Below, piece by piece: positions 1 to 52,924 of a DNA stretch of 52,924 nucleotides; position 1 is the stretch's first letter; every line of letters begins with the position of its first letter. Made by a program: the position numbers and the translations under genes. The notes beneath the pieces were generated by a model. The model did not search any database. It saw only the letters and a program-made list of their open reading frames with translations, and was not told where the DNA came from. Source of the stretch: a virus (taxonomy: Duplodnaviria; Caudoviricetes); the IMG/VR virus record IMGVR_UViG_3300002136_000057, positions 1 through 52,924 of that record; one strand, 5' to 3'.

Positions 1-282
1 AGACCAAAGCCAACCATATTAAGAGAATATATAGATAAGAAGACGTATAAAACTGAGCAAGTTTTGCAGTCTGATGCTATCTGGGCAGTGTTCTTTCAAA
101 ATCAACCCTTTAATCTTAAAAGCGCAAACATGCTTACTAGCTATCCGGGACCTAAGTATAAAAAGACTAGCTTTTCAAATCCCGGACATGCACTTAATCT
201 AGCAAAAAAATTAAACAATTTGTTTGATAGTGACGAATTTACTGTGGTTAAACTTACCTCAGGTGAAACAATCGTCGAATGA
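1..282 (+). CDS. Phage hypothetical protein, 5' end truncated by the window edge
   Basis: Frame is open from base 1 (RPKPTILREYIDKKTYKTEQVLQSDAIW...), so the track start at 64 is internal; stop overlaps the next ATG (ATGA). Confidence 0.75.
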   Translation, partial: RPKPTILREYIDKKTYKTEQVLQSDAIWAVFFQNQPFNLKSANMLTSYPGPKYKKTSFSNPGHALNLAKKLNNLFDSDEFTVVKLTSGETIVE

Positions 283-686
283 ACTGGAAAGAAACCTACA
301 CTAAAATATTTCTTAGGGCTGCTGACAAAAGTATTGGCGAGTCTGCTGTAAAGGAGTATTTTCCTGTGTGGTGGAAGAATACTCGAGCAAAAGATACAGG
401 CGGACTGCGTCTTACCGACGAAGGCTTCCGCTTTATTACAGAAGATATAGAACTTACTACCTATGAAGTTCCGTATCCAAGAGATTTTGAACTTACTACT
501 AATGTAGTAATTTGGATGGACAACTTTATTGATTGTCCATACTATTTAGGTAGGCATGGTATCATTGTTACGAACGAAAAGAAGGCCATGGAATTACACC
601 TGTTTAGTGGAGACATACGCAAGTATGGACTAACAAAAGCACTAAACAGACATAAAAAAGGCGATCTAGGCGCCAATAGTGGTTGA
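279..686 (+). CDS. Phage hypothetical protein
   Basis: 135 aa ORF translationally coupled to the upstream gene. Confidence 0.75.
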   Translation: MNWKETYTKIFLRAADKSIGESAVKEYFPVWWKNTRAKDTGGLRLTDEGFRFITEDIELTTYEVPYPRDFELTTNVVIWMDNFIDCPYYLGRHGIIVTNEKKAMELHLFSGDIRKYGLTKALNRHKKGDLGANSG

Positions 687-711
687 CCTTTGCTGTTATC
701 GGTGTTATTAT
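683..711 (+). promoter_or_regulatory. Sigma70-type promoter for the AAA ATPase
   Basis: TTGACC (683-688), 17 bp spacer, TG-n-TATTAT (706-711). Confidence 0.7.
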
Positions 712-760
712 ATATACATAGTTAGAAATTAGGCACTGATAAAGTTTTAAGGAACACAAA

Positions 761-1846
761 ATGGAAAACTCCGCACTTCGTACCGTTACTCCTAACAGCG
801 CAAAGAAAAGCATTGTACGTGCTTTTAAGAAAAAGCGTCCGCTGTTCCTTTGGGGGCCTCCGGGTATTGGTAAGTCAGATATTGTTCATCAGATTGGTGA
901 GCAAATGGAAGCTCACGTTATTGATATTCGGTTGAGCCTTTGGGAACCTACAGACATTAAAGGTATTCCATATTTTGATCCAACTCAGAATAAAATGGTT
1001 TGGGGTGCTCCAAGCGAGCTTCCAGATGCAGAAATGGCAGCAAAGTACAAGTTTATTATTCTTTTCCTAGACGAAATGAACTCGGCAGCTCCTAGTGTAC
1101 AAGCGGCAGCATATCAGTTGATTTTGAATCGTAAGGTTGGCCAGTACACATTGCCAGATAATGTTCTTATTATTGCAGCCGGTAACCGCGAAGCTGACAA
1201 AGGTGTTACTTATCGCATGCCTGCTCCGTTGGCTAATCGTTTTGTACACTTGGAACTTGCTGTTAACTTTGATGACTGGTTCCAGTGGGCAGTTGCTAAT
1301 AAGATTCACCGCGATGTTGTAGGTTACTTGACATTTGCAAAGAAAGACTTGTACGATTTTGATCCTAAGAGCCCAAGCCGTAGCTTTGCCACTCCCCGTT
1401 CATGGACGTTTGTTAGTGAGTTGCTTGAAGATGACGACGATGACAACACTACTACTGATTTGGTTAGTGGTGCAGTAGGCGAAGGACTTGCTGTGAAATT
1501 TATGGCACACCGCCGAGTGGCATCAAAAATGCCTAACCCAACAGACATCTTGCTTGGTAAAGTTAAAGAGTTGAAGACAAAAGAAATCAGTGCTATGTAT
1601 TCCTTAACTGTTTCACTCTGCTACGAACTAAAAGAAGCATGCGATAAGAACGACAAAGGGTTTGATAACAAAGTAAATAACTTCCTACGCTTTGCAATGG
1701 ATAATTTTGAAACTGAACTTGTTGTTATGGGTATTAAACTTGCTCTTACACAATATGCTTTGCCTATTGATCCAGATGAAGTAGAATGCTTTGACGAGTT
1801 CCATGCACGATTTGGCAAGTACATTAAAGCCGCACAACAAGCGTAA
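761..1846 (+). CDS. MoxR-like / AAA_5 AAA+ ATPase
   Basis: Walker A GPPGIGKS, Walker B LFLDEMN, AAGN sensor, PAPLANRF arginine finger, TPRSW; adjacent VWA partner. Confidence 0.9.
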   Translation: MENSALRTVTPNSAKKSIVRAFKKKRPLFLWGPPGIGKSDIVHQIGEQMEAHVIDIRLSLWEPTDIKGIPYFDPTQNKMVWGAPSELPDAEMAAKYKFIILFLDEMNSAAPSVQAAAYQLILNRKVGQYTLPDNVLIIAAGNREADKGVTYRMPAPLANRFVHLELAVNFDDWFQWAVANKIHRDVVGYLTFAKKDLYDFDPKSPSRSFATPRSWTFVSELLEDDDDDNTTTDLVSGAVGEGLAVKFMAHRRVASKMPNPTDILLGKVKELKTKEISAMYSLTVSLCYELKEACDKNDKGFDNKVNNFLRFAMDNFETELVVMGIKLALTQYALPIDPDEVECFDEFHARFGKYIKAAQQA

Positions 1847-1859
1847 CCATAAAAGAGTT

Positions 1860-1888
1860 TGGGCGTTCTCAATAAAAACGTCCATTTT
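1860..1888 (+). terminator. Possible intrinsic terminator
   Basis: TGGGCGTT ... AACGTCCA stem (one G-U pair) followed by TTTT, just after the ATPase stop. Confidence 0.5.
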
Positions 1889-1891
1889 CAC

Positions 1892-1920
1892 TTGACTTTT
1901 CCTGTAAAACAATATATAAT
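1892..1920 (+). promoter_or_regulatory. Sigma70-type promoter for the VWA/peptidase gene
   Basis: TTGACT (1892-1897), 17 bp, TATAAT (1915-1920). Confidence 0.8.
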
Positions 1921-1950
1921 ATATACATAACAGTTAAAAAGGAATGCAAA

Positions 1951-3246
1951 ATGAGCGTCAAAGGCAAGAAAAACTGGGAACCTAAAGAGCTTACTGAAGA
2001 AGAACTTAAAGTAATGCGAGTTGACGTACTTGATCGTATTATTGTAGCTCGTGTTGGTTTGTTGTTAAATCATCCATTTTTTGGTAATATGGCAACTCGT
2101 TTGCAGATCAAAAGTGCAGATGATTGGTTAGGCACAGCCGCAGTAGACGGACGTAATTTGTATTTTAATACTCAATTTTTTGATAAGATGTCTAACAAAG
2201 AAATTGAGTTTGTTATTGCACACGAAATTCTTCACTGTGTATTTGATCACTTAACTCGTAGAGAAGATCGAATTCCAAGAATTCATAACATTGCCGCAGA
2301 CTATATTGTAAACAACTTGCTTGTACGAGATCGTATTGGTACTAAACCTACGTTTATTGATTGCTATCAAGACTTTAAATATGATAAATGGTCTTCAGAA
2401 GACGTATACGACGATATCCTAGAAGATGCTAAGAAAAACGGTGAAGAGTTTCTTAAACAGCTAGGCGAATTGCTAGACGAGCATATCGACTGGGAAGGTG
2501 AAGGCGACGAAGGTCAAGGCAAAGATTCTAACGGAAACGGAGCAGACGGTAAAGAAAGCAAAAGCCGTCCTACATATTCTAAGGATGAGCTTAAAAAGAT
2601 CAAAGACGAGATCAAAGAAAATATGATTTCGGCAGCACAAACATCAGGTGCAGGTAATACGCCAGGTGAGATACAGCGTATGATCAAAGAACTCACTGAG
2701 CCTAAAATGAACTGGCGTGAAATGCTACGTCAGCAAATTCAAAGTACTGTACGCAACGATTACACGTTTAGTCGCCCAAGCCGTAAAGGACAGATGACTG
2801 GTGCTATTTTGCCGGGCATGAACTTTGACGAAACTATTGATATTTGTATTGCACTTGATATGAGTGGCTCGATTGGTGACGATCAAGCACGTGACTTCCT
2901 AAGCGAGATCAAAGGCATTATGGACGAGTACAAAGACTACAATATTAAATTGTGGTGCTTTGATACTAAAGTGTATAACGAGCAAGACTTTAGTGCAGAT
3001 GGTGGCGATGATTTGATGGACTATGAGATCAAAGGCGGTGGCGGTACTGACTTTGATGCTAACTGGACGTACATGAAGTACAATGATATCCAGCCTAAGA
3101 AGTTTATTATGTTTACAGATGGATATCCTTGGGATAGCTGGGGTGATGAAAGTTACTGCGATACTATCTTTATTATTCACAGTCATCGCGATAAGAACTT
3201 ACAAGCACCATTTGGGTTAACAGCACACTATGAGGACGCGGCTTGA
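1951..3246 (+). CDS. DUF2201-like putative metallopeptidase with C-terminal VWA domain
   Basis: HEILH (HExxH), acidic/Gly linker, MIDAS DMSGS, GGGGTDF and FTDG motifs. Confidence 0.88.
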   Translation: MSVKGKKNWEPKELTEEELKVMRVDVLDRIIVARVGLLLNHPFFGNMATRLQIKSADDWLGTAAVDGRNLYFNTQFFDKMSNKEIEFVIAHEILHCVFDHLTRREDRIPRIHNIAADYIVNNLLVRDRIGTKPTFIDCYQDFKYDKWSSEDVYDDILEDAKKNGEEFLKQLGELLDEHIDWEGEGDEGQGKDSNGNGADGKESKSRPTYSKDELKKIKDEIKENMISAAQTSGAGNTPGEIQRMIKELTEPKMNWREMLRQQIQSTVRNDYTFSRPSRKGQMTGAILPGMNFDETIDICIALDMSGSIGDDQARDFLSEIKGIMDEYKDYNIKLWCFDTKVYNEQDFSADGGDDLMDYEIKGGGGTDFDANWTYMKYNDIQPKKFIMFTDGYPWDSWGDESYCDTIFIIHSHRDKNLQAPFGLTAHYEDAA

Positions 3247-3521
3247 AACTTAAAGAGCCTAATGCACTAAACTTTTTTGAAGTACGGAGAGCAAATTTAC
3301 CTGCTCCGTACTTTGAATACATTTTATTGCCCACTAGATATAACTTAGAACAAAGTCTAGTTAAATGGATAGAACAAAACCTTAAGGGTAGATTCTATGT
3401 AGGAAAAACTATTGGTGTTACTAACACTAATAGCATTGAAAACATGACCAAGGTAGGATTTGAGGAAGCTAAAGAGCTTTCTTATTTCACTTTGGCATGT
3501 CCGTATTTAAAATATAATTAA
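3243..3521 (+). CDS. Phage hypothetical protein
   Basis: 92 aa ORF, TTG start overlapping the previous stop. Confidence 0.65.
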   Translation: MKLKEPNALNFFEVRRANLPAPYFEYILLPTRYNLEQSLVKWIEQNLKGRFYVGKTIGVTNTNSIENMTKVGFEEAKELSYFTLACPYLKYN

Positions 3522-3554
3522 ATATAGTATAACTTACATAACAGGAGAAAAATT

Positions 3555-3773
3555 ATGACTGAAGAAGTTAAAGAAGCAGAGGCAACAGAAACAACAACAG
3601 CAGCAGCACCCGAGTTGACTGTTAATGACCTTTCTGCACTTAAACAAATTATTGACGTAGCAAGTCAACGTGGTGCATTTAAACCTAACGAAATGGTTTC
3701 TGTTGGTACTATATACAACAAATTAGAAATCTTTCTAAGTGCAGTACAAGCACAACAAGCTAAAGGAGAATAA
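3555..3773 (+). CDS. Small phage hypothetical protein
   Basis: AGGAG RBS upstream; 72 aa. Confidence 0.75.
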   Translation: MTEEVKEAEATETTTAAAPELTVNDLSALKQIIDVASQRGAFKPNEMVSVGTIYNKLEIFLSAVQAQQAKGE

Positions 3774-3775
3774 CA

Positions 3776-4402
3776 ATGGCTGATACAAAACACGTAGGTC
3801 GCATTGCTAAAACTAGAAAAAAATGCGGCGTAGTATATCGAGTAGTACCCGGTGAACCAGAAAACTGTGTCATAGTATTAACTGAAAGTTTAGAAGCAGC
3901 CGATCATGACTCGCTTATTAACTTGATTAATTCAGCAACTGCACAAGATTCATACGAACTAGGCGAAGCAATGGCAAGATCACAATTGTCCGATGGTAGT
4001 AATATGCTTGCTCGTTTCCATACTACTGGACGTATGCAAAAAGTTGCAACTAACTTAGTAGAAATGACTCCTAATAATAATGCATCTATTAACCTAGCTG
4101 AACTAAACAATATTATTGCCCAGCAAAAAGGTGTAACTGTTGCAGATCTTGCGCTAGGTGGTGCTAAGCCAGCAGCAAACACAGGAGTAACCAATGCAGC
4201 TGATGCATATGTTACTCCAACTATGGCAGCAATGGACGAAGTTACTATGTCTAATGAAGGTATAATTACTGACGATATGCTTGCTAAAAAGTTCCGGAGT
4301 GATGCAGATCGACTAAGCAAAGAAGCAGCAGACTTACGTAGACAAGCAGAAGAATTAGTACCTACTAAAAAAGCAACCAAGAAAACTGCCGAGAGTGCCT
4401 AA
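3776..4402 (+). CDS. Phage hypothetical protein with C-terminal coiled-coil-like and basic tail
   Basis: AAGGAG RBS; 208 aa. Confidence 0.75.
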   Translation: MADTKHVGRIAKTRKKCGVVYRVVPGEPENCVIVLTESLEAADHDSLINLINSATAQDSYELGEAMARSQLSDGSNMLARFHTTGRMQKVATNLVEMTPNNNASINLAELNNIIAQQKGVTVADLALGGAKPAANTGVTNAADAYVTPTMAAMDEVTMSNEGIITDDMLAKKFRSDADRLSKEAADLRRQAEELVPTKKATKKTAESA

Positions 4403-4706
4403 GAGTAAGAAGCTTCCTCCAGCTGTTATTAACACATGGCCTGAAATCTTCGGCGAAATTGAGATTGATGTTGTGCCAATTGAATATTTGCACAGCATTA
4501 ATGTCAAGTTTAAAGATGGAAAGATCTGGGAAATTGATGTTAAAAAATCTCGCGAAAAGAAGAACATAAATATCGAATCAGCATTAGAAGAACTATTCGA
4601 GCAATATGAAGATGCTATCGACAGCATTGATTTCAGACTGGATACTGAAAAAGTTAAGTACGATATCAAAAGACGAACCGCATTGTTTATGAAGAAACGC
4701 AAGTAA
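4395..4706 (+). CDS. Phage hypothetical protein
   Basis: GTG start overlapping the previous gene; 103 aa. Confidence 0.7.
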   Translation: MPKSKKLPPAVINTWPEIFGEIEIDVVPIEYLHSINVKFKDGKIWEIDVKKSREKKNINIESALEELFEQYEDAIDSIDFRLDTEKVKYDIKRRTALFMKKRK

Positions 4707-4721
4707 TCTTTCTGTCAAAGG

Positions 4722-4730
4722 CATAAATAC
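4722..4730 (+). promoter_or_regulatory. T4-late-like promoter box (CATAAATAC)
   Basis: ATAAATA core upstream of the tail-fibre RBS AGGAG (4748-4752); the same core precedes other structural genes. Confidence 0.6.
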
Positions 4731-4759
4731 TAATAACAATACTATCCAGGAGTTTATAG

Positions 4760-6148
4760 ATGGCCTTACAAGTAAGACGCGGTACTAATGCAGAAAGATT
4801 AGGAATCACCCCCTTAGCAGGTGAATTAGTATATACAACAGACACAAAACAGCTATACGTAGGTGACGGTGCCACTGCTGGCGGTATTACCAGCATTGCA
4901 GGAACAATTGATTCACTACTAGCTGATACTACACCGCAACTAGGCGGAACACTAGACTTAAACGGTAATAATATTACAGGTACTGGTAATATTAACATTA
5001 ACGGTACTATTACTGCTACAGGAAATATTAACCTAGGTGACGGTATTGGTAGTGATATTGTTGTGTTTGGTGGAGCAATACAAGGACATCTTGTACCAGA
5101 TGCGGACATTACTTGGAATTTAGGATCTCCTACAAAACAATTTAACGAAGTATGGATTAGTCAACTCAATGTTGAAAATCAGCTTAATGCTAACAGAATT
5201 AATGCTAGTCTAATTGCAGATGATAGTACTGTAGTTTTTGATGCAACTGCTGGAACATTGCTTGCAAGCACATTAACTGGCACTGCTATAATTAATGTAA
5301 CTGGTAACGTAACTGGTAACGTAACTGGTAACGTAACTGGCAACTTAACTGGAAATGCTAACGGAGCACATACTGGTACATTTGATGGAGATTTGTCTGG
5401 AAGTGTGTTTGGAGATAATAGTACATTAATTGTTGACGGTATAAACAACACTGTACTTGTTAATGTTAGTAATGTTATTACTACAAGTTCAACATATACA
5501 CAAGGCGCAAATATTCGTGTCGGTGGGACAGGCAATGGAAACATAATATCGCTTCAAGACAATGTAGACAGTTCACTATTAATTATAACAACCGAAGATA
5601 CTGCTGGCAGTGTTATTATTTCTAGACCGTTACAAGTAGGAAGCAGTTCTGCGCTTGTCGCCGATGGCAAAGTGACTGTTATTACAGGTGTACAAAATTC
5701 AGCAGGCATTGTGCTAAGTGGTCATTTTGACGGTACCGGCAACACTATTTCTACAATTAGTAGATCAAGAGGAACAAAAGCTGCGCCTACTCCAATCCAA
5801 AACGGAGACGGTTTAGGTTCATACTTATTAACAGGTTATAATGGAGCTGCTTATAGAGTAGCAGGCGGTATTAAAGCAACTGTAGCAGGTACTCCACAAG
5901 CAGCATATATACCTTCTAATGTTGAAATATTTGTTGGTAACTCCTCCGGCGGTGCTGAGGTAATCCTCCAAGCAAAACAAGCTCAAAAAGTTACTGAATT
6001 TTTTGGTCCTGCAAAACTAGTATCATATGCTGATGCTGCTGCAAGAGATGCTGCTGTTACTGCTCCAGAAGCAGGTATGATGGTATTTAATACAACAAAT
6101 ACTAAGTTCCAAGGGTATAATGGTAGTGCTTGGGTAGACTTAAACTAA
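4760..6148 (+). CDS. Tail fibre / receptor-binding-like structural protein
   Basis: N-terminal LQVRRGT...GELVYTTDTKQLYVGDG (Mtd/hyaluronidase N-terminal type), DTTPQLGGTLDLNG, G/T/N-rich beta repeats, C-terminal GMMVFNTT..KFQGYNGSAW. Confidence 0.8.
   Translation: MALQVRRGTNAERLGITPLAGELVYTTDTKQLYVGDGATAGGITSIAGTIDSLLADTTPQLGGTLDLNGNNITGTGNININGTITATGNINLGDGIGSDIVVFGGAIQGHLVPDADITWNLGSPTKQFNEVWISQLNVENQLNANRINASLIADDSTVVFDATAGTLLASTLTGTAIINVTGNVTGNVTGNVTGNLTGNANGAHTGTFDGDLSGSVFGDNSTLIVDGINNTVLVNVSNVITTSSTYTQGANIRVGGTGNGNIISLQDNVDSSLLIITTEDTAGSVIISRPLQVGSSSALVADGKVTVITGVQNSAGIVLSGHFDGTGNTISTISRSRGTKAAPTPIQNGDGLGSYLLTGYNGAAYRVAGGIKATVAGTPQAAYIPSNVEIFVGNSSGGAEVILQAKQAQKVTEFFGPAKLVSYADAAARDAAVTAPEAGMMVFNTTNTKFQGYNGSAWVDLN
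5297..5356 (+). repeat. 12-bp in-frame tandem repeat (GTAACTGGTAAC) encoding VTGN
   Basis: Three perfect copies (5297-5332) plus two degenerate copies. Confidence 0.9.
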
Positions 6149-6154
6149 TATCAA

Positions 6155-6736
6155 ATGCATGATAGATACTTTATATTAGAAAATTTTAAAATATCTAAAA
6201 AACTTAAACAATCATTATTGTCTATAGATAAAAGGCGCTTTCGATACTACGGTATGAAAAGGAAGCGTCTTTTTATGTGTAATGTAGATTTATCATTAGT
6301 TCCGGAATTACAAGAAGTATTAAACAAATTCCAAGACCCTAATATTATAAGTAATTTTGAATTAATGTACACACAGTCCGGTACTATAGTAATGCCACAT
6401 ATTGATAGCAATCGTAATGCAGCTATTAATATTCCAATCGATGGAGATTTTAAAAACTCATATATTGGATTTTACAACAAAGGTACTCGTTTTGTACCTA
6501 ACATTGTTAATTCATCTGAAGGTGAAATTGTTGTTGGTGGGGGAGGATATCCAGGTGCTGTACTAATAGAGAAAGTATCTTATACATCGCCTATATGTTT
6601 AAATAATCAATCTATACATAATGTTGCAAATTTTTCAAAAAAAGATAGAGTAATATTAGGCGTTGGATTTAATACTTCATTAAACTATTTAGATATATTA
6701 AAATTGCATCAATCTAATAGGTTGACAACATCGTAA
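6155..6736 (+). CDS. Fe(II)/2OG oxygenase-like (cupin/DSBH) protein
   Basis: PHID...IHNV...DRVIL: HxD..H..R pattern. Confidence 0.7.
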   Translation: MHDRYFILENFKISKKLKQSLLSIDKRRFRYYGMKRKRLFMCNVDLSLVPELQEVLNKFQDPNIISNFELMYTQSGTIVMPHIDSNRNAAINIPIDGDFKNSYIGFYNKGTRFVPNIVNSSEGEIVVGGGGYPGAVLIEKVSYTSPICLNNQSIHNVANFSKKDRVILGVGFNTSLNYLDILKLHQSNRLTTS

Positions 6737-6750
6737 TAAGTTGTTATAAT
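6722..6750 (+). promoter_or_regulatory. Perfect consensus sigma70 promoter, probably giving a leaderless panD mRNA
   Basis: TTGACA (6722-6727), 17 bp, TG-t-TATAAT (6745-6750); ATG follows after 6 nt with no SD sequence. Confidence 0.85.
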
Positions 6751-6756
6751 AATGCT

Positions 6757-7113
6757 ATGAAAGAATATATACATGCAAAAATTCATAACATAAATGTCAC
6801 TGCTAAATCAATTGACTACCACGGTAGTGTAACTGTCTGTTCACATCTATTAGAGCAATCAGGTATAGATCACTATCAAAAAGTAGATATTGTAAATCTA
6901 AACAACGGTCATCGATGGACAACTTACACTGTTCCTGGGCCGCTAGGATCATTTGAATTGAATGGCGGCGGAGCAAGGCTAGGTGAAATTGGTGATAGAT
7001 GCGTAGTTATTGCATATGAAATGACGGATCAATTTGCTGGTTCAAAGGTGATCTTTTGCGATAAGTACAACAATATATCAAACACACTAACATACCTATT
7101 GGAGGAAAAATGA
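6757..7113 (+). CDS. panD: Aspartate 1-decarboxylase (pyruvoyl-dependent)
   Basis: AKIH, YHG/SVT self-cleavage site, NNGHRWTTY, LNGGGARL..GD.. motifs; typical length. Confidence 0.9.
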   Translation: MKEYIHAKIHNINVTAKSIDYHGSVTVCSHLLEQSGIDHYQKVDIVNLNNGHRWTTYTVPGPLGSFELNGGGARLGEIGDRCVVIAYEMTDQFAGSKVIFCDKYNNISNTLTYLLEEK

Positions 7114-8057
7114 AAACTATTAAGCTGCCCGGTTTTGGTTCTTTAGGAGCACAAGCCATTGATATCGATCTCAACACTGCAAGTGATTTAGACCTAATGG
7201 ATCTAGGTGCATTAGTTTTTAATGAACTAGTTGTTTATGTTGACGCTAAAGGTGCAAGTATAAGTCCGCAACGATATCATTACATACAATCTCTATGGGG
7301 CAACCCAGTTGTATCAAATGCACGACCTAAACTAGAAGAACTCATTAAGCAAGAAGGCATGACTAAACTTATTGCTGAAACGTTAAGTGACATTAAAAAA
7401 ATGCGGGGTGGGCTTGAAGATTTACGAGGCATGATTCGTGTTACAGGCATCAAGGACGAAAAAGGTAGACGAACAGGCATGTTTGCTGACGGTGAACTTG
7501 AATGGCACAGCAACCAACAAAGCGACAATAGTGGGTATGCTCCGCTAATTGGGCTTCAAGGTGTAGAAGGCACTGAAGGATCTAGCACAGAATTTTTGCA
7601 AACTGTAGATGCGTTTAACGACCTAAGTCAAGAATTGCAATCAGAAGTTAGAGAACTTATTGCTATTCACAGCTTTGATAAAGATAAAATTTGCAAGGGC
7701 ACGTCGGATTCACAAGCTCTTATTACACAGATGCACCTTGTTCCTAACGACGGGGCTGAGATGCCAGTTATTGCAACTGCTCCAAATAGCATGACCGGTA
7801 TGCATTTTCCGTGGACAAGTATTGTAGGATTCAAAGGATATTCACAAAAAGAATTTGAATCTTTATATACAACACTTGTTAACCATCTGTGGCAGGATAA
7901 GTATGTATATAAACATATGTGGAAAGACGGAGAAATTGTATGGATGGATCAAATAGTAACATTACACAGACGTCCTGGAACCGATACAGGAAAGAGATTA
8001 CTGCATCGCATGTGTTCAGATTGGAGTAATATACTTAATGACTCCTTACACTATTAA
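7110..8057 (+). CDS. TauD/TfdA-family dioxygenase (HxN variant)
   Basis: WHSN, TEFLQTVDAFNDLS, HMWKDGEIVWMDQIVTLHRR, RLLHR. Confidence 0.8.
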   Translation: MKTIKLPGFGSLGAQAIDIDLNTASDLDLMDLGALVFNELVVYVDAKGASISPQRYHYIQSLWGNPVVSNARPKLEELIKQEGMTKLIAETLSDIKKMRGGLEDLRGMIRVTGIKDEKGRRTGMFADGELEWHSNQQSDNSGYAPLIGLQGVEGTEGSSTEFLQTVDAFNDLSQELQSEVRELIAIHSFDKDKICKGTSDSQALITQMHLVPNDGAEMPVIATAPNSMTGMHFPWTSIVGFKGYSQKEFESLYTTLVNHLWQDKYVYKHMWKDGEIVWMDQIVTLHRRPGTDTGKRLLHRMCSDWSNILNDSLHY

Positions 8058-8742
8058 ATATGAAGACATAGATTCAAAAAATCTTAAAAAAGATCTATTA
8101 ACCCACGGCCTGTTATACATACCTTGCAAAAATGCACTGTCTATTGACGAATATAAAAAGATAACATCAAAATTAGGCAAGGCTCTTATTGCTAAAAAGC
8201 ATACATTAGATGACGATCGCCATGTACAATATGTAAGCGATAAAGGACTTTTTAGTAATACAGATGTTGACTGGCACAATGATTGGAGTTATGGTTCTGG
8301 AGATTATTTTGGAACGGTTCTTTATAACAATAAGAACGGACATCTAAGCACTACAGATTTTGTAGACATGCAGCAAGCATACAACATGTATTTAGACAAA
8401 GAATACTTAGAGAATACCTGTGGCGATTACTTTCCGCCACAGGGCCTGCACGAAAGTTGTTTTACTCCTCGTATGCTAAAGATACTTGAAAGAGCTAGAG
8501 TCACAAGAAAGTTTGCACATACACATCATATTACTGGAAATAAAGTTTTATATTTTAGTCCTGGGACATTACAATCAGATGTTGATATTGCACACTTGGT
8601 AGATTATTGCGAACAACAAGAAATTTATAAACACAATTGGCAAGATAACGACATACTTATATACGATAACATTCGCGTTATGCACAGACGGCACGCCTTT
8701 GAAGGTGAGCGTGAATTATGGAGAACACAGTTTTGGATATAA
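8038..8742 (+). CDS. TauD/TfdA-family dioxygenase
   Basis: WHND, TDFVDMQQAY, HNWQDNDILIYDNIRVMHRR, RELWR. Confidence 0.85.
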   Translation: MTPYTIKYEDIDSKNLKKDLLTHGLLYIPCKNALSIDEYKKITSKLGKALIAKKHTLDDDRHVQYVSDKGLFSNTDVDWHNDWSYGSGDYFGTVLYNNKNGHLSTTDFVDMQQAYNMYLDKEYLENTCGDYFPPQGLHESCFTPRMLKILERARVTRKFAHTHHITGNKVLYFSPGTLQSDVDIAHLVDYCEQQEIYKHNWQDNDILIYDNIRVMHRRHAFEGERELWRTQFWI

Positions 8743-9449
8743 GCAATAACGTTAAAATTAGAGGATTACTTGTATTCAATCATCTTTTAGGTGGTTATGC
8801 ACTATACACAGCATTTTCATGGAACTTGCTGTTGTTGTCGTATATTATTGGCTTTACGCTAGGCGGTGTTGGAATTAGTATAGGGTACCATAGATATTTT
8901 GCACATCGCACATTCAGTACCAATAAATTTTTTGAATACGCTTTATTAGCAATTGGTCATTATGCAAGTCTTGGTAGTGCAATTACTTGGGTAGGAGTTC
9001 ATCGAGAGCATCATGCTAACAGTGATACAGAAAACGATCCGCACAGTCCAAAGTATAATGGTGTATTAAGGACACTAATACACGTTTGGAAGCGTTACGA
9101 AATAAAATTAAAGTATATAAAAGATATGTTAAAAGACAATAAGCTAAAAATGCAGCATCAATATTATTTTTTAATCCTATTTGCATTTATAGTAGCATTG
9201 CTTCTGTTAGTTGGACCTGTATACGCTGCATACCTTTATTCTATTCCTGCTGCATACGTGTTTTATGCTACGGGCATTGTTAATAGTATAAATCACATTG
9301 GTGGTAAACCACATAATATACCATTGCTTAATCTAATTACAAGCGGCGAAAGCTATCATTTAAATCATCATAATGATTCAAAAGCGTGGAAGTTTGGAAC
9401 ATACGACCCGATGTCACCTATAGTTAGGATTATTAAAAATGAAAATTAA
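8718..9449 (+). CDS. Membrane fatty-acid desaturase (delta9-like)
   Basis: His boxes HRYFAH, HREHH, HLNHH; DPHSP; hydrophobic segments. Confidence 0.9.
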   Translation: MENTVLDISNNVKIRGLLVFNHLLGGYALYTAFSWNLLLLSYIIGFTLGGVGISIGYHRYFAHRTFSTNKFFEYALLAIGHYASLGSAITWVGVHREHHANSDTENDPHSPKYNGVLRTLIHVWKRYEIKLKYIKDMLKDNKLKMQHQYYFLILFAFIVALLLLVGPVYAAYLYSIPAAYVFYATGIVNSINHIGGKPHNIPLLNLITSGESYHLNHHNDSKAWKFGTYDPMSPIVRIIKNEN

Positions 9450-10227
9450 AGCATACCATAATGATACATTGTGGAGACTTGTAAATGTGTTAGCATTTTA
9501 TAGCATACCATTTTGTATATATTTGTTGTCAACACTTCCATTATACTATACTGCATTATCAATTATAAGTTGTATATTAATTGCAAAAGTAGGACACGGC
9601 ATTGCACAACATAGATATTTTGCACATCGTGCATTTAACACAGGCAAAAAACGCGAATGGATTCTTGCTTTCCTTGCAACACTAAGTAATACTGGTAGTA
9701 TAATTTATTTTGCTATTAATCATAGAATACATCATAATATTAGTGACAAAGACGGCGATCCTAATGACTCTACTAAATTAAGTTTGTTTGAAATACTTAC
9801 ACTTAAAATTAAAACAGACGATACAGAACATTTTAATTTAAACGTAGCAAAAGATCTATTAAAAAACAAATCAGCTAGATTTTTTCATAACTGGTATTGG
9901 CCGACTATATTTTTGTATTCCGCACTATTAATTTTAATTGATCCGTATTTGTTTGTAGTTATGTACTTGTTGCCACTTGGTTATTCTGTATCAATTATGG
10001 TGTTAGGTACTATAACAGGACATAAGTATGGTTATAGGAACTTTGATACTGACGATAAAAGCGTTAATAACTTTTGGGTTAACTTGTTGTTTCTGGGCGA
10101 AGGTAATCATAATAATCATCATTATAAACCATCTTCTTGGGATTCAGGATTTACAGGCAAGTGGACTGAATATGATATTGGGGCGCCAATTATAAAATAT
10201 ATATTCCTTAAAGGAGACTCGGTGTGA
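9439..10227 (+). CDS. Membrane fatty-acid desaturase (delta9-like)
   Basis: HRYFAH, HRIHH, GEGNHNNHH. Confidence 0.9.
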   Translation: MKIKAYHNDTLWRLVNVLAFYSIPFCIYLLSTLPLYYTALSIISCILIAKVGHGIAQHRYFAHRAFNTGKKREWILAFLATLSNTGSIIYFAINHRIHHNISDKDGDPNDSTKLSLFEILTLKIKTDDTEHFNLNVAKDLLKNKSARFFHNWYWPTIFLYSALLILIDPYLFVVMYLLPLGYSVSIMVLGTITGHKYGYRNFDTDDKSVNNFWVNLLFLGEGNHNNHHYKPSSWDSGFTGKWTEYDIGAPIIKYIFLKGDSV

Positions 10228-11141
10228 AAAAAATAAATTACTACGAACTTAAACCAGAAGATAATCATTTCAAAGTAATTTTTGTAGATCTAACACATCG
10301 GTGTAATATGGATTGTTTTAACTGTTATCTACCTAACAGAACTATTCCAGACATGGATGAAAATATGTTGTATAGTGTGTTAGAAAAATTACCCGAGCGA
10401 GCATACATACGATTAATAGGTGCAGAGCCTACACTAAGAAAAGACTTGCCCGATATCATACGCAAAGTTCTCGATCATGGTCATAAGCCTAGTGTAACTA
10501 CTAACGGATTAAAACTTGCAAGTTTAAAATATTGTCAAAAACTCCGAGATTCAGGGTTACGCATGATATTACTAAGCATGAACGGCGCAGATGAAAAACG
10601 CATATATGAAAAAATTGACAATCACAGTCATGCACACGATCTTAAAATGCAAGCATTAGAAAATTGCTTTAAGATTCCCGGATTTATTATTAACACTGGA
10701 ACTATTATTGCTAAAGGTGTGAACGAACATACGCTACGCAGACAAGCAGACATTGTTGCCGACTTAAACGAAAAATATAAACCCAAAGTTACTCCTGTTT
10801 TACGAGTTAAAAATATTGGAGACTTAGGCCGTTATATGCAAGGTCATACTATGAGTTTTGAAGAACTAGTTGATATTGCAAGTAGTCAACTAGATATTCC
10901 AAAGAGTGTTATTAAAGCGCAGCGAGTGGAATCTGGAACAAATAAAATTACTAAAAATAACTACGGTGAAAGTTATCTATTTGAATATAGAGGTGTATTC
11001 ATACGCTTAATTAATTGGAATGAGGAAGACGAGTTAAACGACGGTGGCATCAATGGAAGTATGAATCGTGGCAGATTAACAAGCGATGGTATGATTGCAC
11101 CATGCTGGGAACACATTAAATTAAACGAATACGGATATTAA
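10224..11141 (+). CDS. Radical SAM protein, MoaA-like but lacking a complete twitch Cys set
   Basis: CNMDCFNC, GAEP, TTNG, C-terminal RLTSDG..PC. Confidence 0.85.
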   Translation: MKKINYYELKPEDNHFKVIFVDLTHRCNMDCFNCYLPNRTIPDMDENMLYSVLEKLPERAYIRLIGAEPTLRKDLPDIIRKVLDHGHKPSVTTNGLKLASLKYCQKLRDSGLRMILLSMNGADEKRIYEKIDNHSHAHDLKMQALENCFKIPGFIINTGTIIAKGVNEHTLRRQADIVADLNEKYKPKVTPVLRVKNIGDLGRYMQGHTMSFEELVDIASSQLDIPKSVIKAQRVESGTNKITKNNYGESYLFEYRGVFIRLINWNEEDELNDGGINGSMNRGRLTSDGMIAPCWEHIKLNEYGY

Positions 11142-11142
11142 A

Positions 11143-11751
11143 ATGCAAGTTATTAAATTAGATGAAACTTACAAAGATCAATTTTATAATTTTACAACTA
11201 CACAACTTACTGCTAAAGGCCTTATCAACGACCCCTATTGGAATAATATAGAATGGATTAATGAACAGAGAAACATCTATGCTGCTGTAGACGAAAATAG
11301 TAATTTTTTGATGACAATGGCATCAAATCATACTCCTGTTAGAAATATGCCTTGGAGATACGGTGATACACAAATTAGTGCGTCCAGCAGCAGCCTTCGT
11401 CAAAATATAGAAACAACTAAAAATTTAATTAGGAGTGTGCTTACGGATTGTGAAGAACAAGGAATATGGGGGCATTGGTTTATTTCAGATCATCGAAAAA
11501 TTAAAGTTCAAAATAAGAAAAGTGTAGAAACTACTATAACCAAAGATCGAGTAGGTAGATTTGCTGTTCCTTATATAGAGGTATTTGAAGATTATAATTT
11601 ACATGATGTAGCAATCATTAAAAAAGGATGTAAATCAGGTATTCCATTATACGATTGTTTAGTAAAAGCTCCCGTTCCGTATGATGTACTAATTAGATTT
11701 GTAACTAGAAAATATCAATATTTTAGAGACAACGTTCCAACCTATGGCTAA
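11143..11751 (+). CDS. Hypothetical protein, possible divergent GNAT fold
   Basis: 202 aa ORF in the operon; N-terminal pattern loosely GNAT-like, no decisive motif. Confidence 0.45.
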   Translation: MQVIKLDETYKDQFYNFTTTQLTAKGLINDPYWNNIEWINEQRNIYAAVDENSNFLMTMASNHTPVRNMPWRYGDTQISASSSSLRQNIETTKNLIRSVLTDCEEQGIWGHWFISDHRKIKVQNKKSVETTITKDRVGRFAVPYIEVFEDYNLHDVAIIKKGCKSGIPLYDCLVKAPVPYDVLIRFVTRKYQYFRDNVPTYG

Positions 11752-12883
11752 TATTTTATTAAATTATCAAACTAGCAATCTAAGATATGCTGTAGAAGAA
11801 CTAAAAGAACATAATCTATATTCTTGGAGAGCGCTAGGTATGGAGTTTGCAAAAACTATTTCTCCAAACATACATTTGAATATTATTGAAAATTTAGATA
11901 TTTACAAATCTGATAGAAAAGAAATAATAGACGAAGTATTTAATTATTATCAAGATATCGATCTTATTTTTCCACTGTATAACGACATGCTTTTTCCTTA
12001 CTTGTATAAAAAGTTAGGATTTACTGATAAACAATGCAACATATTATCTAGTAAGCAAGCGTATACTGCTTTTGCAAAAAGTGTAGGAGTAACAGTTCCA
12101 AACACGTATACTGATATCAAACAAGTGACTTACCCTATTATTGCTAAACCAGTAAACGGTACAGGAAGTATTGGGGTCAAGGTATTAAATGACTACAGTG
12201 AATATTTCTTTTTTGCTTCTGGAGAAGATATACAGTATAACGACCTAGGCAAGCATTACATCTTCCAAGATTTTATAGACGGACCTACTATTAGTTGTGC
12301 TGGTAGAATTGTAGACGGTGATATATTATTTGATTGTGTATACACTATTGAATCAAGTGATCTACCATACAGAGCAGAAACTGGATTTTTGCTCAACAGT
12401 TATTACAAAAATACAGATCCTATAAAAGAACAAATAGAAAAGTTAAGTAACGGTTTAGAACTAACTAACTGTGCATGGATGGCTGACTTTATAAGTGGTA
12501 GAGATGGACAATTTTATTTGGTAGATTTTAGTCCTAGACTAAGTGTAAGTGCGCAAGTGTTAATTAAACACAGTGCAGGCATTGATTATAACAAACTTAT
12601 TGTAGATAGTTTACTATACAAAGATAAAACAAAAGTGCATTTAGATAAGTGCGTAGTTTATAAATATTTTGATGTAGCAAAGGGTAAACATAAAGTAGAA
12701 TTTAGAGGCGATGCTACACTTGCTGATGAATTAACATTGCCTGCAGAACAGTCCTATTTGACACGCATGGATATGCTAATGGGATCTAAAGGATTTTGCG
12801 TTACATCAGGTGCTACACTAACCGAAGCCCATGATAAATGGCAAACAATAGCAAGCGATATAATAATAACTAAACTGGACTAA
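11744..12883 (+). CDS. ATP-grasp ligase
   Basis: YPIIAKPVNGTGSIGV, FQDFIDG, DFSPRLS (variant of ExNPR). Confidence 0.85.
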   Translation: MANILLNYQTSNLRYAVEELKEHNLYSWRALGMEFAKTISPNIHLNIIENLDIYKSDRKEIIDEVFNYYQDIDLIFPLYNDMLFPYLYKKLGFTDKQCNILSSKQAYTAFAKSVGVTVPNTYTDIKQVTYPIIAKPVNGTGSIGVKVLNDYSEYFFFASGEDIQYNDLGKHYIFQDFIDGPTISCAGRIVDGDILFDCVYTIESSDLPYRAETGFLLNSYYKNTDPIKEQIEKLSNGLELTNCAWMADFISGRDGQFYLVDFSPRLSVSAQVLIKHSAGIDYNKLIVDSLLYKDKTKVHLDKCVVYKYFDVAKGKHKVEFRGDATLADELTLPAEQSYLTRMDMLMGSKGFCVTSGATLTEAHDKWQTIASDIIITKLD

Positions 12884-13574
12884 AGTCTCTTAGTGTTATG
12901 TAATTAGGTCTATCTGTTTTTGTAGTCTTATTATCAACAGAATTGTAGCATATAAACAACACATTCCTGTCCTTAGAGCTTGTATTACGCCCGCTAGTGT
13001 GCCACATATTAGCATGCATCACATACACATCTCCTGCTTCGCCCAGCACTGTGTGACGCTGTAATCCAGTCATAGACACCATATTTTCGGTTATCATACC
13101 GTCTGTTTCGTTAGCATCATGCTTAATAGTCCAAGTTTTAGTCTTCTTTTCAACAAGAAAATTTTCACTGCCCGGTAATACTTCTAGGGGGCCGTTTTCT
13201 AATGTCATGTCATCTAACAAGAATAATAAACTTAATGCATTAGGAGCCGGCATACCGTCGTGTGCTTGCCAAAAAGTGTAATCACTATGCCATGCATACT
13301 CGCCTCCTATGTTTGCGGATTTATAATTAAAATGCACTTGATGAGTATAAACATCTGTTTCTAAGATATCTTTAACTATATCTATCATAGGATTGTTATT
13401 GACAAACTCTTTTAACGTATTGTCAACCCAGTGAGGAGCAAATATGCTTCTTACTGTTGACTGATCGTCTTCATATATAAATGTTTCTTTATTATTAATA
13501 GTTTTTAAATCTTCTGCAATTTTCTTAATTGGTAGTGAATTAAAAACAGTTTTATACAACTTGCTTGAAAACAT
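12870..13574 (-). CDS. PhyH-family dioxygenase, ectoine hydroxylase (EctD)-like
   Basis: YAWHSDYTFWQAHDGMP resembles the EctD signature; LDDMTLENGPLEVLPGS, WHTSGRN, RNVLFICYNSV. Confidence 0.85.
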   Translation of the reverse strand: MFSSKLYKTVFNSLPIKKIAEDLKTINNKETFIYEDDQSTVRSIFAPHWVDNTLKEFVNNNPMIDIVKDILETDVYTHQVHFNYKSANIGGEYAWHSDYTFWQAHDGMPAPNALSLLFLLDDMTLENGPLEVLPGSENFLVEKKTKTWTIKHDANETDGMITENMVSMTGLQRHTVLGEAGDVYVMHANMWHTSGRNTSSKDRNVLFICYNSVDNKTTKTDRPNYITLRDFSPV

Positions 13575-14158
13575 TATACTAACAAATCGCCATATTCATA
13601 CATGTCTTTTAACCGCTGATATGTAAATTCTTCTTTAAAACTTAAAGACAATATATATCTATCATCGGCTGTAGAATTAGTTACTCCGTGAATAACTTGG
13701 GTATCAAAGCATATTGGTACTTCATATGAAACTAATTCCACTAACTCAGCAGACGCACAGGACCTAGCAGTAGTTACTTCTACAGATGTACCATCTGGCA
13801 AGTTAAGAGAAGATGTGTGCGTCGGCGGTGAATTAGTTGTATTTTCGTAAAAGTCTACTGTACTATTTTTAAAATTTCCGCAAATTGGTAAATTCATAGT
13901 AACAAATCTATCATGATCTGCGTGGGGAGCCACTATGCCATTGGCCTTGACCATGTTAAATTCAATTTTTTTAAAAAGAGTTTTTGGATTTTTAAATTTG
14001 ATTGCGATAGGAATTATTGTTTCGCGCTTTGGAAACCCTATGTGTATTTTGAATCTTCCAGTTCCATAATAAGACCATTCGGTGTATGATTTCATTACAT
14101 TCTCTAATTCAATGCGTTCATTTTCGTAATTTAAGTCAGGTAATAAAAAATATGTCAT
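13574..14158 (-). CDS. Fe(II)/2OG oxygenase-like protein, paralog of 6155-6736
   Basis: PHAD...IHGVTN...DRYIL. Confidence 0.7.
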   Translation of the reverse strand: MTYFLLPDLNYENERIELENVMKSYTEWSYYGTGRFKIHIGFPKRETIIPIAIKFKNPKTLFKKIEFNMVKANGIVAPHADHDRFVTMNLPICGNFKNSTVDFYENTTNSPPTHTSSLNLPDGTSVEVTTARSCASAELVELVSYEVPICFDTQVIHGVTNSTADDRYILSLSFKEEFTYQRLKDMYEYGDLLV

Positions 14159-14163
14159 GCAAA

Positions 14164-14180
14164 TATTTATTGATAAATAC
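14164..14180. promoter_or_regulatory. Back-to-back divergent late-type boxes
   Basis: TATTTAT-TG-ATAAATA: ATAAATA on both strands between divergent genes. Confidence 0.6.
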
Positions 14181-14222
14181 TTTGTTAGTTATTAAATATG
14201 ATACTACAGGAGCACCCACATA

Positions 14223-14600
14223 ATGAAAAAAGTAAGTTTTAAATTTTCTAGTTTAGCAAATACTATTGAAGAATTTTATACTTCAAAACTAGACAAACTG
14301 ACAGAAGACGAATTTGTTTCTGTCTTTAATACAATGCGTACTGCTGTTAATAACGGTGATGTATGGCTTAGAAGTTATTTTATCGAAGACGGAAAAGCAA
14401 ATTTGGTTTGGTTTTTAGATAGCGATACTTCGATAATCAATGTACAATCAGCAATTGATATTTTAGTTACAATCGACGATTACATCGAGCATACTATCGA
14501 TTCTTCCACTTTTGAAGAGTTTGCTGCGTATGCGGCATCTAATGAAGACACTGATATTTCGCACCCTCGTATAGAAGCTATAAACGAGTTAAACAATTAA
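14223..14600 (+). CDS. Acidic hypothetical protein
   Basis: AGGAG RBS, late-type box upstream, 125 aa. Confidence 0.7.
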   Translation: MKKVSFKFSSLANTIEEFYTSKLDKLTEDEFVSVFNTMRTAVNNGDVWLRSYFIEDGKANLVWFLDSDTSIINVQSAIDILVTIDDYIEHTIDSSTFEEFAAYAASNEDTDISHPRIEAINELNN

Positions 14601-15438
14601 TTAATTCGTCAATAGACAGTTCAAATACTCCATTGTAATTTTCTTGAAGACTTGATGTAATATTCAAGGCTTTTTCGTGCCAAGATGTTTCTTGTATTTT
14701 TTCCCAGCCAGTGTATTTTTCTCTAGGAATAAAATTAAAACTGTCGCTATAAATTTTAATTTTACTTGTTCTTGTGCTAAGTTTTCCTGGCAATTTATTA
14801 GCTACTAAGTCTTTAACTAAAGAGTCATTTGTAAATGCCAATACCATTTCTGGAGTATACCGTAAAAAATCAGGAGTACCGTTTATATTGTAGTTACTAT
14901 AAAAGTTATTGTATGCATTTACTTTTTCAGTTTCTTGCCAAACCCAGTTACCTTCATAATTTTTAAAATATGGTTCGCCATTGGCCATGATGACTGTGCC
15001 ATCAAATAATGTTAGCCCTTTCATTACAGGTATCATTTGATGAGCGCAGCATTTTACATTTACTGCAATATCTTCAAATTCTCCGCTTGAGATTAATTTT
15101 TCAATATCAACACTAACTGTTATTGGATTAATATTATGATGGTTGCAATACTCGTAAGCATATTTTGTGTCATGTGTATTCCATCCATTGTAGTCAATTA
15201 TTCCAACTTTAAATTCTACGGCCGCTTCTGTAAATACTCGAATCATAAACTCACTGTCGAGGCCGCCGCTAAATAATAGTATAATAGGACCGCTTGCTTC
15301 TTTACTTATAATTTGGGCAGCACGTATACATTCTGCTTTCCAAGAGCCTAGAGAATTGCTAGTAGATCTTTTTAAATGTACAGCCCATTCGGATCCGTGT
15401 CCGGAAAAAGTGATATAATTAAGATAGGACAAATGCAT
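14578..15438 (-). CDS. PP-loop (N-type ATP pyrophosphatase / asparagine synthetase-like) protein
   Basis: LLFSGGLDSE motif; C-terminal PREKYTGWE. Confidence 0.75.
   Translation of the reverse strand: MHLSYLNYITFSGHGSEWAVHLKRSTSNSLGSWKAECIRAAQIISKEASGPIILLFSGGLDSEFMIRVFTEAAVEFKVGIIDYNGWNTHDTKYAYEYCNHHNINPITVSVDIEKLISSGEFEDIAVNVKCCAHQMIPVMKGLTLFDGTVIMANGEPYFKNYEGNWVWQETEKVNAYNNFYSNYNINGTPDFLRYTPEMVLAFTNDSLVKDLVANKLPGKLSTRTSKIKIYSDSFNFIPREKYTGWEKIQETSWHEKALNITSSLQENYNGVFELSIDELINCLTRL
15411..15419 (+). promoter_or_regulatory. Extended -10 promoter inside the opposite-strand gene
   Basis: TGATATAAT 13 nt upstream of ATG 15433. Confidence 0.5.
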
Positions 15439-16104
15439 ACATTTTCACCAATTGATTTTGACTTTGATCAAACTACGATTTATAACGAACTTATAGAGTT
15501 TGGTATTTTTGATCGTAGCAATCTTGCTACTGTTATTTACACTCAAGGTCGCAGCAAGTACGACAAAGATGGTGTGTTTGATGATTATCAAGATGTAATT
15601 CACTACGACGAAAGTGGCATATTAGTAAAGCAGAAATATAAAACATTTGTAACTTATAACTTTACACACTTGCCGGGTGTAAATGATACTATCGAAAATT
15701 CATTTGTAGACACCGATGTCGGAAGGCGCCCAGTTTGGCATGTTTACGATCAACTATGGCAATGGAAAGACGATACTCCCGACTGCATTAAAGAAGTTGT
15801 AAACAAATTAAATTTAACGTATGTAAGTTGTGTTAGGCTTGTTGGACAGACTCCTCCAAGCAAAGGAATTGTGCATGTTGATGCTAATTTTAAAGATAAT
15901 TTAAAATATTATAAAAACGGTGGAGTTAGTATTACACTAAATGTTTCAGACGGCGGCGGCCATTTAGAATATAAGGTTGGAGACGAAATACATACAGTTG
16001 ACGAATCAAAATACAAATGTTGGTATTTTAATGATGCATTACCGCATAGAACAACAGAAATTTTTACTCCAAGAATACAATTAAGGATATTTGGAAGAAA
16101 ATGA
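15433..16104 (+). CDS. Fe(II)/2OG oxygenase-like protein (start revised from 15376)
   Basis: VHVD...LPHRT...RIQLR; in-frame ATG at 15433 avoids most of the overlap with the minus-strand gene. Confidence 0.7.
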   Translation: MHTFSPIDFDFDQTTIYNELIEFGIFDRSNLATVIYTQGRSKYDKDGVFDDYQDVIHYDESGILVKQKYKTFVTYNFTHLPGVNDTIENSFVDTDVGRRPVWHVYDQLWQWKDDTPDCIKEVVNKLNLTYVSCVRLVGQTPPSKGIVHVDANFKDNLKYYKNGGVSITLNVSDGGGHLEYKVGDEIHTVDESKYKCWYFNDALPHRTTEIFTPRIQLRIFGRK

Positions 16105-16811
16105 TAGACTGGCGTAATTTAATATTTTCACCTTTAGCACTGCCCGATCCTCCCGAAGTTGATATGGATGAATTTATTTCATGGCATGCTGATCAAAAAG
16201 CATTTATGCTACAGCACAATCAAAACAAGGTCAACAGTACAAACATATACGGTGGGTATTGCTGGCACATCAGTTGGGCAATTTGGTGGAATACTTATAA
16301 TTTAGATAATCCATGGATATGTGACTTTGACAAAAGACTTCCTGAACTTACTGAATATATTAAGTTATTTCCATTTAAAAAAATAAAAAGCATTAGTTTT
16401 CTTAATCAAATAGGCGGTGCTACAGTTGAGCCGCACAGCGACCCTGACAGCATGTGGGGTATGCGATTTTATCTAAAAAATAAAACCAAGGATGCGTTGT
16501 ACTTTAGTAGAATGAAAGAACCTAATAATTTTAGAATTGCTACTATGGAGGACGAAAACGGCAATGCATTAATCCAAAGGAAAAATCATTTAGAGTTTTG
16601 CAGAGATGAAAAAATATATGCACAATTTCCTAAAGATAAATGTGCATGGATGCTTAACAGTCATCGAGCTTGGCACGGACTTGATAAGAATACTTCACCT
16701 ACAGGTAGCAGAATTACCTGCGCAATCATAGGCGAGTACGATGAAGAAAAGTTATTTAATTTACTAGAAAATAGTACGCAACAGCACAGCAAATATCAGA
16801 TTTGGTTTTAA
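16101..16811 (+). CDS. Fe(II)/2OG oxygenase-like protein
   Basis: PHSD...WHG...RIT. Confidence 0.7.
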   Translation: MIDWRNLIFSPLALPDPPEVDMDEFISWHADQKAFMLQHNQNKVNSTNIYGGYCWHISWAIWWNTYNLDNPWICDFDKRLPELTEYIKLFPFKKIKSISFLNQIGGATVEPHSDPDSMWGMRFYLKNKTKDALYFSRMKEPNNFRIATMEDENGNALIQRKNHLEFCRDEKIYAQFPKDKCAWMLNSHRAWHGLDKNTSPTGSRITCAIIGEYDEEKLFNLLENSTQQHSKYQIWF

Positions 16812-16812
16812 C

Positions 16813-17427
16813 ATGACAGTATTATACACACCTTTAGATTTACCTGCACTAGACTTTAATAGAGAAGAATTTATAAAGTGGCATGAAGAGAAGCGTCATA
16901 GGAATAGAGGTAATATTAATTACGATAAAAAAGACTTTATTGCCCCGTGGCTAGTTAGCTTTGCATATCATGTTGACTACGGCTGGTGCAATAGATTTTT
17001 AAAAGTTATTCCTAATTTTCAAGACATACTGTACACCTACCTACCATATACAGATATTACATATGTTAACTTTTTAGAACAAAAAATTCCGTGTCAGTTA
17101 CATCAAGATGTAGGGTCTCGTCCGGACGAAGAAGATGAGCCTGGCGCTTATAAAGCGTTTATGGTATATGATGCGCCGCTGATGTATTTTCAAGAAGGTA
17201 AAACTAAAGATACAATCAAAGAAGATAAGTTATACATTGATCATCCTAATAATTTAACAAAATGGTTTGCAATTAATAACCACGATGCATACCATGCTGC
17301 TGATTTGCCTCAAGAAGGACAACGTAAGATTATTATGACAATACTTGGTAAATTAGATAAAACAAAACATAAAGAAATACTATCTCGTAGTTTAGAAAAG
17401 TATAAAGACTATCTAATTACAGTTTGA
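16813..17427 (+). CDS. Fe(II)/2OG oxygenase-like protein, paralog of the preceding gene
   Basis: LHQD...YHAA...RKII; shared N-terminus (PL.LP....EFI.WH). Confidence 0.7.
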   Translation: MTVLYTPLDLPALDFNREEFIKWHEEKRHRNRGNINYDKKDFIAPWLVSFAYHVDYGWCNRFLKVIPNFQDILYTYLPYTDITYVNFLEQKIPCQLHQDVGSRPDEEDEPGAYKAFMVYDAPLMYFQEGKTKDTIKEDKLYIDHPNNLTKWFAINNHDAYHAADLPQEGQRKIIMTILGKLDKTKHKEILSRSLEKYKDYLITV

Positions 17428-18878
17428 ATATAACTATCAATTATTTTCTTTTTATTATCTTTTAACATCTGTGCAGGCAACATATTACGCATACCGTTAT
17501 GATCTGCATAGTGCTTATCTAAGTCTAATCCTAAGCTAGTAACGCCGCCACAACTCCATCCAGCAACTTTCTGATATTCGTTGTCCATATTACGTAAATC
17601 TTCAGCAATTTTTCCTGCTTTAATTGCATTCATATGATCATTTTTCCAGACCGTCATCCAAGCATTTGTTTTGCCAGCTAATGTAGTTTTAAGCAATCGT
17701 TGCTGATGATGAACTTTATATCCAAATTTTTCAGGATTTCTATCGATTGGCGAATGATATTCGTGATGTTCTTTTGAATGTATAAGCAACGGATACCAGT
17801 ACCATAAGTCAATATTAGGATCTGCAACTACACGTTCTCTACTTGCTCTAATATTTTCTTCGCTTTGGTGCGGCAACCCTACAATAAGATTAATTTGAAC
17901 TTTAACTTGTTCTTGACTCTTTTGTTTCATAGAAGCAATAGCATCAAGAACTTTATCAATGTCTGCACCTTTTTGGATTGCCTGTCTAGTTTCTTTATTA
18001 TAACTTTCTACACCAAAACTTGCACCACGAAGACCTGACTCAATTAGTAAATCAATTTGATCAGGCCATCTTACTAATAATTCAGGTTTAATGTAAGTAT
18101 CAAATTTAATTTTAAACGGTAAACTTGTAATAACTTCGTGCATTAATTCTAATTTAACCATACTATCGTTGTAGGTGTCATCCATAAACCAATAATTAGT
18201 TGTTCCAAATTGTTCATAGTTACGCATAAACTCTGCGTACATGTCTTCTTTGGCACGAATATAATCAAATTTGCTTTTATTGTTTAATGGAAAGTTACAA
18301 AACGCACAATTAAAAATACAACCCCTTGCAATTTCCATAGGTAAACTTTGCTGTGCAGTAATGCCGTCTTCAGGTTTCCATATTACTGGAATATTATTAA
18401 TGTCTTTTTTGTCATACGAATGATTACTGTCGACGATTTTTTTGCCTTTGTAATCTTTAAAGATTAAATTAGTATCCTTACCTGCAAGATAATTTGTAAT
18501 TGCAACTGTTGCATCGTCTGCGTATCCAGTGACAAATATATCAGCAAAGTCTAAAAATTCAACCATTCCTTTGGCACCGCCTATAACAAATGGAACATTA
18601 AAGCGGTTTCTCAAATTAGTGTAAAACTTAGTGTTATCTTGCAATAGCTCACTAGTGTTAAAAAATGTAGTACTAAATCCTACCCAAAGCGTTTCTTTGC
18701 TTACATACTTTTCAAATGCAAGTTCGATATCTTCTTCTGTTAAACTTTGAAAATAGTCAATAACTTTTACTGAATACCCTTGCTGTTCTAGTTCTGTTCT
18801 AATGCGATAAGCACCAATAGACCTAAAATAAGTAGTTTCGCCTAGATCAATACCTGTAAATATTACTGCGTGATACAT
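17409..18878 (-). CDS. Cobalamin-binding radical SAM protein (class B methyltransferase-like)
   Basis: N-terminal B12-domain pattern (GAYRI..L...GY.V.VID, VGFS, GG, GYAD), EIARGCIFNCAFC, DDTYN, GVES, IVGLP. Confidence 0.85.
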   Translation of the reverse strand: MYHAVIFTGIDLGETTYFRSIGAYRIRTELEQQGYSVKVIDYFQSLTEEDIELAFEKYVSKETLWVGFSTTFFNTSELLQDNTKFYTNLRNRFNVPFVIGGAKGMVEFLDFADIFVTGYADDATVAITNYLAGKDTNLIFKDYKGKKIVDSNHSYDKKDINNIPVIWKPEDGITAQQSLPMEIARGCIFNCAFCNFPLNNKSKFDYIRAKEDMYAEFMRNYEQFGTTNYWFMDDTYNDSMVKLELMHEVITSLPFKIKFDTYIKPELLVRWPDQIDLLIESGLRGASFGVESYNKETRQAIQKGADIDKVLDAIASMKQKSQEQVKVQINLIVGLPHQSEENIRASRERVVADPNIDLWYWYPLLIHSKEHHEYHSPIDRNPEKFGYKVHHQQRLLKTTLAGKTNAWMTVWKNDHMNAIKAGKIAEDLRNMDNEYQKVAGWSCGGVTSLGLDLDKHYADHNGMRNMLPAQMLKDNKKKIIDSYIQTVIR

Positions 18879-19447
18879 TTAAAATTCTCTGTTATACCAA
18901 CTGTGTCAGTTACGTCCATTACTATGTGATACCTGTTTTCATTTGAGTCATTTACATATTGATGTTTAATATTTGCCCAAAACATATATACACTACCGTC
19001 TGCGGCCATATGAATACGAGATTGTTCAACACCAGTCTCACTATATAGTATATGACAACAATGCTTATTTGTCAAGAGGGGAATGTGCAATCTAGCTTTA
19101 AATTTATTAGCAGGATAATCTCGATGTATACTACTTTTGCTGTGCGGTGGCAAATTGTTTATTCGTACCTTAACAGGATGTAGTCCTTTGTTCTTAATAT
19201 CTTCTAACACTTCCTTCATATAACCAACACATAATTCTGTAGGAACATTATACTCATGCGGTGGCTTTACAGTTTCATTGGATTTTCGCCAACCGTCTTG
19301 CCAGTTGCCGTTGCTACTAGTAACACTCCATCCACCAAAGCCGGGCGCTATAGGACATATTGGATCGCCAATAGGTATTACAATATCTTTAAAATATGAG
19401 TGTAATTTATTAATATCATAAGTGAATGAAAGTCTTTCAAAGACCAT
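18863..19447 (-). CDS. Asp/Asn beta-hydroxylase-like 2OG oxygenase
   Basis: IHRD, RLHIPL.TN, KHQYVN...RYHIV. Confidence 0.8.
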   Translation of the reverse strand: MVFERLSFTYDINKLHSYFKDIVIPIGDPICPIAPGFGGWSVTSSNGNWQDGWRKSNETVKPPHEYNVPTELCVGYMKEVLEDIKNKGLHPVKVRINNLPPHSKSSIHRDYPANKFKARLHIPLLTNKHCCHILYSETGVEQSRIHMAADGSVYMFWANIKHQYVNDSNENRYHIVMDVTDTVGITENFKCITQ

Positions 19448-19451
19448 TTGC

Positions 19452-20204
19452 TTATGCCTTAACTAGCTTTATTACCCACGCACTTGGGTCTAGTTCCCAC
19501 CACTTGTGTTGAAAGTTCCACTGTCCAGGTTTAGCATGATGATTGTTGTGCCAACCTTCGCCCCATGTAATTGCTGCTAACCACCATGTGTTGCGACTAT
19601 CTTCTTTTGTTACGTAGTTACGATAACCCCACATATGGTTGCCGTAATTGCTTAGTACACTTGCCCATATTTGTATTCCCATAGGAATAATTCCGCCAAA
19701 TATTAGCACATTAACTCCGCCTAATACAAACAATGCTCCACACCATATTAATAATATCAAGTAATAATAGTTGTGCAACACCAAATGGAACTTGTCTGTA
19801 ATTAATCTACGCACTGCCCATTTGTTCATTTCAAAATCGTATTTGGGTATTAGTACATTCCATAGTCCTAAGTGAGGACCGTGCGGATCACCGTCTTTAT
19901 CGCTGTGTTTATGATGTTGATTGTGTACTGCAACCCATCCAATACTGCTTCCAGTGCCGCCGATTGCTCCAAAAAAAGTAAACAAATACTCCATCCACTT
20001 ATAACGAAACTTAAAACTGTTGTGCGTTAAATATCTATGGAATGTAATTGTAATTCCTAAACAACCTGTTAAGAAATATACAGCCAAACTAAGTAACCAC
20101 CATTCTGCAGATGGCGCAAAAAATACCATATAAACAATCATTGCTGTTGCAATTGCTTGAATGTATGGAAAGTATGATGTATTTGCTCTAAATATATCCT
20201 TCAT
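19452..20204 (-). CDS. Membrane fatty-acid desaturase (delta9-like)
   Basis: HRYLTH, HNQHH, GEGWHNNHH, WWELDP. Confidence 0.92.
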   Translation of the reverse strand: MKDIFRANTSYFPYIQAIATAMIVYMVFFAPSAEWWLLSLAVYFLTGCLGITITFHRYLTHNSFKFRYKWMEYLFTFFGAIGGTGSSIGWVAVHNQHHKHSDKDGDPHGPHLGLWNVLIPKYDFEMNKWAVRRLITDKFHLVLHNYYYLILLIWCGALFVLGGVNVLIFGGIIPMGIQIWASVLSNYGNHMWGYRNYVTKEDSRNTWWLAAITWGEGWHNNHHAKPGQWNFQHKWWELDPSAWVIKLVKA

Positions 20205-20301
20205 AATATTATTTATCGCTTAGTTAGATACGTTTAACAAATTGTGAAGTTTGCACTAATATTATTTATATGCGTAGTTAACCATGATAAATAATATTAT
20301 G
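20202..20301. repeat. Perfect 16-bp inverted repeat GATAAATAATATTATG forming divergent late-type promoter/start units
   Basis: 20202-20217 (minus) and 20286-20301 (plus) are identical in opposite orientation; a third partial copy TATAAATAATATTA lies at 20257-20270 (minus). Confidence 0.85.
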
Positions 20302-20964
20302 TTAGAAATATTGCAAAAAATTCCTCATTTAGATTTAGGTATTACATATGATCCTAAGAAAATGTTAGAAGAAGTCAAAAACTTTGACTATGCAAATTAT
20401 CAAACATCGTATGCTCAAACAAAAGAATTATATGAAAAAAATTGGAGCGGTGCAAGTTTAGTTAGCATTGACGGAAGCGTATTTGGAGATATGAGCGAAC
20501 TCAAAGAATATCCTAATACGATGCCTAAAGAAACTGAACTAGCAAAACACTGTCCTTATTTAATGCAAATTTTGCACGACATCGGTAGCAGCAATGAACG
20601 TAGTAGAATTATGCGGATTGCTCCAAAGGGAAAATTAGATTGGCATAGTCATGTGCTACATCACAAACAAAACCCAAAAAGATTAGTAGTACAAATACCA
20701 ATTGTTGTTCCTGAAGGATTTACATATAGCGTAATGCATGCTAAAGATTTATCATCATTTAAAAAAGGGCAAGCATTCCGCACATATGATAAAGAATACG
20801 AAGAAGGAAAGGTATATGTGTTTAATAGTTTCCATCCTCACAATGTATTCAATCCAAGTAACAATTATAGAATTGCATTAATGACATACATGCATATTGA
20901 TAATACAGTAAGTAAACAGATTTTAGAAGAAGCAATTAAAAAATACAAAGGGCCGTTAATATGA
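20299..20964 (+). CDS. Asp/Asn beta-hydroxylase-like oxygenase (HxH variant; start revised from 20284)
   Basis: RIMRIAP...WHSH, VQIPI, FNSFHPHNVFN...RIAL. Confidence 0.75.
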   Translation: MLEILQKIPHLDLGITYDPKKMLEEVKNFDYANYQTSYAQTKELYEKNWSGASLVSIDGSVFGDMSELKEYPNTMPKETELAKHCPYLMQILHDIGSSNERSRIMRIAPKGKLDWHSHVLHHKQNPKRLVVQIPIVVPEGFTYSVMHAKDLSSFKKGQAFRTYDKEYEEGKVYVFNSFHPHNVFNPSNNYRIALMTYMHIDNTVSKQILEEAIKKYKGPLI

Positions 20965-21563
20965 ATATTATTTGTCTCGGTTGTAGTTTTACTGCCGGAA
21001 TGCCTGAAAACAACTATTATAGTTGGCCTGAAAAATTATCGTATATTCGACCAAATGATAATGTTTACAATTTAAGTTTAGGCGGATCTAATATTCTTTT
21101 TAGCCTTTATCTGTTACAAGAAATTAAAAAGAAAGTTACTGCCGATTGTATTATATTCCAAATTACAAATCCTTATAGATATACAGGTATAAAAAATTTT
21201 AATTTTGATGATGCAGTTCTAACAAAAAAACAAAATTATACGAGACTAGACCCAGAAGTTAGAATGAAGCAAAATGTTCTTACAATTACTCCTAGTACAA
21301 CAAAATTTCAGTGGACTTCGAATAGAGAAAAAGTTAAATTTAGTCAAGAGTATTATCGAAATTATAGCCGAGAATTAGGCGATATAGAGCACAATATATA
21401 TAGAAAACATATTAAAGAAAATTCAAATTTTTGTTTTAATTATGCTGAAATAATAGAAGAAGCAAAATCTAAAACTATTGACAGTGGTGGACATTTTAGT
21501 TGCAAAGGACATGATTTAATAGCAAATTGGATAAATGGAATAATTAATGAAAAAATATTATAA
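20961..21563 (+). CDS. SGNH/GDSL-like hydrolase or acyltransferase
   Basis: LGCSFT block I, NLSLGG block II, DSGGH catalytic end. Confidence 0.7.
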   Translation: MNIICLGCSFTAGMPENNYYSWPEKLSYIRPNDNVYNLSLGGSNILFSLYLLQEIKKKVTADCIIFQITNPYRYTGIKNFNFDDAVLTKKQNYTRLDPEVRMKQNVLTITPSTTKFQWTSNREKVKFSQEYYRNYSRELGDIEHNIYRKHIKENSNFCFNYAEIIEEAKSKTIDSGGHFSCKGHDLIANWINGIINEKIL

Positions 21564-22155
21564 GACTTATCCGCAATTTGAAGATTTTTCTAAAATAATT
21601 TCAAATATTAATTTAGAAGATGATGACGATTATTTAGATAACAATCGCAACGATATTTACGATCGATTACGTTTACCGATTCGAATGTTCAAGGGCGATA
21701 AAAGAAAATATGTAGACAGCCTAATAAAAGAATATTTCGGTTTGGAAGATTTTGTTTTTAGTGTTATATCTAGCGAAGGTGCAAGTCGTATCCACACAGA
21801 CACATATTACAAAAAAGAATCACACTTACAACGGTATTGTAATTTTGCATTTCCTATAAGCGGCGATTTTAATTCAAGACTTACATACTGGCCGAATTTG
21901 TCTAAATTAGATTCTCTAGATGTTTTTAAAAATTCATTCCTTAAAGATGAAAATTTACAAAATTATATCGATAGTAACAAATGGCACTGTTCCATTCTAC
22001 ATAAACAATATCAACCAGTTTTGTTAAACACTAGTATTCCGCATGCTGTACTCGGAAACGGCAAATCACTATTTGCATATATTACGCTTATAGGAAAATC
22101 TTACGAAGATTGTGCAGCGTTGTATGATAATATATCTAATTCAGCAACTATCTGA
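21547..22155 (+). CDS. Fe(II)/2OG oxygenase-like protein
   Basis: IHTD, NFAFPI, LLNTSIPHAV. Confidence 0.65.
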   Translation: MKKYYKTYPQFEDFSKIISNINLEDDDDYLDNNRNDIYDRLRLPIRMFKGDKRKYVDSLIKEYFGLEDFVFSVISSEGASRIHTDTYYKKESHLQRYCNFAFPISGDFNSRLTYWPNLSKLDSLDVFKNSFLKDENLQNYIDSNKWHCSILHKQYQPVLLNTSIPHAVLGNGKSLFAYITLIGKSYEDCAALYDNISNSATI

Positions 22156-22676
22156 TTAGTATATTGTATTTCTTTAGGCTCAGAGTACCATTTTAAATTT
22201 TGGTAAACAGCCCTTGGACCGCCAAATGTGCTTGCACGGCCTTCGCTCATACGCTTTAAAAAATTTACAAGCCGATGATTATATTCATTAAATGTCAGCC
22301 AAACACAGTTATACCCTAACTGTTCTGCCCATTTAATTTGTTGTGGAAATATGTGCCGAGCTTGACACCAATTGCCGCCGCCTCTATAATCAGGATGTGT
22401 AAATGCTCGAACACCGATAATAGGAACATCATTGTATACATATGCTCCACTCATTGCAATCGGTTTATCATTTATAGAAACTATATTAAACAGTTCAAAC
22501 CGTTTTTTACAATATAATAAATTTAATAATGTATGAGGCTTATTTTGCCAATCACTTACATCGTAGTTTTCATACGCAGGCTCTTGTAAATAATATGCAT
22601 CTTCACACAATTTAATTAATTTTGTATGTTGTTCATCTGTTATATTATCAGCAGTAAATGAATCAATATTAAGCAT
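22101..22676 (-). CDS. GNAT-family acyltransferase
   Basis: RAFTHPDYRGGG acyl-CoA-binding motif A; LTFNEYN. Confidence 0.7.
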   Translation of the reverse strand: MLNIDSFTADNITDEQHTKLIKLCEDAYYLQEPAYENYDVSDWQNKPHTLLNLLYCKKRFELFNIVSINDKPIAMSGAYVYNDVPIIGVRAFTHPDYRGGGNWCQARHIFPQQIKWAEQLGYNCVWLTFNEYNHRLVNFLKRMSEGRASTFGGPRAVYQNLKWYSEPKEIQYTNQIVAELDILSYNAAQSS

Positions 22677-23241
22677 ACTGTTTCATATCCTCGTACGTGA
22701 CTGGTTGTTTTCCCCTTATATGCACTGTATATCTAAAATCAGCAACAGTTTCTTTCCACCTATAATGCCATTGTTCGTCAGTAGGGACCATAAATGCTTG
22801 TCCTTTTGGTACCAATTTATGATATTCGTCATTTACAGTATCATATGCTTCTAAAGGAGATTCAATAAAGCCGCCCTGTATAGGCACTATTATATCATAT
22901 GTGTGATTAATATCTGATATTGCTTTATGTTGCATTAACGGACGCCAATCACTTTGATACCCATTTCTACTACGCTTAATATTAAGTGTATACCATAGGT
23001 TCTTTGAGCCTATTGTAAGACCTTGTGTCAATTCTTTTATAGCGTCGCACTGTAATAAATCATAATCACTTTGCAATAATGTCCAGAAACACCACGAATC
23101 TTTTCTGTTAGGATTTATTTCTTTAGTAGTATACTCTTGGACACCTTGGCCTCGCCAATATTCTTCAGGCACAGACTCAATAAACTCTTTGATAGATTCT
23201 GCTTGTATTTTAATTTTAGGAAAATAATAAAACGGATACAT
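22669..23241 (-). CDS. Cupin/2OG-like protein with degenerate metal site (start revised from 23316)
   Basis: DIIVPI, distal WHY...RYTVH; no clear HxD; ATG at 23241 overlaps the upstream TAA. Confidence 0.5.
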   Translation of the reverse strand: MYPFYYFPKIKIQAESIKEFIESVPEEYWRGQGVQEYTTKEINPNRKDSWCFWTLLQSDYDLLQCDAIKELTQGLTIGSKNLWYTLNIKRSRNGYQSDWRPLMQHKAISDINHTYDIIVPIQGGFIESPLEAYDTVNDEYHKLVPKGQAFMVPTDEQWHYRWKETVADFRYTVHIRGKQPVTYEDMKQYA

Positions 23242-23735
23242 TAAAATGCTCCTACAGAAATTAATTTTTGAAACGTGTGAGGATATTTGCATTGTAGAAT
23301 AAAAGCACTTCTCCATCTATCTGTATTATTTTCATAACCATGCATAACACTACAATCAAACGCTGTAGGATAGTCTATAAGAACACTGTCTACTTTTTCT
23401 CTATCTATGTAAAAGTCCAAAGGAGTATTATAGTTATCTAAAGGAAATAGAATATTTACAGTCCTTCTAATAGTTCCTGCTGCACTATCTTCGTGTGCTC
23501 CTACTACGCTGTGTGCTTCGGTCCTTATAAAACTACACGAATAAAAAATCTTAGGCATAACAAATTGGTCTAATATATTTTTTATTAAAGGATTGTCCAT
23601 GTTGAAAGCCGAATGCACTTGCTGTGGTACTTTTCTACCTAATTCTGCATAACCATCTGAGTAATTTAGACTGTTTGCAACATCTAATAAATCTTGTCTT
23701 GCATAATTTATATTTTCTAATTTTTTATAAATCAT
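23241..23735 (-). CDS. Fe(II)/2OG oxygenase-like protein
   Basis: AHED, NILFPL, MHGYEN...RSAF. Confidence 0.7.
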   Translation of the reverse strand: MIYKKLENINYARQDLLDVANSLNYSDGYAELGRKVPQQVHSAFNMDNPLIKNILDQFVMPKIFYSCSFIRTEAHSVVGAHEDSAAGTIRRTVNILFPLDNYNTPLDFYIDREKVDSVLIDYPTAFDCSVMHGYENNTDRWRSAFILQCKYPHTFQKLISVGAF

Positions 23736-24469
23736 TAACTTTCCCCAGCGTCTAACACATCTAATATGCGTAATACATTATCGTAAGTCTTTGGAATATT
23801 CATTACCAAATGTATACTATCTTGTGTATAACTATGTGTACGATGTGTTTTACGTGTATCAATGTAATATGCACGGCCTTCGTCTATTTGTCTAATACGA
23901 TGATCATGTTCCCATTCATACGCTGTATGATTTGTATTTGTTAAAAATATAACTATTCTAAATGTTCTTCTTTGCAGTAATATACCGTCTCGATGTTTCG
24001 GAAACCATGCTCCTGTGTTTAGTTTAACTAAACTACAACGACCTAACTTAGGAAAATAGTCCACAATATGCTGTAAACTAGGAAGATCTTTGTACAATTG
24101 TGTAGGAGTATCAAAGTCAAGTTCAGACAATGCGCGACCTGTTCGTCTCATTGCTTCAGGCATGCTTAAACTATCTGTGGGGGTATCGCCAGGAAGCCCC
24201 ACTAAATTTAAACCTTGTCTATCATTTAGCAATCCTTCTCTATGCAGATAGGGTATCCACATATTGTCATACTGTTTAATTTCTTTCCTAAATTCATTTA
24301 GGTCAACTTTAAACTTTAGCGGAACGAAATCACCAATAGCATCTAGCTGCAATTCGCATGCAATGTCCATAATTTTAGGGTTAGTAATAACTCCATCATT
24401 ATATAATTGAGTATAGTTTACTTTTAGTTTTGCTTGCTCTTCAGCAGTAACAATATGACTATTATCCAT
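23735..24469 (-). CDS. Asp/Asn beta-hydroxylase-like 2OG oxygenase
   Basis: FPKHRD, GRAYYIDTRKTH, IHLVMN. Confidence 0.75.
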   Translation of the reverse strand: MDNSHIVTAEEQAKLKVNYTQLYNDGVITNPKIMDIACELQLDAIGDFVPLKFKVDLNEFRKEIKQYDNMWIPYLHREGLLNDRQGLNLVGLPGDTPTDSLSMPEAMRRTGRALSELDFDTPTQLYKDLPSLQHIVDYFPKLGRCSLVKLNTGAWFPKHRDGILLQRRTFRIVIFLTNTNHTAYEWEHDHRIRQIDEGRAYYIDTRKTHRTHSYTQDSIHLVMNIPKTYDNVLRILDVLDAGES

Positions 24470-24470
24470 T

Positions 24471-25163
24471 TTAAATCTCCGTAAAAATACTTAGTCCAAT
24501 TTTTTGTTTTATTCCAGCGTTCTTGAAGTTGCTAGAACAGTGTATTCTTAAACTATCAAATGCTATTATCGATCCAATAGTCCAAGGAAAATAACAATGT
24601 ACACTAAGTCCTTCAAGCCATTTAGATTTTAAATGTCCAAGCATTTTAGTTTTTATATTTTTAGGAATACCGGTGTCAACTAAATTTTCAACATCAGTAT
24701 ATTCATAAAGGTGCTTATTGTAAAAAATAACTTCTTTATCAAATATTTCATCTTTAAAAAACTTTACAGGGCCGCCGTAATAGAATTGATCAAACATAAC
24801 TAGTTTAATCTTATTGCAGTCACCGCTTTCTACCCATAACGGAATAGTAAATGCTTTGTAGGTGTTTGGATAATCGTAACTATCATCTATGTGTAGTATG
24901 TGAGGATTATCTACATCAAAAAAATGGCAAGCCCGAACTTTAAAGTTGCCAAATTGTTTACGCAAAGGAATTAGTATGTCGTCAATTATACCCGTTCCTT
25001 CTTTTACATAAACTACTTTTGGACCTGTGTTTTTTTCTATTTTGTCTTGACTGTGATAGTAGTCTAATAGAAATTTAATCTTAGTTTTATCCAATGCGTT
25101 AACTATTTGCACAGGATCAGAATGTGTTTTTTTAATTTCTTCTATTTGTGTACTACTACGCAT
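24471..25163 (-). CDS. Fe(II)/2OG oxygenase-like protein (start revised from 25274)
   Basis: LHID, FTIPL, FDSLRIHCS. Confidence 0.7.
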   Translation of the reverse strand: MRSSTQIEEIKKTHSDPVQIVNALDKTKIKFLLDYYHSQDKIEKNTGPKVVYVKEGTGIIDDILIPLRKQFGNFKVRACHFFDVDNPHILHIDDSYDYPNTYKAFTIPLWVESGDCNKIKLVMFDQFYYGGPVKFFKDEIFDKEVIFYNKHLYEYTDVENLVDTGIPKNIKTKMLGHLKSKWLEGLSVHCYFPWTIGSIIAFDSLRIHCSSNFKNAGIKQKIGLSIFTEI

Positions 25164-26271
25164 GTTTTCTCTTAGGTATCTTACTATCAGCACTTGATAC
25201 ACAACTCTTTGTAATACACGTCTTAGGCGTCTTAAACAGTGTAAAACCTGTTTCGATGTTACCAAGGGGTGCATCGTGGCAACTATAGCTTCTTTTTACA
25301 CTACCGTCAGGCTCGCGTATTATAAGTCCGCTGTAACCGGCATTGCAAGCCCATCCTTCAAAATTATTGAAATTAAAGGCATTAAAGCGTTCTGCTTGGT
25401 CTATGTACCACTTTTTACCGTCTTTGTCTTTTAATTCTACTTGCATATGCCACGGAACGCTGGCATCATTCTTACCCATAATATCTCTAGGCACCTCGAA
25501 CGATGGTTTAGGACGACCTTCCCACTTACGCTTGCTTTCTGTGTACGCACGTTGCGGCATACCGTTGTGTAAACGCTTTAGGTTGTCTGCTGTATACCCG
25601 TCTACTACTCGACTTGCTGTAGGGTCGCTTTGAGGCTTTAGCGTTACGTTTATACCTTGTTCGTGAAAAAACAATGCGTTCTCCCAATCACGTTCAAACC
25701 AATCCGGCACCATAACCATGTTGATAGTTACTTGTACATCATGCTCTTGACAGAAGATTAGCTTGTCAGCAAAGTCCTGCATCTTCTCAATACTGTTTAC
25801 GTGCTCTGTATGCAAACTTGCAGTTATACTAGCACGATGAAACGGCTTAACTGCTTCTACATATTCTTCATGCCACTTCATATTACGTGACATGTTTGTT
25901 GTCATATGAACACTAGTGTAATTAGTGTTATTAACGTCATTAGCAAGATGGGAAATAATATCAAGATACCCAGGGTGGAACGTTGGCTCGCCTCCACTAA
26001 GACTAAAGTGGAAACTGTTAAACCCGTTATCACGTGCCTGCCTTTTTATTTCGTCAATTGTTTTAAGACATAGTTCTGTTGGTCTATGGTCTTTTCGATC
26101 TGATCTAGCGTACGGCCAACAGTAACTACATTTATAGTTACAGAAACGGCCCAATAGCCAACTAACAGTAAAAAGATCGCGGTAAAGAAGAGTCCTTTGC
26201 CCGACACTAACAATGTCGTCAAACGGGATTTTTGTAAAATCATAATTACTCCATTTTAAATCTTCAGTCAT
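25156..26271 (-). CDS. Radical SAM protein with C-terminal SPASM/twitch-like domain
   Basis: CNYKCSYC, SGGEPT, C-terminal CNAG...C...C....C. Confidence 0.9.
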   Translation of the reverse strand: MTEDLKWSNYDFTKIPFDDIVSVGQRTLLYRDLFTVSWLLGRFCNYKCSYCWPYARSDRKDHRPTELCLKTIDEIKRQARDNGFNSFHFSLSGGEPTFHPGYLDIISHLANDVNNTNYTSVHMTTNMSRNMKWHEEYVEAVKPFHRASITASLHTEHVNSIEKMQDFADKLIFCQEHDVQVTINMVMVPDWFERDWENALFFHEQGINVTLKPQSDPTASRVVDGYTADNLKRLHNGMPQRAYTESKRKWEGRPKPSFEVPRDIMGKNDASVPWHMQVELKDKDGKKWYIDQAERFNAFNFNNFEGWACNAGYSGLIIREPDGSVKRSYSCHDAPLGNIETGFTLFKTPKTCITKSCVSSADSKIPKRKHA

Positions 26272-26276
26272 AATTT

Positions 26277-26305
26277 ATTATAGCATCCATTTCATGTTGC
26301 GTCAA
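26277..26305 (-). promoter_or_regulatory. Sigma70 promoter, probably leaderless
   Basis: Minus strand TTGACG, 17 bp, TG-c-TATAAT; ATG follows after 5 nt. Confidence 0.8.
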
Positions 26306-26930
26306 TAACATTTTTAATAATCCAGTCTGCTTCAAGTAAAATTCCCTCTTTACTCAAATGGTGCCCGTTGTCTATTAAATATGACTTAAAATTAGGCATC
26401 ATCTTCTCAGTTTTTTTTAATATACGAGTCTTTTCGGTATAGTGTTTATGACCGTACACAAAGTCCGCTGATGATATCATGTATGATGCAATTGCATCAA
26501 ATTCATCTTCTGCCAATGTAACATTTGTATGAGAATAATAAAGGTTGTGTAACTTTTTTATAGTTTTTAGGCTATATTGCGGCGCGACATCATTGGGCAT
26601 ACTATTGTAGTTTAAACGAATAACATTTCTTCCGTAGTCATTAACGTCTTTCCATGTGTTAAAGTTGGGAGTTTTAAATGCTCTTACTACTTCAAAATTA
26701 TAATTATTAAAAAGTGTCAATCGACCCGGAGAAGTTATCTTTATAATATTAAAGTCGTGATTATGCTTAAACTTTTCAAATAAATGTAAAATCATTGATG
26801 TGCTGTGCCCACCAAAAGCGTAGTCGTAAATAGTATGGTGGGGGCATTTTTCTGCTATCGATTCGGCTAAATTATAATGTGTTGGATATACCCCCGCTAC
26901 CCAACTACAACCGTATATTCCTATTTTCAT
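26292..26930 (-). CDS. SGNH-like protein
   Basis: IYGCSW, AFGGHS, DNGHH. Confidence 0.65.
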   Translation of the reverse strand: MKIGIYGCSWVAGVYPTHYNLAESIAEKCPHHTIYDYAFGGHSTSMILHLFEKFKHNHDFNIIKITSPGRLTLFNNYNFEVVRAFKTPNFNTWKDVNDYGRNVIRLNYNSMPNDVAPQYSLKTIKKLHNLYYSHTNVTLAEDEFDAIASYMISSADFVYGHKHYTEKTRILKKTEKMMPNFKSYLIDNGHHLSKEGILLEADWIIKNVIDAT

Positions 26931-26940
26931 TTATAAAATC

Positions 26941-28020
26941 CTATTTGTCAAGATATTTTGCTAATTCTGGAAGATAGTTTCGAATATTTATATTTTGTGC
27001 TCTGTCAGTTGTTTCAATAAACTTTTTAAACTTTTCAAAAAGTTCTGGATCATACACAACATTGTCTAAAAATTGCTTGTTATTTTCATCTTTTATGCTA
27101 TTGACATACTCGGGCGGAAGTACTTCTAGTTTTAAATATGCAGGTTGATGTACTACATAAGGTGTATATCCTAATCCCACTTCGTTTGCATAATTAATAA
27201 AATTAGTGTAATCATGCACTGTTAGTGCGTTTACCGTTGTACTGAATTGAATATTAAATTTAGGATGATGTTTTTGCAGCATTGCCCAGTATTTTACATT
27301 TTTAGTTAATTCATCCCAATTACTACCAGTTCTCGAATATTCGCAAGACTTTTTAAATCCATCAAGACTTAGTCCTATAAGAACATTTTTAAACTTTAAT
27401 AATTGTTTTATCCATTTGTGAGGGAAAAAAGTGCAGTTAGTATTTGTAGTAAGTTGAACATTGTTTATAATATTTTGGTCTTCTAAAAAATTAAATAACT
27501 CTTTGGTCTGCGGTGTAATAAAAGGTTCACCACCTAAATATTTTATAACTTTTAAATTTGAAAGGTCTAAGCCGTTGAACACTCGTTCTATTGATATTTC
27601 TTGATTGTTATCCCTGAAATAATGTTGTAGATCAGGATTGGTTTTATATAAATTACTCCACTTACTACTACTGTCTGTGTTGCACATTTTACAAGATAAA
27701 TTGCAATTGTTGCTCAGACTTATTTCAACAAATTGAATGCCTAGATCACTTTTAAAGTTTTCGTTTGATAGTTGCCTAAGGCTTTGAATACCATTCTGTG
27801 TTTCGTCAAGTCTACACTTTTCGCATCCTTTGTGCCAGCCAGTTTCCATATCTTTTTTAATTTGTTGGAATTGAGGTGTTTGTGAATATTCCTTATGAGA
27901 CATTTCTGAAAGTGTCACATCTTGATATATATCCGCGTACTTTGTGTACTGACAACATGGTTTATAGTATCCTGGTAGAGTTGCACAAAGGTGTGTATCT
28001 AATAGTACGCATTTAGGCAT
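26941..28020 (-). CDS. Radical SAM protein with N-terminal Cys-rich (twitch/SPASM-like) domain
   Basis: C...PCC...CEKC..E, then CNLSCKMC, GGEP, TNCT, SLDG. Confidence 0.88.
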   Translation of the reverse strand: MPKCVLLDTHLCATLPGYYKPCCQYTKYADIYQDVTLSEMSHKEYSQTPQFQQIKKDMETGWHKGCEKCRLDETQNGIQSLRQLSNENFKSDLGIQFVEISLSNNCNLSCKMCNTDSSSKWSNLYKTNPDLQHYFRDNNQEISIERVFNGLDLSNLKVIKYLGGEPFITPQTKELFNFLEDQNIINNVQLTTNTNCTFFPHKWIKQLLKFKNVLIGLSLDGFKKSCEYSRTGSNWDELTKNVKYWAMLQKHHPKFNIQFSTTVNALTVHDYTNFINYANEVGLGYTPYVVHQPAYLKLEVLPPEYVNSIKDENNKQFLDNVVYDPELFEKFKKFIETTDRAQNINIRNYLPELAKYLDK

Positions 28021-29170
28021 CTTTAAACTCCGGTATTAGGTCAAATAAATTTTCACCTCTGCTTGCATCTAGTGCAATTGTGTATTTCATAAACTTACTA
28101 TATTTATTGTTCCAATCTTCGGCATACATATAATCAATAATACCTTGCACCTTATCTAAATGCAAATACGGTTGTAATTGTTTTGCAGCTTGATCTTTTA
28201 GATGTTTGGGCAACACTCTAATATTTAATTCTTCAGGATGATTAAGAATATTAAAATATATTCTATGTCCATAAGGTGTAGCCCAATCTATTAGTTCCGG
28301 CAGTCTTAGTATATTGTACATTTGCACTGTGCAGTGTATTTCAATACCTGCATTAGGCAATTGTCTAATAGCTTCAAAGTTCTTTACAATCGTATCCCAT
28401 TTACTTGGATGTCTAATATAATGATCTAATGCACCAGTAGCATCTATTGAGCAATTAAGTTGTACCCGTTTAAAGTGCGTCCATCGCTCAAGTAACCACT
28501 GCGGTAGTTTAACTAAATTAGTATTGTACTTTAACCGTATATCTTTTGCAGTACCGTTGTTGATAAAATAATCTAATAATTTCTGTTGCTCTTTAATAAC
28601 TGTAGGCTCGCCGCCTGTTAAATATATTTCGTCAACAGTGTGTGCAATACTAAACAAGTTTTCCCAAGTCTTTGCTTGCTCGGGCCAATTCATATTACTA
28701 AGTCTGGCGTATTCGCTTTTGCTTAGTGCATTGTTGACTAAGTTCCATTCTTTAACCCACATGTTACTTGCATACGGATTACACATGCGACATTTTAAAT
28801 TACACAAGTTTCCTAACCGTAGGTCAACATATTTTATGTCGAATGGTGCATCTTCTGTGTATTCTTTATCTTCTTGCCATTTACTGTTCCAGCTTTGTCT
28901 AGCACTTTTTATTCCAACGTCTTCTTCTCTAAAACACCGTGTACACATTTCAGGACGGTCGCCAGCAAGTAACTGCTTACGAATAGTAGTATATACTTCA
29001 CTATTCCATGCTTCTTGTAAGTCGTCTCGTTGTAGTTTATAAGGGGTGCCGTCTTTTTTAGTGATAAAGTTTTTACCCGGAGTACTGTTACAGCACACTC
29101 GAAGATTGCCGCTTGCATTAGTAGCAAGGTGCATCCACGGTAATGCACAGAATGTTTTAGATTGAGTCAT
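28013..29170 (-). CDS. Radical SAM protein with N-terminal twitch/SPASM-like domain
   Basis: FCALPW...VCC...CTRC, CNLKCRMC, GGEP; ATG at 29170 fits RBS spacing better than the track TTG. Confidence 0.9.
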   Translation of the reverse strand: MTQSKTFCALPWMHLATNASGNLRVCCNSTPGKNFITKKDGTPYKLQRDDLQEAWNSEVYTTIRKQLLAGDRPEMCTRCFREEDVGIKSARQSWNSKWQEDKEYTEDAPFDIKYVDLRLGNLCNLKCRMCNPYASNMWVKEWNLVNNALSKSEYARLSNMNWPEQAKTWENLFSIAHTVDEIYLTGGEPTVIKEQQKLLDYFINNGTAKDIRLKYNTNLVKLPQWLLERWTHFKRVQLNCSIDATGALDHYIRHPSKWDTIVKNFEAIRQLPNAGIEIHCTVQMYNILRLPELIDWATPYGHRIYFNILNHPEELNIRVLPKHLKDQAAKQLQPYLHLDKVQGIIDYMYAEDWNNKYSKFMKYTIALDASRGENLFDLIPEFKDA

Positions 29171-30236
29171 ATATTTCAATTCCTGTATTATCTAATAAAT
29201 GCGGAAGCACTGTTTTTAAATCTTGATTTCTTAGTTTATCTAATTTAGCACTATATGTTATAAACTGTTCATACAATACAGGGTCAACCGGAGTCTTCAT
29301 CAAATTAATAACACTATTAATTTTATCATCGTTAAGCGTACTTAACTGATTAATGATACTTTGCTTACTAGATTCGGGCATAATATTAACTGCCATATAT
29401 TCTGGATTGTTAAGTACTATCCAGTTTATTCGTTCACTGAATAATTTTGTAAATTCTACTACATGATGTACTGTGGTATTTTGAATAACATAATTATAAG
29501 ATAACTTTATATTTGGCAACGATCTAAATTGTTCTACTTTTTCTAAACATTCATTCCAAGACTGTGTACTATCTCCTCGAACATATTCATATACATTATA
29601 CAACCCGTCAATGCTTACTTGTAAATCAACTTCGATATTAGTAATAGCATCTGCAAACCAATCTGGAAATAATGTGCCGTTTGTAATACAATTAATTTTA
29701 ATTGTTTTTATTTTTGATAATTCTTTTAATTGTTGGAAAAAGTATTTTGAGTGCTTGTGCATTAAGGGCTCGCCGCCTTTGAGCTCAATCTCAATACGTT
29801 TATCAAGTGTTGAGAGAAATGCAATTAATGAATCAATCTGCTTCTCATCTAGCTGAAAACTAGTTAACTTATGTTTAGGAATATCTAAAGCAATACTGTC
29901 ACTAAACCAACTTGTGCTGTTATGATGATTACACATTCTACATTTTAAGTTACAATAGTTTCCTAAACTTAAATCTAATAAAAAATCATCATCAGTAAAT
30001 CGTGTTTCGTATCGTTGACGACGGCTACTTACGTTATTACTTTCGTCAAAACTACATGACTTACACCCCGGAACCCAGCCTTGTTCTAAACTGCTAGCTA
30101 GTGTATCAAAGTTTATATCTGAAAAGGTTTCATAAGATGCTACACTGCCGAAGTTACCTCGATATTTACAACACGGACTAATAGTGCCTACGGCATCAAT
30201 AGTGATACTGTTTGATGTTGCAAAGCATTTAATCAT
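29157..30236 (-). CDS. Radical SAM protein with N-terminal twitch/SPASM-like domain
   Basis: C...PCC...CKSC, CNLKCRMC, GGEP, TNGT, SIDG. Confidence 0.88.
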   Translation of the reverse strand: MIKCFATSNSITIDAVGTISPCCKYRGNFGSVASYETFSDINFDTLASSLEQGWVPGCKSCSFDESNNVSSRRQRYETRFTDDDFLLDLSLGNYCNLKCRMCNHHNSTSWFSDSIALDIPKHKLTSFQLDEKQIDSLIAFLSTLDKRIEIELKGGEPLMHKHSKYFFQQLKELSKIKTIKINCITNGTLFPDWFADAITNIEVDLQVSIDGLYNVYEYVRGDSTQSWNECLEKVEQFRSLPNIKLSYNYVIQNTTVHHVVEFTKLFSERINWIVLNNPEYMAVNIMPESSKQSIINQLSTLNDDKINSVINLMKTPVDPVLYEQFITYSAKLDKLRNQDLKTVLPHLLDNTGIEIYDSI

Positions 30237-31410
30237 AATATTGTCCTATTTCCATTGTGTCAAAACTTTGTTTTTTATATGTGTCTTTTAATCTAGTTAC
30301 CTTTAAAAATTCATCAGTTATATCTGCTTGCCGTGGTTGATTAATTTTATTTTTTACGTCTTTAAGAAACTTACTAAACTTTTTATTGTCTAACTCTCTT
30401 AAAGTATTAACTTGTCTTAATGCTTCATCTTTAAGATCCTGCGGAACATTTCGCACATCTAAATACGCAGGTGTATCTAATGGAATAACATTAATATGGA
30501 AATTATATTGTTTAGCTAACTCTACCATATTTTTAATTTCAAGAATGTTATATGCTTGTAGTGTAAACGTAATCGAAGTTACTAACTGTGCAGTCTGTAC
30601 ATCAGATAACTTTTGCAACTTACTGTTTACATCATTCCAATTTGCAGGATGTCTTATATATTCGAAAGTATCGCCTATACCGTCTATACTACAAATAATG
30701 TTTACAAATTTAAATGCTTTAAATCGTTCAATCCAGTCGTCATCTATTAGTGTTACATTTGTTATTATAATTAGATCAATATTTTTAGCAAAATCGTTAT
30801 CAACACAATAGTCAATTAGTTTCTTTACGCTAGGAACCATTAGAGGTTCGCCGCCTGTAAATTTTAAATGACGCAATCCATTTGCAATCATGTCTTTTAT
30901 CGAATCTACAAACTCTTCTTGAAGATACCATTTGTTTTGAACAAAGGTTTTTTCGTGCTCGTCTAGTCCTAGATCAACACCAGTTTCTTTAAGTATTTTT
31001 TGAAATTCATTTGCAACACCGCTACTACTATAACTACTGCACATTCTACAACTTAGGTTACAATAATTTCCTAATTTTAGATCAAGTTCTACTGGATATT
31101 TTTTTGTTGTAGGAATGTCATCTACAAATTTATCCCAGATACCTTGATTCTTATAATTTTCAATAAATTGATCTCGTAAACTAGATATTCCAGATTCTTC
31201 TTTTTTCCAGCAACTTTTGCAAATGTCTGGACGGTTGCCGGCTAACATTTCTTTCTTAACACCGTCTCTCAGATCATTCCAATGCTGATCAAGATTTCCA
31301 ATAAATTTGTCTTTGTCTTGTGTAACAGCATTACAGCATAAACGATTTTTGCCCATTGTGTTTACGCATAGGTGATCCCACACAGCAGGACAAACGGTAT
31401 CTAAATTCAT
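30229..31410 (-). CDS. Radical SAM protein with N-terminal twitch/SPASM-like domain
   Basis: CPAVW...LCC...CKSC, CNLSCRMC, GGEP, YIRHPANW. Confidence 0.9.
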   Translation of the reverse strand: MNLDTVCPAVWDHLCVNTMGKNRLCCNAVTQDKDKFIGNLDQHWNDLRDGVKKEMLAGNRPDICKSCWKKEESGISSLRDQFIENYKNQGIWDKFVDDIPTTKKYPVELDLKLGNYCNLSCRMCSSYSSSGVANEFQKILKETGVDLGLDEHEKTFVQNKWYLQEEFVDSIKDMIANGLRHLKFTGGEPLMVPSVKKLIDYCVDNDFAKNIDLIIITNVTLIDDDWIERFKAFKFVNIICSIDGIGDTFEYIRHPANWNDVNSKLQKLSDVQTAQLVTSITFTLQAYNILEIKNMVELAKQYNFHINVIPLDTPAYLDVRNVPQDLKDEALRQVNTLRELDNKKFSKFLKDVKNKINQPRQADITDEFLKVTRLKDTYKKQSFDTMEIGQYYD

Positions 31411-32285
31411 TTTATCTCTCTGAGAAACGTTAATAACAATCCCATCTTAGTTGTCCAATGATTATCCTGTCGACCTTTATTTGTTGCATGCAATTGCACA
31501 GCATCAAACACAATAGGAGCACGAGGTTTCCACTCGCAAGTTAGTTCAGGCGTTAATCCTGTTAAGCGTTTGTATGGAGTGTAGTACAAATATTCATCGT
31601 AATGTTCTTTGTTATATTTTACAAGATTTGATGTTTTATCTTGTACTGTGCCATCTAACAAATAAAAATCAATGTCAACGTGATTATCTACAATGGGATA
31701 TGTTGTTGCAACAGTTTGTTCTGGTTTTTTACCGTGATGATACACGTGGGCAAAATCAACATGACGCTGATCAAAAAACACAGCATGGCTTTCTATGTTA
31801 GCAGGTGCAGTAAACAATGGAATAATAATATTACGCCAGGGTACATATTTGCGGCCCTTGTGATCTATAGGAGTTTTAGTTAAACTATTTTTCCAATCTG
31901 ATTCTCTAGTACTATCGTTGTGTAACCCATACTGACTAGGAGTGATAAAGAAATTGCCACCTACAACAGGTGATGTTTCTGCACCCGGTACCATTTGATT
32001 AATACGATCTGCAAACTTTTCGTATACTCCTTGTAGGTTACCGCTTATGAACATTGTACCGTTATCGTTGTGTCTTACTGTATTGCAACGACTAAATGCA
32101 TATCCGTACATCCAACTAATTTCTTCTTTAGTAAATGCTTCTTCAAACACTTGTGCTTTTTGAAAATTCTTTGAAATATTTTGTTTAATCAAAGGGTCTT
32201 TTAAATCAGCTAACCAATGCTCGTATTCTAATTTATAATTCTTATGATTGGCAATATCTTCTGCTGTATTGATATTCGCTAACAT
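31407..32285 (-). CDS. Fe(II)/2OG oxygenase-like protein, related to 24471-25163
   Basis: LHND, IIIPL, FDQ, FDAVQLHAT. Confidence 0.7.
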   Translation of the reverse strand: MLANINTAEDIANHKNYKLEYEHWLADLKDPLIKQNISKNFQKAQVFEEAFTKEEISWMYGYAFSRCNTVRHNDNGTMFISGNLQGVYEKFADRINQMVPGAETSPVVGGNFFITPSQYGLHNDSTRESDWKNSLTKTPIDHKGRKYVPWRNIIIPLFTAPANIESHAVFFDQRHVDFAHVYHHGKKPEQTVATTYPIVDNHVDIDFYLLDGTVQDKTSNLVKYNKEHYDEYLYYTPYKRLTGLTPELTCEWKPRAPIVFDAVQLHATNKGRQDNHWTTKMGLLLTFLREIK

Positions 32286-33034
32286 TAACTATGCCTTTCT
32301 TCTAGCTTTGGTAAAATAAAATCTTTAATCATTTCTTCATTTATAGCATCTGTAAAATGTGCAGGATCACAAAGTATATTTTCTTTACCATATTTGTTTT
32401 TATAATAGTCGTGTGCGTTCATAAAGTCGCCAAACTTAATATACGTTTGATTGCCTATAACACTGTTAAACGTAGGTATTTGTTCCATATGCCAATTTTT
32501 TGCCCATGCTATTACTCTAATGCCTAATAATTCACACAAGTCAACTGTGTGTTTCATATCTATTAATGCCCAAAATTCATTCATTGTCCAATCAACAGCA
32601 ATACTTTCTTGAAACTTCTTCCAGGTCTTATAGTCAGATTTAGACCCAAACGTAGTGTAATCTATTTCTTGATGTATATAACGCTGATATTGATACATAC
32701 TTACACTATCTTTAAATACATCGTTGATTATAGTATCAATGTCTTGTTCTTTCCATATAACTTTATAAGATTCAGTTTGTGTTTTAAAGTTAAGCATCGA
32801 TCTATTATTAATTATTTCCATTAGTAATGTATCAATATTATGCTGTTTTTTTAGATACAACACTTTATTTAAATACAATTCTGTGCCCTTGCTTGCACAG
32901 GCTGCATTCACAACTTCTATATTGCTATACTTTTTAATCCAAGTTTCAAACGGCAATGCAAGATCGTTTTTTCCTGTAGCAGGATTTAAGTGACTTCCTA
33001 CACTAAAACTACTACCTACAATACCAAGTTTCAC
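32285..33034 (-). CDS. SGNH-like protein
   Basis: IVGSSFS, NAACASKG, DPAH. Confidence 0.65.
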   Translation of the reverse strand: MKLGIVGSSFSVGSHLNPATGKNDLALPFETWIKKYSNIEVVNAACASKGTELYLNKVLYLKKQHNIDTLLMEIINNRSMLNFKTQTESYKVIWKEQDIDTIINDVFKDSVSMYQYQRYIHQEIDYTTFGSKSDYKTWKKFQESIAVDWTMNEFWALIDMKHTVDLCELLGIRVIAWAKNWHMEQIPTFNSVIGNQTYIKFGDFMNAHDYYKNKYGKENILCDPAHFTDAINEEMIKDFILPKLEERHS

Positions 33035-34443
33035 TGTGCATCCTTAAAGATTTCAATCATTTCTGGAAATGTCTCAGCAAACGTAATACCGCGTTGCTTA
33101 TCACATAGTCCTAAAAACTCTTTCATCTCAGGCAGACGTTGACTCCAGTCTTCACTTTCCATAAAACTAAGAATGCCGTTAAGTCGCTTAATGCCATATT
33201 CTGCACTGCGGAATTGCTTATAATCTACTTTGCCTTTGTGCCATTCTGGAATACCTAACTCCCAGTTTGCTTCCCACCAAGGATACCATGATTCGTATTT
33301 TTCTCTACACTTGGCTTTGAAGTCTGCAGGCAAGCTCTTGACGTTCAAATGAGCTGGCCAATATACAAAGTGCTGACTAATTCCGCCGGCACCAAATGGC
33401 CACATATTAACTTTCTTAAACTTTTGCTCTAACTTCCATTGAATAAAGTCTGGCAAGTAATATACATTTAGTGCTTGTACTGCACATGCAATAGTAACTT
33501 CGACATTGTCACTAGTTTGTGTATCTAACAAATGGAATACTTCTTCTTGACGACTCCACTTACTAGGATAACGAATGTAGTCATTCATTTCTTTGATACT
33601 GTCTATGCTGTAGTGGAAACGTACTAGTTTAAATTCTTTCCATAAGTCAAACAAATCATCCCGCCACTCAACACCGTTTGAATTGTAACGAAGTTCTAGA
33701 TCTTTTGCATAACCCATTTTAATAGCGTATTCGAGTATCTCGTAGTGTTCTTCAATAATGAGACTTTCGCCGCCTGCAAAGTAGATCTGTTGCATACTTG
33801 GCATTTGCTCGTAGAACTGTTTCCAGAATGTAGGATTCTGTTTGTGCCAGTTATAACTACTGCCATTAGTACTACCTTTATCCTGCCACTGCATGATCTC
33901 TTTAAGTGATTCATTTTTTACACTAGGAAAGATTGCTTTATAATCTTTAATCCATCCACTACTGTCATGTGGGCTACACATAATACATGCAAGTTGACAC
34001 TTTGTCCCAAACCGCAAATCAATGTATGCTAAGTTGGGTGGTACTTCGCCGTCGGGCTGTGTATCAGAAAGTATTTTATCAAGATCAACACGTTGACTCC
34101 AATAGTGCGTTTCCCACTGTCGCTTACTACGGTGTCCAGCTGCTTCTTCTTTATAACATTTTAAACAGCTAGGTGGCTTTTCGCCTGCAAGCATTTGTTT
34201 GCGTACATTTTTCATGTAATTGCTATTCCAAGCAGTTTCAAAATCGCTTACATTTAAGTTGTTAGGTTTGCCGTCATCTGTTTTAAGAATGCCAACTTGG
34301 CCGCCGTGCTCTTTATCATTAGTGGCACCGACGCTACTGGCATTAGCTGTACAGCAAACACGCATACTTCCGTCCGGTCTTGTACTAAGGTGTACCCACG
34401 GTAGAAGGCAAAATGTTTCTGAAGGGTATTTTTTATCTGTCAT
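33031..34443 (-). CDS. Radical SAM protein with N-terminal twitch/SPASM-like domain
   Basis: FCLLPW...VCC...CLKC, CQLACIMC, GGES, YIRYPSKW. Confidence 0.9.
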   Translation of the reverse strand: MTDKKYPSETFCLLPWVHLSTRPDGSMRVCCTANASSVGATNDKEHGGQVGILKTDDGKPNNLNVSDFETAWNSNYMKNVRKQMLAGEKPPSCLKCYKEEAAGHRSKRQWETHYWSQRVDLDKILSDTQPDGEVPPNLAYIDLRFGTKCQLACIMCSPHDSSGWIKDYKAIFPSVKNESLKEIMQWQDKGSTNGSSYNWHKQNPTFWKQFYEQMPSMQQIYFAGGESLIIEEHYEILEYAIKMGYAKDLELRYNSNGVEWRDDLFDLWKEFKLVRFHYSIDSIKEMNDYIRYPSKWSRQEEVFHLLDTQTSDNVEVTIACAVQALNVYYLPDFIQWKLEQKFKKVNMWPFGAGGISQHFVYWPAHLNVKSLPADFKAKCREKYESWYPWWEANWELGIPEWHKGKVDYKQFRSAEYGIKRLNGILSFMESEDWSQRLPEMKEFLGLCDKQRGITFAETFPEMIEIFKDAQ

Positions 34444-34451
34444 GCTAATAC

Positions 34452-35519
34452 TTATTTAAACTGTTCTGCAAAAGGGTCAAACTCGGCGCCGCACTTCATA
34501 CTGCACACCTTTAGTTTACCATCCGCGCAACTAGATTTACTCCAACTATCTTGTATTCTGTCAAATATACCTGTGTCAAATACTGCTGCTAATCCGTTAC
34601 GTGCATCTAACGCACCCTTATTAGGAATAAAGTCCCATATCTGTTCTACCTTAGGATCTTTGTGCCACCATTTGTACATTCGCCCGGCTGTCCAACAACA
34701 AGGCAATGCTAGACCTTCTGCTGTAATGAACAAGCTATTGTCTTTCTTTACTTTACAAATAATAGGAGCTCTATCATAGTATGCATCCATACTATTATAT
34801 TTCTTTTCTACTTTTTCTTGAGTCTTTAATGCATTATTTTGGTATTTAATATCAGGTTTTTTTAATTCTGCCGCCACTTTTCCTTTTTTGTCAACTGCTT
34901 GGTGCGATTCTTTTTTCTTTGAATCTTGTGTAATAAAACGGCCTGTCTTTTTCTTCATAAACTTTTCGCAGCCCCACGCATTAGCAAGTGTTTCTGCTTC
35001 TTCAACTTGATGTTGGTTGTGTTCAAATATTAAAAAGTCCCAACGAGCTCTGCCGCCTGCACTAATAAACGCCTTCATGTTACGCTCTACATTGTCCCAT
35101 ACAACGCCTTGACGATAGATATGGTTAGTATCGCGTAAGCCGTCAACACTAAAAATAACGGCTCCTGTCCTTCCAAAAACTTCTGCAAGTTCTTTCCACC
35201 ATTGTCCATTCTTTGCTCCTGCATTTGTATTCATGCTCAGCCACATGTTAGTATTGTGTTCACGGAAGTACTTGAATATTTCTAAGGTATCACGAGCAAC
35301 AATAGGATCACCTAAGTTTCCACACATATACATTGTGTTAAGCTGTGCAATAAACTCTGGCAAGAATATTTTTTTGCAATCTTCTAATGAAAGTTCATCT
35401 AAGTTGATATGAGGGTTTATGCCTTTGCCATTCATATTACGGTCGCACATAGGACAACTAGCTTGACAATTTTGAGTTACTTCAAGATGAATTGCTTTTA
35501 TATCTTCATACTTATACAT
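34452..35519 (-). CDS. Radical SAM protein with C-terminal SPASM/twitch domain
   Basis: CQASCPMC, GNLGDP, C-terminal C...PCC...C...C...C. Confidence 0.88.
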   Translation of the reverse strand: MYKYEDIKAIHLEVTQNCQASCPMCDRNMNGKGINPHINLDELSLEDCKKIFLPEFIAQLNTMYMCGNLGDPIVARDTLEIFKYFREHNTNMWLSMNTNAGAKNGQWWKELAEVFGRTGAVIFSVDGLRDTNHIYRQGVVWDNVERNMKAFISAGGRARWDFLIFEHNQHQVEEAETLANAWGCEKFMKKKTGRFITQDSKKKESHQAVDKKGKVAAELKKPDIKYQNNALKTQEKVEKKYNSMDAYYDRAPIICKVKKDNSLFITAEGLALPCCWTAGRMYKWWHKDPKVEQIWDFIPNKGALDARNGLAAVFDTGIFDRIQDSWSKSSCADGKLKVCSMKCGAEFDPFAEQFK

Positions 35520-36462
35520 ATTTTATGTATTCTTCTATAGGAGGTTTTTTATAATCATTGCTATCTGGTATGCGAGCTTCGGCGTTATATACCGGGCAAT
35601 GATATGTAAGAGCCTCAGATTTATAACCAATTCCTAAATATAATAGAGGAGTTATTCCAATATCCTCAACCATGTCGTGCATGTTTTGTATACAAGCGCA
35701 AAATCCAACAGCCAATCCAACAGCAGGAGCAGCAAGACTAACATACATTGCTGCAAGCCCTATTTCAACTCCTGCTTCATAGAAATAGTAATTTTTATCA
35801 ACTCCGTCTTGCGGAGTTCCTCTAATGCCAAAGGCAAGAACATAAGGTGCAAGTACCTGAGGATTATATCTTGATTTTGGATTACCTGGATCTGCTTCAG
35901 TGCCTCTGTACATCTTTTGTTGTAACTCAGGCAGTGTATGTGTAGGAATAATACGTAAATCGTATCTAACTCGACGCTGTTTACTTGGCACGTAGGTGTG
36001 TATACCTCTTACAATATCATCTATTAAATGCTGTTCAGGTATTTGATCTGTCCAATTATATGTATTGATTCTATTATTTGCGAGATATTCGAAAGACCCT
36101 AATTCATAAATTGGTTTATTTAAAATATTGTTTATTGTAATAGATATTAAGCTATCAACTTCAACAGACGGACAAATTTCGTTTATCAAAGTATTAATTA
36201 TTTTATAAGTTTTTACTTCAACACCAGTTGTTCTTAACTGAGACTTTCCTCTGTTCCAAAATCTACTGGTAATATTCTGTGTTCTAGCAGTATTAGTATT
36301 TTCTAAATCATATATCCATGCATCATACACATAACCAATATCTCTATAGCACTTTTCAAATTCAGTAGTACGATTAGGATAAGATTTTTTAATCCATTCT
36401 ACTGATTGCTCAATTATAGATTTTTTATTTTCTTTTAAAATTTTAATTATGTTCATTGTCAT
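35512..36462 (-). CDS. Fusion: phycobiliprotein-like helix motif plus nitroreductase-like domain
   Basis: KCYRDIGYVYDA in the N-half; PSKQ, NPQVLAP, EIGLAA...A...GLAVGFCAC, LGIGY in the C-half. Confidence 0.65.
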   Translation of the reverse strand: MTMNIIKILKENKKSIIEQSVEWIKKSYPNRTTEFEKCYRDIGYVYDAWIYDLENTNTARTQNITSRFWNRGKSQLRTTGVEVKTYKIINTLINEICPSVEVDSLISITINNILNKPIYELGSFEYLANNRINTYNWTDQIPEQHLIDDIVRGIHTYVPSKQRRVRYDLRIIPTHTLPELQQKMYRGTEADPGNPKSRYNPQVLAPYVLAFGIRGTPQDGVDKNYYFYEAGVEIGLAAMYVSLAAPAVGLAVGFCACIQNMHDMVEDIGITPLLYLGIGYKSEALTYHCPVYNAEARIPDSNDYKKPPIEEYIKYV

Positions 36463-36680
36463 TCCAATATTAACTTTACATCTTTACCAGGACCAACTTT
36501 ACTCGGTAAGTCGCCGTACTGTTCTATATACCATTTAATAACCGAGGTGTACCAATTTTGACTATTATGATGTGCTTGTTTATTAAACTGATATATGTTA
36601 TTGTTTGTAGCTTCCATAGTACTTATCGCACGGGCACTTTCAGTCTGGAGCTGTCTGAGTGTAAGATTACTTATATCCAA
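36459..36680 (-). CDS. Small hypothetical protein
   Basis: 73 aa, overlaps both neighbours in the operon. Confidence 0.6.
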   Translation of the reverse strand: MDISNLTLRQLQTESARAISTMEATNNNIYQFNKQAHHNSQNWYTSVIKWYIEQYGDLPSKVGPGKDVKLILE

Positions 36681-37530
36681 TTTTCATAAACCTCGTATAT
36701 TTTTCAAGTTGCAATTCACCTTCATACAATGTAGAAGACATTGACGTTTGCCTGCTAAAGTCTTCTAAATCTACGCTACAATTTACATGCTCGTCTACTT
36801 CAAAATAGTTATTACTTTGCAGTACTACTAATTTTCCTACTGGAATTTTATTATACCATTCTGTAAAATTAGGTATGTGTTCGCAGCTTGTATTAATAAT
36901 AGTGTCTGGATTATCTCGCATTTGAACTTGTTTACTATTTGAGTCTGTCATATAATAAAAATTACCTATTGTCCCATCACTAGGAGCCGGAACTTCAGAC
37001 CAATCAAAATCCATGATATCAACATTACTTGCTTTAAACCGCCAGTTGTCCTCAAACCAAGGTTTATTAAATACCTCGGCAATTTTAGCACATTTTGGAT
37101 CAATATCAAAACTACGGATCTTATCAACTTTGATGCTGCTTTCAAATAACATTACTGAAAGAGTAGCATACCATCCTGCACAAAGAAAAACTGTGCCTAA
37201 ATCAACTTTAGTTTTTTGTAATTCGTTCACTAACCACAACTTGCTTTCTAATTGCCCTCTACTAAAACAATCGTCCCATATTTCTGTATTGTTTACAAAA
37301 AAACTTTTAAATGCTGCTGTAAATTGTGTATCAGTATATCGCTCTAATATAGGCCAAAGTTTCCAAGTATTATCTTCCATAATTAGTTTGCGAAGATCAT
37401 CTTTATTTTCGTCTGTAATAATTTTAAATATACTGCTTAGGTCTTTATCAATATACGCCCTGCGCAACTCTGATATGTTGCTGTCAGGGTATAACAATTC
37501 AAATCTATCTAATAATTCAAATGTTTGCAT
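36667..37530 (-). CDS. Class I SAM-dependent methyltransferase-like protein
   Basis: LCAGWY (motif I variant), SFDIDP, NTSCEH, VLQSN. Confidence 0.7.
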   Translation of the reverse strand: MQTFELLDRFELLYPDSNISELRRAYIDKDLSSIFKIITDENKDDLRKLIMEDNTWKLWPILERYTDTQFTAAFKSFFVNNTEIWDDCFSRGQLESKLWLVNELQKTKVDLGTVFLCAGWYATLSVMLFESSIKVDKIRSFDIDPKCAKIAEVFNKPWFEDNWRFKASNVDIMDFDWSEVPAPSDGTIGNFYYMTDSNSKQVQMRDNPDTIINTSCEHIPNFTEWYNKIPVGKLVVLQSNNYFEVDEHVNCSVDLEDFSRQTSMSSTLYEGELQLEKYTRFMKIGYK

Positions 37531-38200
37531 CAAATTGTTCCTTTAACCAATCAAAGTCATTAATCTTTTTTAGTGCTTCGATATTGCCTTGATTAGCAAC
37601 ACCATATTTACGGCCTGCTCTTGCACCCTGAATTGCATAGTCACCAAACGGACGATCTCTTCCTGTAGCACTGCACCACGCAGCTAGTCGTGTGTTGGTT
37701 TCGTCTTGTTGCTGCCTATCGATAACTGCACTTGCAAGTTTGCAACATTCTCTAAATGCACTACGCCATGTACTAAATTCATCTGTATTAAATGCAGTAA
37801 TATTACTAACTTGTTCCATAGGAATAAATTTAGTACTGATACTAGTGGTCATGTCTGGTTTACTAGTGTCCATGTGTAATGTTGCTATTCTAGGAAGCAA
37901 TTTTACACCACCGTTGCCGTATTCTAGATCATTAATAGGATTGCGACCACGCCAAACATGTACAGCATCTTTATTAGTTCGGTTTGGAACATAAGAAAAA
38001 TCAAAGTCATCTACAATAAGTGCATCGGCGTCAACAATCCATATCATATGAGTGAATGCTTTTTTTGCAGCTTCAATGTGTGCTTGGTGTATTCCTTTAA
38101 CTCCGTGAACACGCATAGCCCACGGCACTTGTGCTTTTAGGTTATTCCAGTTTACATCAGCTTGGATTTCGTTATAACTTATAAAAATTACATCATACAT
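37517..38200 (-). CDS. GT-A fold glycosyltransferase-like protein
   Basis: FISYNE, VDADA (DxD), YGNGGVK, WRSAFRE. Confidence 0.7.
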   Translation of the reverse strand: MYDVIFISYNEIQADVNWNNLKAQVPWAMRVHGVKGIHQAHIEAAKKAFTHMIWIVDADALIVDDFDFSYVPNRTNKDAVHVWRGRNPINDLEYGNGGVKLLPRIATLHMDTSKPDMTTSISTKFIPMEQVSNITAFNTDEFSTWRSAFRECCKLASAVIDRQQQDETNTRLAAWCSATGRDRPFGDYAIQGARAGRKYGVANQGNIEALKKINDFDWLKEQFDANI

Positions 38201-39545
38201 TGCTGTTCTCACATAGCTTGTAAAATTCTTTGTACTCTGGAAATACTTCTAAAAAGTTTTTATTTCTACGACGATCGTATTCATTTATAAATTGCACAAA
38301 TCTAAATCTATCCGCATTTACATTAATTTTCTTTTTGAACCGAGCAAGGCAATCGTTGTATATTCTTTGTAATTTTAAAATCTCATCCATTTTAAATCGC
38401 TTGTTCTTTTTTCTTCGTTCGATCATAAAATCTATAGTAGTCTTTAGATATGTTTCAATCATTTCCTCAGTTGCAATTTTAATGTCAAGAAACTCTGGAT
38501 GCCTAACATATGCAAAATCCATAACTACTCGTTCGCCAAAGTCTCGTTTTAATTTTTCTATATGACGAACAAACTTGTGGATTGTGGGCAAACTTAAAAT
38601 ATTAAATGCACTCATAAAACAAACCTTGATATCAGTAGTTTGTTCCAAAAAGTATTTAATATTTGAATCAAATAATTTCCAATCCATTCCGTCTCTACTG
38701 TATTCAGCTTGCCCTTTAACACTTTCTGCACTTGTATATAAACTAAATGATTTAATAGATTTTGAAGCTTCTAATTCTTTTATAGAATTAACAAATTCTT
38801 TCCATAATAAGTTTGGAGGACATGCATTACTGTTTATAGCAAATTCTAAATTAGGCTGAGGATTTTCAATTAAATATTGAATAACCCGCTTAGTGTGTTT
38901 ACTTAATAACGGTTCGCCACCTGTAATTCTAAATACATGCATATGCTGTACTGCTTCAGGAAACCATTTCCAGAATGCTTCAATATACGGATTTTCTTCT
39001 CTTTCAAGAATAGGAATTTCTGTTTCTTTAATACTATTATAATGATTATTTTTTAATATATAAGCACCATTTGCTTTTATTTCTTCAGTCCATTTACTAC
39101 TAAACGCCGGGCCGCAATAAGTACATTTAAAATTGCATACATTTGAGAAACTAACTTCTACATATCTTGGATATATATTTTCGTCACCTGTTGCTGCGAT
39201 TATCTTATCTTTATCAATAGTGCTCCACTTTTCTGAACTTTTAGTTATTCTGTCACTAAAATTATTAGTATTGTCTTCAATACGCCAGCAATAGTCACAT
39301 TCAGTAGGACGCTTGCCTGCAAGCATTTCTTTTCTAATTTCTTTTTTAAAATTAGTGTTATGCAATGCACTTGGATTAACTGCAAGTTCATCTAATGGAA
39401 TTTTATGAGCACCTACGTGATGACAACTATGCGTTAATCCTGATCCAAGATGCATAGTCACCTGTGTCCATTTAGCCAAACAGAATCCGCAGCCAACTGC
39501 ATCTAATTCTTTTTTAACTTGTGGTAATTTATCTAAATCAATCAT
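38193..39545 (-). CDS. Radical SAM protein with N-terminal Cys/His-rich domain
   Basis: FCLAKW, SCHH, CDYC, CNFKCTYC, GGEP. Confidence 0.9.
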   Translation of the reverse strand: MIDLDKLPQVKKELDAVGCGFCLAKWTQVTMHLGSGLTHSCHHVGAHKIPLDELAVNPSALHNTNFKKEIRKEMLAGKRPTECDYCWRIEDNTNNFSDRITKSSEKWSTIDKDKIIAATGDENIYPRYVEVSFSNVCNFKCTYCGPAFSSKWTEEIKANGAYILKNNHYNSIKETEIPILEREENPYIEAFWKWFPEAVQHMHVFRITGGEPLLSKHTKRVIQYLIENPQPNLEFAINSNACPPNLLWKEFVNSIKELEASKSIKSFSLYTSAESVKGQAEYSRDGMDWKLFDSNIKYFLEQTTDIKVCFMSAFNILSLPTIHKFVRHIEKLKRDFGERVVMDFAYVRHPEFLDIKIATEEMIETYLKTTIDFMIERRKKNKRFKMDEILKLQRIYNDCLARFKKKINVNADRFRFVQFINEYDRRRNKNFLEVFPEYKEFYKLCENSNV

Positions 39546-40459
39546 TCTGGATCTATTACAAATTGTTCTGCAGGATTTCTGCTGGGATTTTGATATACTG
39601 TTTTAAAGAATTTACTTTGTCCGGCATCTAATGGCGTTACTCCAATAGGAAGATCAAGTTCATGTATTAGTGTTTCACCTAATCCCATAATTTCATACCT
39701 CAACATATCTTCTGTAATTTTACTGTATTCATTATCCCAAAGACTGTTAAGATATTTAAAATCACGAACTTGTACATAGTCCCAGTCTGTACACATAGTT
39801 TTATACAACCCCTCGCGAGCTCCATAGATAGCCCATAGTCCGTTTTCTACATCAGCACCTACCATTAGCCAAATCCATAAACGATGCAAGTTTTTCCAAT
39901 GGCTTTTAAGGAATTGTTCTTTGGATGGTTTTGCTCCTTGATCTAGTGCCATTTTAACACCTTCACGAAATCCAGCACGCCATGCTTGCTGTGTAGTAGC
40001 ATTATTGTGTACATCAGAGTAACAACTATTTTGCTGTATGTATTGTAAGTCCCAACAAAAGTCTACTTGAGCCGCTATATTATCAGCATCTGCATTTTCG
40101 TGTGTACGCATGTTAAGAACATATTCTTTGGGCCAGCATTTGAGGCCACCGTTGCCATACATCAATCCGTTAATTTCGTTTTTGCCGCACCAACTAATAA
40201 CACTTTTTTCTAAATCACTGCCTGCGGAAATAATTAACTCTTGCTGTAAAAATCCAGGACGTATAATATTATCACCATCGACAGTAATAAAACGATCTGT
40301 TTCGCTTAATGCTGCACATGCTTTGTGCGCTGCGTCACTACCTTCTACACCATGAACACGTTTTGCCCAAGGTGCTTTAGTAAGTAAGTCGGCATAGTTT
40401 TTTTCTGCATTGGGTTCGTCGTATGACAGATAGATAATATCGTAATCAATAATTCTCAT
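39542..40459 (-). CDS. GT-A fold glycosyltransferase-like protein, paralog of 37517-38200
   Basis: YLSYDE, VDGDN, YGNGGLK, WRAGFRE. Confidence 0.7.
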   Translation of the reverse strand: MRIIDYDIIYLSYDEPNAEKNYADLLTKAPWAKRVHGVEGSDAAHKACAALSETDRFITVDGDNIIRPGFLQQELIISAGSDLEKSVISWCGKNEINGLMYGNGGLKCWPKEYVLNMRTHENADADNIAAQVDFCWDLQYIQQNSCYSDVHNNATTQQAWRAGFREGVKMALDQGAKPSKEQFLKSHWKNLHRLWIWLMVGADVENGLWAIYGAREGLYKTMCTDWDYVQVRDFKYLNSLWDNEYSKITEDMLRYEIMGLGETLIHELDLPIGVTPLDAGQSKFFKTVYQNPSRNPAEQFVIDPE

Positions 40460-40462
40460 TTA

Positions 40463-41017
40463 TTACTCCTGTACATTATGTATGTGTTTTACATGATGTG
40501 CGCTACACAAAAGGCTTACCCGCTGTTTGCATACTTCTGTATTATAATTTTCTAATGTAACATTATCGCATAATGCAAGTGTTTTCAAATTAACTTGCAA
40601 TGTATCTAATAGTATAAATCGATTGCTAGGATCAACTACATAGTACTCTTTAATATAATTTTCTCCTTGTGCAAACATTGCACATACTATATCATCCATT
40701 GTACTCGTAACTGTCCAAGTACCGTTATTTAAATCTTGATTTAAAATAATTGCATTATGTTCTATTGCTTGTTTAACAACAATACCTCTAGACTGTGCTT
40801 GGTCTTCTGCCTTGTCGATGTCTTTAAGTACAATATGCATCTTACCTTTTATTTTTGCATTTTCAATTACAATGTAATCTAATATTTGCTTGATGCCGTT
40901 TGAAAAGTCAGTGTATGTTTGTAAATCAACTTCAATATAATATTCGCCAAAAGAATCGTCTGTTATATTAGCAACTGCTGTAATTGCGCCAGCATTGTTA
41001 TAATAGATATAATACAT
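40463..41017 (-). CDS. Hypothetical protein
   Basis: GAGGAG RBS suits ATG at 41017. Confidence 0.65.
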   Translation of the reverse strand: MYYIYYNNAGAITAVANITDDSFGEYYIEVDLQTYTDFSNGIKQILDYIVIENAKIKGKMHIVLKDIDKAEDQAQSRGIVVKQAIEHNAIILNQDLNNGTWTVTSTMDDIVCAMFAQGENYIKEYYVVDPSNRFILLDTLQVNLKTLALCDNVTLENYNTEVCKQRVSLLCSAHHVKHIHNVQE

Positions 41018-41823
41018 TATACACACTCCTCAAGCCATTTTAACACATCTGCTGTTAAAAATTCATCTTCAACATAATGCAAAATGCCTGATTGTTTATA
41101 TCCACCAATATAAAGTTTATTATTACCAAAATCTACAGGCAGCACATCAGTCCATTTACTCTGTAAATGTTGCCAATTTTGTACTTGAGGTTTCATATGA
41201 GTAAATGTTAGATCATTATTAATTTTAGAGTCTAAAATCTTTAGTGCAACTGCGGCACTAAGATCTACACTATTCCAATTTTGCATATTTTTAGGAGCAT
41301 ATTGTTGATAAAATACTTTCCAGTTTTGCATTATTACATCTAATAATTTAAAAAAATTATGAGCTTCGTCGCATTTTGAAAATTTATACATACCGGTGTA
41401 TATATTAGGTAAATTGTTTGAATCGAATGTTTTTCTATAGTACCTATTAGTTATTAATTCGTTTCTATATGTAGTTACTGTATTTGTAAAAATAAGAGGA
41501 TCAATGTTTTCCCATATTGGGGTAATATTATCTAACACTAACATATCAGCATCAAACACTAGCGTATTTCTATAAGGAGTCACATGGTAAATTTTCCAAC
41601 GATTATCTATTTTCCAATCAGATTTTTTTGCTAGGTCGCCCCAAGGTATAGAAATAACTTGATCAAACACATCTTTATATGCATCCGGAATTGCATCATC
41701 AGTCACAATACTGATATTTGTGTTAGGTGCGGTTGCAAGAATACTTAATGCTAATGCATATGCTTGTTGTACATAATCTGTTTTACTATTATTTTGTGCA
41801 AGTACACATACACCATTACTCAT
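41017..41823 (-). CDS. GT8-like glycosyltransferase
   Basis: DYVQQAYALALSI, TPYRNTLVFDADML, FTHMK, LHY. Confidence 0.75.
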   Translation of the reverse strand: MSNGVCVLAQNNSKTDYVQQAYALALSILATAPNTNISIVTDDAIPDAYKDVFDQVISIPWGDLAKKSDWKIDNRWKIYHVTPYRNTLVFDADMLVLDNITPIWENIDPLIFTNTVTTYRNELITNRYYRKTFDSNNLPNIYTGMYKFSKCDEAHNFFKLLDVIMQNWKVFYQQYAPKNMQNWNSVDLSAAVALKILDSKINNDLTFTHMKPQVQNWQHLQSKWTDVLPVDFGNNKLYIGGYKQSGILHYVEDEFLTADVLKWLEECV

Positions 41824-42664
41824 TTGCAAACTCCTTGTCAATGAAAGAGTTTAAACTAAACTTGTTCATAACGTGAACTGTTGCATCTGTAAGTTTTACT
41901 GGAAGATAATCATATGATTTGTGTGCAAGTAATTTAATAACGTTGCTATTAACATCTATTAAAATATCTTTATCCGTTGATACCCACATATCACTAGGTA
42001 ATTGTTTAGGCCATTGTGTGCTATTTTCAAATCCACGCATCATATGCACTGCAATACTAAATGCAAAGTCGTTTCTAAATTTAGACTCTGTGATATCGTA
42101 TACTGTTCTGTAGTAATTATAATTTTCTTTAATGTGACTTACTAAATCAAAAACAGTTTTTGCAGTATTGCTTTTTGTAAAATACAATATAGTAGCCCAA
42201 TACATTGGAATAGTTTTATCGCTTACTCTATCAAAACTAGGTTCTGTGCCTTGATTAACTAAGTTATAATGATCTGCAATCATAAAATCTTCGGTAGTAT
42301 TAAAACATGCTAATAACTTATCATTTGATACTAATAAATCACTATCAATTACAATTGTTTTATCAAATACGCTTAACTCGTATGCACTATTACGTGCAGA
42401 GTTTTTCCACTCTAATTTTTTACTGGAATATATTCCGTTGTTAAATGTTTTAATAGAATTGTTACTAGGTGCAGCAGTATAAGTTATAACATCAATATAA
42501 CGTTTATAAAACGGGTACGTAGATTCAATATAATCAACAGTGTCTGTAATTAACTGAACCGGAAGATTGAGATATTGTTTTACTCGCTTTGCACAATATA
42601 TAGCCTGTTTTGCATAGTCAATATCACTATTATTAAATGCAAAGAGTACTATGCCTTGCTTCAT
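41816..42664 (-). CDS. GT8-like glycosyltransferase
   Basis: DYAKQA, AYELSVFDKTIVIDSD, FRNDFAFSIA, HVMNK. Confidence 0.75.
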   Translation of the reverse strand: MKQGIVLFAFNNSDIDYAKQAIYCAKRVKQYLNLPVQLITDTVDYIESTYPFYKRYIDVITYTAAPSNNSIKTFNNGIYSSKKLEWKNSARNSAYELSVFDKTIVIDSDLLVSNDKLLACFNTTEDFMIADHYNLVNQGTEPSFDRVSDKTIPMYWATILYFTKSNTAKTVFDLVSHIKENYNYYRTVYDITESKFRNDFAFSIAVHMMRGFENSTQWPKQLPSDMWVSTDKDILIDVNSNVIKLLAHKSYDYLPVKLTDATVHVMNKFSLNSFIDKEFANE

Positions 42665-43008
42665 AGATCGACTAGCCCTTGCACTGATCTATTTTGTTTA
42701 ATTGTTTCATAATCGACAGCATATTTGCGAGATGCAAACACATACACACCTATTAGTTCTTTGGTAAATTCATCAATGTCTGTAATAGTAAAAGGGATAT
42801 TGTTGTCGTCTAATATTACTGCATGAATTGGATACACACAAGATAGCGTATGGCAAAAATTAATTAGTTCTTGTGTTACTGTAAACTTATGTCCGTGAGT
42901 ATAATGTACAAGATTTTCTTTGTACTGTGCAAGAAAAATACGCTTTTGATTATTTTGTGTTTCTAGAAAGTTAGAAAATTCTAATGCTTTAGCTAAACGT
43001 TCGTCCAT
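42661..43008 (-). CDS. Hypothetical protein, first gene of the GT operon
   Basis: GAGGAG RBS and sigma70 promoter upstream. Confidence 0.7.
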   Translation of the reverse strand: MDERLAKALEFSNFLETQNNQKRIFLAQYKENLVHYTHGHKFTVTQELINFCHTLSCVYPIHAVILDDNNIPFTITDIDEFTKELIGVYVFASRKYAVDYETIKQNRSVQGLVDL

Positions 43009-43030
43009 CGGTAACTCCTCATATAGTACT

Positions 43031-43059
43031 AGTATATACTATAATTTAAAGCCTGTCAA
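43031..43059 (-). promoter_or_regulatory. Sigma70 promoter heading the long minus-strand GT/radical SAM operon
   Basis: Minus strand TTGACA, 17 bp, TATACT. Confidence 0.8.
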
Positions 43060-43065
43060 GTAAAA

Positions 43066-43971
43066 TTAGAAAGTATTTGTTGCACCAGTTGCAATAGTAG
43101 GAGCATCTACTTGCACATTTGTACCGGTTGGACGAATATAACTTAATGCACTAGTTAATGTACCCTGAACATTTTCGTCAACTGCCGGTCCGGTACCAGT
43201 TTGGTCGCCAACGTCATTATCTTGATACTGCATACGGATTTGAACACCGTTGGTGATTGCACTTGCAAAGATTTTATAACGATTTTCTGAGTATGGATTT
43301 GCACCGTTACGATTCATAATTTCTACTTCTCCAGCTAAATCATAATACCCACTACTATTAGTAATTGTACCGTTTGCTCCTGATTTGGTAACATCAATAT
43401 GATTCATAGTAATAGTACCCGGATCCATCATTGTACGCCAGTCTACAGTTTTTGCTTCGCTACCTGTATAAGATAAAGTCGACGTAAATGTAAGTTTGCC
43501 GCCTGCATTAAAAAATGCCTTTGCAGCATTTGCACTGGCCCAGGTATATGTAACATCATGTGTCTGTGTACCGTTCCAGTTAGTTTTTGTTGCACTTCTA
43601 GCAGATACTGTAGTAAATTGTCCTGCGCCTAGTGAAAACCTATTACCTCCATCTTTAATAAAGTTAACTACAGTTTCAAGTGCATCATGTATTGTTTTTG
43701 TAATACCAGTATCAGTGTTTACAGTAGCAAGTGCAGGGTCTGGTGCTGCACCAACTTGGTGCGTATATGCTTTATCTGCATCTGCTTTAAGTGCGTTCCA
43801 TGCTGCGGCTGTAACTTTATCTCCTGGGTTAACTGTCGGGGCAGTTATTGCTTGATTATATCCAGCTGCTCCTGCACCAGTTCCAGTAGGAGTTCCCATA
43901 ACAAGATTAATACCCGATCTCAATGTGGTATATTCTGCTTCGCCAATGTTTTGACCTACTGTTACTGCCAT
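43066..43971 (-). CDS. Virion structural protein (tail/fibre associated)
   Basis: T/G/A/N-rich, FFNAGG motif, downstream of tail genes and of a perfect late box. Confidence 0.7.
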   Translation of the reverse strand: MAVTVGQNIGEAEYTTLRSGINLVMGTPTGTGAGAAGYNQAITAPTVNPGDKVTAAAWNALKADADKAYTHQVGAAPDPALATVNTDTGITKTIHDALETVVNFIKDGGNRFSLGAGQFTTVSARSATKTNWNGTQTHDVTYTWASANAAKAFFNAGGKLTFTSTLSYTGSEAKTVDWRTMMDPGTITMNHIDVTKSGANGTITNSSGYYDLAGEVEIMNRNGANPYSENRYKIFASAITNGVQIRMQYQDNDVGDQTGTGPAVDENVQGTLTSALSYIRPTGTNVQVDAPTIATGATNTF

Positions 43972-43997
43972 GCTTATTCCTCTTTAACTATGTACTT

Positions 43998-44005
43998 TAT
44001 TTATA
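43998..44005 (-). promoter_or_regulatory. T4-type late promoter TATAAATA
   Basis: Exact T4 late consensus, overlapping the upstream stop codon, ahead of a GAGGA RBS. Confidence 0.7.
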
Positions 44006-45512
44006 CTTTTAAAACGCACTCGACTAGCTTCTCCGATTCAGCTGCGTTTGATTCCAGAGCAATACCTACTAGAGCAGTCGTTGCTAGTGTTGTACATACG
44101 CCGTCTGCCATTGCATAAACTGCTTGACCTTTTTTAACAGCACCTTTAACACGCACAGGAAGACGACCTTTTAGACCAATATATTGTCCTTCGCTATCGC
44201 TGTTCATCATGTATGCCGGATCTGTTGATACTACACCAATACAATGATCACTTGCTTTTGCAGGTTCTACATCGTGGTCTTCGCAAGCACATACTGCTAC
44301 TGCGGTACCTGGTGCTAGTTCTTCTGCTGTTGTATATTTTTCTGCCAAGTCGGCATAACGAGCACTTGTTGCTGTACCTTGAAATAATACAGCATTTAAG
44401 TTACCTGAGCCATCACGCACTGCAACACTGCTACTAGTGCCTGTACCAATGGTGTCAACTGACCCAATTCTTGCAGTGCCTCCAACTATAAGGGCACTTG
44501 CTTTTTCTGAAATTCCGTAAATATTTGTTGCATATACTGCTGCAAACTTATTACTGCTATCGCCTAAAGTTACTGACTCAACTGCTGTTCCGGCAGCATT
44601 AAGGCCTGGTTTAACTACGCCGGGCTTAAACGTAATAACATTTTTAGTTGCTCCGCCGCTTTGTTTAGTTCTAAAACGGATTTCATCGCCTTGTGAATTA
44701 GCAATAACACCTTGATTGTCATTTTCAATGTAGATTTTAAGATCTAACCCTGCACCGATTGCAATACCAGCATCAGTTTGGAAGTTTGTAATCTCTGTAA
44801 ACACACTAGGCGATCCTGGTGTAGCAGTGACATAATTAGATGCTGACAATCCTCCTAATTTTTCAGAATTAGTAGCAGTACCGTGGAATCGTTGTGTTCC
44901 GCTTGTAACACCAGCTGTTGCATTAAGGGTATTTTTAAGGGTTACTCCGGCACGTACAACATCAAATCCTGATATAGCATTTTCAGCATCAGCACTATCA
45001 ATTGTAAATTCTACAGGACTAATAATAAACATTACTTCGTCGTTTACTGTTGCTGCAATAATACTCTTACTAACTGCAAGGGTATCTCGTACTGTTCTAC
45101 TTTGCATTTGTGTAATGCCGGAACCAGCGTCCTGCGGACCAATTAATACAAAGTCTGCACCGTTGTATGAATATAGCTGTTCATTAACAGTATCCCACCA
45201 AAAGTCTCCAGTCGCTAAACCTGCAGGAGCAGTAGCACTAATTTCTGCACCGCCCGTTGTACGCCATTTAGTACCGTCATTGAACTTTAATTTGCTGTTT
45301 GCAGTGTCAAACCAAACTTGACCTGTAATTGCCCTCGGTGGCTGATTGGCACCTGCAAAGTTTTCTAGCAAGAATACAAAGTTTTCGTTTTGTATTTCAC
45401 CGTAACCTGCATAGTTTTTACCAACTAGCTTGATATCAGTTGTTTGATCCAACGTACCATCTTGTACGATTGTTAACTGATTTGTATTGTATTTGTTAAT
45501 TGTATACGCCAT
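44001..45512 (-). CDS. Tail fibre with C-terminal intramolecular chaperone / autocleavage-like domain
   Basis: Shared tail N-domain (LVGKNYAGYGE..NENF..LLENFA), ARYADLAEKY, GVVSTDPAYMMN, GRLPVRV. Confidence 0.8.
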   Translation of the reverse strand: MAYTINKYNTNQLTIVQDGTLDQTTDIKLVGKNYAGYGEIQNENFVFLLENFAGANQPPRAITGQVWFDTANSKLKFNDGTKWRTTGGAEISATAPAGLATGDFWWDTVNEQLYSYNGADFVLIGPQDAGSGITQMQSRTVRDTLAVSKSIIAATVNDEVMFIISPVEFTIDSADAENAISGFDVVRAGVTLKNTLNATAGVTSGTQRFHGTATNSEKLGGLSASNYVTATPGSPSVFTEITNFQTDAGIAIGAGLDLKIYIENDNQGVIANSQGDEIRFRTKQSGGATKNVITFKPGVVKPGLNAAGTAVESVTLGDSSNKFAAVYATNIYGISEKASALIVGGTARIGSVDTIGTGTSSSVAVRDGSGNLNAVLFQGTATSARYADLAEKYTTAEELAPGTAVAVCACEDHDVEPAKASDHCIGVVSTDPAYMMNSDSEGQYIGLKGRLPVRVKGAVKKGQAVYAMADGVCTTLATTALVGIALESNAAESEKLVECVLKV

Positions 45513-45535
45513 ATTTAAATAACCCCTTGCTGTTA

Positions 45536-45544
45536 GTATTTATC
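45536..45544 (-). promoter_or_regulatory. Late-type box GATAAATAC
   Basis: Intergenic, upstream of the tail gene RBS. Confidence 0.6.
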
Positions 45545-45549
45545 GCAAG

Positions 45550-47442
45550 TTAAGGATAAACGCTTGTGCTGGTCCACAACCAGGTAGCGCCCGTAACTGT
45601 AAATGTCATTGTGTATCGTGTCGGAGATAAAACTACCGTACCCGATGCTGGATTTGCTGCTGCAATGTCTTGTATCACTGATTCGTTTTGTGTGCCCGCA
45701 CTGTCAACTGCAATAGTAGATTTTTGTAATACTCCAGTACCGTTTGTTGTAACTGTTACGTTAATACCCGTAACAGTTGCACCGGCATAACTGGTGCAAT
45801 GAATCTTGGCAACAGTGCCTTCTCTTGCCGAAGAAGCAGAACTAATACTTTCTAATATGTTTCTAACATCAGTAATTGGACCGTTACCAGTCCCTGCTGC
45901 ATTTGGACTAGTTAACCCAGTAATGTCTAGAGAAAATGCAACCGGTACAGTAGCAACTGCTGTATCAACATATGCTTTAGTTGTTGCATCTGCTGGAGAT
46001 GTAGGTGTTGCTAATCCTGTAATTCTTTGACTATTAATCGTAATAACACCGGTAGAACTAATATTAAGCGCACTTGGAGAAGTAATACTACCCAAATCAA
46101 CATTACCTGTTACACTTAAACTTCCTAACGTACCTATACTAGTCAACCCGTTAGCTGTAGCAACAGTGTCGCCTAATTTTATTTTAGAAAGTACCTGTGT
46201 GTTTTCAATTCTATATTCTTTACTAGCAACTAAATCTACGTTTTGATTAAATGTCCAATTTCCTGTTGATTCTACCCAATTAATTGTTTTATCTGTTGCA
46301 CCCTTTAGAGTAATGCCGCCTTGGTTTGCAGTTGTATCAGTAGGAGTATCAACTTTTCCTAATTCAATATTAGAGTCTTCTACAGTCATTGTTGCAGTAT
46401 TAACTGTGGTAGTTGTTCCTTCAATAATTAAATCGCCGCCTACTGTAAGGTTTCCTGTAAAGTTACCGTCGCCTGTAACGTCAAGTGCAACTGATGGTGT
46501 ATCTTGATATATACCTATTCGTTGTGTACTTGTATCAAGTGTAAATGCTTCAATATAGTCACTACCTACTGGAACTCTAATTGAAAAATCATAATTTAGC
46601 TGTTTAAGTTCGATTGATGTTGTAGTTCCGCTGTCTATTGTTTTAAATGCAGCATATTGTGTATCACCGTACCCAACAATTAATCCATTGTCGCCTTTAA
46701 CAAATAAAGCACCTTCCATTTCTTGGTCGACTACTGCGTTTAATCCGTCTCGCTCATTAGTTCTTACAAAGTCAGAAGTTGCATATGCTGTGCCTTCTGC
46801 ATCAATCAATGCTTCAGCACTAGCGGCAGTACCTTGCCATTTAAAATCTGATACAACTGTAGGATTAAATCCTATTTTTATTATACGGTTGGCAGCATAC
46901 GGAAGTATAACATAGTCTGCTGCCGGAGTAAATTCAAATCTACTGTATATTCCAGCAAGTACGCCGCCGATATACAATGCTAGTACAGTTCTAATCTGAG
47001 TACTAGTATCAACCATTGTGACTGCTTCAACGCCTGTTTTGCCCTGCGCTGCATTATATTGCGGACCTACTAATACTAAATCAGTGCCATCCCAAAAATA
47101 TAGTTTATTTTCAGCATTATCAATCCACAGATCACCTGATACAAGATTAGTAGGCTGTGTGCTACTTACTGTTGGAGATCCTGCTGTTTTAAAAGTAACG
47201 CCATCATAAATTTTTAATCTATTTTCACTATTATCATACCACAATTGTCCCTTTAACGGATTACTCGGAGCACTAGTTGATGCAAAGTTTTCGATTATTT
47301 TAACAAAATTTTCATTAAACGCTTCTCCAAAACCTTTATAATTACGACCTACTAATGTAATATCTGTAGATGTTATGTCAATTATACCATCGGTAAGTTC
47401 TACTAACAGTTCGCCATTTGTTTTGTTTATTTTATAGCTCAT
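45550..47442 (-). CDS. Tail fibre / baseplate structural protein
   Basis: Same N-domain, GQLWYD repeats, GNLTVGG..GTTTTVNT, DATTKAYVD fibre motifs. Confidence 0.8.
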   Translation of the reverse strand: MSYKINKTNGELLVELTDGIIDITSTDITLVGRNYKGFGEAFNENFVKIIENFASTSAPSNPLKGQLWYDNSENRLKIYDGVTFKTAGSPTVSSTQPTNLVSGDLWIDNAENKLYFWDGTDLVLVGPQYNAAQGKTGVEAVTMVDTSTQIRTVLALYIGGVLAGIYSRFEFTPAADYVILPYAANRIIKIGFNPTVVSDFKWQGTAASAEALIDAEGTAYATSDFVRTNERDGLNAVVDQEMEGALFVKGDNGLIVGYGDTQYAAFKTIDSGTTTSIELKQLNYDFSIRVPVGSDYIEAFTLDTSTQRIGIYQDTPSVALDVTGDGNFTGNLTVGGDLIIEGTTTTVNTATMTVEDSNIELGKVDTPTDTTANQGGITLKGATDKTINWVESTGNWTFNQNVDLVASKEYRIENTQVLSKIKLGDTVATANGLTSIGTLGSLSVTGNVDLGSITSPSALNISSTGVITINSQRITGLATPTSPADATTKAYVDTAVATVPVAFSLDITGLTSPNAAGTGNGPITDVRNILESISSASSAREGTVAKIHCTSYAGATVTGINVTVTTNGTGVLQKSTIAVDSAGTQNESVIQDIAAANPASGTVVLSPTRYTMTFTVTGATWLWTSTSVYP

Positions 47443-49547
47443 GCTATGACTCCCGTAAAGATAATATAATTAATAGTTTGGAATGGGTTCATAATGTCAA
47501 TCGGTGCTCCTACTGTACTAAACGAACTTCCAGTTGGGATAAGAACATCGCCACTGTTTGGCAGACGTTGTGCAAGGTCTTCGACTCCAGTTTGTAGGGT
47601 CGAACCCTGAACCCCTGTTGGTAACTCGCCGCGGCCGTCTACTTCTCTATGTACATAAAACTGTTGACCGCCGGACGATTTTAAATCATGTTGGTGTTCT
47701 GGTAGATTTTCTAAGCCTATTTCTGCTGCAGAAAGACCGTCAACTGCACCCACTACGCTTGCATTTGACCCTCTGTTTCTAATGTCTGGGTCGCTAACTG
47801 ACGGAGCAGTTCCGCCCATAAATAAGTTACCTAGAGGAAATCTGCCTCTAAGGTCTGGAAGTGCAAATTGTCCAGAAGTAGGTGTTGGTCCGTAAGTAAG
47901 ATCAATTAAAGCAAAAAGCTCCTGGTAATAGCCGCGACTTAATTCTTGACCGTTACAAAACTTCCAACCAGCTGGTTCAGCAAGGCCTGCATACGGCATA
48001 ATACTACCAATAGGAGTTAGCCCTGCTATACCAGCAAATATCGTAGCTCTTGATATTTTCTTTAAACCTTGGCTTGCACCGCTAGTTCTATTAATTATAA
48101 ATTCATCACTTGACAGACTACCGCCTTGGGCAGATTCTTTAGCACTGATAAGTGTATTTTTTATTGTTAAATTAAAAGATTTTACGCCGCCACCAGTTTG
48201 TCCGTCAAAAACATTTTCTACAGTCTCAACATCGCCTTGGAATCTAAATGTTGATGCTGATGTGAGTTTATCTGCACTACCGGATTTACCAGTAACACTA
48301 CCGCTCACCGTTCCTTCTAATGTACCTATAAATGTAGTTGCATATATCTTACGCCATCTCAAATCACTTCTACCAATACTTCTGGTGTTGTTAAGGTCTG
48401 GTAGTATTAAGTCACTTGCTGCGGTATCAACTACTAGGTCGTTGTTACCCAGTGTTATACCTTTTTGTACTTTGATTGACTCTCCAACATTTAGATTTTT
48501 AGCAACACCGAGACCACCTTTAACAACTAATGCACCATTACTAATTGTAGTGCTTTCTGTAACATTATTTGTTGTAATAATTCCACTAGTTTTAACATTA
48601 CCAGTAACATCTAACGCTTCGTCAGGTGCTTCATTGTTAATACCAACTCTTAAATTCGAATCAATTCTTAAAACAGTCTTACTATCTCCAGCATTTCTAA
48701 CTCTAAAGTCAATATTTGAACCTTCGATGTTGTGCTGTACAACCCCTGCACTACCTTCAATACCTATGTTAAGCTCTGCGTTAATGCCGTATGCAATACC
48801 GCTGTTGTTTTGAACATTAAGCGGAAATGTTGTTGTTGATTCTACATCGCCTCTTAGAAAGTTAGCTGCAGGAATTGCTAAGTTACTAACAATTAAACTT
48901 TCTGCCTTTTCAGCAGTACCGTAGAATTTAACATCGTTAATTCCGTCGCCATTTGTGTCTCGATTGGCTAAGTTAATTCCCGGACGTATTTGTACGCCAC
49001 TAAATCCAGTAATTGTTGATTTAGCTGTAAATGTATCAAACGCAATAATAGCAACAACGGTTGCACGTACTTGTACTTCAATAACTGTATATTCTACGTT
49101 ATCTTGTCCGATTATCGTGCTAGGCAAGATTCCAGTTGTTAATCCTTGGCTAAAACTTGGTCCAACTAAAATCCATGTGGAACCTGTAAACATATACAAT
49201 TGCTGATTATCAGTATCGGCCCATAAATCGCCAGTTAATGCCGATACAGCATCTGGTTCAGTAGCACTCTTTTTAAGTCCACTAGCTGACACCCAAACTG
49301 TACCGTCGTAAATTAATAATTGAGATGTAGTATTATTATACCACAGTTGTCCTTCAATAGCATTAGTAGGTTCAGTCGGTCCTGCAAAATGTTCTAATAA
49401 ATGTAGTAAGTCTTCTGCAATGGCCGCACCGTAACCAGTACTATTTCTACCTGGTAATTTTATACTTGTAGTTGTATTGATTGTTTGATCTTCAACTACA
49501 ATTGGATCTTTATCAGCACTATCAGTAAATTGTATTGTATATGCCAT
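47439..49547 (-). CDS. Tail fibre protein with tail-collar domain
   Basis: PIGSIMPYAG..P.GWKFCNGQ, LPDLRGRFPLG, NLPEHQH, NPFQTINYII. Confidence 0.88.
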   Translation of the reverse strand: MAYTIQFTDSADKDPIVVEDQTINTTTSIKLPGRNSTGYGAAIAEDLLHLLEHFAGPTEPTNAIEGQLWYNNTTSQLLIYDGTVWVSASGLKKSATEPDAVSALTGDLWADTDNQQLYMFTGSTWILVGPSFSQGLTTGILPSTIIGQDNVEYTVIEVQVRATVVAIIAFDTFTAKSTITGFSGVQIRPGINLANRDTNGDGINDVKFYGTAEKAESLIVSNLAIPAANFLRGDVESTTTFPLNVQNNSGIAYGINAELNIGIEGSAGVVQHNIEGSNIDFRVRNAGDSKTVLRIDSNLRVGINNEAPDEALDVTGNVKTSGIITTNNVTESTTISNGALVVKGGLGVAKNLNVGESIKVQKGITLGNNDLVVDTAASDLILPDLNNTRSIGRSDLRWRKIYATTFIGTLEGTVSGSVTGKSGSADKLTSASTFRFQGDVETVENVFDGQTGGGVKSFNLTIKNTLISAKESAQGGSLSSDEFIINRTSGASQGLKKISRATIFAGIAGLTPIGSIMPYAGLAEPAGWKFCNGQELSRGYYQELFALIDLTYGPTPTSGQFALPDLRGRFPLGNLFMGGTAPSVSDPDIRNRGSNASVVGAVDGLSAAEIGLENLPEHQHDLKSSGGQQFYVHREVDGRGELPTGVQGSTLQTGVEDLAQRLPNSGDVLIPTGSSFSTVGAPIDIMNPFQTINYIIFTGVIA

Positions 49548-49551
49548 CTAA

Positions 49552-50166
49552 TTATTCCCCGTTAAAGCCAGTTAAACTTTGTACTCTAACTGTATAATCA
49601 ATTTGAATTAACCTATTAAGCGACTTCTGCACAGGATGAAAAATAACATGTGTTAACAGTCTACCCGCTCCGTCTGCACTGTATGCTCTTAGTCCCAGTT
49701 CGTCAAAAACATACAAACTATCTGCACTTGTTGCAGTATCAAAAGCATCTTGTCCGTTAGGTTCACTATAATCTAATAAACATGTTACTAAAATATCAGT
49801 ATAGTTTGTACCACTTACGTGACGTGTTTCTATCTTGTTACGAGCAGGGTCAAGATTGTTTACACTTCTATCATCTACTACTTTAGTAAATGTTTCGTTG
49901 TACAAACTAGCATTTGTGCCTGTGCTGTTTGGTGTCAAGTAAGTAATAATACCTGTTGGGTCAACACTAGTGCCACCGTTTCCAAACCCCATTTGATAAA
50001 TCCAACCTGTACCGGCATTGCCTAAACTTTCTGCAAGGCTAATACTCATATTTTCATAATGAATAGCGTTGCGTTTGTCTACAATAACCTCTCCAGTCTC
50101 TGGATTGTGTATTTTAATGTGTCCTTGAAGTAACACACCACTTTGTTCATTTAATTTATCTGTCAT
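49552..50166 (-). CDS. Virion structural (baseplate-associated) protein; start revised from 50253
   Basis: ATG 50166 follows an AGGA RBS and a late box; FDELGL, LLTHVIFHPVQKS. Confidence 0.7.
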   Translation of the reverse strand: MTDKLNEQSGVLLQGHIKIHNPETGEVIVDKRNAIHYENMSISLAESLGNAGTGWIYQMGFGNGGTSVDPTGIITYLTPNSTGTNASLYNETFTKVVDDRSVNNLDPARNKIETRHVSGTNYTDILVTCLLDYSEPNGQDAFDTATSADSLYVFDELGLRAYSADGAGRLLTHVIFHPVQKSLNRLIQIDYTVRVQSLTGFNGE

Positions 50167-50187
50167 TTGTTTTACATCCTGCTTATT

Positions 50188-50196
50188 GTATTTATC
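50188..50196 (-). promoter_or_regulatory. Late-type box GATAAATAC
   Basis: Overlaps the stop codon of the large baseplate gene. Confidence 0.6.
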
Positions 50197-52924
50197 GCGG
50201 CAAGTCAACTGTTGCTGCACGTAAGAATCTACTAATGTCTGAATCCGATTCACTTAGTCGTAATCCGAGTTCAGACCATATTATTCCAGTACGTCTAACA
50301 ACTGTTACCTTAACATTTTCGCTTGGTGTTTCTAATAGTGTTAGTGTAGACCCATCTATACTAAATTCTGCTGGTAGTGTAGCATCACCTTCTGGACTGT
50401 CTTGTGCAATTAAGGTAGTAAAGTTATAGCTACTAATTACATTTTTTTGCAAACGTTTGCCGGCTACAAACACTTCAAAGTCATTTACACTATTAGGTAT
50501 AAAGTCTAACGCATATGTTGCTGTTGTTCCATCTGCTAAGAACTGTGCAGTTAATGTTTCATCTTTATAAGGCATAGTTGAACTAGCTCCTTGATTATAA
50601 ACATTTTCTCCTTCGAGATAGATTGCCTTAACCCCTGTACCTAATGTACCTCTACGTAGCTGACTTAACACATTGCCGTTTCTTACAAAGTATTCAATAC
50701 GCTCACCTGCAATAAACAGTATTCCAGGAACATTACTTGTAGGTGACGGCTCAGGAAGTGTTGAACCATCTGTTACTGTAATACTTTGATCATACCAATT
50801 TAAATTAGCAGCTAGCATTATTCCGTCTCTATCATCAAGACGTTTATAATGTGTTCTGTTAAGCATATCTTTAAACTGACTCCAGCCATATTTGTTTCCA
50901 GATGTTAAATCTGCAAAATGTAGTAATTCAATTACGTCATTGGCTTCAATTTCTACAATTAGTTTAACATAACGCTTGTTATCAGTTACATAGTAATGAA
51001 CACTTGGAATCAATAAATTACCATTAAGTGTTATCCATACATATTGTGCATCTAGTGCAGGTTTTGATAATTCAATTAATCCAGCAGTTAAGTGATTGTA
51101 TTGATACCAATCATTTGTTCCTACAGTTAATGAAATTCTATCAACTACATCGTATTGCTGTCTATCAAACCCTTGCGAATCGTGATTACTAAACTGATAA
51201 ACTGTAATAACATCGCCTTCGTTATATGCACTATCGAAATATAATGTTCCCAGTGTTGATATAAATTCGTTGCCTGAATCAAAATATCCGTATCTGTATT
51301 CGCCGTCATTTAGAACATATACATTTAGAATATCACCATCTTGCTGTGCAACACGAGTCTTTAATCTAACAAGACTGCCATTACCGTTTACTTTAGAACC
51401 AGTAAATGTCCAATCAGTATTATATGCTAATTCTACGTTATTTAAAAAGACTTTCATCTGCTTATTACTAACTGCACCTGGTGGTACTTGGAATTCTTCT
51501 AATTGGTATTCGCGTTTTGCCGCAGTTGTTATAAATCTACGGTTGTATCCTGCGTTAAGAATTTTATTGTTAACTTTTACAATAGTAAACCACGCACTTG
51601 GTTCGTTATTAAACGGTGTTTGATTTAATTCAAATGCTACTGTGCTACCATCTGCTGTAAATGTATCAATTGATATTTCACTAAAGTTTTGTGTTTCGCC
51701 GCTAAAGAAGGCGTAACTTATTACACTACCAGCTGCTGGAGGTGTAGCTAAAGATATTACAACACTATTAGGATATGCATAAGTAGCATCGCTTTCTTCA
51801 ATAACGTTGTTTAATTTTACACCGTCAAGTGTAATAAAGTATTGAAGATTTTCTTCGAATCTTATATTAGTTAAGAATTTACTTGTACTTCCGTCTCCAA
51901 CAAAGTTATCAATATCTAATATATCTGTACCACTTACTCCTAATACTGCAAGATGTACTTTAGCGTTTAGTGCAGGGGCAGTATTAAAAGTTACCGTCTT
52001 AGCAACATAATCAATACTGTAGGCATCTGCAGATATAATATTAAAGCCTACTTTTACAAATAAACTAGCTGCTTGTAAAGGAGTTGTATCTAAACTAAAT
52101 GTTTTAGTTACGCCATCACCTGTATAGTTTCTTGAAGTAATTTGGCTACTACCGTTTTGTGGTCTTTCGTATACCTTAATATCGATAGTGTCAAGTAATT
52201 GTCCTGGAACTAGTTCTTCTGGACCGCTGCTTGTAGTAGCAGTTACAAATCCATCACCGTCGATAACAATATCTTCAGCTCTTAACCCAGTAGCAGTTGA
52301 ATAATTAAGATTACCGCCTGTTAGTGCAGTGTCATAACTGTTAGGATCTGGAAGATATGTGCCGTCACTAGTTGTTTTTCTAATAATGATAATATCGCCT
52401 GCACCTACATCAGATCCGCCACTTGCTGCTTCTGGCGAAACTACATATCCTGATACGCCTGCTAGTGCTGGATTATCTTGTGCTGGAGTGTTGCCGTTGC
52501 CAAATATACTGTTAATAGTTGCCAATGAAGGCTTACTAATAACCGGTGCAATGTAAGTATTAAACAATGCATAACCCAATGGGTTATTAGCAAGAATACC
52601 TGATTGTGTACGCATTGAATCACTCCACTCAGGAGCAAGACTATCGCCGTCCCATAAGCCGGTGTATTCAAACATACTAAAGTTTAACAAGTACAAGTAT
52701 TCTTTTGCAATTACAGGAAATAGTTCTGGGTCTGTTTTCCAAGTTGCATCAACATAACCGCTGGGGTCAAATACACCTGCATCATATGCTTCTTCAATTG
52801 CAGCAAACAAGTCGCCTGACTGCCAGTCTGCACTAAACTCTGGATACATTTTTAAATCAAATGCAGGTAAGCCGTGCATGTGTAGTGTATGGAAGACGTG
52901 TTCAATTACTTCTTGTGCATCAAT
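50192..52924 (-). CDS. C-terminal part of a very large baseplate wedge-like protein (5' end outside the window)
   Basis: Frame open to the window end; repeated (G/A)DG.T..F.L beta modules, ERIEY...LRRGTLGT. Confidence 0.75.
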   Translation of the reverse strand: MDAQEVIEHVFHTLHMHGLPAFDLKMYPEFSADWQSGDLFAAIEEAYDAGVFDPSGYVDATWKTDPELFPVIAKEYLYLLNFSMFEYTGLWDGDSLAPEWSDSMRTQSGILANNPLGYALFNTYIAPVISKPSLATINSIFGNGNTPAQDNPALAGVSGYVVSPEAASGGSDVGAGDIIIIRKTTSDGTYLPDPNSYDTALTGGNLNYSTATGLRAEDIVIDGDGFVTATTSSGPEELVPGQLLDTIDIKVYERPQNGSSQITSRNYTGDGVTKTFSLDTTPLQAASLFVKVGFNIISADAYSIDYVAKTVTFNTAPALNAKVHLAVLGVSGTDILDIDNFVGDGSTSKFLTNIRFEENLQYFITLDGVKLNNVIEESDATYAYPNSVVISLATPPAAGSVISYAFFSGETQNFSEISIDTFTADGSTVAFELNQTPFNNEPSAWFTIVKVNNKILNAGYNRRFITTAAKREYQLEEFQVPPGAVSNKQMKVFLNNVELAYNTDWTFTGSKVNGNGSLVRLKTRVAQQDGDILNVYVLNDGEYRYGYFDSGNEFISTLGTLYFDSAYNEGDVITVYQFSNHDSQGFDRQQYDVVDRISLTVGTNDWYQYNHLTAGLIELSKPALDAQYVWITLNGNLLIPSVHYYVTDNKRYVKLIVEIEANDVIELLHFADLTSGNKYGWSQFKDMLNRTHYKRLDDRDGIMLAANLNWYDQSITVTDGSTLPEPSPTSNVPGILFIAGERIEYFVRNGNVLSQLRRGTLGTGVKAIYLEGENVYNQGASSTMPYKDETLTAQFLADGTTATYALDFIPNSVNDFEVFVAGKRLQKNVISSYNFTTLIAQDSPEGDATLPAEFSIDGSTLTLLETPSENVKVTVVRRTGIIWSELGLRLSESDSDISRFLRAATVDLPR

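Follow-up and report, generated by a model that had tools for sequence, protein, structure and literature searches.

The DNA analysed comes from an uncultured marine jumbo phage and covers part of its genome. With a probability of about one half, we propose that an eight-gene operon on it encodes a modular pathway whose product is a small amide derived from amino acids. Beta-alanine would be made on site and ligated into a dipeptide-like amide, and a nested oxidising cassette would tailor this product or supply the ligation partner. The core of the operon, comprising a PanD-like decarboxylase, a GNAT-fold protein that we term X and an ATP-grasp ligase, is present together in every syntenic locus covered. 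Here, we describe the gene content, motifs, folds, linkage, modularity and promoter conservation of the operon within the window, the whole 52,924-nt stretch of DNA analysed.

Operon architecture and promoter

The eight co-oriented open reading frames (6757–12883, + strand) are packed with mostly overlapping junctions: in order, overlaps of 4, 20, 25, 11 and 4 nt, a 1-nt gap and an overlap of 8 nt, some of which may be overestimates because each start was called at the first start codon in frame. Coordinates, Pfam matches and promoter sequence (Table 1) confirm what an earlier note on this DNA had described, eight tightly coupled genes behind a perfect sigma70 promoter. The Pfam matches of the seven operon genes that have one all exceed their cut-offs.

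Table 1. Features of the operon and of the adjoining genes
Feature	Position	Strand	Evidence
u193, cupin-like oxygenase candidate, directly upstream of operon	6155..6736	+	weak Asp_Arg_Hydrox, E 0.088
sigma70-type promoter TTGACA-17-(TG)TATAAT	6722..6750	+	12/12 consensus
PanD-like pyruvoyl-dependent aspartate 1-decarboxylase, 118 aa, core module	6757..7113	+	PF02261 (Asp_decarbox) 101.4 bits
TauD1, TauD/TfdA-family protein, H133-S-N135 replacing HxD	7110..8057	+	PF02668 63.9 bits
TauD2, short TauD-family oxygenase, intact H80-N-D82 ... H216	8038..8742	+	PF02668 75.7 bits
Des1, integral-membrane desaturase/hydroxylase family	8718..9449	+	PF00487 (FA_desaturase) 52.2 bits
Des2, second desaturase-family paralogue	9439..10227	+	PF00487 53.9 bits
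radical SAM enzyme, 305 aa, GTG start	10224..11141	+	PF04055 56.3 bits
X, predicted GNAT-fold protein, 202 aa, core module	11143..11751	+	AF2 + Foldseek; no Pfam match
ATP-grasp ligase, L-amino-acid-ligase type, 379 aa, core module	11744..12883	+	PF02655 (ATP-grasp_3) 29.2 bits, over cut-off
convergent PhyH-family oxygenase, outside the operon as first described	12870..13574	-	PF05721 93.5 bits
u194, cupin-like oxygenase candidate, HxD...H	13574..14158	-	weak Asp_Arg_Hydrox, E 0.011

The promoter, in which TG precedes the −10 element, overlaps the 3′ end of u193 and is the sole 12/12 site within 4000–16000; weaker promoter-like sites in the same interval show no excess over chance (59 versus 55.4 ± 8.3 in shuffles). 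It is conserved in 9/9 loci of an upstream alignment, with TTGAC of the −35 element, 4/6 positions of the −10 element and the distance to the ATG invariant and the spacer sequence variable. Because the −10 element ends only 6 nt before the PanD ATG, the operon mRNA is, judging from sequence, probably leaderless. This host-type promoter would drive a translationally coupled transcript, and its consensus form would fit early expression by host RNA polymerase better than late (virion) expression.

An assembly chimera does not account for the arrangement. Three DNA runs, each of a different study and none flagged as the source of the record, gave contigs that bridge every gene junction with 0 differences, and at least 0.89 of the stretch's sampled words are present in 19 DNA runs of 6 studies, where the exact operon arrangement recurs.

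The PanD, X and ATP-grasp core

PanD scores 75.2 bits against the NCBIfam equivalog model TIGR00223, under its cut-off of 106, and has 3oug as its best PDB match (1.4e-15). Orthologues (8/8) keep the G-S cleavage site and the catalytic residues, with K8, Y21, G23-S24, R53, T56, Y57 and N69 invariant, and identity between loci is 59–80%. Such retention of all residues for ordinary aspartate decarboxylation would also suit a plain auxiliary metabolic gene, by which PanD boosts host beta-alanine for pantothenate and CoA and the other genes are unrelated cargo under a shared promoter. Consistent with this, PanD has no recognisable ligase beside it in two cultured phages, Rhodococcus phage Jace and Achromobacter phage 2-1 (the two inspected among 15 'phages' records with a PanD match). 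Further, the slot behind the Mtd-like gene upstream of the operon holds cargo that differs among related phages, such as a rSAM-TauD cassette with a promoter of the same type in locus L082. Three lines of evidence nonetheless make the auxiliary-gene explanation improbable.

First, PanD, X and ATP-grasp remain together in the covered syntenic loci while the intervening genes vary. Among the 11 loci of the ATP-grasp-anchored set, X is found in all 11 (10 through tblastn, and L008 through hhalign at 97.8%) and PanD in 10/10 with the upstream side covered, L006 being cut. The minimal operon of PanD, X and ATP-grasp alone occurs in L002, L003, L005 and L007/9/11, and other variants carry 2, 4 or 5 inserted genes.

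Second, another viral lineage pairs PanD with a non-homologous amide ligase. Scanning with PanD as the anchor yielded 13 viral loci, nine of which lie on contigs already in the ATP-grasp-anchored set, and an ATP-dependent amide ligase adjoins PanD or lies shortly downstream in 13/13 (9 ATP-grasp, 4 Amidoligase_2). In the latter four, L021–L024, a PanD 43–46% identical to that of the window is directly followed by three Amidoligase_2 (PF12224) domains rather than by ATP-grasp; the neighbours are UvdE, 5′–3′ exonuclease and LuxE/LuxC-like genes, with neither X nor the oxygenase cassette.

Third, PanC over cut-off was found neither in the window nor in 5 related records, one of which contains a 335-kb syntenic contig. 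The earlier note had reported panB and panC absent from the window, and searches for both agree. Comparison between loci supports its view that PanD goes with a ligase that forms amides instead of with genes for pantothenate.

The ATP-grasp protein is closest in sequence and predicted fold to L-amino-acid (dipeptide) ligases (Lals). Its best PDB sequence match is the L-amino-acid ligase 3vot (8.6e-5), with Ddl 3r23 at 0.0023, and the best Foldseek matches of its AF2 model (pLDDT 86.5) are 3vot (TMq 0.79–0.81), YwfE/BacD and RizA. The nearest known systems are accordingly the Lal pathways of BL00235 (3vot), BacD/YwfE of bacilysin (3vmm, 3wnz) and RizA (4wd3). Like these, which it matches in predicted fold at TMq 0.69–0.81, the ligase is a stand-alone protein of ~380 aa encoded in an operon with amino-acid-modifying enzymes; identity with them in the fold alignments is only 13–14%. 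No Lal is known to us to be phage-encoded or to occur as a pair with PanD. The proposed logic, in which beta-alanine and a partner form an amide at the cost of ATP, is shared with PanC, which has a different fold from ATP-grasp, and with carnosine synthase, an ATP-grasp enzyme that uses beta-alanine.

X had earlier been listed as unknown, and it indeed has zero matches in Pfam, NCBIfam and PHROG; structure prediction now revises that description to a new, hypervariable GNAT-fold protein. Its AF2 model (pLDDT 78.2, pTM 0.73) has 171 Foldseek matches in the PDB at E ≤ 1e-3, the best 50 of which are all GNAT acyltransferases. Sequence similarity to GNAT models or to any PDB chain was not found, and no canonical acetyl-CoA loop motif is visible by eye. 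Searches among 1.84 billion sequences gave only 16 representatives at E ≤ 1e-3. DNA similarity vanishes precisely across the X gene in 4/4 comparisons, and protein identity is 22–39% between most loci, rising to 69% within close pairs.

The Escherichia coli PanD activator PanZ (PanM) is likewise a small GNAT-fold protein, and PanD is always accompanied by X. X could therefore be a PanZ-like factor that triggers or regulates PanD self-cleavage instead of a pathway transferase, a proposal that concerns one gene and is compatible with the other readings. We regard it as quite improbable. It is the ATP-grasp gene, not PanD, that the X gene always adjoins and overlaps, and the inserts lie between X and PanD. 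X is, moreover, ~200 aa long, far more variable between loci than PanD and without sequence similarity to any solved chain. PanDs outside enterobacteria also mostly mature without a PanZ-type factor.

The nested oxidising cassette

TauD1, TauD2, Des1, Des2 and the radical SAM enzyme make up the nested cassette. TauD1, first taken for a plain TauD, requires correction: the carboxylate ligand of its iron-binding triad is absent (HxN). The HSN motif is kept in 3/3 close orthologues, and HxD/E is missing in 31/31 members found of the clade (HxA in 28, HSN in 3). An HxA/G motif is typical of Fe(II)/2OG halogenases (SyrB2, WelO5 and BesD types). The clade resembles these in lacking the carboxylate ligand, with the halogenase pattern in the 28 HxA members, whereas TauD1 of the window carries HxN and belongs to the TauD/TfdA fold family. 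A 2-His site can also hydroxylate, as reported for human AspH (PMC10947486). In the TauD2 clade, HxD is present in 15/15 members found.

Des1 has the three histidine boxes HRYFAH, HREHH and HLNHH, with hydrophobic segments at 35–56 and 145–179; those of Des2 are HRYFAH, HRIHH and HNNHH. Des2 is confined to this window among the compared loci, and 9449–10227 has no DNA match in L004 or L010. These boxes are of a generic stearoyl-CoA-desaturase type only, so that the suggested JamB-like acetylenase function is not supported; nor is the analogy of TauD to ScoE, given 16.8 bits against NF049937 (cut-off 400). Two membrane desaturase-like enzymes suggest a hydrophobic part in this variant, and of the unsaturated or oxidised acyl-amide proposed earlier, the acyl part is suggested by these genes and no others. 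The radical SAM enzyme has its cysteines at C27-x3-C31-x2-C34 and no SPASM or twitch cysteines. It has 511 relatives, and its best PDB sequence matches are GDGT-MAS 7tol (1.9e-17), then BlsE, MoaA and PqqE.

Where the radical SAM gene is flanked by at least 4 kb on each side (17 metagenomic loci), the cassette is free-standing in 13 loci and nested in 2. Most of the other marine contigs examined carry a version of it by itself. The oxidising block is thus nested here as first described, but it is an optional, separable module that mostly occurs without PanD or ATP-grasp. Its link to beta-alanine is accordingly facultative, and it may be unrelated to beta-alanine. The search for the same gene set elsewhere, which the earlier note had called for, returns PanD, X and ATP-grasp as the constant part and the cassette as a facultative one.

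Proposed pathway and genomic setting

Gene comparison links PanD to an amide-forming ligase, in line with beta-alanine as an amide building block as first suggested; the chemistry is read from family resemblance, and the sequence of steps and the role in biology are likewise inferred. PanD would cleave itself at G23-S24 and decarboxylate L-aspartate to beta-alanine. The ATP-grasp enzyme would activate a carboxylate as an acyl phosphate and join beta-alanine to a second amino-acid-like partner by an amide bond. X may acylate a free amine of substrate or product, or confer protection against it, and its hypervariability would diversify specificity. The cassette, with its 2-His TauD1, would be a plug-in module, working also alone elsewhere, that either supplies the ligase with an oxidised or rearranged partner or acts on the amide as a tailoring step. 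No transporter was found among the ORFs scanned.

The convergent PhyH-family oxygenase probably belongs to the core pathway. It is found in 8/8 related loci that reach past ATP-grasp, carries H96-S-D98 and has EctD 3emr (1.3e-32) and leucine hydroxylase 5nch (1.3e-26) as best PDB matches; this EctD/GriE-like enzyme would hydroxylate the amino-acid partner or the product. Beyond it lies u194 (H79-A-D81), a paralogue of u193 (H82-I-D84).

The operon is positioned between receptor-binding and tail-fibre genes, behind a protein with an Mtd_N domain and a C-terminal part that varies (37–59% identity across loci) and in the same window as tail-fibre-like genes (44001–52879). This setting raises a different, rather unlikely reading, in which the ATP-grasp enzyme attaches beta-alanine or another residue to a macromolecule: a virion protein (receptor-binding or tail-fibre) or host envelope material (peptidoglycan stem, lipid or polysaccharide). 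Oxygenases, radical SAM and GNAT proteins would decorate the target further, and the purpose would be altered adsorption, a superinfection block or a hardened virion. Around the operon, the island contains at least 9 more radical SAM genes (SPASM domains in three), two AspH-like hydroxylases and one GNAT, enzyme types whose substrates are often peptides or lipids; three membrane desaturase-like genes call for a lipid-like substrate; and hypervariable X resembles a specificity element. Against a macromolecular target, the ATP-grasp protein has its nearest sequence and fold relatives among ligases of free amino acids, the PhyH neighbour has its own among hydroxylases of ectoine or free amino acids, and the promoter, as far as can be inferred, points away from late expression. 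Additionally, the operon shows no gene for a glycosyltransferase, a carrier protein or a precursor peptide, and the window has only 6 intergenic gaps >60 nt.

Iyer et al. (2021, PMC7824862) have proposed host-surface decoration, or the making of a secondary metabolite, for a similar system: a sugar/amino-acid modification cluster in large marine cyanophages, variable between related phages, that encodes an amino-acid halogenase and several 2OG/cupin oxygenases. Unlike the operon here, that cluster has carbamoyltransferases, a HemK-like methylase and HAD phosphatases as its basis and is without PanD, ATP-grasp, radical SAM or desaturase; the text of the article contains neither 'desaturase' nor 'radical SAM' and does not mention an aspartate decarboxylase.

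Finally, bases of phage DNA or RNA might be the acceptors of beta-alanine or a derivative, in which case the ligase, GNAT and radical SAM proteins would function as in known pathways of phage base modification. PanD does sit among replication and repair genes elsewhere, between RNaseH and DNA polymerase in Achromobacter phage 2-1 and between UvdE and 5′–3′ exonuclease in L022, and a weak QueC-like ORF lies near the operon (14578–15438; E 0.00096, 19.2 bits, under the cut-off of 22). Such hypermodification is very improbable: Pfam and NCBIfam detect no base-modifying transferase, kinase or glycosylase family in the operon, which lies among structural and accessory rather than replication genes, and its ATP-grasp protein resembles amino-acid ligases.

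Three core genes and an insert that varies

The earlier note had described eight co-oriented genes as an operon of nested design, and both parts of that description hold. ORFs for PanD, two TauD-family proteins (TauD1 and TauD2), two desaturase-family proteins (Des1 and Des2), a radical SAM protein (rSAM), a 202-aa protein that we call X and an ATP-grasp enzyme follow one another on the plus strand, joined by six overlaps of 4 to 25 nt and one gap of 1 nt. The nested design comes from locus comparison. ATP-grasp-anchored scans gave 10 viral loci and one 335-kb contig labelled as part of a Ca. Neomarinimicrobiota metagenome-assembled genome (MAG), with near-duplicates in the set (L007/L009/L011; L006 and the 335-kb contig, L012). 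PanD is present in 10/10 loci with the upstream side covered, X in 11/11 (hhalign, at 97.8%, bears out the divergent L008 copy) and a PhyH-family oxygenase in 8/8 loci reaching past ATP-grasp. Because the interval between PanD and X varies between loci, the operon consists of a three-gene core, PanD, X and ATP-grasp, with a variable insert. This interval holds no genes in L002, L003, L005 and L007/L009/L011; TauD2 and rSAM in L012 (L006 is cut upstream, within TauD2); TauD1, TauD2, Des1 and rSAM in L004 and L010; these four and Des2 in the window; and a cupin-like ORF in L008.

The same genes frame the operon throughout. MoxR, DUF2201, u208 and an Mtd_N protein precede it in all loci, and the common downstream order is PhyH(-), u194(-), u125, QueC-like(-), u242, u236, u204, B12-radical SAM(-), Des3(-) and GNAT(-). 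The operon is real, conserved, recurrent in nature and modular, it is undescribed in the literature searched, and its natural series of variants, from three to eight genes, could tie genes to product structure. Sulfotransferase-like genes flank the operon in L008: a Sulfotransfer_2 gene upstream of PanD (2775-3374; 34 bits, above cut-off) and a weaker Sulfotransfer_3-like gene after ATP-grasp (5993-6745; 22.6 bits, below cut-off), which suggests that sulfation may be an alternative tailoring step in this variant.

The window comes from a linear IMG/VR record of 52,924 bp with a CheckV completeness of 7%; G+C runs at 30-41% along it, and it holds no tRNA genes. The nearest cultured relatives of its MoxR-like ATPase and DUF2201 protein are jumbo phages (PA5oct-like, RaK2 and others, ~37-42% identity), and we take it to be a fragment of an uncultured jumbo phage. 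Neither blastn nor megablast of the operon and of 30000-52924 gave a match in the 'phages' collection. The 335-kb contig (PBPT01000016.1), which is syntenic with the window between MoxR and u244, probably represents a jumbo phage genome, close to complete, that was binned into a bacterial MAG. It is the sole genome-contig match, and the label of its MAG had brought up Ca. Neomarinimicrobiota as host. An rSAM orthologue was found in 0/150 other genomes of that phylum (best score 75.6 bits), and we do not count the contig as evidence of the host. The sequencing runs in which the stretch occurs carry marine or aquatic metagenome labels. With the arrangement recurring in such metagenomes from several studies, the operon's product is probably made in the sea.

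The operon begins behind a consensus promoter, and weaker look-alikes in 4000-16000 stay at chance level (59 versus 55.4 +/- 8.3). Across nine loci the TTGAC of the -35, four positions of the -10 and the distance to the ATG never change; the spacer is variable. The PanD ATG lies 6 nt past the end of the -10, too close for a ribosome-binding site, so we infer that the operon mRNA is leaderless. A second promoter-like unit stands 5 nt ahead of the ATG (26271) of one of the radical SAM genes further downstream, which is probably another leaderless unit.

Features of the window discussed in the text
Feature	Position	Strand	Remark
Mtd_N (major tropism determinant N-terminal) domain protein	4760-6148		
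Flanking ORF, 193 aa	6155-6736	+	paralogue of the 194-aa ORF
Promoter TTGACA-17-TATAAT	6722-6750	+	TG before -10; sole 12/12 site in 4000-16000
Operon, eight ORFs	6757-12883	+	
X	11143-11751	+	
PhyH-family oxygenase	12870-13574	-	
Flanking ORF, 194 aa (u194)	13574-14158	-	cupin-like
Adjacent paralogues	16101-16811, 16813-17427		no family
Radical SAM	17409-18878		weak B12-binding match
Des3	19452-20204	-	
Second GNAT	22101-22676		
Radical SAM	25156-26271	-	
Promoter-like unit TTGACG-17-TATAAT	26305-26277	-	
Radical SAM	26941-28020, 30229-31410, 38193-39545		
Radical SAM + SPASM	28013-29179, 29157-30236, 33031-34443		domain order reversed from the usual: SPASM N-terminal, radical SAM after it
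Radical SAM	34452-35519		29.1 bits, just below cut-off

PanD, its ligases and protein X

The usual view of a phage metabolic gene is that it boosts a host pathway on its own, and PanD is a textbook candidate for this role. The earlier note had instead taken beta-alanine to be an amide building block, and the comparative evidence, in the form of a linkage between PanD and ligases, speaks in favour of that view. The window's PanD is by its profile scores a divergent member of its family: it matches PF02261 at 101.4 bits (cut-off 25) and 25 PanD chains in the PDB (best 1.4e-15), and fails the NCBIfam equivalog model TIGR00223 (75.2 bits, cut-off 106). K8, Y21, G23-S24, R53, T56, Y57 and N69 are invariant in 8/8 orthologues and align with the PanD of 3oug; from E. 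coli PanD, we presume these to be the Gly-Ser self-cleavage site and the active-site Lys, Tyr, Arg, Thr and Asn. No PanB or PanC was found in the window, and no PanC above cut-off in five related records, including that of the 335-kb contig.

A PanD-anchored scan of viral contigs, which used peptide patterns that other viral PanDs may escape, returned 13 loci, nine of them contigs of the ATP-grasp set. L021-L024 (L022 and L023 being nearly identical) belong to another viral lineage, and here three Amidoligase_2 domains come directly after PanD, split between a tandem protein of 589 aa and a second protein of 288 aa. The tie between PanD and an amide ligase, seen in two viral lineages independently, points to a dedicated beta-alanine-containing compound whose synthesis the phage directs. 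We found no literature, supplements being outside the search, that links phage PanD with ATP-grasp or amidoligase, and PHROGs has no family for PanD, X or ATP-grasp. As an example of the second lineage, L022 (8001-15484) has UvdE upstream of PanD and, after the amidoligases, two unknown ORFs, a 5'-3' exonuclease and LuxE/LuxC-like genes.

The opposing view, that PanD simply boosts CoA, fits the cultured-phage cases. PanD matched 15 cultured-phage records, and in the two inspected, Rhodococcus phage Jace and Achromobacter phage 2-1, no ligase is recognisable beside it, which argues against a universal PanD-ligase rule; gp86 and gp88 of Jace showed no relation to ATP-grasp or X by hhalign. A plain CoA booster is at odds with the strict linkage at the loci described here, for which we regard it as very unlikely.

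The ATP-grasp enzyme matches PF02655 at 29.2 bits (cut-off 23.2). Its nearest solved relative is 3vot, the L-amino-acid ligase BL00235, both by sequence and by fold (model pLDDT 86.5), and YwfE/BacD and RizA are within the top 12 fold matches. PurD, PurK, biotin carboxylase and PylC rank close behind these L-amino-acid ligases (Lals), so that the Lal assignment among ATP-grasp enzymes is not exclusive. All 96 relatives (39-92% identity) are metagenomic. No fused or longer forms were found, which is weak evidence, and tblastn against the 'phages' collection gave no match.

Protein X matches nothing in Pfam or NCBIfam, its profile has 0 matches among PDB sequences, and a distant relative, P0119, reaches just Acetyltransf_9 (E 0.11). 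A search of 1.84 billion proteins gave 16 representative relatives at E<=1e-3. The predicted structure (pLDDT 78.2, built from 8 sequences only) has a GNAT fold: at E<=1e-3 Foldseek returned 171 PDB matches, the best 50 of which are all GNATs (TMq 0.47-0.60), and 35 BFVD matches, several named GNAT, and an Atlas feature search pointed to a GNAT-named cluster (score 0.95). The loop of GNATs that binds the acyl-CoA pyrophosphate has the motif Q/R-x-x-G-x-G/A; by eye, it is not evident in the 8-sequence alignment of X at the expected strand-helix junction (residues ~80-90). The window's second GNAT is unrelated to X by hhalign. We regard X as a new GNAT-fold family confined to these phages and as an object for test. 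A predicted complex of PanD and X scored 0.01, which weighs neither for nor against binding.

X is also a discrete hypervariable cassette. ATP-grasp of the window shares 90% identity with its counterparts in L002 and L003, and rSAM 86-87% with those in L004 and L010, yet for the window's X no other copy exceeds 39%. DNA similarity ends at 11142 and returns at 11740-11744 in 4/4 comparisons. A 522-nt marine metatranscriptome contig covers 11744-11809 without differences and is unlike the window upstream of exactly 11744, the border between X and ATP-grasp, as expected if the relative carries a different X cassette. In metatranscriptome run X20 (0.09 of words), 8 contigs of 90-99% likeness fall on the end of rSAM, X and ATP-grasp; contigs from this RNA library are not proof of transcription, and uncovered parts of the operon carry no meaning.

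The nested cassette

TauD1 and TauD2 differ in the 2-His-1-carboxylate triad (HxD/E...H). TauD2 has it (H80-N-D82 ... H216), whereas TauD1 reads H133-S-N135 in 3/3 close orthologues; being HxN, TauD1 of the window also lacks the halogenase feature HxA/G. Its distant relatives in free-standing cassettes read H-[SC]-A, and a motif scan that left this position unconstrained counted 28 HxA, 3 HSN and 0 HxD/E in the TauD1 clade, against HxD in 15/15 of the TauD2 clade. We take HxA to be the halogenase pattern, and this widespread, carboxylate-less TauD-fold clade is a possible new halogenase lineage and an object for test. A two-His site can hydroxylate as well, as described for human AspH (PMC10947486). 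An analogy with the isonitrile synthase ScoE, drawn in the earlier note, finds no support: NF049937 gives 16.8 bits (cut-off 400), the match being limited to residues 11-67. tblastn of TauD2 gave no match in the 'phages' collection.

The parallel between the desaturase-family proteins and the acetylenase JamB fares no better. Des1 (HRYFAH/HREHH/HLNHH) and Des2 (HRYFAH/HRIHH/HNNHH) have histidine boxes of the stearoyl-CoA-desaturase type, as does Des3, encoded downstream of the operon. PF00487 is above cut-off for both operon proteins, and the DesA-family equivalog NF049918 failed (56.1 and 60.4 bits, cut-off 400). All three proteins have hydrophobic segments; the other six operon proteins have none.

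The radical SAM protein has its CxxxCxxC motif at C27, C31 and C34 (PF04055, 56.3 bits), no SPASM match and just three further cysteines (104, 148 and 294). Among solved proteins, those closest to it in sequence are GDGT-MAS, BlsE, MoaA and PqqE; the 'phages' collection gave only three weak matches (23-28%). At E<=0.001 it has 511 relatives, and a metagenome scan found 446, from which 80 loci were kept (L034-L113). A TauD2-like gene is adjacent to rSAM in 56/80 and a TauD1-like gene in 32/80, with PanD or ATP-grasp in just 4/80 and X in 5/80. Both flanks of rSAM reach 4 kb or more in 17 loci; of these, 13 have a free-standing rSAM-Y-TauD1-TauD2 cassette and 2 are nested. In the free-standing form, rSAM is followed by an unknown ORF of 168-212 aa (Y), an HxA TauD-fold protein and an HxD TauD-fold protein; Y has no detectable relation to X, and no Pfam family was found for Y and its neighbours. 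The insert is thus a mobile cassette. In L082, a locus of the same phage group, the free-standing cassette occupies the slot behind the Mtd-like gene under the promoter TTGACT-17-TATAAT, so the slot carries alternative cargo. The free-standing cassette is widespread in marine metagenomes (for example, L040 8001-11063 and L082 8001-11063), and the 28 HxA copies counted above come from the loci kept in the scan.

Possible products and the surrounding island

The best-supported reading, to which we give a probability of about one half, is a small-molecule pathway. PanD would supply beta-alanine, which the Lal-type ATP-grasp enzyme would join by an amide to an amino-acid-like partner; X may transfer an acyl group or confer protection, the PhyH-type enzyme would hydroxylate, and the nested cassette would supply or tailor the partner. 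The membrane di-iron enzymes of the window's variant imply a hydrophobic moiety. EctD and the leucine hydroxylase GriE are the closest relatives of the PhyH-family neighbour, which converges on the operon from the other strand together with the cupin-like ORF behind it. The two paralogous ORFs that flank the operon have HxD...H motifs and weak Asp_Arg_Hydrox similarity, and are for these reasons probably further cupin-type oxygenases.

A fuller picture, which in all its parts is a decidedly long shot, would have a promoter-equipped slot behind the Mtd-like receptor-binding gene of uncultured marine jumbo phages host a combinatorial natural-product pathway. A fixed core that ligates beta-alanine, made up of PanD, a Lal-type ATP-grasp and a new, rapidly evolving GNAT family as specificity determinant, would be combined with mobile tailoring cassettes; their hallmark would be the previously undescribed carboxylate-less TauD-fold clade (HxA and halogenase-like, HxN here) with radical SAM and membrane di-iron enzymes. 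Such a pathway would make a beta-alanyl (lipo)dipeptide, halogenated or hydroxylated, for use in phage-host or phage-phage conflict. The nearest described kind, in Iyer et al. 2021 (PMC7824862), are cyanophage clusters of variable make-up that contain 2OG and cupin oxygenases together with an amino-acid halogenase, and for which a secondary metabolite or capsule decoration is proposed; they have none of the operon's core genes in common.

The surroundings of the operon bear on the main rival reading, by which the operon would modify a macromolecule, for example a virion protein or the host envelope. The operon sits among receptor-binding and tail-fibre genes: tail-fibre-like genes are also in the window, and the Mtd_N protein directly upstream of the cargo slot is likely a receptor-binding protein. 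In favour of this rival, too, is the surrounding island, where nine or more further radical SAM genes, mostly on the minus strand, occur together with AspH-like hydroxylases and a GNAT. We consider such modification unlikely, with the small-molecule pathway as the preferred reading.

The Mtd_N protein is unevenly conserved, with 65-79% between loci for its N-terminal 34 aa and only 37-59% for its C-terminal part. The adjacent paralogues downstream of the operon (~24-26% identity to each other in tblastn) rank with the best-conserved genes of the region, at 72-85% and 53-90% across loci, and in the Atlas have only viral hypothetical clusters and a faint 2OG-oxygenase lead (0.90). Conservation of Des3 is 70-98% across the related loci extending that far; among cultured phages, relatives were found only in Pelagibacter phage Mosig (31.5%) and an Acinetobacter phage MAG (27.2%).
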